64,000 nt of DNA from Orbicella franksi (GCA_964199315.1 OZ116703.1:29946001-30010000), one strand, 5' to 3'; counted from the stretch's first letter, positions 1 to 64,000 are shown. The notes: generated by a model not told the origin, from the letters alone. Numbers and translations are program-made.

Positions 1-97
1 GAACTTTTTTCGAGGTTGTACTACAAATATCTTACAACTCGATGTCGTTTCAATACTATAATATATGTGGTAATCTGTGTCAGTTTGACTTTCCTAT

Positions 98-247
98 TGT
101 TGGGAACTAGTCCCGAGACCCCTCTCGGTCCCGGAATCCGGGACATAGATTGTGTATGTGAGGAGATCGCACATGGCATAAATACAGTTTCTCTTGCTGT
201 TAATACCTCGTCTGTTCCTTGCTTCTCGTGGCACGCAGCGCTAGACT
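98..247 (+). repeat. 5' LTR (150 bp)
   Basis: TGTTGGGAACTAG...GCGCTAGACT, identical base-for-base to 4915-5064 by manual comparison. Confidence 0.95.
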
Positions 248-265
248 TGGTGTCAGAAGTGGGAT
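248..265 (+). other. Primer-binding site complementary to the 3' end of tRNA-Leu
   Basis: TGGTGTCAGAAGTGGGAT is the reverse complement of ...ATCCCACTTCTGACA-CCA, the 3' end of eukaryotic tRNA-Leu(CAA). It abuts the 5' LTR. Confidence 0.85.
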
Positions 266-348
266 CAACCTTTTTTTTTAGAACCGCCCCAGCGAAAACT
301 TCGATCACGAAACCTCTTCTCGCAACGTTACGTTGGATACACAAACTC

Positions 349-3300
349 ATGGCGTCGAACCTCAAGCGCCCAGAACTCAACCTAACCGGAAACATTTCCG
401 AAAATTTTAAAAACTTCGAAGTCAGGTTCAATGATTATTGCGTTCAAGCAGACTACCGTAACCTGGACAAAGACCCAGAGACGGAGCCAGCCGAGTATTA
501 CAAGAAACCCCAGCTCGAAATCGCCGCACTTCGATCGGCCATGCCAGACGAAGCACTTCAGGTAATACGATACACGATAGAACCTCAGATCGCGACTGTT
601 CACAGAGCCAAACCTTGGATATGGATGGCGAAACTTCGCATCCACTACACGGGATCGACCGGCAGTTCAATTCTGGCCGACAGATTTAAGTTTTGGGGCC
701 ATAACCAAACCCTGACCGAATCGGTACAAGCATGGGAAGTAAGAATTAGGCAAGCCGGAAGCCTGTGCTCTTACGGAACACTCAGTGACGAAATGTACCG
801 CGACAAATTTATATTTGGACTCAACAACGACGCCATGCGAGCCGAGTTGCTAAAAACACATCTCAAGCCTGACAACACACCTAAGAGCATGGCAGATGTG
901 GTGACCGAAGCCAAGGCCCTAGAGTCTGCCTACACCGCAAACAAGCTGATAACCGACTCCTCAAAATCAACCACCGAGGAACGAGTCCACTGGGTGAAAC
1001 ATAAAGAAATGAAACTACGAAGAGAGCCTGGAACATGCCACTGGTGTGGAGACAAACGGGGACCTCACCCATGGAAACAATGCCCAGCACGGGGCAAAAC
1101 ATGCTCGAAATGCGGTATCAATGACCACTTCGCCAATGTCTGCCTGGCAAACGGCCAACCACTCCAACGACGGGGAGGCCCATTGCCTCCTTCCACTCGC
1201 AACAACCGGAACCCCAGCCAAACACCCAGTAACAGGGGCAGCAGTCGACGTCGGGAAGATGTGCATCACTTGCAATTTAGTGGAGACGAACCAACCGACC
1301 ACATGGTATATGCGGATTATTATCACGAGCAATGTTACTCTCTAGGAACTCCACAGAAGAAGAGGAAATACTTTGTAAAACTGGCCCTGTCAGCTACCGG
1401 CTCACACTTCCAGCCAATTACATTCCAAATTGACACAGCAGCCTCGTGCAACACCCTATCTCATAGTACCCTCACCACTCTAGGCCAAGACATCCACATG
1501 TCAAAATCACCTTTTCTCTTACAACCATATGGGAACACTCGCCCACTGAGACCTTTGGGCCAAGTCGAGCTGCTATGCCAAAGGAAAAATCAGTATGTCA
1601 CCCTAACCTTCCAAATCCTACCAGATGACATCATGGCCAACAAGCCCGCCCTCTTATCAGGGGGCGACAGTGAAAGATTGGGACTTATCAGAATTGAATC
1701 AGACACTATCTTCTCTCTATCTCCGTCAGTAACGATCGCCCACTACAACGAAGCACAGGACACCCCGCCCACTGCACAGGAAATGCAAGCACAAGAGCAA
1801 GTGGAATGCAACCACATCGAACAACTCCACAACAACAGACCAAGCACCTGCAACCCACTCCCTTCTCCGTCTCAACCGATCAACATCCCTGCTAAACGGC
1901 GACTACCCCCCGCAGGTGCGCTTCAAAAAGAACACATTCTAATGGAATATGCTGAGAACTTTGAAGGTCTCGGCTGCCTTGGGCCCCCTGTGCATTTTGA
2001 AATCAAACACGATGTAACACCAGTTCAAATGCCTATCCACCGCATCCCAGTGGCCAAACGGGCGGCAGAAAAGAGTGCCCTAGACAAATACGAGAACGCC
2101 GGCATCATAACTAAGGTTGATGAACCAACTCCATGGTGCTCAAATGAAGTCATCAGAGAAACTCCCAGAAAAGTCCGACTATGCATCGACCCCAGCCAGA
2201 CGGTAAATAAAGCCATCCTTCGTCCCATTTACCAAATGCCAACCCTCAACGAGCAGCTTCATAAACTAGCCCATGCAAAATGCTTCTCTCTTGTTGATGT
2301 ACGCGATGGATTCCTCCACATACCTCTTGACGAAGAGTCCTCGCGCATGACCACAATGCACACCTCTTATGGCCGCTACCGCTGGCAACGCCTTCCCTTC
2401 GGGATCTCAAGTGCTCCAGAAGAATTTCAGATGCGACTTATTTCTGCTCTGGAGGGTCTAGAGGGCATAATCTGTATAGCTGACGACATTTTGGTCTTTG
2501 GAGAGGGAACAGATTTCACTGAAGCTGAGCGAGATCATGATCGTCGCTTTGTAGCCCTAATGGAACGTTGCCTCCAAAAGAACATTAAACTAAACCCCAC
2601 AAAACTGCAGTTCAAGTTACCAGAGGTGAAGTTTATGGGCAACATCATCACAGCAAATGGGATGAAAGCTGACCCTGACAAAGTCACTGCGATAACTACT
2701 ATGCCCAAACCGAGAAACAAGGCAGCCCTCTTACGCTTTCTGGGAATGGCCAACTACCTATCGCCATACTGCTCAAATCTGAGTACCGTCATTAGACCCC
2801 TCACTGCCCTAACACAGAAAGATCTCCCATTCTCCTGGACAGAGGTTCAAGAAAGAGCATTCAATGATGCAAAGCAATTGATCGCCACTGCACCAATCCT
2901 CCAATACTATGATCTAGCGAAACCTGTGGTACTCCAAGTAGACGCCAGCGAAGAAGGCCTGGGGGGAGCGCTCCTCCAACCAAATGCTGACGGTAAACTC
3001 CAACCAGTCGCCTTTACCTCAAACAGCCTGAACAGCACAGAACAGCGCTACTCTCAACTCGAAAAGGAATGTCTTGCCATCTGCAACACGTTTGGGAAAT
3101 TTGATCATTGGCTATTTGGCAAGTCAGACATCACAGTGCACACCGACCACCAACCCCTAGAAACCATCTACAAGAAACCACTTCATAAGTCACCCGCACG
3201 TCTTCAGCGAATGCTAATGCGACTTCAGAGATATCAGTTTAGCCTACATTACAAGAAAGGTACAAGCCTTCATATAGCAGACACACTATCCCGCGCTGCT

Positions 3301-4812
3301 TTACCCACCCCAGTGCATGCAAATGTAACAGGGTTTGAAGTGTTCCGCCTTGAACTTGAACACTCCGAGAATGACCACAACCCCCGTCTCACAGATGTCA
3401 CAGAAGAACTCCTCAAATCAGAAACCAAAAGGGATCAAACCCTGACTGATCTACAACAAACTATCATCTCTGGCTGGCCCGACGACAAACAACACCTGGC
3501 CACCAACCTCCGCCCTTTCTGGACCTTCAGAGAGGAACTAAGCATACACAATGGAATCATTTACAAAGGTCAGCAAGTCCTAGTTCCACAGTCCATGTAC
3601 TCAACAATGCTTGGGAAAATACATGCGAACCACTTTGGAGCAGAGTCAAACATTCGCATGGCCCGCGAAGTCCTATTCTGGCCAGGCATGAGGAAAGCCA
3701 TTTCAGACATGTGCGACACCTGCAGTGTCTGTGTCCAGTACAGTAAAACTCTTACAAAAGAACCTATGAAGTCGTTACCAATCCCAACGCAGCCGTGGCA
3801 AATTGTGAGCCAAGATATCTTTAGCCATGAGCAGAAGGACTACCTGGTTACTGTCTGCCATTTCTCGGACTGGATAGAAGTCGACGAACTCCAGGACACC
3901 CTCTCCGCCACAGTAATAAACAAGACCAAGGCCCACTTTGCGCGGTTTGGCATACCACAGATGTGCCATACTGACAATGGCTCACAATTCGCAAGCAAGG
4001 AATATGAGGACTTTGCCACACAATATGGATTCAAACACACTACCTCCTCACCATATCACCCTAGAGGCAATGGGAGAGCCGAAGCTGCCGTCAAAGTGGC
4101 CAAAACAGCACTGAAGAAATCCACTGACCTCCAGTCCGCACTGCTAAATTACAGGAACACGCCGCCCCAGGGACTCACATATTCACCTGCACAGCGTATG
4201 CTCTGTCGACGTACAAGAACAACACTGCCAACACCAAACCACCTCATCAAGCCTTCACCCGTGAACCTAGCTGTCGTCACTCAAGAGCTCACCTTGAAGC
4301 GAGCTGCGAGCAAACGCTACTACGACAGCTCACCAACCAAAGTACATCCCGAGCTTGCTGTTGGCTCAAGTGTTTATGCGAAACCTCCACCTACACAGAG
4401 GGGTCATCCATGGATACAGGGAACTATCCTCTCCCAGGACAGACCCAGATCATACACCATTCAGACACCGAACAGCACCATCCGTAGAAACCGGGTTCAT
4501 ATCACGCCAACAGTTGAACAGTCTCCTCCACCAACACAGACCACCCCTCCGCCACTGATCCAGGAACCACCACCGGACAACGGCAACGTCACCATAACAC
4601 CACAAGCAGAAGAAACTGTAGTTACATGTAACAATCATCCCCCAGCGCAGACACAACACGCAGAAACAGAGAGACTCTCAAAAAATGGGTCCACGAATCT
4701 TGCAACTCTAGCCAGCCAAGACAAACCTACAGAACCCATTCTAGGGAACACAAGAACAAGAACGAGGATCATCAAACCTCCTTCGAGGTTTGAAGACTAT
4801 GAACTGACCTAG
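349..4812 (+). CDS. gag-pol: Gag-Pol polyprotein (1487 aa from the first ATG after the PBS)
   Basis: Zinc knuckles (CHWCG...H...C; CSKCGINDHFANVC), aspartic protease (FQIDTAAS), RT (LPFG; IADDILV), RNase H (VDAS...EKECLAI...TDHQPL), integrase HHCC and DDE core (SQDIF, HTDNGSQF, GRAEAAVK), and the terminal RIIKPPSRFEDY motif. No internal stop or frameshift. Confidence 0.95.
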   Translation: MASNLKRPELNLTGNISENFKNFEVRFNDYCVQADYRNLDKDPETEPAEYYKKPQLEIAALRSAMPDEALQVIRYTIEPQIATVHRAKPWIWMAKLRIHYTGSTGSSILADRFKFWGHNQTLTESVQAWEVRIRQAGSLCSYGTLSDEMYRDKFIFGLNNDAMRAELLKTHLKPDNTPKSMADVVTEAKALESAYTANKLITDSSKSTTEERVHWVKHKEMKLRREPGTCHWCGDKRGPHPWKQCPARGKTCSKCGINDHFANVCLANGQPLQRRGGPLPPSTRNNRNPSQTPSNRGSSRRREDVHHLQFSGDEPTDHMVYADYYHEQCYSLGTPQKKRKYFVKLALSATGSHFQPITFQIDTAASCNTLSHSTLTTLGQDIHMSKSPFLLQPYGNTRPLRPLGQVELLCQRKNQYVTLTFQILPDDIMANKPALLSGGDSERLGLIRIESDTIFSLSPSVTIAHYNEAQDTPPTAQEMQAQEQVECNHIEQLHNNRPSTCNPLPSPSQPINIPAKRRLPPAGALQKEHILMEYAENFEGLGCLGPPVHFEIKHDVTPVQMPIHRIPVAKRAAEKSALDKYENAGIITKVDEPTPWCSNEVIRETPRKVRLCIDPSQTVNKAILRPIYQMPTLNEQLHKLAHAKCFSLVDVRDGFLHIPLDEESSRMTTMHTSYGRYRWQRLPFGISSAPEEFQMRLISALEGLEGIICIADDILVFGEGTDFTEAERDHDRRFVALMERCLQKNIKLNPTKLQFKLPEVKFMGNIITANGMKADPDKVTAITTMPKPRNKAALLRFLGMANYLSPYCSNLSTVIRPLTALTQKDLPFSWTEVQERAFNDAKQLIATAPILQYYDLAKPVVLQVDASEEGLGGALLQPNADGKLQPVAFTSNSLNSTEQRYSQLEKECLAICNTFGKFDHWLFGKSDITVHTDHQPLETIYKKPLHKSPARLQRMLMRLQRYQFSLHYKKGTSLHIADTLSRAALPTPVHANVTGFEVFRLELEHSENDHNPRLTDVTEELLKSETKRDQTLTDLQQTIISGWPDDKQHLATNLRPFWTFREELSIHNGIIYKGQQVLVPQSMYSTMLGKIHANHFGAESNIRMAREVLFWPGMRKAISDMCDTCSVCVQYSKTLTKEPMKSLPIPTQPWQIVSQDIFSHEQKDYLVTVCHFSDWIEVDELQDTLSATVINKTKAHFARFGIPQMCHTDNGSQFASKEYEDFATQYGFKHTTSSPYHPRGNGRAEAAVKVAKTALKKSTDLQSALLNYRNTPPQGLTYSPAQRMLCRRTRTTLPTPNHLIKPSPVNLAVVTQELTLKRAASKRYYDSSPTKVHPELAVGSSVYAKPPPTQRGHPWIQGTILSQDRPRSYTIQTPNSTIRRNRVHITPTVEQSPPPTQTTPPPLIQEPPPDNGNVTITPQAEETVVTCNNHPPAQTQHAETERLSKNGSTNLATLASQDKPTEPILGNTRTRTRIIKPPSRFEDYELT

Positions 4813-4903
4813 AGGTCTACATTGACTTACAGTTGCTTATTCTCTTAGGCCATTTATAGGGCCCATTGTGGTATTTTGTAAGAGACATTTCTTTTTTTTA
4901 TAT

Positions 4904-4914
4904 AAGGGGGGAGA
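4904..4914 (+). other. Polypurine tract
   Basis: AAGGGGGGAGA immediately 5' of the 3' LTR. Confidence 0.9.
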
Positions 4915-5064
4915 TGTTGGGAACTAGTCCCGAGACCCCTCTCGGTCCCGGAATCCGGGACATAGATTGTGTATGTGAGGAGATCGCACATGGCATAAAT
5001 ACAGTTTCTCTTGCTGTTAATACCTCGTCTGTTCCTTGCTTCTCGTGGCACGCAGCGCTAGACT
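4915..5064 (+). repeat. 3' LTR (150 bp)
   Basis: Identical to 98-247 and followed by the TSD CTAT. Confidence 0.95.
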
Positions 5065-7525
5065 CTATTTCCTACGTGACGTAATACGTTAATGATTGTG
5101 CCGCTTCATTGATTTGTTTTGTTCTTTTTGCGTTTTAAATATTACCATCACGGACATTTCTAAACAAAACCCTTCTTTTTTTATGTCACTGCGCATGATA
5201 TACCGTACACTCTATGTACAACAAGAAACTACTACGTAAGGAACGTCCCTTCAATTAAATAGAATTGTACGCAAGTTGAGAGACTAAACTAAGTGGAACG
5301 TTGTACGACTCAGTTGATATTTATTAATATGTTGGGATAAAAATCGTATAGAAATGTTACAATATTCTTCCACGAGTGCTTGAAATTTCTTCAAAGAAAC
5401 GCTGAAAAGGACCTACAAGCTTTGTTAATATGGCGAGGGATCCGTAATCATCACCTTTACATATTTTAAAACTTCCTACGATTGATGGATCTGATGCCGA
5501 TGTGGACCGCTGGCACTAAAACTAACAACTGCAAATCATGATAAATTATTTCAAATACTAGTAGTTATCAAAGATCATGATTGCGTTCGACACTGTCACT
5601 TTCATATATATACCTTAAATGATTTAACTAGCTGACTTTCAACATTTTTCATGAACAACCGAGGTTTTACACACACAGATATATCATAGTGTCAAAGTCC
5701 ATGCCAGTGAAGAGGTCCCCTGTATAGACTACGATGGCCGATTTGTTGTTCAAAACGTTGCGTGACGGCGCCAGTTTCCGTAGACTGGCAAAAATACTAC
5801 GCCTTAAAAATTTCATGTTTTGACGTAAACTCAGCGTGAATTCAAAATGTAAACAAAAAACCAAGTTTGAACTCTGGCCTGTAAGCAATTTTAAAGCTCC
5901 CATTCGATTTGCGTTCATGAAAATCTTGTTTGCCCAAAAGGAAATTCGTTTTGGTTTGTGGCACAATTTCATAATTCAGGCTCTGCGTCTATGCCAAGTT
6001 TTTTTTTTTTTTTTGTTATTTTCAATTTACTTTCAATGACCTGAGACTAAAGGGGACCAGAACAACATAATCATTTACATTCATGTAAAATAAATAAACT
6101 GTTATTCACTAGGCCGTTTAACTAGCTGAACATTCTTTCTAGGTGTTTGATTACATACCAACATTCTCTAGTTAAATGTGCGGCTTCTGTTTCCACTCTT
6201 TTAGCCCGCTATAACGAGCTAGACAACTCGGTAAGATGGTTCTATAACCACGAATCATGGCCATCTGCCGAGCTACACAACTCGGTAAGTTAAAGTAATA
6301 TAATTTGCGCACAGAAATCAAAGCCAGCAAGGGGAAACGACACATTTCCTCCATCGATTTATTCCGCACAACGCAGTGTTGGTTTTTGACAACAGGGAGC
6401 CGAACTGCACCTTTGTCAAGTTGTCCCAAAAGTCGTACACATTTCGTGAAAACACTGATAAATTTTAGCTACAAGGTCATTTAACGCCATAACTCTAACT
6501 TCAAACTTCAAATACGCAACTTGCCGGTAACAGCAGATAAACACATGGAGACGCGACTAGCATGGACATGACGTCATTCGCTCCTGAAGAATTTTTTTGG
6601 GGGGCCAAATTGGTGTCCCCCGATAGATAGATAGAGAGATAGATACACAGGTCTCCAATTTTTATGCGTTACGCGATTAGAACTACGTTCTGGCGAACAC
6701 AATAAACGATAAGGGAAAATACGGTGACTCCGACTCTCCCCCGACAGTCTCTATCCCTGTTCGAGCATGTCCGAGCTAACAAAAAACCTCAGGTCCCTCA
6801 TAACATTTCAGTCTAAGTCCTTTTTTGCGAGGCAAATTTCAGATAAAGTAGCTTACAAGCCTTAAAATGTACAAAGAAAGGAAAGGCCGCTGTCCTGACT
6901 GACTGCGTGGCGTTTTAGGGGCGCCAACGATACTTAAGATCGGAGCAGATACAAAAGGTACGCTTTACACTGTACTACTTGAGGTACCAACTCTCTGAAG
7001 AAACCACTTAACGTCCTACAGACTCCCGGTCGGGCGTCTAATCAGCACATAGCTTCATAAAAAGTAGAAACTTTTTTTTACGATTTTTGGAAATCACGCC
7101 ACCAGCGTTACTTTGTAATGTTTTTTGGGTGTCCCACTACTGTATGTACTGTACTGTACTGTTTATTTATTTATTTATAATTATAATCTTGTAAATTCTT
7201 TTAGTTGTTTACAGTAGTAGAAATAAATTGTTGTTGTTGTTGTTTTCCCTCAAGTGTTGTTGCCCGAATCATGACCGTTTTGCCGGAAAAATTACGTAAT
7301 TTTTCGTAGCTGAGGGGCTGCAGCACCCCTCGCCCTCCCCCAGCTCGTACGCTTATGTTTGAGGCTAGATTGTAGTTAGAAAAGAGGTAAATCTCCCTTC
7401 TTCTCCCTTCTCCCTTCTTTGATCATTGTTGCTTAAAATCATTCTTAGCCGTTAAACGAAAAAAGCACCAAAAAAAAAAAATTTTTTTTTCTTTTTTTCT
7501 GAACAACAAGCTTTAACAACTCTTA

Positions 7526-7963
7526 GGCCCCGGCTAAACGACTGCAACAGTTCAACACAACATATCGCAACATTGTTGGCCCAGTATTTGCAAGCCCCGG
7601 CCAAACGATCGCAACATTTCGATGCAACATATAGCAACATTGTTGGGTACAACGTGTTGCGTGCGTTTAGCCACTCTGTCGCGACGTGTTGCGACATCTT
7701 GGGAGTTGAAAATCGAACTAATGCGCATGGCCTAACGCAACACAGTTGCACGAGCCTGGCCAAAGGACTACAAAATCATGTAACATCCACAAATGTTGCG
7801 TGAAAATTTTGACCATTTTCAAATTTGAGCCAAGAACACCCAAGTCACCCAACATGTCGCAAACACGTCGCATCCGGCATGGTGGCCAAACGCGTGCAAC
7901 ATATTGCGCCCAAAAATGTTGCGATATGTTGCGTTGAAATGTTGCAATCATTTGGCCGGGGTT
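7526..7963. mobile_element. PIF/Harbinger-type MITE
   Basis: Imperfect TIRs GGCCCCGGCTAAACGACTGCAACA / TGTTGCAATCATTTGGCCGGGGTT, with TTA on both flanks (7523-7525, 7964-7966). A second internal copy of the left end starts at about 7593. No coding capacity. Confidence 0.75.
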
Positions 7964-7969
7964 TTAGAC

Positions 7970-8452
7970 TTATACAGACCTATACCGCAATGTATATTGT
8001 ACATTTTGGATGAAAAAAAAAAATTGCAAACTGAAAACATTAAATTTCTCTTGTGGTCCAATAATTTCCAGTAAAATAATTTCTTGATTATTGGTAATAC
8101 AACATGGCTCCAAAGGCTTGGCCATGTTAACAAAGCAGCATGAATAAATAAAAGTACTGGATACCATCACCTTGCCTGAACCAAAACTGGTTAAGAAAGT
8201 CGATTCTTGAAAATATCGAGGGGCTGGAGCCAGGTTCATATTAAATTTTAAAACGTTCTTTGAAACGCTCAAACAGTGGCGAAAGGCTTCAGGATAGTAA
8301 ATCCTGCATGATCTCATAACCGTGTCATTGACTTCAATAACGCCCCTAATATCGTGAAAGGCAATTATCGCATTAGAAAGTTTTTTGAAACTTGCCTCAC
8401 CATGAAGACCCCCAGTGAGCACTAACACTATCAGGGCACTGACACACAGCAT
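7970..8452 (-). CDS. Candidate secreted orphan protein (possibly only a first exon, 8452-8171)
   Basis: ATG 8452 is followed by a signal-peptide-like stretch (MLCVSALIVLVLTGGLHG), an NDT sequon and two Cys. Possible GT donors at 8170 and 8164. No recognisable family. Confidence 0.25.
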   Translation of the reverse strand: MLCVSALIVLVLTGGLHGEASFKKLSNAIIAFHDIRGVIEVNDTVMRSCRIYYPEAFRHCLSVSKNVLKFNMNLAPAPRYFQESTFLTSFGSGKVMVSSTFIYSCCFVNMAKPLEPCCITNNQEIILLEIIGPQEKFNVFSLQFFFFIQNVQYTLRYRSV

Positions 8453-8999
8453 TCTTTTAAGCAAAAATTTATAAGTTTGTTTCCATCGTTTTATGTCATT
8501 GTATTTTTCCGTATCACACTATATTTTCAACTTTTTATTTCCCCATTCATCATTTCATCTGTTGAAGACTGCGGTTTAGGCAGTAGAAAGCTTGTGTTAT
8601 AAGAATTCTTAAATTCTTAGTTAAAGGACGTCTTAGACTGAAAAGGTTTTGTGTTCTTATTGTTCACCGTGGAAAGGTTGGTGACTAGTGTCTGCGTGGA
8701 TCAGACGACGGGATGAAAATTAGCAACATGCAGTTGACATCAATGGGTTGACCTCGGAACGAAGGAGGAATTCAAGTGAACCTCACATAAGCGTAAAATT
8801 CATGGCTAAAATGTAGACAGACTGTCTTGCCAAGTAAAACTCTCCTAACTAAGTGCATTACTAGCAATGACACCACAACGGCTCCATAACAGTTGAAAAT
8901 GATGTAGCTCAGCTGTTTGATGACTCGTTCAATGTTTCAGCTGGAACAGTTAGGCGGAGTAAAAAACGCGGCATGAATTGAAGAATGGCAGAGGAAAGA

Positions 9000-9650
9000 T
9001 TATCTCCGAAAATTTCCATTCTCCACTGAATTGTGTCCATACTGAAGCATACTAACGTCCTGTATGTATTCAAAGCTGAGTTTTCTTTTCGCTTGTAAGT
9101 TCACTTCTGAAGGAAAGAAAGCGCCTTCGTTCACTGTAAGGAATTGGGTTACAAATTTACCATACTTTGGCTGGAACAAGGAAGCAGCGAGTGTTTCATG
9201 ACTGCAGTTTTTCTTGGAAACTTCGGAAAAGGTTAAGTTGATTCGGCTGATCGATCTTATGTAGCTAGAGTCTGGTTTGCGGCCTTGAGACCCTTCAGAG
9301 CTCGGTTCCGGCGAAAGGAAGCTTTCATCAGTTTTATTACTTCGTTTAATGGGCCGTTTTTCAACAGCCCAGGTTGAATTGTTGAAAGTCTCTTTTGTTG
9401 CGCTGTCCTCTTGCTTGTTAACTAGTTCGCCAGTGCAATTTGTTGATTCGGCGTTTAAACCAAGAGCACCCGAGTTTATTTTACTTATCCTTTTCAGCAA
9501 ATCACGCGAGGACTTGTCATTCTTCCAAAATAGTTTGTGGACGCGAAGAATTTGTGGTTGACGAGCAAGAGAAATGTGGTCGGTTTTGTCTGCCAGCCAG
9601 CCATTGCAAACACCTTCTGCCACGTTTGGTAATGCTGAAAGTTGTGCCAT
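9000..9650 (-). CDS. Orphan RKPDS-motif protein, paralogue 1 (216 aa)
   Basis: ATG at 9650 (the track's 9668 start is GTG). Shares the ordered blocks ALPNVAE, LRVHKLFW, RKPDSSYI and EYIQ with the ORFs at 14.5 kb and/or 18.0 kb. Strong splice acceptor at 9755-9756 upstream. Confidence 0.6.
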   Translation of the reverse strand: MAQLSALPNVAEGVCNGWLADKTDHISLARQPQILRVHKLFWKNDKSSRDLLKRISKINSGALGLNAESTNCTGELVNKQEDSATKETFNNSTWAVEKRPIKRSNKTDESFLSPEPSSEGSQGRKPDSSYIRSISRINLTFSEVSKKNCSHETLAASLFQPKYGKFVTQFLTVNEGAFFPSEVNLQAKRKLSFEYIQDVSMLQYGHNSVENGNFRR

Positions 9651-12600
9651 TTCGTGTAGATGGAACACTTTGCTTAATTAAAGATTCTCCCTTCGATCTT
9701 TGTTGTCTTATTTGTTGTGACAAAATTGGTCGCCCAATATCAAACAACAGCCTTCTGTAATGGAAAGAGCAGAATGTGATCAGGGAAAAAGCTGCAATAT
9801 TAAACCTGTTCCGGTGCATGTATTAATGTGAGGTTACACAATATACCGGTAGAAAAAATTATTTTAACATCGTCCAACTAGGTGGAAAATCGGTTGAGTT
9901 CTTTGAATTTTCACTATTGACTTCTGGTTATTGGCTTTTACAGTTCTTTCCTGGCAGAAAAATTCCTCAGGTTTGCTTGTGATCACTCGAATGAAGCACA
10001 TCGAGCAGTACATTTATGAGTTAACCAATCACTTTAACTATACAATGTGCATGATAATTAATCTGTCGAGTCTTGTTGAGCTGCATGTTTTTCATGTGAT
10101 GTTGTTCTTTTGACTTTTTCCCTCCCACTTTTCCTGTCGGAATTTTATCCTGGCTCCGTAAGAAGGTAAAGAGGTGAAGTGACAAAAGGGTAGAAATGGG
10201 CGTACGATGGTGTGATCTTATCACGCAGTAAATCACAAATCGCAGTTAAGAAGAGAGCTATTCTTACAAGAATGATACAAAATCCCACATACTGTATGAT
10301 GCCGGCGGATCATAACATGTTTACAATATCTGAACAAGAACGAAAAGGATGCTGTCATAGCTATCAATTGTTAATTTGATTTACGCTCAATAAAGAGCAA
10401 CACAAACTCATCAAATAAAAGAAACAGTTGTTATACTTACTGCTATTTTCTGCTTTTCTCGAATTCTGTAAAATAGTGAAATAACTGCTCACGTGTAGTC
10501 TTCATTTGTTGCTAGCGTTTACGTAGTTAATTCTTGTTTATGGCAGTGCACACGACTTGATTATACTGTGAAATTATATAACAAATAGCTTGATTTACTG
10601 CTGACATCACTTTGGAAACTAGTGACACTTCAGTACTTTATATTGTAGTTACCAACACATTTCAATTAACTTCCAAACTTTTACAATGGCATAAAGACAA
10701 ATTGCTTCTGACAGTAACCCCCAACCGAGTAGAAACTTAGCCAAGTAGAAACTTAGTGACATTTTTGCACTAAAAAAGAAATAGAAACAAAGTTAGTTGA
10801 ATTTTTATAATATTTGCTACATCTAAAAATCTTACTTCGCAGTAAATGTCAGTTTCAAAGTGACTGGGTAATGAGCGTCGCAAAATGGTTACTTTAACTT
10901 TTTTACTTTTTCAAGAGATTTTGAGAAACTCGTTGAGACATGTTAGCATACTATATAATATGAACAATGCTTTCATGGTAGCTTTTTTTGTTTTCAAATA
11001 CGAGTGATATTTGTCTTTGTTTAAGGCTAACAAAGAGGAGTCTGCAAATTAATCCTGAATTGAACTGGTCCTGAATTGAACTTTTAGTAGGCTAGATTGT
11101 TAGTTAATACCAGTTCACATTCTAAACATCTTAGGTCAAGGCAGTTGAGTCTGTGTTCGTTTATTCATTTATTTACTGAAGCGTATTTACGAGCTGGCCA
11201 CTGGTCGAGTGCTAATCAAATAATAAAAAAAACAATGCGGTCACTCGGCGATTTACTTGAAAGCCAATACTTGACCTCAATACTCGTGTACGTAAGTGTG
11301 TTTGTTTGCTAGAGAAGCAATACTCGTAATTACTTCTTCCTTTTAGCAGCGTCAGCATTACAATGCAAGTCATGCAACACAACTAGCTTTGACACAAGAT
11401 GTCATTTAAGAGGAGTCAGTAACAGGTATCATGTTTTTGTCCACTAGAGCGCTGAAGGTCTTGTAATCCCCCAGTTTACTGGACTTTTTACTTCATTAAT
11501 TAATGCTAATTCTTGAAAGACAGCTATAAATACTTACAATTTCGTTTTCTTTTTCTCATTTGCGCTGTTTCCGGTCCTCCTCTCGGCTCGTCTTAACTAC
11601 CAATTGGTCATGAATTTGTTGTTAAGGAAGGTTTGTAACCGTCATATTTTGAAAACCAGACCTAGTAAGGATAAGCTTTTTGGACAAGTTTGTGCCATTG
11701 AAGAATCCTGCAGATTTAAAGTTTAAAATCACGGCCATATTTGACCAGTCACATGACCAGAATAGAAAAAACCCTAAAACTTTAAAAAAGGCATTTATAT
11801 CCGAAAATTAAAATCAGTCTCAATAGATTACGACGGTCCACAAGCTTGATGCTACATATGGGCTTTATGAAACTCACATTATCATAAAATTTATCAGGTA
11901 ATAAACACTCGTATTAACAGACTTTCTACAGCAGTTACGTGTTCCTCTTTTACTTGTAGAGAGTAATGCCATGCGCACGATTATAAAGAAGGCTAAGTTA
12001 TTTCTGGTTTATAAGAATAATCGGAACTCTTCCTCTTTTCTTCTACGTTTTAGGGATTGTAAGGACCGTTCGCGCTAATTGTTTCTGCGCATCCTTACTG
12101 CGCACGAAAATTCACACGCCACGTCATACATCGATGCGCGCGCTAAGTAATAAAATGAACAATGGTAGGACAGATGGCCATTGCTATAGCTTTACCTGGA
12201 TTTATCGATCTTGGACGTTCGGTGACCCCCATTTTTCTTTTGATGGATCATTTTCTCTACCGATTTTCTACGTTTAGCGAAAAAATGAAGAAAATCTATC
12301 AATTAGAAGTTTGATGTTTTTGCAAAATGCACGATCGGTTTCCATTATTTTTAGCTCTTTGTTTATCTGTGCGGCGGCTTCAAATACCTCTTGAAGGGTT
12401 AAGGGTTGGCAACATTTGCAATTATTTACGCAACAGACCCACTACTACAACATATGACTAAGATCGTTTCCCTCCGTTAACTCACCAAAGTAGAGCATGC
12501 TGAATTACGTGCGCCGTTTTCTCAAAATTAGTGTAGTTTTCCTTACGCTTTATCTTTGAAACGAAGTCGGTGACCCCCGATTTGTTTGCATTTCTGACAC

Positions 12601-12833
12601 AAGTAACTCATTATCTGACTGCAGGGTTACGGACTGACACTAGTTACGCACGCAAAATCATATTTTTTTTCAAAGCAAACGTTCCCTCATGTAAAGTTCG
12701 CCATTTAGCACTGCAAAACGCTCCAAAGCTTCCCTCTAAATATCGCCTTCAGCAGTCCGTTAGCAACTGCTCTAACTCTGTAGTTAAGAAGGACCCCCCT
12801 TACTCGTCTGCGCGATACTACCTTTAAGTTATT

Positions 12834-13322
12834 GGTACTTAATTTCGCAGGTACTTTATTTCGCGAATTTGGCGAGACAGTATTTCGCGGGGTTTTATTA
12901 TCGCGATTTCAACAGGCAAATATGAAAAGAGGGCATTAAATTTCGCGATTTCGGCGGTGTCAACTTCATGTTATTTTTCAAAAGTCTGAACTTTTCAGAA
13001 TTTCTAGATAATTACTGGAACAAGCAAAAGGCATAACGTTATTTAACAACAGAAGATACAAAATGGAACTTACCAGTAAAACCAGCAATAGTTTGTGTAT
13101 TTGTCGATACATATCCTGTATATGTTGTTGTTGTTGTTGTTGTTGTTGCATGTTAATCATTTTTTTTCTGTGATTTGAATTTTCTATATGGGTGTTAAAT
13201 TTCGCGTGTTTAAATTTCGCGAGGATTTTTATTCGCGGGTCTTTAATTTCGCGATTTTCGCGACTGTTAATAAATCGCGAAATTAAAGACCCGCGAATAA
13301 AAGACCTGCGAAATTACGTACC
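12834..13322. mobile_element. MITE with AATTTCGCG-rich subterminal repeats
   Basis: TIR of about 30 bp (GGTACTTAATTTCGCAGGTACTTTATTTCGC vs reverse complement of GCGAATAAAAGACCTGCGAAATTACGTACC). Multiple internal TTTCGCG units and an internal (TGT)n tract. Confidence 0.65.
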
Positions 13323-14532
13323 TTAGTTTCCTCAGATTTTATGGTGTGATTTGGAGCCTGCCAGATGAATACCATGCAAGAGTAACGAATGACGAGTATT
13401 AACTATTTGGTAGCTAGACTATCTTACTTAACTGAATTAAGAGGTAAAACATCGAGAAAAATAAATATCCTCACGGAAAATGGATACTGAATTATTTAAC
13501 CAGCTTTTATTTCCGACATGCAATGGTGGAACGCTATGACGAAATGGTAACTGATACCATCAGAGCTAGGCGTTATCGCTTCATCTCAGTCATTGGCACC
13601 GATACCAGCAGTCTTTGCGGCAGTTCGTCAGATAACAGTTCTCTCGAAAGAGTGTTACCTGGCGACGCAGAGAAATAATTGGTCTTAGTCCTTTCACATG
13701 CATATCGAAAGTGACATTGACAATAGGAGATAATTTTTATTTTAATTACTACAATGGAATGTCTGGTCCATTTATACCTATGGCGTGGATTGCTAGCCGT
13801 TTTATTAACACTCGGACGTACAAGGGAATGGGACAGTGTGACATAGAGAAAGAGAAAAAGCTAGAGAAGGGCTGAGAGCCATTCTTGTCAATTTTTTCTC
13901 CCGATTACATGAAAGTGTTTCACTTTGGGATGCTGATATTTTCAGACGCATTTTGAGAAAGAACTGTTTCTCTATTGCTTTTAACGTTGCTATGGTAACC
14001 GTGTTTTGATTTTACCTAAAACTGCAAAGGACCGATTTCCTGGGATAGTGGTTCGTTCCAGTGATATTCTTGTCGCGTATACGCTGCGTAATATGCAACA
14101 TGGAATAAAAAAACGGCTTTTTAGACTATACCAGGCATAAAACGAGTGTTTGCATCCGGTATAAGGCAATAAGAAACAGCACCAATGTTCATCGTCTGGT
14201 TTTCTCGTACGAAACAAAATCAAAGACCCCATGTTCATGAATATAGACTATCAACACAGTTACGCGGATCGGTTCTGACAAAACAATCTTAATATTTATC
14301 AATACCTGCCACAACCTAGAGGTTCTCAAGCTATTACAAGCAATTGCACAATACTTCCAAATGGCTGCACTGAATAAATTTTAATGGCCCGGGGTCACAG
14401 AGCTGTCTGATGCACAGGTTTTTGTCGTCAAGTCCAACATTATCTCCGCTAATTTAATTTTATTCCGCTTTCAGGTTCATCTAATCTCTATATCACTATC
14501 ACAGATCAATTGTCATTGTAACCCCAATTGGG

Positions 14533-14997
14533 TTACGCATTATGCTTTAAGCAAGACGTGTTCGTTGGCATGATTCCATTTATCAAACCGATGTATGTAG
14601 AATCAGGTTTACGCGTAGAAATTTCCTCCGCCATCAGCGAATTTGTTGGTAGTGATTGATGGAGGCTAAAACCTTTATTGCCTTCCTTGACGCCTTCTAA
14701 AGGATATCGTTCAGCAAATGTGCTAAGGTTCCCTGTACTATAGCTTCTTTTAATCAAGTGTTTTGGTCTCGGTTCAGTTACTTGAACGTTCATGGTATCG
14801 ATTAGATTTATTCCAGGTTTAATTGCAAATACAGACATTTTTATGGAACTCATTCTCCTCAGCCATTCTTGGGAGATATTGCCATCTGTCCAAGGCACCT
14901 TTTGAACTCGAGGGATTGTAGATTTAGCAGCCACTACTTCACCATTTGTTTCACTTTCTTCCGATATACGTGGAAGTGGATTAAAACACTTTGCCAT
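14533..14997 (-). CDS. Orphan RKPDS-motif protein, paralogue 2 (154 aa)
   Basis: ATG at 14997. Blocks NPLPRISEE, PRVQKVPWTD..SQEWL and RKPDSTYIGLI. A clean 85-nt candidate 5'UTR intron lies upstream (donor GTAAGA at 15168, acceptor TTTTATTTTGCAG ending 15084). Confidence 0.65.
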   Translation of the reverse strand: MAKCFNPLPRISEESETNGEVVAAKSTIPRVQKVPWTDGNISQEWLRRMSSIKMSVFAIKPGINLIDTMNVQVTEPRPKHLIKRSYSTGNLSTFAERYPLEGVKEGNKGFSLHQSLPTNSLMAEEISTRKPDSTYIGLINGIMPTNTSCLKHNA

Positions 14998-17900
14998 CGT
15001 TCTGAACAACACCGGCTAAAAAGTCTGGAAAGAAGTGAAAAGCGAAGCTCCCAGTTCTAAACACCTGTGGTGTGTTAAACTATCTGCAAAATAAAACGAA
15101 CATAGTTTCAATACACTTAGTTGTAGGCGCTCGATGCTCCCACGTGATTACATTTCTTAGCTTCTTACCAATTTCTGACGAATCTCAGTGAGTCGAGTAC
15201 AACAACAACCAAACAAACACTGAGAAAAACCCGCAAAAAGTTGACTCAGATGAATGACCTTTCCAATGCAATTACGTAACGACGCTCACGAGGTGAACGC
15301 CACAAACATTCGCGCACCTCACTTGTGCCTGGTCTAACAAATAATTGGATGTGAGATAAAGCAAGACAATTACGTGCAAAGCTTATGGGATTATTTTCGA
15401 TTTGTTCTGCTTTCCGTTACCAGTAATGGACGACCTTTTGATCACTTAAGCATTCCTGTAGTGAATTATAGATAGAACTGTTCTTTGCACTTTTTGTATG
15501 AACGTTATTAAAATACCAGCGCATTCTAATCCATTTTCACGCAAATATAGTATCGTTGCTTGTCATTTTTGTACAGCCAATATATTTAAACCTGCTTTTG
15601 CAATACATTTGCTTAAAATCTTTAGAGGCATTTTCAGACGTGGAGAAAGCGCCCGCAAAAACATGAGTCATAAAATATCATGTACAAACCTTAGTAAATT
15701 AACGTACAACCATGCACATAAACAGATATAACGAATGGTTCTGCTTTTCACGTTGTGGTCAGTATTAAGTTGTTGTTTTGCTGCCTGGATCAACAAGAAC
15801 GATTGTGGTACGAGGCACGCGTACAGCAAATCTTGCTAAATCTGTAGTAAAAGCAGAAAAAAAGGTCTTAAACTTTTAAGCCGCTCACCCCTCTCAGATA
15901 TAACTTGGCCGATAACAATCAATCAATCAAAAAAAGTAATGCATACTGTCTCTTAAAGGACTTGGTTCTTTTCAATTTTGTGCTTTACCTCCTGCTGAGA
16001 GATAAGTTTCAAAGCAAAGCCGTTATGCTCAATTGGCTGTTTGTACCTTCCATCAACACTTGTTTTGTTTCTTTTGTTCTCGTGTAACTTTAGTTTATCA
16101 ACTTATCAGCACATACCAACAGAACTACAGGACCTTTTCAGCGACGACTGTTCCCTGTACCTGGTAAAAGAACTACTGAGACTCGTATGATTGTTATTGA
16201 ACTGCTCCGATAACTAAAGGTGCAATATAATTAACGCTCACATCAATAGCAACCGATATTTTTGGGCTGGAATTCGAAACGACAAAAGAGACGCTTAATA
16301 ATCCAACCGCATTACTGGACTTCATTGTAGAAATACAATGGCCACACAGAAACCTGCACAGACAGCGAGGAAGCAAACGAACAAAACAAACTATAACTTG
16401 GAATTGCACTGCTAAAGTAATCAGCTCATAAGTACTTTAATATCAGCTCACTGATATATTTTGTGCAAACTCTTTTATACTAGCCTAATATCAACTTGTG
16501 TTCACTTCGGGATATTGTGATCTACATGAGCATATTGAAAACAATTTGCGTCGTTTATACGAGGGAAAAATGCCATACAGACGATCCAAGCGTCCGCCGG
16601 TGAACCTCCGCCCTATCACAGCACAGCATAATTGCTTTATCAAGTTATCAACATTAGATATAAGTTGGATGTCATGAATTGTTTTCGTGACTTTAATATT
16701 TGTAAATGAGTATGTTTTTTTAGTTATTTCAAGCGTCCCAATAATTATAATTACTACTTAACTTTTTATTTATTTATTTTTTACAAGGTTAGGTACTTGA
16801 CACTTCATTAACTTTTTTTTTTCATTTCATGTACTTTCAAAGTCCTTGTCTACACGAGTTAGATGTTCATTCCAATCTGAGGCCGGGACTTGCAGTTTGA
16901 TTATAGTACATTAGACCGGCTACGCAAGCTTATGATTCTTAATTTTTTTTTTCCAGAGAACGCTATATTCAATTTTATAGATCATGATCAATCCAGTTAA
17001 CGGATACTCGATATTTTTAAGTTTGATTATAGTTAGAGGAAAGGCATTAAATTAATTCAACGTGACCATACTTCTCTTGGCCACGAAGGGGCTGGAGGAG
17101 GCATGGAAACAAGTCAATCACTGCATGGGAAAAAACGTCAAACATTCAACGATGAGGGAAGCAACATGTAAAAAGGCAATCAACGACTACCAGTAAAATG
17201 CATGACAAATTCTTATGATTTATTCTTTGGTCAAAGCTTGGCAAACGAACATAGCCGGATCATTTCTTAATATACATTAACTCAATTTGATAAAATCTAA
17301 ATTTCGTCAGATCTTTAACTGGTTTTACAACATTCGTGTCTCATGTTGTCCATGACTTCTAGATTGTAGCAAAGAACTGCACTTTCACTGAATATATTTG
17401 CAACTTAACCCGTAAGGGATATCACACGGCGGTCGACGATACGGAAAATATTGCACTTGAGTCCAGGAGGAGTCTCGTATTTTACGAGTGGTGAATTTTC
17501 CACCAAAACACTGGTGCCTGTAATATAATAAATTACAATATTTCACTGAACAAATTATTTGTTTATTTAAATTATATTTCACTTTACTACAGCAAGCATC
17601 TAAAGAAGAGATCTTTAGAACTTTATCAACTGCTTCGCATATGTCCATGATTTTTGTCCTGGTGAAAAGGCTTGGCAGGTGCGAACCCATCGGTAGTTTT
17701 CTATATTGTAACATGTAAAGAATACCTTTTAATGGAACGACAAGAAAGTTCACCTAGGAAATAATGATCAAAAAAGTAACAGACACCATAAAATCTACCC
17801 ACACAAAGAAGTCACTGGCGTTGAGGATAGCATGATCACACACTATTCTAGTCCCTGATAATAACACCGTCATTCAAATTAATTCAATGAAACCTTGAGA

Positions 17901-18028
17901 TGATTATGTGAAAATCGTCGTAAAATGAATGAAAAACAAAGGATTTTATCCACTAAATGACCTAAACCATTTCTCACTCTTATTTTACCAGGTTTTAAAA
18001 CTGCCTGATCGCATTTTACATGTCGGAG

Positions 18029-18927
18029 CTAGCATCCTAGACTTGCTATTTGTTGAATATATTCGGAACTGTTCGACATTTGACGACGAGTGCTTCTTTG
18101 AGAAGAGCAGAAGAGATTTCTTGGAGCAAACATGTTCATTTGTATGCAATTCAAATTCTTACAGTTTTTCTCCTTTTTGGAGTCAGAGTCCTTTGTGTGA
18201 TTGTGTGCCTCGTCATCATGACTTCTACGCTGTGATTCTTTCTGCGTGAATCCACTAATCAACGAGATGTAAGTAGAATCTGGTTTACGCACGTGATCAG
18301 TTTTAGAAATAGGCTTGTTCCTGACACAAGGACGATCGCGAATATGGTCTTCTTTAACAACTCTTCTGAGGCGCTCGATCGACACGCTTTTACACCCTGC
18401 AGGCGAATCTTGGTTGGAAGCTTCGAATGCAGCCCGCTTATCAACACTGCTGCGCTTTTCTCCCGGCATCCTCTCGGCGCGATCAGAGCCTTTAGCCCTG
18501 GAAGAATCTAACGATGTCAAAGTAGATCTTAGCGTGTTGATTTTGTACAGCCATTCGTCCGAGAGTTTGGTATCCGTCCAATTCAATGTTTGAACCTGAG
18601 GAACGCGTGTATGAGGCAGTGCCGGTTTTTCTATTTCTGCCGTTTCGTCTTCCTCTATTACCCGAGGTAGAGGGTTTAACCGCTTTATCAACGGATACGA
18701 GTTCGAGCGGGGGCGGTTATATTTGACTTTGGGCCAGGCCACGTTGCTGACTTGCTCCACGTACGCTCTTGACAAGCAGGAGGAACATGTATAGGATGAT
18801 GCAGATTTCAGAACATCCTTTTGCCGGCGAAAACTTAAGACTTTCTCTGCCAGGGTGTCTCGTCTTAAACGCTGTTCTTCGTTGAGGCTCCTGTCGCCCG
18901 CAATATCGACCAGGAAAAGCTCCATCT
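18029..18927 (-). CDS. Orphan RKPDS-motif protein, paralogue 3 (298 aa from ATG 18925; main exon)
   Basis: Long ORF preceded by the acceptor TTTTCAG (18928-18929). Blocks RPRSNSYP, NPLPRVIEE, PQVQTLNWTD..SDEWL, RKPDSTYISLI and EYIQ. Confidence 0.75.
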
Positions 18928-21777
18928 CTGAAAAGCAAATAGCAGATTAAGTTCTGTACATTAACCATTTGCATCCAGGACTAAAAGCCTAGCTGAGACA
19001 TGACTCTAAGAAAAGCCGCCTTCAAGAAGCCGTTTAAAGAAAAACCGCTTTCAAGAGGCCGTTTAAAATCACGCTTAACATCTTAGGCTCGAGATAACCT
19101 CAGCAGATATAGCCTGACAGACAAGACACAAATTTGACGGTGTGGCCGGTCAACGACTTTGGTTTCATCACCACTTCAGATTACACCATTCCAGAATTGC
19201 ATTTTTTTCTACAGATAGACAAGGAACTCATTTGACCATGCAGGTAAGGTGGCCTGCCTGTGCAAAGAACAGGTGTCTTTATATATGACTCCAGGGCCTT
19301 ATTTTGCCAGCACCCAATGAAATCTTCGGTAGTCCGGTAGAGTTTGGCCAACCGTTTAAAATCATTATTTTTTGTGATAATTTGTGGTGTTTACTAAGAC
19401 TTGAGTCCTAAATAATTATAACCGTGAGACTATTCAGGCATATACAAAATATTATAATAAGGCATTAAAATTATATAAACATTGGTTACGTAATATATAA
19501 TTGTATAACAACACTGTTATATAATAATGTAATAAGGTTGTCTCGTAACATTTATAATTAAGAGCATTACTAAGGGCGCTGAATTTTTTCGCTCTACTAA
19601 CATTTTCTGCTGCAAGTTCTAAGCGTCAATTCTCCTCACCGAATTTCATATGCCACTCTTTACAACAATGTAAAACTAGCGCCGATAATTTGCCAGATCT
19701 TGACTTTTTCTATAGAGGAAGATTCCACTATTTTTTTCTCCCCATTACGGAAAAAAAACAATCGACATACAATTTTGAAATGTACTTCGGAGTGATTCGC
19801 TGACATTACTCCGCTTTGTTTTGAATAACAAACTAGCTCATCTTAACAGCATATTCAAGCCCAAAAACAAATCATGGAAATGTTAAAATGACGTTCGGCT
19901 TCAGACCAAAAGTAGGCGTTTTTATTATGGGAATAACAGAGAAAAACAATGACCGGGTTAAGCTTCATTCGGTTTACAATTGTATCAGATGTTTGTCTTT
20001 CAAATGAATCTTCCTCGTAAAACATCCATTGTCTGTTCCTAGAAGCACTTCCCCAGGCTAAAAGGAAAAATTATTTTGGGACCTCACCGGATCAAACAAG
20101 ACTTACTAACCTTTCATTCCCTCCGACGCGGGTTTGGTGGCACTAAGCCAAACCGACGACAGTTAGGAACAAGTGCTCGAGCGAAGTCATTCGAAATGAA
20201 GATCCGAGATGGATATCTTAAAATAATTATTGTACTTTAACCTGATTTACAGTTAAGCAAGGCGGTAGATATGATGAGAGCGGTTTATACGGTTGCGTTA
20301 ATACCGATTAAGAACACAGCGCGATAACACAGCAGACAAGTATGTTGAAGACCCCTCGGTCAAGGTAAATCTGAAATATCTCATATTTATCCCTAGGGCC
20401 AGGGTCAAACCACATCTCGGAAATCCATTTTTTAGTTCTGCAAATCCTGTTTCTTGTAAAGAATTTTCCATCAGATTAACGTTTTCATAGTCTAATATTC
20501 AGCGAAACCGGCTTGAAGAACATAAATATACCTGTCATTTTGATAAACTTCCTGTTTGGCATAAACCTGTTGGAATATATATCGCGTGAATCGTAGTGAA
20601 GCTGTTCTGCCAATGAATCACTTTTGTCCTGTTTTGAACACGCTATGACGAAATATTCACGCAGATCTCGGCAGAAGATCGCTACAACTGAAGACCGGCT
20701 TAACGATTGCTGAGATCGAGAAATATACTCATGTGATTTGCACGCATGAATATTTTATGAAGGCTGTTTAGTCCACTGCCAAGGGCAATATGTCACACTT
20801 TGACAGGCCGCATAATGGAAAGCCGAAATGTAAACAAAAGCAGAAAAAAGAAATTATAACTTGTTTAGACAAACTTGGCATTGAAGGCAAATATCGACCG
20901 TGTCTCCTCTCGCAAATTCAACAATGAAATTATCATGAGCATTATTTGCGTTTAATATAACATAGTGTAAACTTATTTTTCTTTATCCTGGTTTTATAGT
21001 TATTTTCCCGATTTTGTCTGAATACGGAAGTTGTAATCTTATGGCATCCTCCCTCCAAAACACTGGAACGAAACTGCGTCCAGTTTCTCTTGAGACCGGC
21101 TGGTACGAAACTACAGTGTAATATAAGTTGATCATTCGAGCGATCCTTCTCGATAGCGAATTTTCTGGTATTAAAAACGAGAACTTCGAGTTGATAATTT
21201 TATTCCATTTCGCCGACGAAAACATTCGCTATATGACAGGTGAATACATTTCGACAAATGTAGTCGACCGCTCGGAGGCAACCCTTTAAATTCCAAATAA
21301 GTATAAATCGGCTGTCTTGCACACGCACACACAAGTTTATAAGTGTCGACTATATTAACTCGTTAAAACCGTGTTCTCTACAATCTCGTGGCAAAATGAA
21401 CGAAAGGTGTCTGGAACAGACTTAATTAAGTTAACGATTTTCAACACGTCATGTGTCGAAATTTCCAGCTATCCGCCTACACCTCCTAGCAGAAATTCCT
21501 AAATTGTTTACCAGATACTTAACGTATTTTCACGTAGAAGACTTGCTGCGATTTTAAGAGTCTTCCTCGCTACGATAGCGGAACAGATTCAAAGACATAA
21601 AAGGCTTTGAATAAAAGAAAAGGCCAAAAAATATCTGGGTTAGTTTCGACGATAAGTCACGCGATAGCTGGTTAGTTATGCTTTGTACACAAATACGGCT
21701 TAACTTGCGATGACTGCTGAGATATCTGTTCTAAATTATAAACTGAAAAGTCTATCGAGACTTGAGAAATGTATTAC

Positions 21778-21817
21778 CTGCAAAGATATCTTCCACGTCT
21801 TTCTCTACAGCTTTCAT
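21778..21817 (-). CDS. Candidate upstream coding exon of paralogue 3 (MKAVEKDVEDIFA)
   Basis: Strong donor CAG|GTAATA at 21777 in phase 1. It joins the 18927 acceptor in frame (G+AG = Glu) to give ...VEDIFA-E-MELFLVDI. A palindromic TTATATATAA at 22132-22141 could be a TATA box. Confidence 0.35.
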
Positions 21818-24800
21818 GTCGACTTGCAATTGCTGTGACTCGCTCGAGCGGCGATCCGATAACGACTGAGGTGAACACTTTGCAACAACTGTTTTCAATT
21901 TGAGATTTTGCCGATAGTCAGTTTTGACATCGCAAACAATCGCCAGTGACACGTGTCTATTGAAATAACCCCGCTACTGGCTGAGAAGATTCCGCAGTCA
22001 GGAGAGCAAAGTCCTTGTCAGCCTCGAGTAACTTCTGCCCCGCGACGAAACTAATTTCTGTCAAAAAACCGTAAAATTCGTGTTTAAATCCACACTCGGG
22101 GAACAGATCCGGAAGCTATAGCGAGAGTGGGTTATATATAACAATGAAATAGTATTTTCGTTCTGTTTGTTTTGGAAACATCCAGCAGTTCACGGGTTTT
22201 AAGAATGCACGTTTGAAGTACCTTAACATTAATGCGCTCAACTAAATCTCCATTATTTTTTGATATTTTCTTTCTAGAAATATGAGCAAAGAAAAATAAG
22301 TACTAAAACAATGAAGGTGCCGTTAATTACACTTATTTTTTCTCTTTTGTACTTGCTTTGTGTCAGATGTTTAAAAATATAGATGTTAATTTCGGCCCAC
22401 GCCTGATTGCGTTTTGCGATAAATGAATTTTTTTTAGAATTTCGGTGAATTTTAAAAATTTCAAGTCAGCGGGATATGATATTAGATCACGTACAAGTCG
22501 GTATAAAAGAAAAATAATAGCATTTAGCAGATCTTTGGGAAAATGTTGAACAGCACTTCAAAAAATCGTTACAAACAAAGATTTTGGGGTAGTTGTTTCA
22601 AAAGCATCTTGAAACGCAAGGCTCAACAAATTGTAAAAAAATATATTGCATCCCTGAACAGCTGTGAAAAAAATATGTCTTTGGTTTGTCAGTGTTCTCA
22701 TATAATGAAACGGCAAAGATTGAAGCTCTATAAAATGCAAACCAAACGCTTTCTCGTTTTCCAAACTTTCATTTATATATACATATAGTTAAACTTTGTA
22801 GTTCTTCTCTCTAACAGTTCTCAATTCCGTCTATAACACTTTCTCAGGGTCTTGAAGTCTTCAAGTGCCGCTGAGAGAAAATAATGCAATACATAAATGC
22901 AATAGATATACACAAAGTGGTTTGTAGCTCACGCAATGAAAACCATGTCCTTTGAGTATTTTTTTTTTCTAAAAAATAATTTTTTTCATCGATAGAAAAA
23001 AATTTTTGCGACTTTCTTTTCTTTTCGTAAGAATGCGAAAAATGTGCGCGAATGTATGACATGATACGTGACTCATTTTTCGCGCCAATCTCTGTCAACA
23101 AAATCATGTAATGAATTGTTTGCCTGTCTCATCGTGGAATAACAAGAATCGGATAATCAAAAGCGCGTATTTCATTCACCTTTGAAATTGGCTGAGAGTT
23201 CTGCCTGTGTTGACAATGCGTCAAACTCACCGAGGAACGTGATAAACGCTCAACTGATATCACCGGGATTCAACGTAAACATAACGTAAGACAACCAATG
23301 ATCAAAATCTGTTGTGATCCAATTTCGGACACACGCGCAAGGATATTTTGCATAGTTTGAAACATAATTCTGCTCATCTTAAAATTTTAAGTGCAAATAT
23401 ATCACACCCCTTGCTTGCGTTCAAAATCTTTGATTTCATGAGAGGAGATGCTATTCGTTAAGAGCATTTCGTGAGAGACAATGCTAAACGTTTGATGAAA
23501 GCATTTTCGTTGAATTATATATTCAGCCTGCAAACGCTACGAGTAACTAAATACATATGTAATACCCAGATTTTACTTCTGAATTATGTATATGTTATTT
23601 CAGTAAGAAATGAAAAACATGCTATTTAGAATGTTAGGAGGTACATGTTTAAGACTGCAATTCTCCGCTTGTAACTTAAAATTGATGTGTTCTCCTGTTG
23701 TTTCTCGTTTATAATAGCAAAATACAACTCCAGGCAAGTCTTTCAAAGGTTCATTTCCCATTTTTGACAGATGGGCTGACAACTATCACGTGCGTACATA
23801 TTGCCGCTTGGCAGAGATCAATAACTTCAGTGAAAATAACAATTTAAAAATTAGACTTGTACACTGAGGATAAAAATAACTCGATTGAGCTATGATTGTC
23901 CCCTAAAAATAACGCGAAGATTATGAAATAAAATCCCTTTAGGTGCTTCCGCTCTGGAAACAAAGAACAAAACAGACAAAATAAAACAAGAGTGAAAAAA
24001 AAAAAAAAAAAAATCATCTCGAAAAACATGTCTCATACAAAGTATTTTACAAACTCTTGAACACAAGTGAACGTGTTGAGAAGAACGTTTTTAGTTTTTA
24101 CTACTTGTCAGGGCATACAGCCAGACCAAGTTAAAGTTTCCTGTTCGGTGAAGGAAATGCGTGGGTCGATCAATTCTGTTTTATTTCAGGTAAATTTCGA
24201 GCCGGCTAATTAACGTTCAAGAACAAAATCAATAGCCGAGAGATCTACCATCGATAGTGAAGCGTACAAGGGACGAGTACATCTCCACGACTCTTTTCTC
24301 CATCATGCAGAGAAATAATCATATTTCACACCCGCTTCCACGTCCTGTTAGCCGCGTAACATTTCTTTAGAAATGCAACTATTTAGCGCATAAGGGGGCC
24401 GTGAAAAGCATGGAGTTCACAGTTTTCAAGAATAAACAGAAACGAACTTCTGATACTGGTAGTAGTGGTATTGCTAGAGTAGATCTGCCTGTCAGTTCTC
24501 AATTAAAAGGCGGGCAGGATAGAATTCGGTTTTATAGCAGCACTGAGCGAACCTTTGAGAGGGTTGGAATTCTCACATCATTTCCTTAATTTGCCATAGC
24601 GAAAGTCTTAGCATAAATCATAATCCCGCCCTCCTGAGGAGGGCTTAATCAGTGAAGTAAATAATTGCCTGGTTTGGAGTGGCGAAGAAGAGGAACACGA
24701 GATGTTTCGTCAGGTTTTCATTCGTACTAAATACACGTTAGACGAGTTTATTATTGTATGCTATTCCCGAATTTTCTAAAATCAATAACTTCCGTTTACA

Positions 24801-26007
24801 GAGAAACATTAAAAGAACGATTACATGTATGTGATTTCTGGCGAAATGCACCGTTCTATCGAGATTAAGTGTCGTTTTAAAATTCGTCGCTTTTTCTATA
24901 CTACTTTTGAAAGTAAGCGCCATTATGAAAACTGATATGTGAAAAATTTAACGATTATTTTAGTGGGTCTGAAGAGAAACAGGCAAAAAATAATTGTCTA
25001 TGATCTTAAATATTTTAATATACAGCCGAACCGTAGTAATTGCTTACTGCTAAATTAGCTCGGAAAGGCTAAGAAAGTTATGCCCCCTATGCATATAAGC
25101 CTTATTTTCAAGATAACCTCTCTTAATTATTATTTTAGGTATGGCTATTCGTGCACAGTGGTGTAGGATGAAAAAGCGCGTTAAGCCGCTTGGACCGGCA
25201 ATCTACGTGGTTAGAAAATTCCCCTGAGAAAATAAGCTACCTGTATTTCTAGACTCTCTTGGGTGCTATAAAAATAACTCTCTTATAAACCCTTCATCCG
25301 GCCTCTTCATGTTCTAAATGAGCAACTAACGAAAGCTATCCTTGAAGTACTTGCAGCCCTATGACAAGAAGGTGCTTATGAAACGTTCTACTGCACACTC
25401 TTTAGATTGATGTTTGATGTTGTTTATGGGGGGATGGTGCATGGTTTAGAAGGGGAACTAATCGTGAGTGTGTTGTTGTTGTTGTATCTTTGGATGCATT
25501 ACTTCTGAGAATTTTTTTTTTCTCCATTCAGTAATACGATGCATTGCAATATGAATTATCTAAAATCTTGTGCTGCAATACCTCCCAAAGAAGTTTAAAA
25601 CTTTGTACCTGTGCATAAAACTTACCGTGAAAGAAGTTTCGTGATATGTGGCTTTCGTCCAAAACTTACAGAAGCTGTTGTTTGGGAGTTCAGAGAATTA
25701 ACAATAGAAAAACCGATTTTGCATGCAATACTATACGTTACTACGTGACTAAACCATGTCATCAATTAATTACTCGCGTGTCCCATCAAATTTGGAGTTT
25801 ACGGAAACAAAACAACAGCTGTGATAGGAAAAAATCTTTAATTTAAGGTTGAAAGGTTTGTCAAAATTGTGCGTCATGTTTCACAATCACGTAACAATAC
25901 CTCAAATATTTTATCCGGTAATTCCACTCAAGCTTTTAAGAAAATTTCTTGCTGCCGGCAAAAATCAGGGTTTCGTGTGTCCAGACTGGCAATTTTAGCA
26001 ATATGTA

Positions 26008-26397
26008 GGGCGGCGTGCACACTGCGCCGGAGAAATTCGAAAACCCATCTTTATTTCTACTCCCCGGGCCGTCACGAAAACGAAGATTTTCGAAAACGCT
26101 CTTGAAACCGAAGGAATCTGAGAACGCCGGCTTTTCGTTTTTCGTGTGCACGGCAAACAATTTGAAAACGGAACTTTTCGAGAACGCTCTTCAAACCAGA
26201 GGAATTTCAAAGCGCCGGCTTTTCGTTTTTCGTGTGCAAGGCAAACATGTTGAAAACGGAGGTTTCCGAAAACGATGGCGTCACGGTAATCCTGCGTTTT
26301 TAAATTCATCCGGCGTAATGTGAACGGAAAATATTTGATGCGTTTTCAGAGTAAAACCTCCGTTTTCAAATTCCTCCACCGTACTGTGGCCGGGTCC
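26008..26397. mobile_element. Harbinger-type MITE with an internal 88-bp tandem duplication
   Basis: Degenerate TIRs (...CACACTGCGCCGGAGAAATTCGAAAAC / GTTTTCAAATTCCTCCACCGTACTGTGG...CC) followed by TAA. The internal unit recurs at about 26095 and 26183. Confidence 0.65.
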
Positions 26398-27577
26398 TAA
26401 TTTTTCTGTCGCCAGGAAAATTTTGTCAGATTGCGACATAATTAATTAAAAACTTATTTTTCGTGTAGCTAAAGGACAACTTGTGTACGTGGGCATTTTT
26501 CATAAACTAGTTAGGGGAAAAGATATAACTGTTTTGCTTTTTTTTTTTTTCCACGGTCTAGCTTTAGGTGGCATGAACAAATGCCAATGGTTATATTCTC
26601 AGCCCGCGTTACTAAAATTCGAGATTAGTTTTACGTTATAAGCATGTGAATTGACTATGAAAAGCTCGATCTCTATCTATATATAGATTTTTTTTCTGGA
26701 AGCGTTGAGTTGTATCCCTAGCGATGAGGTCCAGGTGATACGATAAGACTATCTCGAAAAATATAAATCGAAAAACACTTAAAGTTATTGAGAAGACTAT
26801 TTTTTAAAACTTGAATATAACTGGAAGCGTAAGTGGTAGAAGTTGTGATAGAGGAGATAAAAACGGCTTTATAGTACTCAAGCACCTTCACGAAGACTTG
26901 AAAGTTTATAAATTTTCACACCATTTTGACCTGCCGCATTATTGGAACTGCCTCAGGTTTCTTGAGATTCTATTGTTGAGCCGTATTAATTACTTTCAAA
27001 AGTTAATGATCGGACCTATAATGAAATAGGGACATGTAACAAGTCGTAACGAAAAAGTACAATCAAACATGAAGCAGTGATTGGAATGAATTTAGCCAAG
27101 ATCCCTAACACAAAGCTCTTCTCTTTATTAAAGTTTTTTTTACTTGTATAGTTTACAAGAGCGTCGGTCAATCCGCCTATTCACAAGCGCTTATCTGAAC
27201 GGCGGATCTTGACAACATATCCTTGATGATCAGACACTCTTACTACAGTTTTGTTACAAGATATGAACTTCCGCTAAAACTAGAGGTAAATTAACTTTCC
27301 CCCGACTGTCTAGTCTACTATTTTCATTAGTTCGTATAATCGTATTTTAAACGCGGCGGTAATGAAAAGAAGATAGCCCAGAGCCTGTTGAACTCAAAGT
27401 TTAATCTGATTTTGATTTCCGACTGTTGATTTATCGTAAAATCTCATATTCAGAACGATTGGTGGGGGACGCGGCAGAACACCAAACGGAGATTCGTGGA
27501 AAAGTCTGTCTAAAACAACAGGGGTCATTCCTCAAGGGAGAGAGGCACAGGGATCCCAAATAATGTTGTCTAAATAA

Positions 27578-27867
27578 AGGGTGGACCATTTGACTTTTGA
27601 GGGGGGATGGGTAATTTGGTAAAGTCTTTTTTTTTTTTTAGCCCTTTCATGCACTAGGATTTTTTTTTTCTTGTGACGTGTGCATGAAGGGTATTATTTT
27701 CTCCGTGTAACGGCCTTTTTAGGCTCACTGAACGTGTGTGAATTTGTTTTCTTGGCAATGGTCGTGAGCATGAATCCTCAGTTCTTTTGGTACAACTGTG
27801 CTTACAGGATGCTTTTTTTTTTCGAATCACTCCCCACCCCCTTTCAGTCCTTAAATCATCCACCCCT
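27578..27867. mobile_element. MITE (GGACCATT..GAGGGGG family)
   Basis: Degenerate inverted termini AGGGTGGACCATTTGACTTTTGAGGGGGG / CCCCCTTTCAGTCCTTAAATCATCCACCCCT. A related element lies at 30281-30551. Confidence 0.5.
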
Positions 27868-28225
27868 AATGGGACTTGGCAGACAAGCTCGAAAAGGTTT
27901 GCGTTTAATCAATCTCTCAATTATGGTAAAGGTAAATTCTCCTCACTGAAAACTGAAACACCCCTGACATAATGTTTATTTAAAGTATTTGCATTTTTGT
28001 CAGTCTCGAGAGTGTATAGTTAGGAAGAACAATTATTTCTTAGATTAAAAAAATACCATCTGGTTGTAAACGATTTTTGAAATGATGTTCAATTGTTGTT
28101 TGCTATTACATTAGCTGAAAGGGAGAGCTTAACGCTCGAACTTTTCAATCTAAAACTCTCCGGTAGTTAATTTATTAGAAGAATGCTTGCACTATTTATT
28201 TTACGATAATCCGTTCTACTTAAAC

Positions 28226-29185
28226 TTAGTTTACACTAGAATTTTCCAGTCTAGTCGAAGAGCGCAATTCAATGGAATTCTTTTCTTTTGACTTGTTTGT
28301 AAGGTGAAAACTTTTGGTTTTCCAGTGTAACAGCCTCTGCAAAGATCGTCTGAATCTCTCGCTGCGAAGACTGTACAAAAATGGATTCACTGTTGAGTTC
28401 AAGCAGACCAAAACTGTGCCAACCTTGTACGCAATGGAGCCATACTTGAAGCCAAAGTACGAAAGAACATAAGTGACCGTGTCAGGCAGGAGAAACACTC
28501 CGTGAAGAACTGTGACAATCAACAGAAGTTTGGTGACGTTCTTTCTTTGTTGTAGCAGCACTACCTGGGTTGAGCTGGAACTTTGACGGTTCCAAAGCTT
28601 ATGAATTACTCTTCCGTAGAGAACAGCCATAAAGGTAAACGGGAAAGCGAAGTCAATGAAAAATGTCATCAACGTGTAAGCCTTGGCATATCCAATGTCC
28701 GGCCATTCTTCAATACAAATTTCGTGTCGCTTGCTGTACTTCATTACTACAATTGCCGGGATCTCAGACACGACTGCCACTAACCAAATCGCTAAGATTC
28801 CTCGTTTTACTTTCTGTGCTGTGAACCTTCGAGTATTGCTATGTGGAAACAAAATGGAGTTGTACCGTTCAAAGGCGATTAAAACCAGTGTAAAGACTGC
28901 AGCGGCTGTTCCAATCCAACTCAGGCTTCCTCCAGTCGCGACCTTACATAGAAGGTCACCCAGTAAAGCACTAGGGTGCTGAAGGAATGGACGAAAAATA
29001 TACTGCGGCGATACGAAGAGGGCGAATGCCATGTCAGCAGCGGCAAGGTTTATCAAGAGATAGTTCATTGGCATTCTCATGGATTTGGTTCGGAGCACAA
29101 CAACACAAACCAAAGTATTCCCTAGCAGATTTACAGCCAGAAGGATAGAGAAAATTACCATGAGAATAACCTCTGTGTACGACAT
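28226..29185 (-). CDS. Intronless class A (rhodopsin-family) GPCR, neuropeptide/QRFP-receptor-like, 319 aa
   Basis: Seven hydrophobic segments. GN (TM1), NLAAAD (TM2), Cys in TM3 and ECL2, ERY (TM3), W (TM4), P5.50, LP (TM6), NSTVNPFLY (TM7) and helix 8 FRRSL. ATG to stop with no interruption. Confidence 0.93.
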   Translation of the reverse strand: MSYTEVILMVIFSILLAVNLLGNTLVCVVVLRTKSMRMPMNYLLINLAAADMAFALFVSPQYIFRPFLQHPSALLGDLLCKVATGGSLSWIGTAAAVFTLVLIAFERYNSILFPHSNTRRFTAQKVKRGILAIWLVAVVSEIPAIVVMKYSKRHEICIEEWPDIGYAKAYTLMTFFIDFAFPFTFMAVLYGRVIHKLWNRQSSSSTQVVLLQQRKNVTKLLLIVTVLHGVFLLPDTVTYVLSYFGFKYGSIAYKVGTVLVCLNSTVNPFLYSLRSERFRRSLQRLLHWKTKSFHLTNKSKEKNSIELRSSTRLENSSVN

Positions 29186-30280
29186 CCTATCAGAAGGCCC
29201 CTGGATAAGGCAAGGATAACTAAAAGCTGCTGCCTTTTCAGCCTTTGAGTTTCGGCTGTGTCACGATTTTCTCGTTCCAGTTGAAACTTTTTGACTATTG
29301 ATTGTTGAGGCCTTCAGAGAATTAACCAAGGCAAACGCTCATTCTAAATAGTTCATCAGTTGAAACTGCTGATTTCCTACTGAGCAGTATTATAATTTTT
29401 CGCATAAGCTGTTCATTGGCTCTCCTTTTCTAGTTTCGATCAGTGATAAAAACGAAAGGCAACTGGACGAAAATGAAAATCTGAACGTTGCATTTATTTG
29501 GCCACCAACCAAATTTGAAGTTTTTGGCCAACTCCCTGGTATAAAGATTATTTTCTACCCCAGTGCTGTTTCTACGAGAGGCTTGGATTAACTCATCCCG
29601 AGCGCTTTGCGTTATGGCTAACACGTGAATTTTTTCGCCCATTTATTTCTTTTTTTGTTTTCCTTTTTTTTTAACACGCGACCGCAAGGATTCCATTTTC
29701 AACAACTAAAAAGGCATTACGGCCATACGCCTACCTTTATAACCAGTTCTTCAACAGGTGCTACCAACTGGAATCCAGTTATCATTGTAGAAAGAGTATG
29801 GATGAAGGTATTAACAAGTGAAGTTCCACCCTACCGGGAAGAAAGTAAAATATTTCCCATCGCGGCCAGCACCGTTGTCCAAAATGTTTATCTTACATGT
29901 ACCTTCCATTGTTTTGAAATGTGACTGTATGTTGTTTGTTATTTTCGTTACATTTACCTTCATTCCTTTATTGCTAAATTTTCTTTTAATTTTCTACAAA
30001 TTCGTCCTGTTTGGACACACATTTTACATTCTTGACATTAGAAAGCGTGCATCAAATCAAAACACAAACTAAAACCTCAGGCTTCAGTACTACACAGAAA
30101 CACAAAGTATATATGATGACGTAAAGTTGTAACTTTTCACAATAATTTCAACACGCGAAATCTCTTAGCATGTCTCAATGTACATGTATACGAAATGTCT
30201 TAAAAGAATACAGCAATCTTACGTTCAAGGCAATTTGCTTTTATAATCTTGCAGTTCTTTGTTCTTATGACGCACATTAC

Positions 30281-30551
30281 ATATGGACCATTATATTTTT
30301 GAGGGAGGGGTAGGGGAAGTTATGCAAGCAGCAAGAAAAAAATCCTGCACAATAAAGTAGTAAAAAATGTAACATAAAAAGTGTAAAGAGAGCCACACAA
30401 AAGAAAAATATGGAATAAATATAACAAAAAAACAAACAACCACACACACGTGCACACACAGACATTGAACAAAAATAAAAACATAGTTGCTCGAAAACAC
30501 TGTCCAACTCCAAACCCCCCCCCCCCCCCGGGAAATGTAATGGTCCATCTC
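30281..30551. mobile_element. MITE (GGACCATT family)
   Basis: Inverted termini ATATGGACCATTA / TAATGGTCCATCT with G-rich and C-rich subterminal runs. Confidence 0.5.
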
Positions 30552-30968
30552 TGGTGTTGATAGTAAAATCACTTGCTGATCGCTATCAGAGAAAAAATGA
30601 TTAAGAGTGCATTAGGGCTGTGCTCTAGAAGCTCCCGGTTGCCACAGGCGACTAACTCTTGTCTTTGGGTGACTGGGAAAACTTACTTTTTAAACTTAAG
30701 CTTAAGTGCTGGGCACCCAGGATTTCATGGTTAGGAACCCTTGGGCTCATCGTAATGTTTCTTACACCACAGCCTTGGTGCATGATCTACTTCTAATTTC
30801 TCATTTAAAAAGACAGGCAGATTGAGGGATAGTCTTGATCCACCTCTGCATTCTCAGAACTGACATTAAACCAAATGTGTTATGGTCAGTAAGGAGAATT
30901 TACACTTTGAATTTAAGATGGAACTGTGAACTTATTTCAACTATGCAGTCCTCAATCCAAGGAACTGG

Positions 30969-33900
30969 TTACTTCATCATAGTGTACAACTGTTTGATCT
31001 CCTTCTTGTAAGTGTCTTCAGATGCACATGGTGTCTCCAAAATCATAGGGATACCATTAAACCTTGGATCTCTCATTAAACGTCGGAATGCCTCAACTCC
31101 AATCTTTCCCTTGCCAATATTTTCATGTCTGTCTAAATGACAGCCGATCTCTCCCTTAGAGTCATTCAAGTGAACTGCCCTCAGGTATTTGAGGCCAATG
31201 ATAGCGTCAAATTCATCCATCGTTTTTGACAAACCTTTCTCTGAAGCAATGTCATACCCTGCGGCAAAGGCATGGCATGTGTCCAGGCAGACAGCCACTC
31301 GAGACTTGTCCTGTACACGGTCAATTATGTCTCGCAACTCTTCAAATTTGCCACCAATCTGTTAAAATAGAGGAGAACACTACTTAAACATATTACATAC
31401 ATAAATAAGCAATGTACTGTAGTAATGTTATTTCACACAGTTTACATGAATACTCTGGAGGTTTGACTATATGTTGATATATAAGGGATGTTTACTTGTC
31501 TATGGCTTGTAGGCTTTGCACTTGGGTCAATGATAGAATAGATGAAAACAACAACAACAACAACCTCCCCTGTATCATTTATGGAAAAATATTCATTCTG
31601 GTATTATGTTGTTCAATTACCCTCCCAGAGAGGTGGAGGGAGGGGGTGACCACCCTGATCTTTTTGGAAATTCTAGATTTGGCTCATACTTTCCTTTACA
31701 AATTTTGGCTTTTGAGACCCCCTCCCTCTCAAAATTCCAAATAATTCTCCTTAGGGTGGGTATGGATATTTTCTGAAGCAACAAATTATTTACATATGAT
31801 GTTTTGTGCCACAGATATAGTTTCAAATCACTAGTATGACCTGCACATGTACATGGTACTGTACAGAGATTATAAAATATCACATGTATCACACCATTGG
31901 CAAGACATAGTAAGTCACACTAAAAACATTTACCATTTAACATTTAACTTCAGTCAGTTTCCATTGCAGAAAAATGAGAAGGAGTACAGTGGAGCCCCAC
32001 CTTACACCCAGTTAATATGGCCACATCATTATTACGGCCCCTTTATTCTAGTCCAAACAGAAGCTCAGGTAGTCAGTTAGTTATTTAAAGAACCCCTTTA
32101 ATATGGCCATCCCGTTAACATGGCCAAATTTTTGTGGCCTGTTGGTGACTGGATTGACGAGGTTCCACTGTATTGCTACTCCCCCTGTGTGGGACTTAGG
32201 GTTTGCAGGCAAGCCAGAGTCATATTTTCCAGGTTGGACAGACAATTCACTTTTACATGTACATGTACTTTATATCCCTGGGTCAAGAGAGGCACTGAGT
32301 GGGTCAAGTTACAGGTCAAAGAGAAAACAAAGGCTCCTGCCCAGTTCTAAGACCCACCCACACAATGCCTCTCACCATAGCACTAGAGGGCAGTAAGACA
32401 GGGCTGTCCAATAACACCTCCCACCATCTAGGTTAATAATGGAAAACTACTGACAATACTGTATATGCCTGCCTAAATTCTGGCTGGGCTATAAAAGCAC
32501 TGGGTGCTGCGACAAATAATTGGGGCAATCTGGTAATTATGCTGGAGATTTTGAATTTTTGTAATCCCTTCTGGCAACAGAAATTAGAGTAAGGGCTGAA
32601 GTCAGTTTTCCTGCTTTATTGATCTCTAATACTGACCTCCCCTTGAGCAACCCTAAAACACAGAATCTGGAATTCAGAATCCGGAATCCAGAATCCTCAT
32701 TTGCTAACTTGTTCGGTAGCTACTAGACATGAGGGCCAAATATATACCTCTGGCAAATTGCAGATCACTTAAACAAAATGGCTATTACCAGAAAACTCAT
32801 TTTAGTCGCTCACAGAGTGCTGAGAATCAAATTTTGACATACGTTAGTATAGATTCTCATAATCATAGCCCTCACAAGAAATAACAGTTGCATGAATTTC
32901 CACAGGTGGAGGATCATTGTTTCAAAAGAGGTGAAGTGTGAGAAGTCGTTTTTTTCTTGGTCTCTTAATTTTTCATGTAATTGAAGAACTTGTTTTCTTT
33001 GATTTGTGGATTCCGGATTCCGAATTCCGAATTCCGAATTCCAGATTCTAGGATTCCGGTTCTGGATTCCGGATTCCAGTTTCGGGATTCCATGTTTTAG
33101 GGTTGCCCCCTCCCCTCACCCCACCCACCTCCTCATGAAGAAGAGAAAACTCTTATTGACTAATGACATAACAAAAGATACTACTCACAGTATTGCCTTG
33201 GCAGCTCATATTTTCTAAGACAGTAACAACAAATTTTGTTTCCTTGTGTGCCAAATTGATGCTTTCAGCTATCTTCTCAATGGATTCTTCAACTGTGATT
33301 TTGCCACAAGTTGAGCCTGGATGGAAATTGTACAGACAGAGCCCCAGCTTTTCACAGCGTTGCAGCTCATCCACAAGGGTGGATCGGCTTTTAGAGAGCG
33401 TTTCCTCGTCTGGAGATCCACAGTTCATGAGGTAAATACCATGTGGAAGAATCGAATGTGGAGAGAAGTTGGCTTTGGCACAAGCTTCTTTGAAGAGTTG
33501 GGCTGCTTTGTCTTCCAATGGTTTGCTTTTCCACTGGCGCTGTGATCTCAAGAAAAGCCCAAAAGCTTTAGCACCTATAGCCAGTGCCTCAGCCACTGCA
33601 TTGTGGAGCCCTCCACCAATAGACACATGAGCTCCAACAAGCTTCTCCTGGTTAAACAATGACTGAATGTCATCTTCATATTTTATCGCCGTGTGCACAT
33701 CCGAATCGTCTGTTTTCATTCTTTTGATTTTGGGTTTAACTTTTTCTTCAGTGATAGCTGAGCTGTTCAGTGTACTCACTTTCTGTTCATTTTCGTCTTG
33801 ATCAGTAGTGCTTTTCTCTCGGGTCCGTTTCGTCGCCGTGGATTTCTGGGGCTTTCTCGTTCCCGCCTTTTCCTCTTTTCCCGTAGAGTTTGTTGCCGAT

Positions 33901-33986
33901 GTCGATCCTGAGATTTGCGCAACTTCAGCAGCTCGAGAAGTTATTTCATCGACTGCTCTAGCTGCCAAACGAACACTCCGTCTCAT
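30969..33986 (-). CDS. apn-1: AP endonuclease of the endonuclease IV (Nfo/Apn1) family; join(33986..33189, 31358..30969), 395 aa
   Basis: Signature motifs GAHVS, HGIYLMN, NFHPGS, VLENM, CLDTCH, VHLNDSK, DRHENIGKG and ILETP. A phase-0 intron (ACT|GTGAGT ... TTTTAACAG|ATT) restores ENMSCQGNT-IGGKFEEL. Confidence 0.95.
31987..32170. mobile_element. Tc1/mariner-type MITE (TA TSD) in the apn-1 intron
   Basis: TA|CAGTGGAGCCCC ... GAGGTTCCACTG|TA. Same family as 51529-51962. Confidence 0.7.
32645..33108. mobile_element. MITE with 7-bp (GGATTCC)n subterminal arrays in the apn-1 intron
   Basis: TIR GAGCAACCCTAAAACA / TGTTTTAGGGTTGCCC. GAATCC-type repeats on the left and GGATTCC-type repeats on the right, in inverted orientation. 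CCTCCCCT occurs at 32636-32643 and 33109-33116. Confidence 0.7.
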
Positions 33987-34029
33987 GTTGAATACCTGGT
34001 CTCAAAAAGACTCAAAGAAAAGTAGCAGC

Positions 34030-34056
34030 CTATACAGTTCTGGCCGCCATCTTTTT
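34030..34056 (-). promoter_or_regulatory. YY1-type motif / 6-codon uORF (MAARTV) upstream of apn-1
   Basis: The minus strand reads AAGATGGCGGCC (YY1 consensus). Its ATG (34050) opens ATG GCG GCC AGA ACT GTA TAG, out of frame with the main ATG at 33986. Confidence 0.4.
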
Positions 34057-35819
34057 TCTGCGGACGGCGGAAGATTGGATCGGGGGAGTGCTACAATAGA
34101 TCCAGTCTTTCCACTGTCGTAATTTTCCGGACAGGATCAGGGAACGAGTTTGAGATCTTGCGTTCTTTCCGCGAATTTTAGGGCAAAACAGGGGCTGCTT
34201 GCAGTCTATTTGAGGTATGAAACAGAAATAATGCAGCTTTATGTCGTCATTGTTTGCTATCAAATAATCGATGCATCCGGAGAAGGGGGGATGGGAGGGG
34301 AGGAATTTGGCATCAAGGTTTGATACTAGAGTAGGAAATTTGATACTATATAGGGGGGGGGGGGTAGGGGGATTTAAAACAAATTGCCTCGAGATCATGT
34401 TGAAGCGTGGCATAAGACATCATCTTTGTATATGTTCTGGATGAAAAACAATGCCTTGAAACAGTTTATACATGTATAACATTTGACGGTCAATATTAAC
34501 CTGTGAAAATTATTACTCACTTTTATAGTTTGATAAAAAAAATTATTCTTGTAACAGAGGATGTTGAAAGCAGGTTTTCAAGAGATATATTTTGCTCTTT
34601 TCCATTACTTATTACGTTTTATCGCGTGGCATGACCTTATAACGGTTGGGTATTTAAGCACTATTTTTGTCCTGGGAGATGGGAATTTGACCATGCAAGT
34701 GGAAATTCAAAATCTCGGAGAATACCAGGGGATTAACCAGAGGGGTGCGATGCTGAAGCTTCGAATTGACTTATGCACTAACTATGGTTTTTAATTGCAG
34801 TAGAAATTTCAATTAAAGACCAAAAGACCGGCAGTAGCTCACTAAACAGATTTTATTGCCTGTAATCCACAAAACAAGCTAGTTTAGAAGGTTTTGGAGT
34901 AGGAAACTGAAACTTCAAACGATAAATTCAGTTCGTTGTATTTGTCCAAACTGGTGCGTTTTCATTTGATATCATGTACATTTTGATGCATTTTCGTGAG
35001 TAAACGTATATTTTAAAAAAGTTCTTCAGAATGGAGACATATGAAAACGCTAGCCCTACCTCACCAGTTAGTGTGGAGAACACAAACGGAAGCTGTCGTA
35101 GCAAAAACGAACTTAATGTGTCGCGGCTTAAAGTTTCAAACTCCTGAAGTGCACCCACTCACTTATTTTCACACATGTTTTCACGTTCATGGTGCAGACC
35201 AAGAGACCTCTTACACCGCAGACTTACTCGGTTCCACTGTCATCATTGACAGAGCCCTATCGATTGAGACCCCGTTTTCACCATGCTCCAGGTGTATAGA
35301 TAAACCCAAAATTAAATTGCCTCTTATAATGGATAGTATTTTACTACATTGAACCACTGACTATTGCTGGACGTTTTTTTTTTTTTTTTTCTCAGTAGCC
35401 TGATGAGTTTAAAGAGGCGTTTGTTTTGAAAGTGCAGCAAAACCTGATATTAAAACGCAGACAAGAAACCCAAATAACCATAAGCTAGGTTAAAGTTTTT
35501 CTTTTCCCGGCCTCTGCCTTATCAAAAAGATTAAATCTTAGCTATAATTTCAGTATTTATTGTTCGAAAATATGAAATTTCCGATTATGGTGAAATCCCT
35601 CCACTACTGAGCCACAACACTGTTGTGCTGTGTCAATCTACTCTCACTGATATGCAGTACAGTCAATCTACTCTGTATACTAGTTTGACCAACAAATACA
35701 GCTGTTACCCTTAGTCTTACGAAGTATTCCAAAGTAGCCGTGATATGCATGTTCACTAGACACCGTTTTGTTATCATGATATGATTAGGGAAAGGCATCG
35801 CCGGAGCATTAGGCCTTAA

Positions 35820-38800
35820 CTAAATGTCAGATTTAAGCACTGGTTTTTGCGAAGTTGTACCCGTTTTATCTTCTTCATCTTCACTTTCTTCGTCATCACT
35901 GGCGACTCCTAGTTTTTCCTTGACCACTTGCTTCTCTCTTTCCATCTTAAACTTCAGGTTCTCAGGAACATCAGGAACGATCCAAGCTATCATGGCGGTT
36001 ATTGAGTGTACCACGAAGAAGAACACCACGACGAAGGCGAGTCGAGCAGCAATCAGATTCCAGTACTGCTCGGAGTAGTTGTAAGGGTAGGTGCTGTCGT
36101 GGTAACCAGAATACCTGAGAGATGAGTGACACAACAAAGTTTATTTGTATGAAACATCAGATACATTGTTTGGTCAGGAGACACCCTTGGGTTGTACATG
36201 TAATTAAGTGATCAATAAGGGAAAACCTGTACCCTCTGTTGCGAGAAAGGCATCCGCATTTTGAGCAGAAAAATATCATACTGATGACACAGCTAAGAAT
36301 TAAGCCTAGCGTCTTTGATTGGTTGTCACTTCGTACGAAAATTGGCAACCTAGCAACAAACAATGGGAGACACGAAACGAATCTGTGCAGTTGTAGGTCA
36401 TTGGCACAAAATGTAAGTTAAATAAATATCTTAATTGACCACTCCCCCAGTGGAGCTTTTCAGGGCCAATGAAGCCAAACGATGAAACAAATAATGCGAA
36501 TGAACATAACATGAACATAAAATCCCAACTGGCAGGAGATAGACTAGTTGGCTACTTCCAAGCGTGGCCGAGGAGTTGAACTGGGGTCTACCGAGAAACA
36601 ACTCCAGCTTAGTGGTCAGAGTGGTACTTGAACCCGCGACCTCCGGATTTCAAGCTTAGTGCCCCAACTACTCGGCCACGCTGCTTCCTGTCTCAATTGC
36701 AGATGTTCTCTGCGTTGACAACAACAACAAACTTGATCGTACCCAGAGCCTCTGAACTGAGATATTTTTAATATAACTCAAGCAATACGAGTCCATTGGA
36801 ACGTTATCTCTTGAGAATCATGTGGAGTAATGATTGGGGTGTATTACCACCTTGCTAAAGCTTCAGCTTAAACTACTGTTACCTGCAGTAGTCTCTGGTA
36901 TAATTCACGTTTTCAGTAGGGTTCACAGGTTCTGTTCCAGGCTCCCAAGTGTAAAGGGTCTTAAGATCAATCGCAGCCAGGCTGTTGTTGAGGTATCCTT
37001 TTAAGGTGCCTCCTCCCGGTGAATCATGGTCCGGCGCATACTTGTATTTGTAGAGGAGCTTGGGAATGAAATCAGAGGTGAATGCCAATACGAATGCGTT
37101 CATTATGACTGCCACTTTGGTCACTGCCTCCAGTACTCCGTACCAGGCCCCTATATCTTCAACGCGAATGGTCTGTGGCCTTCGGTGGTAAGACACAAAG
37201 TTGATAGCATCCACTCGAATCTCCAAGACGGCGTTAATGAGTGCGAAGAGTGGTGCGAGCGGGAAGGCGGACACAAACATGGTCACAAAGCCGTACTGGA
37301 GAACTGAAAATAGCACCACATTATGTCATGATCACCTACTGATATGTACAGACACATTAATATGAGGGGAATAAATTAAAGGAGTGCTCTGAATGATAAG
37401 ACAATCACGTGGACTGCTTCCTGTAGAACAAAGAAATTGCAGTCCCATCTTCAACTTCCATGGGGATGCGAACGTCCCATCCGCATTCAGCGGGTGAACA
37501 TCGCGTCTGGTGCTCTTTAGGCCTTCACAATGTATCCAAATTGAACCCAACAGAACTTTTATTTGAGGAAAATCACAAAGGAAATTTACAATCGATGACG
37601 TTAAGATAAGCCAAAAAAAGATAGCTGGGAATGTTGAGTGAACTACCGTTGAGGACCTCCAAGAACAGCCACCTCTCTGCAACGGCCGCTTTTTGTTGTC
37701 CCGGCGGACGTTGCATATATTCACGCACCTCTTCACAACGGCAATAGCCACTAAAGCGGGACCCATCTGACCGAATAACTCCTCTACAGCGGCCAGTTAG
37801 TCAACGACTGACGAATTGTGGAAGGTCACGACACTCGATTCGTACCGCGCGCCTTTGGTCTCTGTTTCCGTTTCATTGCTGTATCTAGCTTGGATTACGG
37901 TTACAATAGACATTTTTTTTTTCAAAAAAATAAAAATGTTGCCATCCTCCTTTCAGAAAATAAAACAGGTTTCATACTACACGACTGCCTCCCAAGAATG
38001 GCCACCTCTGCCCCCTGCCCCTAGCGAGGTGGCCGTTGTGGAGGGGTTCGTTATTATGTCTAGCCTTTCTTCTCGTTGATGCCAATTTTAGTACATGTAA
38101 AGGTTTTGTTTTTAGCTCATTGAAAAGAAAATAACCAGTACGGTTAGCTGACACAAAACACAGGGTTCTTCTCCAATTAATATGAGTATCTTGACAAGTG
38201 TATCTTACCTATTTCAAGGTAGTCCCAAAACAAGAAGTGCTCCTCTAAAGCGCTCAAGTCATAGTCTCTGATGTGCTGTGGCCGATCACTGGAATCTTCT
38301 AGCTTTCTTCGTTTGTACCACAGCATAAGTGATCTGTATTAAGAAATTAAGATTACAAGCTAAGTTTTTAATTCTGACTCTAAAATTCCAATGCTGATAA
38401 ACAGCAACAAAGTTCCGTCTCGTGGCTAGCGATCATGCAGGTTATGATTTTAATGCAGTCCGGTAATGAAGAACGCTCAATGGACCTTTTCGGCGATAAG
38501 GCGGCCATTTTGAATTCTACTGTTTCAGTTTGATATTGTGTGATGCCTAGGGTACAAATACGTACTAATTTGCCCCCTGACATGTCCGCCGTATCGCCGA
38601 AAAAGTCAATTACTCCTCTACCGCAAGAAAAACAATATTTCTTAAAACAGAATTTATGATCACAGGTGAAATGCTTTGGTATTATTCTAGCCCTAGATAA
38701 TTACAAAGATTTTTCTTTTGTACGAGCACGAAGCTGAGTGACACGTATATTTGACTCAGCTGTGTATTCCTAACACGACCTTAATTGAGGACGTTACTTA

Positions 38801-41800
38801 CGGAAGGCCAACTTCTATGACGTTTCCAATTATTTGCTGCCCCACCATGATGATGGCGATCTGGATGCAAAGCTCTAGGAAGCAACCCTGCTCACTGCAG
38901 CTAGTTAGTCGGTACTTGTCCATAACACGTGTGTATCTTCCAGGGGATCCAACAACCAGTTCGGACTTGAAGAATGCGATGTAAACTATGGAGGCGAAGG
39001 TGTTAACAAACTGGAACAAAGCCATTTTCACAGTGAAGCTGTCCTCATACGTACTAAAGGTTGCAGGATTCTCCCAGTTTGTCAACCAAACAGCCAACTT
39101 GTTGTAAACGTACTTTAATATCGTAATGGCCAGAAGGTTGATGCAGGCTGCAAGACCTGTTGTAAAAATACGAGCGCGCTTCTGGACAAGGCGATCTGGA
39201 TTGCTGCTCAGGGTAGCGAAAGTAGCAGCACGGAACACCACCACACCAATGATGGCAGCTATGACTAGGAAAATCATGAAAGCGACTACGCTGAAAACTA
39301 CAGTATAACGTCGGTACTGCTTCATTTTAGAGGCTCTGAAGATGATCTTGCCGGTTTCTGGATCTGGCTTGAAAGGGTTTCGTTCTTCTTCCGTGAGGCT
39401 CCTGACATATTCTGGTCGAAGCGGTTCATCTTCGTCTTCAAAATCCATTGTGTGCCATTGTTGTGCAATGGAGGCCTGCCTGCGCTTCCAGAACTCGAGG
39501 AAGAGCGTGGCCCAGATGGACGCGACTAAGGCCAGAATGACAGTGCCATCATTATCAAAGATGTGTGTGATGTATGCATAGAGGCAGGTAGTCGGAGCAA
39601 GGTTCCAGTAGCTGCACTGCCGATCACACAGGGGACACATGTACCAAACGCCTTCGTTCTTTTTGTCGCAGATGTCTTGCACTGGAATATATGAGCTTGC
39701 CGAAACGACTCCATACAGGAACACGATCAAGGCAACGATGGCAAGTGGAACCAGCATGGCGGTGTAAAACCCAAGCCAAGCAAAGTACAGGCCGATTTGA
39801 TGACCAAAGTAATCTTTGATAGCATCGTAAGGCTGGTACTTGAAGCTTCTACCGAGTCGGGCCCAATCCCTCTTCAAGCGTTGGCGATCATTTGCAGGGG
39901 ACTCACCCTCTCTCAGGTGAACAGGACCTTCATGTAAGGGATAGTGCGCGGTGTACGCACCATCCAATACAAGCCTCTTCAACCCCACGCACTGCGGATC
40001 TTGCGAAAATCGAGTGGTTTTCAACATCTGCTGAACGATGTACATTCGATCGACTGTACTGAAGAAAATCTCCTTGTCTTCGTGATTCACGTACTTTGTT
40101 AAATGCTCTTCTTTGAAGCGACCCATGAAATAATCTGGCTTCTCTCTCACTGTTGCATCATGGACGGTCAGTGGATTCCAGCGTGCCAGTTTCTCTAATC
40201 GCTTAGCGCCACAAGTAGTTTGTAAAAATGTTGTAAACTGGACGTCGCTTGGCTGAAGAGGCACTTTTAATCTCATCTCCTCGGCTCGTCTGGCCAGAAC
40301 TTCCCAAGGTGCGTGAATCAAGACAAAATGTCGAACAACCTCAGGGTCCTATAACAAGTGAGGAAATAAAATGGTAATCATAATTAAGTAAATTATTTGG
40401 AAGGCACAACAAAATAATCTTCAGGCGGCTTCACAGGTTAAATTTTTAGCAGGCCTAACAAATTAATAATAATAAGCAAATCCCTGTCCAAAAATTTTGG
40501 TCTCGAATTTATCCTTATTTCCAATTCGTAAAAATTATTTGGGAACAGCTGCTATACTACCGCATGTGCAATATAATCTATCTACTATTCTCGTGATCAA
40601 ATATCGGAAATTTATTTATTTTGAAAGTCCGTTGGCAAACTAACGTGACGTCTTTATGTCTAATCACCTTCAAACTGATTTGCTAGTTTTACAATAAAGA
40701 CATGTACCGGGCGGGGTCTTAAACATTCCAACACGGTTTATAACCTAGCTACCAATTGAAAGGGTGGGAAATTTCCCATATATGTAACGCATAAATTTCT
40801 TGAACATTCCAAATAACATATCAGTGCCTTCAACCCAACCCGTTACGTCCTATGTTTGCTCACTATATGGCACGTCTTTCTGCAGCAATTTTAATAAATG
40901 TTCACTAACAACCTTCAGTTTTGTATTTCACATGTTTATCCTGTCAAAATAAACGTTGATATGCAAATCCTGATAACTTATCCTCCGGGTGTAAGGCAGG
41001 GTTATCATATCTAAATAATTAATATAGTTTTTGTTTCAATTTGTTTCGTCTTACAGAAATAATTTTAATCTAGGAAACATAAAATTTTGGTGTTTAATAA
41101 ACGTTATAGGGATTTTTGTTGCTCTGGATGACAGGTACTCTTAATGACCCTCAACCTGGTTAACTCGGGATTAATTATGTTTTCTTACCTTGATATTGCA
41201 ACTAACGATAACGAAGAACAAAAAATTACGAGTTATATCCATTTGTTACCCAAAATATTTACTGCTTCGTGCAGTACTGCTAGTACCAATTAAAACGAAA
41301 GATCTAGAAATTCAATGGGTCTCTTGACGTGTTTCAATAACATTAAAGAATGTTTTTTGGTTTTAATTCTAATTTTAGGTAATATCTACCCTTCTAATAG
41401 AAATATCCTATGTATATTGTTGTCAATGATGTCTCTGGCCCTACCATTGAGCAAAACAAACTGCTGATGCACTTATGATTTAAGTTAATATGCTAAGTTG
41501 TAATTAGTAAAACAGATAGAGACGACGGCCTTCAATCTGTATTGGGTCAACTCGGTCGCCCATGTAGTTTAGACGACAACCATTTGCAAATTACTCCTGA
41601 TAATTTCGAGTATCAACTCAATAAGATTGAAGTAGCTGTACCTTTTCTGCAATGACACTATCGTGTTGAAGAACAAGACCTTTCTTTTGTAGTCGCTTTT
41701 CAAAAGACCTTCGTGATCGCGTCAGCGTCTTTGCGTCTTTCTTAGCGTCGTCGTCTTTTTCATCTTTCTCTTTACAGGTCTCGTAGACCAAAACGTAATC

Positions 41801-41977
41801 AATACGCCTGCTGTAGTCCCCATCGCTTATGTACGCCTTATCGGTCGATGATTCTGTTAAAGGCGCTTTTTCTACATCAAGTTCAACAGTCTCGGTTACA
41901 TCTGTTTGACTCAGTTCCGAATAGGCACTTCTATCCATATTTGGATCGCTTCGTCGTTGCAAGAGTCGTGATAACAT
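35820..41977 (-). CDS. ANO: Anoctamin/TMEM16 paralogue A; join(41977..41642, 40348..38802, 38333..38209, 37303..36883, 36114..35820), 907 aa
   Basis: RIDYVLVY, HAPW, YPLHEG, IKDYFGHQIGLYFAWLGFYT, CPLCDRQC, FLEFWKR, DYLEIVLQYGFVTMFVSAFPLAPL, EIRVDA, IGAWY and RLAFV motifs. All four introns are GT-AG and restore frame (phases 0,2,1,2). Exon 3 is absent from the ORF track and was found by hand. The start could instead be ATG 41938. Confidence 0.93.
36418..36688 (-). mobile_element. tRNA-derived SINE in intron 4 of anoctamin A
   Basis: tRNA-like head GGAAGCAGCGTGGCCGAGTAGTT (A box) and GGTTCAAGT (B-box-like), a body of about 200 bp, and an L2-like 3' tail CTGAAAAGCTCCACTGGGGGAGTGGTCAATTAA followed by ATTT repeats. 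Confidence 0.8.
37644..38056. mobile_element. Degenerate MITE (AACGGCCACC-type) in intron 3 of anoctamin A
   Basis: CAGCCACCTCTCTGCAACGGCC near the left end and inverted GGTGGCCGTTGTGGAGGGGTTCG near the right end. Boundaries approximate. Confidence 0.4.
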
Positions 41978-43649
41978 AGACACAACTTATGAAGTTTTAC
42001 TTCTGCGCCTTTAAATATCGTAAACAGTGCTAGCTCTGTGAATCAATTACAGATTACTAGCTTCACCTCTATCCCTTGGGTTTTAATCAGCCACACCGAA
42101 AAGTGCCACTGAAAAGAGCGGGTTACGTTTCTCGAATTATCGCCTTGAACGGAGCTTTGAAGTGCTAGAACTACACCCCAATATGTCCCACCTCCTTCAG
42201 AATAATCAATTTGTCTGTAAATGATATAAATATTGATGAGAAGCATCTATCACTTACAATAGTGCGCTACATTGTCCAAACAACATATTGCATTCCGTTG
42301 TTTTGACACGAACATGTGTTGATGATTTGTGTTTTGACTCCTGAAAAAATATCATCCGTAGCATTATTTATTTATTGTCAGCTACGTTTTATTGCTAGCT
42401 CACCGACTAAACAAATGGGCTCTTGTTATTCAGAACTGACACAAATTTTAATAAGCACGTCAAGATTATGAACATTGTGCCTGAATAGTGGCTTTGTCTT
42501 CTTTGAAAAAAGTTGTACGTGTTATTGTTTCGCGGCTGAACGATTCAAACCTCGAGCTGCCAACGAATGTGATATGGTTTGAACGTTTACCACGCTATCA
42601 ATAAAAAATTAAACTCTTTCATCATTTCACCACCACTGAGTTCGCTTAAAATGCGTTATTACACCAAAATTCGTGTTTTCGAGAGCTTAGGATCTCTATC
42701 GCAACAGTTTTTCTTTGGCTTGGTAACCAAACCTAGCTTTCCTTCTGGGGGTCAAGGGACGAGAGTAAGTGTTGCCTTGGTTGCCGTAGAGACTCGAGTG
42801 ATTTTAAAAGACTTATTGCATTTTGTTCTAAAAAAAGTTAACACGGATACGAAATAAATATTTCTTAAAGACGGGCTGATGTTCAGAGGAAATTTATTCT
42901 GTAATGTAGGTCACTTATCCACTGAGTGAGGAAAATTTGTCCAAGTCGTTAGTCACGCTTTTATGAGAGGTTCCGTGGCCCAATAGATAGCGGTCTGGGT
43001 GCGAAGTGGTCACGAAAAGCATTTACATATGTTGCTCCTTTTCAAGAATAAAAAACAAAGTTCACTTCACTTTCAGTCAGTGTCATCTCCACACAGGTTG
43101 ACAGGGTCGTTGGAACCCGATTATCACTTAAGGAAATAATTGATATACTACGCGCGCATGACTGATCAAAAGAGTTGGCAAACCTATGTATATATTCTTT
43201 AACATGAGTAAATAAACTGGAAGTCATTACCGCTGGTATATTTGTTTTATTACAAAACTCTCAGAATTAACATTTGAAGCAAGATCGATATGCCACAATA
43301 CTAGGGTCCTGAAGGCATTGTTATTTGGACAGAAACATGGTTTTAAGCCTCACACTGAATCATAGTTTCAGTAACGTGCAGCAGCATCTAAGGATCTACA
43401 AAGGCCCAATCCAAATGTACATACACCAGAGTTAGGTTGTTAAAAGAAACTTAACCGATTGATAATGCATAGCCAAATATTTTAATATTGCCCCATTCAT
43501 TAAATGAAGAGATTTTAAATGAAGACTTTCAAAACCAATCCCATGGGTTACAAAACGTACATGTATAAAACCAGTCAAAGGTCGAAATTTCGATTTAATT
43601 TCTTTTGCATGAATTATTTTACCCCAAAAATTGCATGCTGAGGTAAACG

Positions 43650-46600
43650 TTATATGTTTTCGTTACTGTGATCCTGAAGTAACGCCTTGGCAAGCTCCCT
43701 CTCTCGTTTCATCTTGTACTCCAGCTCGTCGGGGGTGTCTGGAACTATCCAGGCGATCAAAGAAGCAATGCCGTACACAACAAACTGAAAAACGAACACG
43801 AAGGCGAGTCGAGCGGCTAAAATGTTCCAGTACTCAGTGGAGCGATTGTACGGGTAGTAGTTGTTATGGTAGCCTTTATACCTGAGCAGAAAAAATAAAA
43901 ACCCAAAATACCTCATCAGAGATAGTGATACCAAAAATCAACTGAGAAACACTATGCAAATTAAATCTATAGTTCTAATGGTTTTATGTTGGTGAGGGAT
44001 ATTGCCAGGTTAAGTTATCGTAGAAATGCTTATCCAAGGCTTCAGCTGTACGTTTGTTTAAGCAATATGTTACCACGGGGAAACGATGCTTTCTTATCCT
44101 CTGTTTGATGATTAAGAGTTTCCAGAAAAAATCTCAAATACGCTATTAGCCTACACGGCATTAAAATACTTGTAACTTACTTACCTGCAATAATCCCGAG
44201 TGAAGTTAAGATTTTTAGTGGGGTTCACTGGTTGAGTACCGTTCTCCCACGTGTAGAGGGTCTTCAAATCAATGAACGCAAGGCTGTTATTGACGTAGCC
44301 ATTCAATGTCCCTTTCCAGAAAGAGGGGCCATTTTCTGATGAGTAAACCATTTTGTATACGAGCTTGGGAATAAACTCTGAGGTAAAAGCCAGCACAAAC
44401 GCGTTCACCAGAACTGAAACCTTGGTGACTGTTTCCAGAACACTGTACCACGCTCCAATGTCCTCCACTCGGGCGGCGTCAGGACGACGGAAGTGGCACA
44501 AGAAGTTGATGGCATCCAGGCGAATTTCGATGACAGCATTGATGAGTGCAAACAATGGACCAAGTGGGAAGGCGGCAACAAACATCGTTATGAAGCCGTA
44601 CTGCAAAACTAAAGGACAATATGATTCTTTTCGTAACTGCGAAGTTACAGGAAACTATCCGTTACAAAGCCGCATTCTATATATCTATGAATTTTTCGCA
44701 TAACAGCCAACATTTTAGTTACTACAAACATTCTAGTCAAGTGCTAAAGCGCTAATTTCGTGAGTGTTTGTTTTTTTTTTAAATTAAATTTCACTTCTAC
44801 CATAACTCAGAAATGGCATCATATTCATAATTATAACTTAAAAATAATTATGACTTAAAAACATTTTTCTTTAGAAAGGTAGGTAGACTAATAGAGCCCT
44901 TCTTAGATTAAAATGCCGGGACCAAACTAACCACGGAATTCTGATAACATGCCTAGCCCCCCTTATTCTGAATTGGTCAAGAGACTTACCAATTTCGAGG
45001 TATTCCCAGAACATGAAATGTTTTTCCAAGGGGCTCAAGTCGAAATCCAATTCAAACTGTGGTCGGTCGCCAGCGCTCTTTTGGTTACGTCTTTTTTTTA
45101 ACAGCATCAGGTACCTTGAAACAGCTAGTTGTGTGAGTTATCAGTAGAGTCTAGTTTTCATGCTTTACATTACTACAGTAGAACCCTTGAAGGCTACCAC
45201 TCGAAAAATATTTACTGGCCATTGTAGAGAACTTCCAATAAGGTCTAAGGTGGGGTGAGGTGTATAGTATTGATGGGCAAAGAAATCTTATCCGTGCATG
45301 TTAAGCGGTGACAATAGCTCAGATCTCCGATGTATAATTTTATACGCGTTTTAATTTGCCGGAAAAGCAACATCATCATCAACAACAACAAACAGATGAT
45401 GCGAGTCTGCACCATTACCAAAATTAATTACGTCACTACCTATGATCTTTTCGAGGCGTTTAGAATCGAGAGCTTTTGTGTAACTGACTTACCAAAGTTG
45501 TCGATACTTACGGAATGCCAATCTCTGTGATGTTGTAGAAAATCTGCTGTCCAACCATGATAGTGGCTATTTGAATTGTCAGCTCCAAGAAGCAACCCTG
45601 CTCACTGCAGCCATCCAGTCGATACTCACCCAACACTCTTCTGTACCTTCCCGGTGAACCAACGATCATCTCTGATTTGAAGAATGCGATGTAGAAGATG
45701 GAGGTGTAGTTGTTGACGAATTGGAATAGGGCCATTTTTCTGGTGAAACTATCTTGGTAGGCCGTTTTAGTTGGCGGATTCTCCCAATCAGTCAGAAAAA
45801 TAGCCAGCTTGTTGTACACGAATTGTAGGATCGTGATCGCTACCAGATTAAGTAAGGCAGCAGTGGCCGTTGTGAGGATCCTAGCACCCTTTTCGATTTT
45901 CTGGTCCGAACTGCTGCTTAAAACTGCAAAAACTGCCGCTCGGTACACAACCACACCAATCATAGCAGCTATAACCAGGAAAATCATAAGGGTGATGACA
46001 CTACACACGAATCCCAGTCGACGAAACCGCTTGATCTTAAAGACGTTTGGGCGAATTTTTCCAGTTTGCGGATCAGGAACGTAAGGATTTTTCTCCCCCT
46101 CTGTCAATTTTGCCAAGTACTCGGGGCGAAATTCTTCTTCCTCTTCTTCAAACTCAGATGTGTGCCATTTCTGGGCAAGGGACGCTTGACGTCGTTTCCA
46201 GAACTCAAGGAAAAGTGACGCCCAAAGGGATGAAAGAAAAGCCAGGCCGACCGTCCAATCATTGTCAAAGTAATGGGTGATTTTAGCGTAAATGCACGTG
46301 TCTGGAGCTAAATTCCAGTAGCTGCACTGGCGATCGCACAACGGGCACATGTACCAGCGATCTCGGTTCTTCTCATTGCACATGTCAAGCACTGGAATAT
46401 AGGAGCCCGTTGATAGAATTCCATACAAGAAAACGATCAAGGCGACGATGGCAAGTGGAACTAACATGGCGGTGTAGAATCCAAGCCAGGCAAAGTACAG
46501 GCCGATTTCATGACCAAAGTATTCCTTGATGGCATCGTAAGGCTGGTACTTGAAACATCTGCCAAATCGTGCCCAGTCTCTCTTTAGCTGCTGGCGCTTG

Positions 46601-48055
46601 TTAACTGGACATTCACCATCTGATGACCGTTCATGCTTAAGCTTGCCGTCATGCAGGGGATAACATGCTAGGTATGCGCCCTCGTAGACAAGCTTGCTCA
46701 GTCCTGCATCATCTGGTTCATCCGAAAACCGCGTGCTGTTAAAGATTTGCTGGATCAAATGTTGTCGATCAATGATCGAGAAAAACGATTCCTGGTTGCA
46801 GTTTTGTTGGAAGGTATATGCTGAAAGGCGATCCCTCTTAAACTGCGCCATGAAATGATCCGGAGTTTCTTTGATGAAAGGATCTCGAATGTTAAGAGGA
46901 TTCTTCTTTCTGATAGCTGTTACTATCTTTGAACCAAGTAAGAACTCTAGCCAAGAAGTGAAGACGGTATCATTGACCTGAAGGGGAACTTTTAGCTTCG
47001 TGCATTCAGCGCGTTCTGCAAGTACTTCCCAAGGAGCGTGTATTAAAACAAAGTGTCGTAAGACTTCGGTATCCTTTCATAAAGAACAGAAATCGTAAAC
47101 CAATTAGTCTGCGAATAACCTTAAGGCAATATAAAAAAAAGATCTTAAATCAAATACTCCAATCCGGATCTCGCCGAATTACTTGTTTCAGTGCAGTTGT
47201 TCTTTGGTATTCAGTTAGCATTAGTTTATGGGAGTTCAGTGCTGGGAATTGAAATACAATGGAGTAGGTAAAACAATACATTTGTTCTGGCAGTTTTTTA
47301 GTATTGACATAAATTTCTTTAATATTTGACCGCGTTTTTTAAAACCACATTTGCTGACTTCTCGAATTAAGAATATTCACCCGATTTAGAAAAACAGTTG
47401 TGAATCTACTTGCAAACAAATAATGTGACATCTTCAGGATTTGTGTCATACCCACGTCACCTAGCCATTTACCAGCATCTGCAAATTTGATAGATGCCAT
47501 ATCCGTATCGTTCAATATTCGAGGTCTGTCCTCATAATTTATACAGTTACTACACTGCGAAGGTGTTGTTAATTTACTGCATGAACAGCTTTGCATTTTG
47601 TTTCGTCGGTGTACATGACGTCCGCATAAGAATCGAGCATGAATATAGCCGAAAAATACATAAAACACATTCTTAGTAAAATTCCACCCCGACATTTATG
47701 CTAATATGGACGTCAAGCAACACGAGCGTATTACAAAGATGACTCAATAATAAACAGGTTGTTTTACCGTTTGTACCACGCGGGTTTGTCGCTGCAGGAT
47801 TAGTCCTTGCTCTTCAAGCTGCTTTTCGAAAGTTGTTCTTAAAGATGCCAATCTTGCCACTTCTGCTGCGGATTCCTCGTCAGTGCTTTCATTCTCTTGG
47901 CACGTTTCGTACACCAAGACGTAATCTGTTCTACGCCTAGGCTGGTCTGCTCCGCTTAAATAAAGACCCCTGTTGTCCTCCGTACTGAAATTAACAGAAT
48001 CAAGTTCATTTTCCTCCTCTTCATTCGACAATCTTGTAAACGGTATCTTACTCAT
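43650..48055 (-). CDS. ANO: Anoctamin/TMEM16 paralogue B; join(48055..47768, 47073..45512, 45114..44990, 44608..44185, 43881..43650), 876 aa
   Basis: Same motif set as paralogue A (RTDYVLVY, HAPW, YFGHEIGLYFAWLGFYT, EYLEIVLQYGF, EIRLDA). Four GT-AG introns at identical positions and phases, and a 125-bp exon 3. The frame of 47073-46852 was checked and has no stop. Confidence 0.93.
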
Positions 48056-49299
48056 TTTACGTTAGCTAATACAGTCAGAGCTCATCAACACCTTGAACGT
48101 GTTATTCAATGCTGGGTCCAAAGTATTGCTACGCTTCGCTGCTTTCTGAAGCACTGGTATTTTTGGAACACATAAGTGTATGAATTATTATTGTTTCGAG
48201 ATCATTCAAGAACAAAAGAAAGCGCAAATATCATGCGTGACCGCGATAAACACAATTAGTTGACCTCACAGACAAATCATTTTGGGACACTAGATTGTTC
48301 GAACAGGGGGTACAACGTTTAAATGATATCAAAAGCATAAAAATTTCCAGCATAAGGTGACTCATGAATTTTTAATTTTATTGTAAAAGCTGGTTTTTTC
48401 ACGACTTTCAGGGCTCAAAATAATTTTCGGACCATGGCCGGTCATGTTGACAGGCCAAAGTAATTTTAGCTCGGTCACGTCTCGTTTCTGAACGGTCAAG
48501 ATATATATTTACTAAAAGTCAACTTTCAGAATTAGAAACTTGAAGCAGTGTTGAATCTGGTGTTATAACAAAAGTTTCAGTAATGGGTACCCAAGTTTCT
48601 TAGAAAATGTCTTAAAAATAGGGACTATTGAGCCACCTTAAGTAATGTTTGCATAATTGAACCCACAAATATAATTTGTTTGCTCGGTCAGTCGTTGCTA
48701 GACCGTTTAAAGATCGGTTTAATACAAAGAAAATCTTAAAACTCAACCAAAGATAGCCTTGGCAGGGCTCAGCAGCTCAGTGAAGTAGCACGCTGTCAGT
48801 GGAACTTTTACCATCTGCCAAAGGAAAAGCATTGAACGGATGAATTTTTCAATCGGCATATTGAATTCCATGAGCTGTTGTTTTGATGTTCTACAAAGTA
48901 TTTATTATGTCCATCAAAACGTAAATGAAACCAAACATGCATCAGCAGATCCTAGTTTTGGACTTCAGAAATCATTAGGTAAACAAATATAGTTGAAGAA
49001 GAAGTTTCTGTTTCCTCGATTCTCACCCGTGCAAACGCAGAACAAATCAACTCGTTACTACGAAAACGGCTATACAGTTACACAACAAGTGTTGGGAAGT
49101 TTTGTAAGTGACTAAAATTAAGTTCTAAAGTGTAAGCCATAAAAAATCTAAACTCTGTTGAAGTCATATTAGAGAGAGTTTTCGTTCACGAAGAACTAAT
49201 GGCCATCATTCGGTAGATTTTACCACGGATAGTGTTGGCCCGGCCGTCGCTTGTACTTAGACCCTCTCTGAGGGAAACTTCATCTGGACTACCCCGATC

Positions 49300-49329
<30 letters not shown>
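49300..49329. repeat. (TTG)10 microsatellite
   Basis: Read directly from the sequence. Confidence 0.9.
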
Positions 49330-49330
<1 letters not shown>

Positions 49331-49954
49331 AACGATGTCCTCGTGGTCGACCTTAAGAATAGACTGTGTTCACTTCAGTTCTCGGTATTGTCTGAGGCGT
49401 CTGTACCGCCTAACAATAGTGGCTAGATTTTGGTCACCGGCTACGCAAAGCGTTGAGAGTGTCTCAAATTTCATTCGCGAAGAAAATAGCTTTACAGATG
49501 CAGATACTGATAAGGCCTTAGACTCTTTTGTTGGTACATAATTATTTTCGTCCATTTGGTAACAGTAGCTTTTATCGGTTGGTTCTAAATTAGATACTGG
49601 GTTCGTGCTTAATGTTACATTTACGGCTTGATGGAAACGAAGCAGACTGCAAAATGCGTGTTTTGATGTCCCGGAGTCCCATAGCGTCAAAGTTGGAAAC
49701 AACTTGAAAATCGAGCGAAAAGTTTTGTTTTGGCTTGTTCGTTGATTTTTGTGCAGTGAAAGTGAAAGAAACGACGAATATCTTGACATCTGTAGAGCAA
49801 TACCTTGAAATATACGCCAACAAAGAGAGGGGTACTCTGTTACAAGAGGGTGACAGTAAGGTAAATCTAAAGCGTAACGAAAACCTGAATCTGATCAGAT
49901 TCCCTTTGCCGAACGGAAAACCTTCGCTGTTCGAAAGGCTGAATGTATATTATG

Positions 49955-50905
49955 GAAGTCCGAAAGGGAACATCGACTTCTTATTGGTATTATTATTATT
50001 ATTATTTTTTTTTTTTTATTTTTTTTTTTTTTTTTTTGTACATGGGAGTTTGGTTTCGAAAATGGGAGTTTGTTTTACGAAAATGGGAGTTTGTTTTTCG
50101 AAAATGGGAGTTCGTTTTTCGAAAATGCGAGTTTGTTTTTCGAAAATGGGAGTTTTTGTTCCGAAAATGGGAGTTTGTTTCACGAAAATGGGAGTTTGTC
50201 TTACGAAAATGGGAGTTTGTTTTTCGAAAATGGGAGTTTGTTTATCGAAAATGGGGGTTTGTTTTTTCGAAAATGGGAGTTCGTTTTACGAAAATGTGAT
50301 TTGTTTTTCGAAAATGGGAGTTTTTTTTTCGAAAATGAAAGTTCGTTTTTCGAAAATGGGAGTTTGCGTTCCGAAAATGGGAGTTTGTTTTACGAAAATG
50401 GGAGTTTGTTTTACGAAAATGGGAGTGATGATAAAAATGATTGACAGGCCAAACAAACTCGTATTTTCGAAAAAAAAAACTCCCAATTTTGAAAAACAAA
50501 CTCCCATTTTCGTAAAACAAACTCCCATTTAAAAAAAAAAAAAACTAACTCCCATTTTCGTAAAACAAACTCGCATTTTCGTAAAACAAACTCTCATTTC
50601 CGATAAACAAAGTCCTATTTTCGAAAAAACAAACTTCCATTTTCGAAAAAACAACTCCCATTTTCGTAAAACTAACTCGCATTTTCGTAGAACAAACTCT
50701 CCTTTCCGAAGAACAAACTCCCATTTTTAAAAAAACAAACTCCCATTTTCGAAAAAAAAAACTTCCATTTTCGTAAAAGAAACTCCCATTTTCGTAAAAG
50801 AAACTCCCATTTTCGAAAAACAAGCTCCCATTTTCGAAAAAGCAAATTCTTAATCTCGAAAAACGACCTCCCATTTTTCATAAGTGGATGTCCCTTTGGG
50901 GCTTC
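49955..50905. repeat. Foldback element: two inverted arrays of a 21-22-bp satellite with unique outer TIRs
   Basis: Left array of CGAAAATGGGAGTTTGTTTT(T) units (about 50044-50424), a spacer of about 30 bp, and a right array of the reverse complement (about 50454-50878). Outer inverted ends GAAGTCCGAAAGGGAACATCGACTT / AAGTGGATGTCCCTTTGGGGCTTC. Confidence 0.85.
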
Positions 50906-51528
50906 TACGATACTCCTCTGCCGTCCTAACAGATGAAACTTTTTTCGAACGGATAGCAGCAGTTGTTCGAACGGCTGGATATTTTTTCCGAACGGATAAC
51001 CCCAGTCGTTCAAATCGCATTCCTGTCGATCTTGAATGCATAGCCGTTCGAACAGATACCCGTTAGTGTATGTTTTGTGTAAGAGGTCATAATAAAAAAG
51101 AGATTAAAAATCTAAGATTTGCATTTGAGGATTTGATTGTTTATTCAAGAATGAACAACGTGACCGTCTCAACATGACGTGACCAGTCAACATGACCGGC
51201 GAATGAAGTTGGCCGCCGGCCGTTATTTTGAGCCCTGACTTTAGAGACTAAATAAGGTGGAGAAAGAGATTATCATCTAAATCACAATCTCTTGCGTAAA
51301 GAGCTTCTGCTCAGCATCCCCCGCAATCTCTCGATCATGTCCAAGCTAATCGCTTGCCACTTGGCAAGCGTTCTCCTTTCCTAATCCCAGTGAACTTGTG
51401 ACATTTTAATAAGAAAATCACTTGAACTAGTCACGTAGCGTCATACCGCTAACTTAATGCACGATTCAAATTTCTGAGTATAGAAGACTGTAAGCCGGCT
51501 CTACGTACGGTCGTATGCTCACGAATTA

Positions 51529-51962
51529 CAGTGGGACACCGTTTATACGGTTACCAACGGGCTATGAAAATTTGGCAGTATTGACGGGTGGCCGTATTGA
51601 CTGGGTAGGATCAAATTTGGCTGAAATTGAGTGTTATACTTCTGAACAACTTGTCTTTAATAAGCTTCCTAAAGGCAGATAATACTTTTTTAAAAAAATT
51701 GAAATTTTCCATCAGTGCATACAATGCTAACATTGGAAAGATGAACCGTGCCGTTTAAACGGGGTAAAATTAAAGAGGATCATACAGGTTGGGATTTTAG
51801 AATGTGGGCGTTTGTTGTATTAAAGGGGTCGCTGCATTAACGGGGTTAATGCGGCGACCCCTTTAATAAGAAAATGTATGGGCGTTTTGCCGGGACAAAA
51901 AAAGTGGTCGTAATAAAGAGTTCACCGTATTAACGTGATAACAGTAAGGCGGGGTTCCACTG
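51529..51962. mobile_element. Tc1/mariner-type MITE
   Basis: TA|CAGTGGGACACCGTTTA ... TAAGGCGGGGTTCCACTG, with internal (GCCGTATT/GCATTAAC)-type repeats. Same termini as 31987-32170. Confidence 0.65.
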
Positions 51963-52812
51963 TGGACATCCCCTCATATATTAATCTATCCGCCGACCAG
52001 GCGGAGAGAGACCTTGATCGCAGAATAACTTCAATGTAGTAAAGTTGCTAGTTAAAATCACAATAGTAAAGAATTCCAGTGATTGTTATAAATGAAAAGT
52101 TACTGGTAGCCACCTTGATAGCTCCCCAAATTCTCCCAACTATTGCATTTTAAAAAAAATGTAAAGAACAGCAAGGAAAAAATAAATGCCAGCATTAAGG
52201 CCTTAAGGAATTTTGCGCTTACCTTGTCAGGGTAAGACTATCTAGTGCAAGACTTTTTCGCCTCTTGTGCAAAGCTCAAGAAAATAAATTTTAATTTTAT
52301 ATTTATGATAAATTTTAATTTACGAGCCTTCTGTTATAACAGAGCTCGTAGGTTGGTAGAGCATGAAATGCCAATCGTCCTCCACCATCAGCCCAACCTT
52401 ACAGTTAGGGTGAGGGTGGAGAAAATTCACATTTCAATTCAGGCCACGCAGGTCAGTTAATACTCAGGTCGAAATACGCCTTTTTATTGTCTTTGATTGT
52501 TAAATTAATTTGGCATTTTATCAACAATCCGCTCGCGCAGTTTGGAGCCTTATTGCTGAGTTCAGTCGTATTGAAACAGTTACGCTGTTAAATTTCGCCT
52601 CACTGGTAACAGTAAATAACTCAAAACTTCTTACATTTTCTTGCAAAGTTCAATTGTTTTTTCCCCTGGGTGCATGCTGTTTAAGCTACCCGTCATGTAA
52701 GCGGGTAGTTCCGCGTACCGGCCACAATGGAAGATCACAGAAGGGACACTAAAACGGTGAGGATCAATTAAATTAAATTAACACCGCGTTTGAAACCAAA
52801 CCCCGCAATTAA

Positions 52813-53330
52813 ACCTCGGACGTACAAAGGGGTGCGAGATTTTTTCAGAAGTTTTGCTTTTTTGAGATGATTTACTCGGTGATGTTGAAACTTTCAGTCG
52901 ATGTTCATTAATTCCATGCCGAGATTTTAGCATGCCATTTGACATTGCCATAGCAACCGCATTTTCAACAGCAGGTCAAGCCAAATTTCGCCTTTTTGGA
53001 CAGAATTTTTTTTTCCAGTTCTCCTAAGTAACATTGCAGAACTAGTGTATTTTCACATTCAAGTATTGTTTTTTGGATAATTTCCCAAGAATTCACTTTA
53101 TTTACTGACTTTCGAAGAAAGTAGTGGAACCCAAATTGGTGGACAGACGTCATGTGACGCGTATGACGTCATCACCAACATAAAAGGCATCTGGTCATCT
53201 TTTAGGCTGTCTATTAAAAACAAAATAATTTACTTTTTATGACTTATTCCAACAAAAACCCAGGGGACAGGTTTCATTCTCCCTCCTTGCACCACGTTTG
53301 GGGCGTGAGTTAGCTTGCACGTCCGAGGGT
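52813..53330. mobile_element. piggyBac-like non-autonomous element
   Basis: TTAA|ACCTCGGACGTACAA ... CTTGCACGTCCGAGGGT|TTAA: TTAA flanks with imperfect TIRs of about 15 bp. Confidence 0.65.
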
Positions 53331-54078
53331 TTAATGTCGTGTAGCACGGTTACATTTTCGCCAGCAGCACCATAAACCAAGAGCTTCTGTTTCAAAACAT
53401 TTCTCCGAATGAAATAACTATCTTGCTATCGTCCCACTATATACCGTGGAGATGAATCTAACTGGCTAAGAGAGCGTTTCTTTCGGTCATGATCGAGACC
53501 ATTATCAATGGTCCAACATCGCGGGGATTATGGTGCATCAATTAAGCAACAGCTGAATCCTTGTTTAATGCATCACGATCTGAATGATCTAGGATCATCG
53601 ATCCTGGTCGGGATCATTCCAGAGAAACAGAATCTTTTATTGTGTTCGAAATTGAAGTAGGCCTATCATTCTAGCTATAAGAAATAAAAATCTATAACAC
53701 TGTCCTAACGAAATTCAAACTACACTTTTTATGGATTTTGCCTATAAATAACCCAAGCAGCATAAAGTGCCGATCAACAATCTCTCCAATAGCACCACTA
53801 GAAATGAGTGTAGGGAATCTACTTCACTTCTAATTTCACTGAATTTAATACGCTAGCTTGCACAATAATTCCTCGCCTTCTAAAATCTGTGGTTAAGCTA
53901 AGTCTTACCTGTGTTCTTAGAGACCTCCTATCAACTGTTCAGTGGCTGGTTATGTTTGTATTTTGAAGTGGTATTTTCCAGAAATTGAATCGCTTAGACC
54001 ATTCGCAGATTTCCTGTAAACGATTTGCTGAACTCGCATGCCGCACCGGCCGGGACGAGCATGATTTACACATTTGGA

Positions 54079-54660
54079 ACATACATACATACATACATAC
54101 TTTATTTGCAACTCCCCAAAGGGGCTTTTCAGTTACAAAAGGAATAAAAAAGATAAAAATACGTCAATTAAAATGAATAAACAAACTGGGAAAGGAGTCT
54201 AAAATTAATTACAGTATTAAAGATTTAAAAATTTACAAAGTTTAAAATTGAATATTAAGAATTTACACTATTAACATTTGAAATATGTTTGGTCAAGTGT
54301 CCCTTAAAAGCTTTCACAGAAGGTAAACTTTTCAAATCATCACTCAGCTCATTCCAGATTTTTGCTCCGCGATATGCAAATGATCTTTGTCCGGTAGCCA
54401 GTCGGCGACGTGGAATGTTTAAGTCATTACTCTGTCTGGTGTTTCTTGTAGCGATTTGAGATCGGAAAATGAATTTATCAATCAAGTAGTCTGGAACAAG
54501 ATTATGAATACATTTGAAAGTCATCACAGCGTCATTTATGTAGAGTCTATCGCTGACCTGCAGCCAATTCAAGGATTTGATGCCTTGTGAGATGTGGTCG
54601 TACTTCCGCAGTCCTAATACAATACGTGCAGCAAAATTTTGCACCAACTGCAGAAGAATC
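54079..54660 (-). mobile_element. 5'-truncated L2/CR1-group LINE fragment (C-terminal end of ORF2, 3'UTR and (TATG)n tail)
   Basis: ORF 54647-54255 encodes the typical post-RT tail (LQLVQNFAARIV..RKYDHIS..LNWL..RSFAYRGAKIWNEL..FK). It is followed by the stem-loop CCCCTTTGGGG and a (TATG)n tail at 54100-54079. Confidence 0.85.
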
Positions 54661-55590
54661 CTTTTTAGAGGAATTTACAACATAGCATTTGATCTAGCAT
54701 TTGACCGGCCTTCGTTACTCGTTATTGACGCGAGGTTCACTTGGCTCCAAGTTAGGTTCTCTTGTTCCAATTAGTGATATATTTACCTCTTGTAACAAAT
54801 TAAAGTTATTAACGTGGTAACATAAGACGCTTTTCCATCGATCGCGCGGTATTACATACACGATACCTCAGTGACACAATGCTGTAAATCTGTGCACGAA
54901 ATGATAATGAAGTTCGACGTACACTAGAGGTAAGTAACTCTCTCTTTATTGTTAAATGTTTTCGAATGATTCACCTTAAATCCAAATTAACCAGTAGACC
55001 CAATTACTATGTGGCATTCCATGTTAATGTTTACAGTAGCAATAGCACCACCACCAGAAATCTAATAGTCCTTATTGCCGTCGGCTCTTCGCAGCTCATT
55101 CCGACTGAATTTATCTCCTGCATGCGTGACCGCGATAAAAAGAGAGGAGGGAAAAAGGACTTCTGGGATCAGCGATTTGCAATTTTGTAAATGGCGCCTG
55201 ATCCTTGCGAGCAAAATATATTTCACAGGAGATAAGTTGAACGAGGATGAACGCGCAAAGGGTGATGGAGGAAAAGTATTCAACCAGCCAAAATCGTTAT
55301 ACTTACCATTTTATATTCGGTTATTGTTATCGTCTTACAAATGTAAGTCCTTTTAAACAAACCAATGAAAATTAGAATATCCCGACCAGTCCGCATAAAT
55401 AAAAACAACAACCAACGGCTACAAGCTAAGCTAAGCGACCAAAAGCTCCTATCGCGTCAGTTTTACAAGATGAAGACAAGAAGAAACCGACATCAGCTGA
55501 AACAAAACTAAATCTGTTACGCTCATGATTTTAAGGTATCAAGTACGGCTAAGGTTTGGACAGGAGTTTAGCTGAAATTGAAACGAAGTA

Positions 55591-58500
55591 TCACCCTTGA
55601 GTTTCAAAGGATTGAAGGGATTGTTTGGCATCTTCAAATTCCTCCGTGTCATCATCGTTATCACTATACTCGTCAATGTCACTGTAGTCTTCGCTGTCTT
55701 GAAACACCATCTTGATGACTTGCTTCTCTCGTTCCGCTTTGAACTGAAGTTCATCAGGTCTGTCGGGTACTAGCCAGGCTATGAAACCGGTGATGGTGTA
55801 CACGATGAATTGAAAAACGAACACGAACGCCAGACGAGCGGTAAGGAGATGCCAATACGTCCTGGAGTAGCCGTATGGGTAGATGTTGTCATGATAACCG
55901 CGGTACCTATGTTCAGTTGCAGGAAACATAAGAAACACAAAGATCATAATGTAAATTAGGTAGATAATGAATGCGCGAAAGGAAAGTAACTTGAAATCGG
56001 TTTATGGAGGTCGGTAAGTGATATAAATGTGTCTCATTGTCACGATTTTAAGTTTAAGGTTTTCCGTTAAGTGTCCGTCACCACATTTGCAGGAAAGCGT
56101 CAGTTTAATCTTGACAATGTGCATTCAAGAAATCTGAAATTCTTTTGCGTGATCTTACAATTCATACACACTCTTTCCATCTCACATCTTTCATAAAGAA
56201 GGGAGAAGTTTCTGCGCTTTGAATTCCATGATTCTAAGACGCTTTACTCCATGATTATAAAGGGTTCTTTAATGAATATATCGCTGAGAGAAATAAAATT
56301 GTCTCCTGTAAATCATTTAAAGCTGAAACTTTCCCTACCTGCAGTAGTCTCTTGTGTAATTTAAGTTTTCCCTCCGGTTGTCTGGCTGTGTGCCTTTTTC
56401 CCACGAGTAGAGGGTCTTCAAATCAATGAACGCAAGGGTAGAATTAACATACCCCTTCAACGTACCACCTCCAGAGGAATCGCGATCAGGCGCGTACATG
56501 ATCTTGTAAAGGAGTTTGGGGATGAACTCTGAAGTAAATGCCAGTATGAATGCGTTCACCAACACGGACGCCCTGGTAAGTGCCTCGAGAACGTCGTACC
56601 AGGCTCCTATGTCCTCCACACGGGCGACGTCTGGACGGCGAAAGTAACACAGGAACTTGATGGCGTCTATACGGATCTCGATGATTGTGTTTATGAGTGC
56701 AAACAGTGGACCGAGGGGGAAGGCAGCCACAAACATGGTCACAAAGCCGTATTGCAAAACTACAAGCGTTTAGAAATATAAAAAAGTCATAGGTTACACC
56801 AAATCAGCCAGACCCATCGAGGCCATGCCGGAGTTTATTCCACCAAGTATCTCCAGAGTTTACCAAGACTAGGACTGTTTCCCACCCCGACAGCCGGTAT
56901 ACTATGTAAGATGTGAATCAGTCTTAGGTGATTAGCCTCAAGAGTATCGGGGAATTGAGAGTTCTGCGACATCTTCCCACAGGGGAAACGAAGTAGTTTT
57001 TTGGGATTCTATAACCTCATAAGCTTCCCTAGTGCCCTTACACATACGCCCTGGCACAGAGTTTTCAATATCATACTATACTTCTCGGCATTTCGTCAGG
57101 CTCTCTTAATTAACAGTTTGCAACTACTGATTTGGGCTTCTCGGTCTGAGAAAACAACACTGCGTTTCCATCCAGTGCTAAATCCTAACGAATTGATTTG
57201 ATCTTCTTTGATCTTCTAGCTAGAATTGTAAAAGAGTGCCACCTTTAAACCGGCAGGAGCTATAGTTTTTTTTCCATAGTTTGAAAGGGGAAATGCACGG
57301 AATCAAAACTGAAATTGACTATAATAACTTTAAATCTTACCTATTTCCAGATATTCCCAGAACATGTAGTGCTTTTCACATGCCGTCAGATCAAAGTCTT
57401 TTTCGTACTGAGGACAATCGTCTAGATTCTTTTTATTTCGGCGATTCCTTATCAGATTCAAATATCTGGAAAATTATATAGAAAATGACTAATGAAATGT
57501 AATGAAACACTTACTTTGCTACAAAGAGCTATAAGCATAGCCGGCCATGGCCATTCTGGAATGTAAATCATAGAAAAAAAGTTCATGATAAGTTCGACGT
57601 TTGAGTCAACTGAGTTCGTCCGATTGAATTTAGATCGACCAACATGTTGGTTGGTCAATCTAAACTCGAATTAAGTTTGATGTTTGACCCAACGGTCGAG
57701 CTTCACTCGTTTGGACCGACTCATTGAATTGCAATTGACCATTGCAATTTAGTTCGTCCCATGTGAAGTTCGACGTTTGACTTGTTCCCCAGTCGACCAA
57801 CAATCTCTTCTTTCGTTTTTTCCGATAACCAACCTGAAAATCTATGTGCTCACATGTTCTTTGTACTTAAATGGTTTGAAATAAATCTTGATTCTTTAGT
57901 TTTTTCAACGATTCCTGATCACCCACAGCACATGATTCATAAAATCATCTTGGCATTTTCGTCGACGAAATTTCAGGGCAGACTATAGATCACTTTGCTC
58001 TCAACACTTGTTGGTCTTCGTAACGAGAACTTTTATGGATTCCAACACAATTCCCTGAATCGCTTGACAATTCCAAACAAAAACCTCTTTTAAACTGTTC
58101 TCTTTTTTTTTTTTTTTTACAGATATCCAGGATAAGTTATCGTCAAAATTGGAGGTATAGTCGTTCGCATGGCTTACCATACAGAATAATTAGAAAAATA
58201 CATTAAAAGGTGTGCCCTTATGACTGCAAACCAATGACTTAATACTTACGGCATTGCCATCTCGAATATATTGAAGAAAATTTGCTTTCCCACCATGATG
58301 ATCAAAAGCTGAACAGCGAGTTCCAAAAAGCATCCTTGTTCACTGCAACCATCTAGTCGATACTTCCCTAACACTCTTCTGTACCTTCCCGGGGACCCCA
58401 CAATCAAATCCGATTTAAAGAACGCGATATAAAATATGGCGGAATAGTTGTTGACGAACTGAAATGAAGACATTTTCCATGTGAAGCTGTCTCTATAAGC

Positions 58501-61223
58501 ACTCTCTGTTGGTGGGTTTTCCCAGTCAGTCAGCCAGATTGCCAGCTTGATGTAAACTTTGGTCAGAAGCATGATTACTATAAGATTTAGAAAAGCTGCA
58601 GTTGCCGTTGTTATAATGCGAGCACGTTTTTGCACCTTGTTGTCGTCGTCGCTGCTCAAGACGGCAAAAACAGCCGCACGGTAGACAACAACACCAATAG
58701 CTGCCGCAAGAACCAGAAGAATCATGAAAAGAACTACTCCGATGACAGTGCCATATCTGCGGTACGTTTTAAATTTGGATACCGCTGGTTCTATTTTGCC
58801 GGTCTCGGGGTTTCTCTTAAACAGTAACAACTGCAATTGTTCATCTGGCAAACTTGTCTTGTATTCAGGGCGAAGTTGTTCTTCGTCTTCTTCGAAATCT
58901 GTTGTGTGCCATTCCTGAGCAAGGGTAGCTTGACGACGTTTCCAAAACTCAAGGAACAGCGTGGCCCAAATGGACGCCACGAAGGCAAGAAACACTGTTC
59001 CATCGTTATCAAAAAAGTGCGTGATGTATGCGTACATGCAAGTGTCTGGTACCAGATTCCAGTAGCTGCATTGTTTGTCGCACAGCGGACACATGTACCA
59101 ACGGCCTCTGTTTTCTTCTTTGCATAGATCGCGGACCGGGATGTGGGAACCTGCTGATGCCATTCCATAGATAAACACGAATAAGCCCAAAATTGCGAGT
59201 GGAACCAACATGACGGTGTAGAATCCAAGCCAGGCAAAGTACAGGCCGATTTCATGACCAAAGTAATCTTTGATGGCATCGTACGGTTGGTACTTGAGAC
59301 TTCTGCCAAATCGTGCCCAGTCTTCCCTTAACTTCTGTCGATTATTTTTCGGAGCCTCTCCTTCACCTCTTGAGTCCGGCCCATCATGAAGTGGGTACCC
59401 AGCGATGTAGACCTGATCAAGGAGAAGCTCCTGTAGCCCTACTCCATTTGGCCCCCTTGCAAAGCGTGCGTTTTGAAGCAAATTCTGAACAATGTAGTTG
59501 CGATCCGTTCCACTGAAAAAGCCTTCCTCATCCTCGTGGTTCACATATTCGTTCAAATGATCTTCCATAAACGGGGCCATAAAAAAATTAGGCTTTTCTT
59601 CCAAAGTAGAATCATGTACAACTAAAGGGTTTTTACTGTTCAGTTTCTCAACTCTTGAGGTGCCGATAATATCTTCCAGCCAATTTGTAAAGACCAAGTC
59701 GTTTACTTGAAGAGGAACCTTCAGTTTGATCCGTTCAGCGTTCTGTGCCAACACATCCCAAGGCGCGTGGATCAGTACAAAATGACGTTCTTTTCCTGGA
59801 TCCTACAAGGACGAATAGTCAGTATGAGATCCTGTATGTAATGTTCGTTATGACCTAACCATCTGACAATGTCAACGACGAAAGTCATTCTCTACTAGAC
59901 TGTTAGTCATGAGTGAGGAGCAAAACGTTGGAGTAAAAGTGGGGCTTCTGCGCTCCGAAGGCGCACGAGCGGAGCCCCATTTGCGGAAATTATAGAGAGT
60001 AACCCATTGAGCATAAATCATTTCGTTTGTCACGTGATTGCCCGTGCGACCGTGCGTAGTACGCCACTTCATGTAAGCCAACGTGAGCTTTAACATTCTG
60101 CAAGACACGATGGCGTGTAGTGCGGCAAAAATTCGCAAGCTTCCAAGGTATTGTTTCCGTTCATAACATGGAAAATTACCTCTAATGGCCTTAAAATGTA
60201 AAGTACGAACACCAAATAATGCTCCATAAAATTATGGAGCAGAGAGTCATAAAAACTTTGGTGGAGAATTTTTCTTTTCTTCGATTGCCACAAAGACATG
60301 ATCATCAGTGCGTTTTCAACTGTGTTTTCAATACAGATCGCCGATTTAATGAACCTTGCGGAATTCCAACACGAAAATTGTAATGTACAATAATGTTCTT
60401 TCGAAATTTTCTGTGGACGGTAAAAATTTCGAAACGGAGCCATTCCAAAACGATGAAATCACGATAATTATGTGATTTCCCTAACCGAAATTTTCTCAGA
60501 CACAAATAACAAATGACCAATCTTCCAGTCAAATGTCTCCAGCGTAGTGTGGACAGTAAATATTCGATACAGTTTCAGAGGGAAAACGCGGATTTCACAC
60601 TTCTCCGGTGTTGTGTGGACAGGCCCTAACATTTCCTTCACTCGGCCAGTTTTCGTTGCGAATTTTAGACCTTAAAAGTGAACAGGATTTGTTACTGATT
60701 TAACCCAAACACGTGGTGATTTGCATATTGTTTACGGAGATTTCCTCGATTCATTCTGTTTGGTGAAACGTTTTCTATTTGCGAAATTCCTTTAAAGGTT
60801 TATATTGTGCAAAGCAAATGATAAGTATTTTATGGGAACTCCGCTTTTAGGCAAGATTAAATCTTTATATTATTTATTCTAAAAAAACGTAAACTTTGAC
60901 AAAAATTATTCACGGGAAAAAAGAAAATAACCTACCTCGTCAATGACCTCCGTCTTGCGCTGCAAAACTAATCCAAACCTATTTTCAAGGCAACGTTCAA
61001 ACGTATATCTCCATCCTGCACGCTTTCGCCGTTCTTGAATAGATTCTTCATCAAGCTCACAGATATCCCTTTCGTTCTCGTAAACAAGCACGTAATCAAT
61101 CTGGTTTGCTTTTGCACTGCCAGTCTTGAACGATTCACGCGTGGGAGAGGATCGTGGTTGTTCAGTTAACTCGATCTGAATTTCGTCGACTCGGTCCAAC
61201 CTTGAATACGATCCTCGCTCCAT
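55591..61223 (-). CDS. ANO: Anoctamin/TMEM16 paralogue C; join(61223..60936, 59802..58250, 57465..57341, 56759..56339, 55906..55591), 900 aa
   Basis: Same motif set (QIDYVLVY, HAPW, YPLHDG, YFGHEIGLYFAWLGFYT, EYLEIVLQYGF, EIRIDA). Four GT-AG introns at identical positions and phases; the 125-bp exon 3 was found by hand. Confidence 0.93.
57580..57790. repeat. Degenerate AAGTTCGACGTTTGA-containing interspersed repeat in intron 2 of anoctamin C
   Basis: AAGTTCGACGTTTGA occurs twice (about 57590 and 57767), with a partly inverted GGTCGAGCTT between them. Boundaries approximate. Confidence 0.35.
60395..60626. mobile_element. Partial Harbinger-type MITE (right end), same family as 26008-26397
   Basis: Ends in CTTCTCCGGTGTTGTGTGGACAGGCCC|TAA with an internal CTCCAGCGTAGTGTGGAC repeat. 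Left end not identified. Confidence 0.5.
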
Positions 61224-63522
61224 AAGGCTATTCGGAACTCAATTGGACGAGGCTTACAAGCAGTTCGGTAAATCTAGGACCTAATATTTGTACGTTTTGA
61301 TTCTACTTGCAGACACCCAAACAACTTCCGAAATGTTTTGAGAAGTTAAGTGGATGCTTTGTACGGTCTGCAGGTATAACTAATTTACAATGTTTGTAAT
61401 CAAACGGACCCATGACAGCCTTAATTATTAATCTATGTTGTAAAATTTATTTGGCAATGTTATAATGTCAGTAATCTTGAAGGAGCTTCTTTGAAAATAA
61501 GTTGTTGATGCCTACCTAAAAGGATAACGACAGAAACTTAAGCTTACAACAAGATCTCATAGATAATTATATAATGAGATTTTAATATTATTATTATACA
61601 GAGGCTGTAAACGATTTTCGTATTTAGAATGCATAATGTGATTAAAGGGCGATACATTGGCAAGAGTTGAGCGTTTTCTCCTCCCTGAATTATTTCCCTC
61701 TTAGTCTGGAAACTTACCAGGTTTTCTTAATGACAGAAAACCGTTTATCTATTTAGTAAAAATGTTATAGCGAGTCCTGACCAATGAACTGAACGAGCTT
61801 TGATGGCAACGACGGTACATTTTTAAAAAAGACCGTGGTGAATCCAAACAAACAACGCCGACATATTATAACTCGCGCTTTTTCACAACGCTGGTTGAAT
61901 CTTCCACGCCGCAGGGTGGGAGGGTGGTGGTAGCATTGAGTTTGTGTCAACTATTGTGACTGGTGTGTTAGCCAGTGGCAATATTTAATACACCCAACTG
62001 GTACAGGCAACTGGTCTCACATTTCGTTGGATTTATATCAAATTCACAACAGGCATCTTGGGTAAAGGACCCTGCCGTCTTACCATCTCAAAATGTTATA
62101 TAGCCTCAGAGTTTTTGGCGAAATGAGCGCGGGATACCTTAAAAGAGTATTAAAACTATGATTGCAAATTTTTAGAAAGCACTCATTTGTAATGTTATGT
62201 GAAATTTTTATCCCCGTTTTGATGTTGCTGTGCTACATTGTTGCTCTTCATAAAACCATCTATATTCTCAGAACTTTAGAAAGTCAAGTTCTTGGTTTCG
62301 TTGCGGTAGTGCAGTTTGTCTGATAATTTTCTTGCTGGCTTTCACATGTAGTTTCGTTTTCTACGAACGTTTTTTTCTTTGTTTGTTGGTTTTTTCTTTT
62401 GCTATGGTCATTACTTATGACTTCAGGGAGCTTTTGTAAAATATTTTGGTTCAGTAGGGAATAAGCTTGGTTCCGAGAGCAGGTCCTAAGCTGAGATGAT
62501 AGAAGGGGCTTTTAACTGTGAAAAAACACATTAAGCAAGAACTTTGTCGTCCATTTAACAATATGTTAAACACGTATGTATATTAAGAAGTTGTTCTAAT
62601 AACCTTTCTTTGAGGGGGTATTAAGAACTTAAGGGCAGAGAATATGTTAAATTTCAATTTATCAATTCGTGATATCACTGAGTGTTACTAATTAGAAGTC
62701 ATCACCTATTTGGAACCTCCATGTTCTTTGGTTCATTAAATGTATCACCAGTGTGACGTTGTCATACATTAGTTTAGAAAACCAATGGGAATGATCGATA
62801 CTGATAAATATTCGATAAAAATTTTTTCCGAGATCATCCGACACGTCTTCGAATGTACATAGAGTGAAGACGTTCTTCCCGCCATTATACGACAAGCGGG
62901 CGATTTGCACGGTGACCTAACCAGGCTTGAAGATTTTGTCTGAGATATTATTGGCGAATTCTCGCCCTCATGGAAGAGAGGATCTCTCGGTACATAATGC
63001 CTGGTATTGACACTGGGGCATTCTCCAAGGATGTCCGCTTAACACAGTCTTAATTACTCTAGCTTGGAAAATGAGTTAAGTTAGTCCCTGGAATAAACTT
63101 CAAAATGTGTTCATCTATCGTGAAATTTGTCACTTTTCTTCGCCTAAAAAACAGGTCAATAAAATATTCATTCACTGTAATGTCAAATAACTGTTAAACA
63201 CCCGAACTGCGGTATAAGTGATCGCGAGCCAAACGATACCAACGCATATTTTAATGTTCAAGTTTATTTTAAAAGTTTATCACTATATGAAAATTCTAAC
63301 GTTCTGAAACTAAGAATAGAAGAAGAATAGTTAGCACACAAAGCCCACGTTACAATGCCCACAATTAATGGAGAATTTAACACGTTCAACGCACGGACAA
63401 CGTAGACGACAAAAATTGTCTTCGATTTTGTCTCCTTTTTCAGACTCCTTTAATTCTAAATCAATAAAACAACAAAAATAGGAAACAGAAGGCAAAAGTT
63501 TGAAGTCAAAAGTTTTGAAACT

Positions 63523-63578
63523 TTTGCCGTTTGCCGTCTGCCGTCTGCCGTTTGCCGTTTGCCGTTTGCCGTTTGCTG
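63523..63578. repeat. 7-bp tandem repeat (T[TC]TGCCG)x8
   Basis: Read directly from the sequence. It explains the spurious KRQTANG / FAVCRLP ORFs. Confidence 0.9.
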
Positions 63579-64000
63579 TAAACGTCATTTACAACCTCAC
63601 TTGTGTCTCATACAAAACTTATTTTTTAAAATTGTTAAAATTCCACACAATGAACCCCTGGCTAGTGAGAGCGTTAAGATTGGAACTGTATGAATAATAC
63701 TTATCTCGAACTTAAATTGCGAAAGATAAACTGCTGCTTGAAACGCTGTTTATGGCGCCTCGAGTACCACTACCACAGGGAAAGTGCAATTCCTTCCAAT
63801 TTTTCGGTGGTCCGTCCTTTAGACCTTATCACGGTTTTCGACGCCATTTTGACGGGTGGGTAGAGCGGTCAGAAATTACAGTGTTTGGATGGGAATCCAA
63901 TGGAAAATAACTTTTTCCAAAATTGAATTTTACACTTTGTGAATTGCAACGTTAAAATACTAGGTAGAATATTGTATTCACCAAGTTTAGAGTAAAATTC

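Follow-up and report, generated by a model that had tools for sequence, protein, structure and literature searches.

Three open reading frames (ORFs) on one strand of a 64,000-nucleotide stretch of Orbicella franksi DNA (hereafter the window) are paralogues that have kept a common series of short sequence blocks while the segments in between have drifted. The reading that we favour, and hold with moderate confidence, is that they are coral-only tandem paralogues, disordered, that act through short motifs, the first of which (block A) is a predicted docking site for PP2A-B56. Stony corals carry many lineage-restricted genes of unclear role, few of which offer a testable molecular handle. This trio, which is old, syntenic, under selection and expressed in only some samples, leads to a checkable prediction, namely motif-dependent binding of PP2A-B56.

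Gene structure and transcripts

A preliminary description of the window, made from the sequence, had placed three ORFs on the same strand, each with a splice acceptor just upstream. Checking of the coordinates in the window gave 9000-9650 for ORF1, 14533-14997 for ORF2 and 18029-18925 for ORF3, all on the minus strand, and the acceptor was recovered in all three cases, either from RNA contigs or, in the case of ORF3, from the annotated gene model. For each ORF, the whole CDS lies in one exon with an intron on its 5' side. The exons of the corresponding genes (G1, G2 and G3) are the following:

21779..21817, minus strand: upstream coding exon of G3 (13 codons), joined in phase by splicing to the main exon
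18029..18927, minus strand: main coding exon of G3, in which the inner ATG at 18925 opens 298 codons and the stop lies at 18029-18031
14446..15085, minus strand: terminal exon of G2, CDS 14533-14997, 154 codons
10441..10523, minus strand: non-coding first exon of G1, the part seen in RNA, with donor GTAAGT from 10440
9000..9754, minus strand: terminal exon of G1, from acceptor to stop, CDS 9000-9650, 216 codons

In the case of G3, the 13-codon exon corresponds to residues 1-13 of the annotated ORF3 protein (tblastn, 100% identity). Its donor (G/GTAAT) is visible in the ORF listing, and the exon is 87% conserved at a distant coral locus. The acceptor AG of the main exon lies at 18929-18928, and this exon is 99% identical to NCBI LOC110063966 isoform X1. 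LOC110063966 already figures in the NCBI annotation as an 'uncharacterized protein'; ORF1 and ORF2 are absent from the annotation in this species.

In the case of G1, an RNA contig of 826 nt (depth 17.7) carries the joint from 10441 to 9754, which leaves out 686 bases bounded, on the minus strand, by GT and AG, and a TATA-like box is found at 10573-10579. In the case of G2, a canonical acceptor at about 15085 coincides with the break point of two spliced RNA contigs, which carry 432 and 633 extra bases past the acceptor, none of them within 15086-15299. Exact-protein look-ups for spliced transcripts returned only genome-collinear contigs and thus did not place the first exon of ORF2; two stretches of conserved non-coding sequence, 15914-15999 and 16220-16260, are candidates for it. 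On the 3' side, the RNA contigs end at 14446-14447, 12-18 nt past an AATAAA at 14459-14464.

The common strand and the acceptor directly upstream of each ORF, together with the unplaced first exon of ORF2 and the unplaced 432-633 bases of upstream RNA contig, could suggest a single gene of which the three ORFs are alternative or successive exons. We regard this as very improbable, given that in-frame stops stand between acceptor and ATG in the exons of ORF1 (two stops) and ORF2 (a TAG 21 nt 5' of the ATG), that the ORF2 RNA stops at its own AATAAA, that ORF1 has its own first exon and TATA-like box, and that in many species a separate protein of constant length is called for each ORF type. G3, G2 and G1 are separate genes, each transcribed on its own.

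RNA contigs cover the exons and leave the intergenic bins empty. The ORF3 exon was present in polyA RNA contigs with 100% of the sampled words in four runs of one study, and with about 80% of them in three more studies. For ORF1 and ORF2, two polyA raw-read runs (1.5-1.9 Gb sampled) gave zero reads. The preliminary description had made its proposal depend on transcription; spliced, polyadenylated RNA exists, though expression is strongly sample-dependent.

Common descent, range and selection

Apart from three blocks, A, B and C, said to follow one order, the ORFs had been described as dissimilar. The blocks and further conserved elements, gene by gene, are:

18692..18715, minus strand: RPRSNSYP of G3, matching RxRxxS (basophilic kinase) and RSxSxP (14-3-3 mode-1)
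18650..18676, minus strand: block A of G3, NPLPRVIEE, LxxVxE with acidic tail
18539..18601, minus strand: block B of G3, invariant Trp, then a predicted amphipathic helix
18257..18289, minus strand: block C of G3, RKPDSTYISLI, with a predicted short helix
18032..18169, minus strand: C-terminal conserved blocks of G3, KNCKNL..C..F.PR..FCS and SSEYIQQ.., ending GC
14956..14982, minus strand: block A of G2, NPLPRISEE, LxxIxE with acidic tail, N-terminal
14851..14913, minus strand: block B of G2, K-V-x-W lead-in, then a predicted helix
14581..14613, minus strand: block C of G2, RKPDSTYIGLI
9615..9635, minus strand: block A of G1, ALPNVAE, a degenerate LxxVxE lacking the acidic tail
9486..9548, minus strand: block B of G1, RVHK-hydrophobic-x-W, then a predicted helix
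9249..9281, minus strand: block C of G1, RKPDSSYIRSI, with a predicted helix
9003..9119, minus strand: C-terminal 39 residues of G1, containing KRKLSFEYIQ, with a predicted helix

The order A, B, C is indeed the same in all three ORFs, and the spacing is also similar (22/14/16 residues from A to B and 68/79/83 from B to C, for ORF1, ORF2 and ORF3). The spacers have the Ser/Lys/Glu-rich composition that had been reported for them (S 12-13%, E 8-9%, K 8%). Regarding the elements thought to be common to copies 1 and 3, EYIQ is kept in 27/28 ORF1-type and 33/38 ORF3-type relatives; the likeness in KNC..F.P[KR] is weak, as most ORF1 orthologues have KKSY, not KKNC.

The kinship of the three ORFs is seen at several levels. 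ORF1 matches ORF2 with a BLASTP E of 6e-6, and the annotated ORF3 protein, searched against the window by tblastn, finds ORF2 at E 1.7e-8 and ORF1 at E 6.5e-4. Comparison of the ORF1 group with the ORF2 group by hhalign gives a probability of 99.1 and an E of 6e-19. ORF1, ORF2 and ORF3 are true paralogues, with a likeness above chance.

A separate orthologue group exists for each ORF, with members from Orbicella plus Acropora or Montipora. These groups span robust as well as complex corals, the gene order being the same, and in a still more distant species the order of the trio is likewise unchanged. Because each gene group has members of both lineages, the trio is older than the robust/complex coral split, and the early idea of an old tandem family is supported.

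A profile search, the check that had been suggested beforehand, was carried out on 1.84 billion protein representatives and returned 25 proteins only, all of them members of the trio family and none a characterised full-length relative. In the whole genome, the family profile (E up to 1) finds three loci only, all in this window. Judged by these searches, the trio family is limited to stony corals. Scanned against Pfam with hmmscan (E up to 1), 11 members gave noise only, the best score being 14.8 bits where the cut-off is 27; the best match among PDB sequences was ribosomal protein eS1 at E 0.25, which we read as noise; and the ESM Atlas offered no credible relative for any of the three proteins. 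Thus the statement that the trio belongs to no described family agrees with all four resources. A literature search by locus names matched no paper. The term 'undescribed system', which the preliminary description had used, was overstated, since ORF3 is already annotated and block A can be read as a known motif class.

The overall dN/dS is 0.15-0.37. For distant pairs, the amino-acid identity amounts to 0.61-0.93 within the blocks and 0.24-0.58 in the rest (Fisher p 0.02 to 6.6e-6), where the blocks had been defined from paralogues in one genome and conservation was then scored between orthologues. The suspected motif-level selection is therefore visible in the data, as the blocks are kept far better than the spacers. 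Altogether, the trio is a clean case of motif-level protein evolution, in which blocks are held and spacers drift.

Considering that ORF1 and ORF2 are both shorter than ORF3, lack NCBI annotation in this species and gave no reads in the two polyA raw-read runs, they could be taken for decaying duplicates of ORF3, or for chance ORFs devoid of function. Such a reading is hardly credible in view of frames that are intact in 20-27 clusters for each of the two, down to 38-45% identity, of a dN/dS of 0.30-0.37 with distant pairs saturated at synonymous sites, and of spliced polyA RNA and good Kozak contexts. ORF1 and ORF2 are thus read, like ORF3, as paralogues under selection.

Regarding structure, the proteins had been described as disordered, which is in line with AlphaFold2 models of mean pLDDT 51.5 and 53.5 that contain short helices only. 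In the G3 model these helices comprise residues 119-139 (block B, with a block pLDDT of up to 85) and 217-224 (block C), and in the G1 model residues 46-61 (block B), 128-135 (block C) and 192-204 (C-terminal tail). Outside the short helices, which lie mainly in blocks B and C, the proteins are accordingly predicted to be disordered.

Motif content of the blocks

The docking rule for B56 is [LMFI]xx[ILV]xE, in which P6 is always E and affinity is raised by acidic residues at P7-9 (PMC10970375). Block A was compared with this rule position by position. In G3 relatives, P1 is L in 54/55, P4 is V/L in 55/55 and P6 is E in 53/55 sequences; in the case of G2, the corresponding counts are 31/33 (L), 33/33 (I/V) and 31/33 (E). 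P3 and P5 are variable, Pro is fixed at P2, and P7-P9 are mostly E, then D/E/N/S, then E (E-[DE]-E in G3, E-[NSR]-E in G2). Of the features of the LxxIxE class, the P1/P4/P6 residues, the acidic or phosphorylatable P7-P9 and a disordered setting are found in G3 and G2: the surroundings of the G3 motif show no secondary structure and a pLDDT of about 50-56 in the AlphaFold2 model, and the G2 motif occupies residues 8-13 of the protein. Several G1 orthologues lack block A, and G1 of this genome still fits (LPNVAE). With G1 having a degenerate block A or none, B56 docking can account for only part of the family at best.

When G3 sequences are shuffled, plain LxxIxE turns up in about 40% of them. 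The extended block A pattern is observed in 37/38 G3 sequences, with 4.4 expected in shuffles, and in 32/33 G2 sequences, with 1.8 expected.

A complex model of B56 with ORF2 residues 1-40 was also calculated. With a metazoan, full-length, metatranscriptome-derived B56, which is not the coral protein itself, the score was 0.80, the best of three controls reaching 0.49; the mark for this score is reached by 51/78 solved complexes and 2/108 mismatched pairs, and such a pass expresses likeness to the motif, not affinity, and may stem from the model's memory of solved B56-peptide structures. The runs have 50% of their contacts or more in common, with a partner pLDDT of 44-48. The modelled interface brings ORF2 residues 4-5 and 7-15 (block A) against the HRIYGKFLGLR and ELLEILGSIINGF helices of B56, which we take to be the canonical LxxIxE groove. 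LxxIxE clients bind the groove between B56 HEAT repeats 3 and 4. Over the exons that form the groove, the modelled B56 and coral B56 are 82-88% identical. Multi-exon B56 genes are present in this genome; in a search for a spliced coral B56 transcript, the near-identical metagenome contigs were all genomic.

G3 carries an additional element close to block A. The RPRSNSYP site lies 5 residues upstream of the block and 9 before the first Leu of the motif. Sites of this type occur in 38/38 G3 relatives, with 1.8 expected in shuffles, and in none of the G1 and G2 sequences. By its residues, this candidate site, RxRSxS[YF]P, fits both the basophilic kinase and the 14-3-3 mode-1 patterns.

In the case of block B, the comparison was made with the RVxF rule, [RK]-x(0,1)-[VI]-{P}-[FW], bearing in mind that RVxF-like strings occur in 25-30% of eukaryotic proteins (PMC3735429). 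Most G2 relatives read K-V-x-W, but in ORF2 of this genome x is Pro, which the rule excludes. In G1 the sequence is K-[LIF]-x-W, with Leu for V/I, and robust-coral G3 reads T-L-N-W, lacking the basic residue. At the level of its pattern, block B is RVxF-like, and loosely only.

Block C is the best conserved of the blocks, R-K-P-D-S-T-Y-I being invariant in 37/37 G3 instances, and it occurs three times only in the 497-Mb genome. Among the known motif classes considered, none matched. Calcineurin PxIxIT was rejected for Ser at position 3, the beta-TrCP degron DSGxxS for Thr or Ala in place of Gly, ITIM/YxxL and the SUMO-interaction motif for Ser at a required hydrophobic position in G1, and ENSA/ARPP19 FDSGDY for being out of register. 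Regarding the C-terminal tails, the last 39 residues of G1 are nearly invariant across G1 orthologues. KRKLSF in this tail was rejected as a cyclin RxL motif, the Leu being Thr or Ser in some orthologues, and the C-terminal Cys was rejected as a CaaX box on spacing.

These observations bear on a reading in which the family is real and its phosphatase motifs are coincidental, the blocks binding, or folding upon binding to, other partners (such as a coral-specific complex, a kinase, 14-3-3, or a cytoskeletal or nuclear factor) and PP2A-B56 being uninvolved. In keeping with coincidence, shuffled sequences often contain plain LxxIxE or RVxF, but the extended block A pattern is rare there, and the invariant and variable positions of block A track the B56 rule one by one, acidic tail included. 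Similarly, the complex pass is maybe memory of solved structures, yet the model docks exactly the block A residues in the groove, well above controls. Coincidence has further on its side that block C, with its extreme conservation and three genomic occurrences, fits no nameable motif class, and that G1 is under purifying selection despite the loss of block A. We therefore take coincidence as a serious possibility, while considering it rather doubtful, and continue with block A as a predicted B56 dock.

Proposed roles and comparison with known systems

In the mechanism that we propose, the trio proteins would be intracellular and would work via short linear motifs, not via a fold. Block A (L-P-x-[VIL]-x-E-E-x-E) would dock the B56 regulatory subunit of PP2A, and the proteins would then be PP2A-B56 clients, be it as substrates, as adaptors to partners of blocks B and C, or as competitors for the B56 groove. 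In G3, RxRSxS[YF]P beside block A might turn this region into a phospho-switch or into the target that is dephosphorylated by preference. Block B (basic-hydrophobic-x-Trp with an amphipathic helix behind it) could provide another docking site, perhaps for PP1, and block C (RKPDS-x-YI) would bind a partner of its own. G2 and G1 would be shortened derivatives that start exactly at block A; G1 would be losing this block and would have gained its strongly conserved C-terminal tail. If B56 binding holds true, the partners of blocks B and C would lead to the coral-specific process to which PP2A is steered. In a more far-reaching version, the proteins would be small stony-coral scaffolds on which block A binds PP2A-B56, block B another phosphatase, such as PP1, and block C a partner specific to corals, with G3 gated by a kinase/14-3-3 switch; this we consider unlikely.

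By protein-language-model features, the nearest cluster is INKA1/FAM212 (PF15342, PAK4 inhibitor), with an Atlas score of 0.81 that one third of shuffled proteins also reach. These are disordered metazoan proteins of a length similar to the trio; kinship was rejected, as hmmscan gave no FAM212 match at E up to 1. The combination of RSNS[YF]PLI with LxxVxxEE may resemble PABIR/FAM122A.

Like the trio proteins, the PP1 regulators inhibitor-2 and inhibitor-3 are small and disordered. Block B recalls PP1 RVxF docking in its order of a basic residue, a hydrophobic residue, a freely varying x and Trp, followed by a helix, and inhibitor-2 too uses a Trp-ended degenerate motif (PMC3735429). Unlike these inhibitors, the trio lacks a HYNE or KGILK element and has no Pfam match to IPP-2.

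With known PP2A-B56 clients (such as BubR1 KARD, RepoMan and viral mimics) the trio has in common the disordered context and the P1/P4/P6/P7-9 pattern; it has no sequence relation to any known client. In contrast to the motifs of these clients, that of the trio lies at or near the N-terminus of small coral-only proteins and has Pro fixed at P2.

Three related genes and their transcripts

The preliminary description had placed three open reading frames (ORFs) on the minus strand, all with the short blocks A, B and C in one shared order (in ORF2, for example, A is NPLPRISEE and C is RKPDSTYIGLI). The ORF listing of the window confirmed the positions and an alignment confirmed the order. These ORFs and their neighbours are:

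9000-9650, minus strand, ORF1 (orthologue group G1)
14533-14997, minus strand, ORF2 (group G2)
18029-18925, minus strand, ORF3 (group G3)
16-4812, plus strand, open frame of 1598 codons
30969-33986, minus strand, exons resembling an Nfo/APN1-type AP endonuclease, with a Lys/Glu/Thr-rich N-terminal region ahead (from translation)
36879-59754, minus strand, three tandem long-exon genes, putative anoctamin/TMEM16 family members from their translations
50028-50877, two arrays of 21-base units, about 19 copies each, mutual reverse complements with a 24-base gap between

In translation, the frame at 16-4812 resembles an intact Ty3/gypsy-type retrotransposon gag-pol: motifs for a zinc knuckle, protease, reverse transcriptase, RNase H and integrase can be read in it.

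Spacing is similar across the trio, with 22, 14 and 16 residues between blocks A and B and 68, 79 and 83 between B and C (ORF1, ORF2 and ORF3, respectively). ORF1 matched ORF2 in BLASTP at E 6e-6, the annotated ORF3 protein searched against the window matched ORF2 at E 1.7e-8 and ORF1 at E 6.5e-4, and comparison of the ORF1-group and ORF2-group profiles gave a probability of 99.1% (E 6e-19). At the level of sequence comparison, chance is ruled out for the likeness among the three. The window is stony-coral DNA: ORF3 is 99% identical to the NCBI entry ‘uncharacterized protein LOC110063966 isoform X1’ of Orbicella faveolata.

In all three genes the coding sequence is complete in the terminal exon, with a 5' intron before it, and the splice acceptor described shortly upstream of each ORF was recovered. 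In the case of ORF1, a polyA RNA contig (826 nt, depth 17.7) covers the coding exon to the acceptor at 9754 and then joins 10441, skipping an intron of 686 bases with GT..AG ends on the minus strand. This intron has a canonical acceptor (polypyrimidine tract and CAG) and a canonical donor (GTAAGT); some 50 nt upstream of where the contig ends there is a TATA-like box. In the case of ORF2, a canonical acceptor near 15085 is the break point of two RNA contigs from different studies, and both contigs end at 14446-14447, 12-18 nt past AATAAA; no first exon could be placed for ORF2. In the case of ORF3, the 13 N-terminal residues of the NCBI protein are encoded at 21779-21817, and the upstream exon joins in phase at an acceptor that precedes the inner ATG by two bases. 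In the ORF1 exon as in the ORF2 exon, in-frame stops separate the acceptor from the ATG; both are therefore complete cistrons rather than exons further down the ORF3 gene. Each of the three ATGs is preceded by a purine at -3 and followed by a G at +4.

Non-coding islands at 22132-22532, 20821-20898, 16220-16260 and 15914-15999 are alignable, at 71-85% identity, with a coral having saturated synonymous sites. The first lies upstream of the first coding exon of G3; the last two, between G3 and G2, may contain the G2 promoter or first exon.

RNA-library contigs covered the exons whereas most intergenic bins were empty, which argues against DNA carry-over. The ORF3 exon was fully present in polyA RNA contigs from four runs of one study and to about 80% in three further studies. 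Within the stretch 9300-15299, ORF1 and ORF2 had zero reads in two polyA raw-read runs (X21 and X23, 1.5-1.9 Gb sampled), and transcripts of both were assembled in small polyA metatranscriptome libraries (X1 and X5, depth 7-18). Presence in some libraries and absence from others therefore indicate strongly sample-dependent expression, and that of ORF1 and ORF2 seems to be switched on in some samples only. Between these two ORFs, RNA-contig depth at 11900-12700 runs into the thousands; variants are numerous there, and loose ends occur at 12067/12068 and 12624. The stretch resembles a highly transcribed interspersed repeat that belongs to neither gene.

Age, range and selection

Relatives of ORF3 fell into 37 clusters (identity down to 42%, Montipora among them), those of ORF2 into 27 (Oculina among them) and those of ORF1 into 20, to which a deeper search added ORF1-type proteins of Acropora. 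Length is constant within each ORF's own group of relatives. All three genes occur in the same order on several contigs, and a far more distantly related species has GPCR, G3 and G2 in that order, with a G1-type gene on the same contig. A seven-transmembrane receptor gene of 319 codons lies upstream of the trio (28226-29185, minus strand), and in the distant species a 7tm_1 gene stands in the corresponding place beside the G3-type gene (locus L008, 394-1257), so the neighbourhood is conserved.

In a tree of the shared core, G1 (Orbicella, Acropora, distant species), G2 (Orbicella and distant species, plus complex-coral members) and G3 (Orbicella, Montipora, distant species) are separate. Since each group holds both Orbicella and the distant species, the triplication predates the deepest split sampled. 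The suggestion of an old tandem family is thus upheld by orthologue groups, gene order and core tree alike.

When a profile built from 48 family members was run against 1.84 billion representative proteins, 25 scored at E up to 0.001: members of the three types, together with P0102, a distant G3-like protein which keeps an RxRRxSxP site, LPRVKEE and RRKPDSSYI and is without block B. In this coral's 497-Mb genome the same profile found the three loci only, and a DNA search with a degenerate block C pattern found these and one chance match. Pfam, PDB sequences and the Atlas gave no credible relative; together with the profile search, this agrees with the first reading, which had recognised no described family.

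Values of dN/dS (Nei-Gojobori, two to three other species) were 0.31-0.37 for ORF1, 0.30-0.37 for ORF2 and 0.15-0.22 for ORF3. In distant pairs, amino-acid identity was 0.61-0.93 in the blocks versus 0.24-0.58 elsewhere (Fisher p 0.02 to 6.6e-6), with synonymous sites equally saturated inside and outside. The blocks were defined from paralogues within one genome, so this test between orthologues is not circular, and the motif-level selection proposed earlier is borne out by both results. The ‘spacers’ are also non-neutral because they include paralogue-specific blocks; the N-terminal portion of G3 is one example, and another is the 39-residue C-terminal end of G1, which is almost invariant. 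Taken jointly, we regard family, gene models and selection as nearly certain.

Disorder and short motifs

AlphaFold2 with family alignments gave a mean pLDDT of 51.5 for G3 and 53.5 for G1. Helices appeared only at residues 16-38, block B (119-139) and block C (217-224) in G3, and at block B, block C and the EYIQ tail in G1; such low values and short helices match the disorder first ascribed to these proteins. Direct reading found an N-terminal hydrophobic stretch in none of the three, which are therefore taken as intracellular.

Nine residues upstream of the first Leu of the block A motif, RxRSxS[YF]P is present in 38 of 38 G3 members and in G3 alone. It is a putative basophilic-kinase and 14-3-3 type site, and could on that account act as a switch or be a local substrate. 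In the G3 proteins of Montipora and related corals (P0021-P0037, 337-381 residues), the RPRSNS[YF]P-block A-block B module is duplicated internally in tandem, so that each protein has two sites of the 14-3-3 type and two motifs of the B56 type. Block B fits RVxF, the PP1 docking class, only loosely; this class is frequent by chance, and PP1 docking appears improbable.

Block A was compared with the LxxIxE docking rule of B56, a regulatory subunit of PP2A (positions P1-P9, as summarised in PMC10970375), and has Leu at P1, V/I/L at P4, Glu at P6 and acidic residues at P7-P9, P3 and P5 being free. In its extended form the pattern was present in 37/38 G3 and 32/33 G2 proteins, where shuffles would give 4.4 and 1.8. 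A complex was then modelled from ORF2 residues 1-40 and a full-length metazoan B56 from a metatranscriptome, a stand-in for the coral's own B56 that is 82-88% identical to the groove-forming coral exons. It scored 0.80, against 0.49 for the best of three controls; 51 of 78 solved complexes attained the mark, as did 2 of 108 mismatched pairs. Since B56-motif complexes have already been solved, a pass speaks for motif likeness, not binding. Runs shared at least 50% of contacts, with a partner pLDDT of 44-48. Confident contacts set ORF2 residues 4-5 and 7-15 (block A) against the B56 helices HRIYGKFLGLR and ELLEILGSIINGF, which form the known LxxIxE groove. Docking to B56 by G2 and G3 is moderately probable.

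Of the ‘undescribed system’ proposed at the outset, one part stands: the three genes form a tandem family of disordered motif proteins that is undescribed and restricted to corals. As yet it amounts to a sound lead, in which one block can now be assigned to a known motif class, rather than to a new kind of system.
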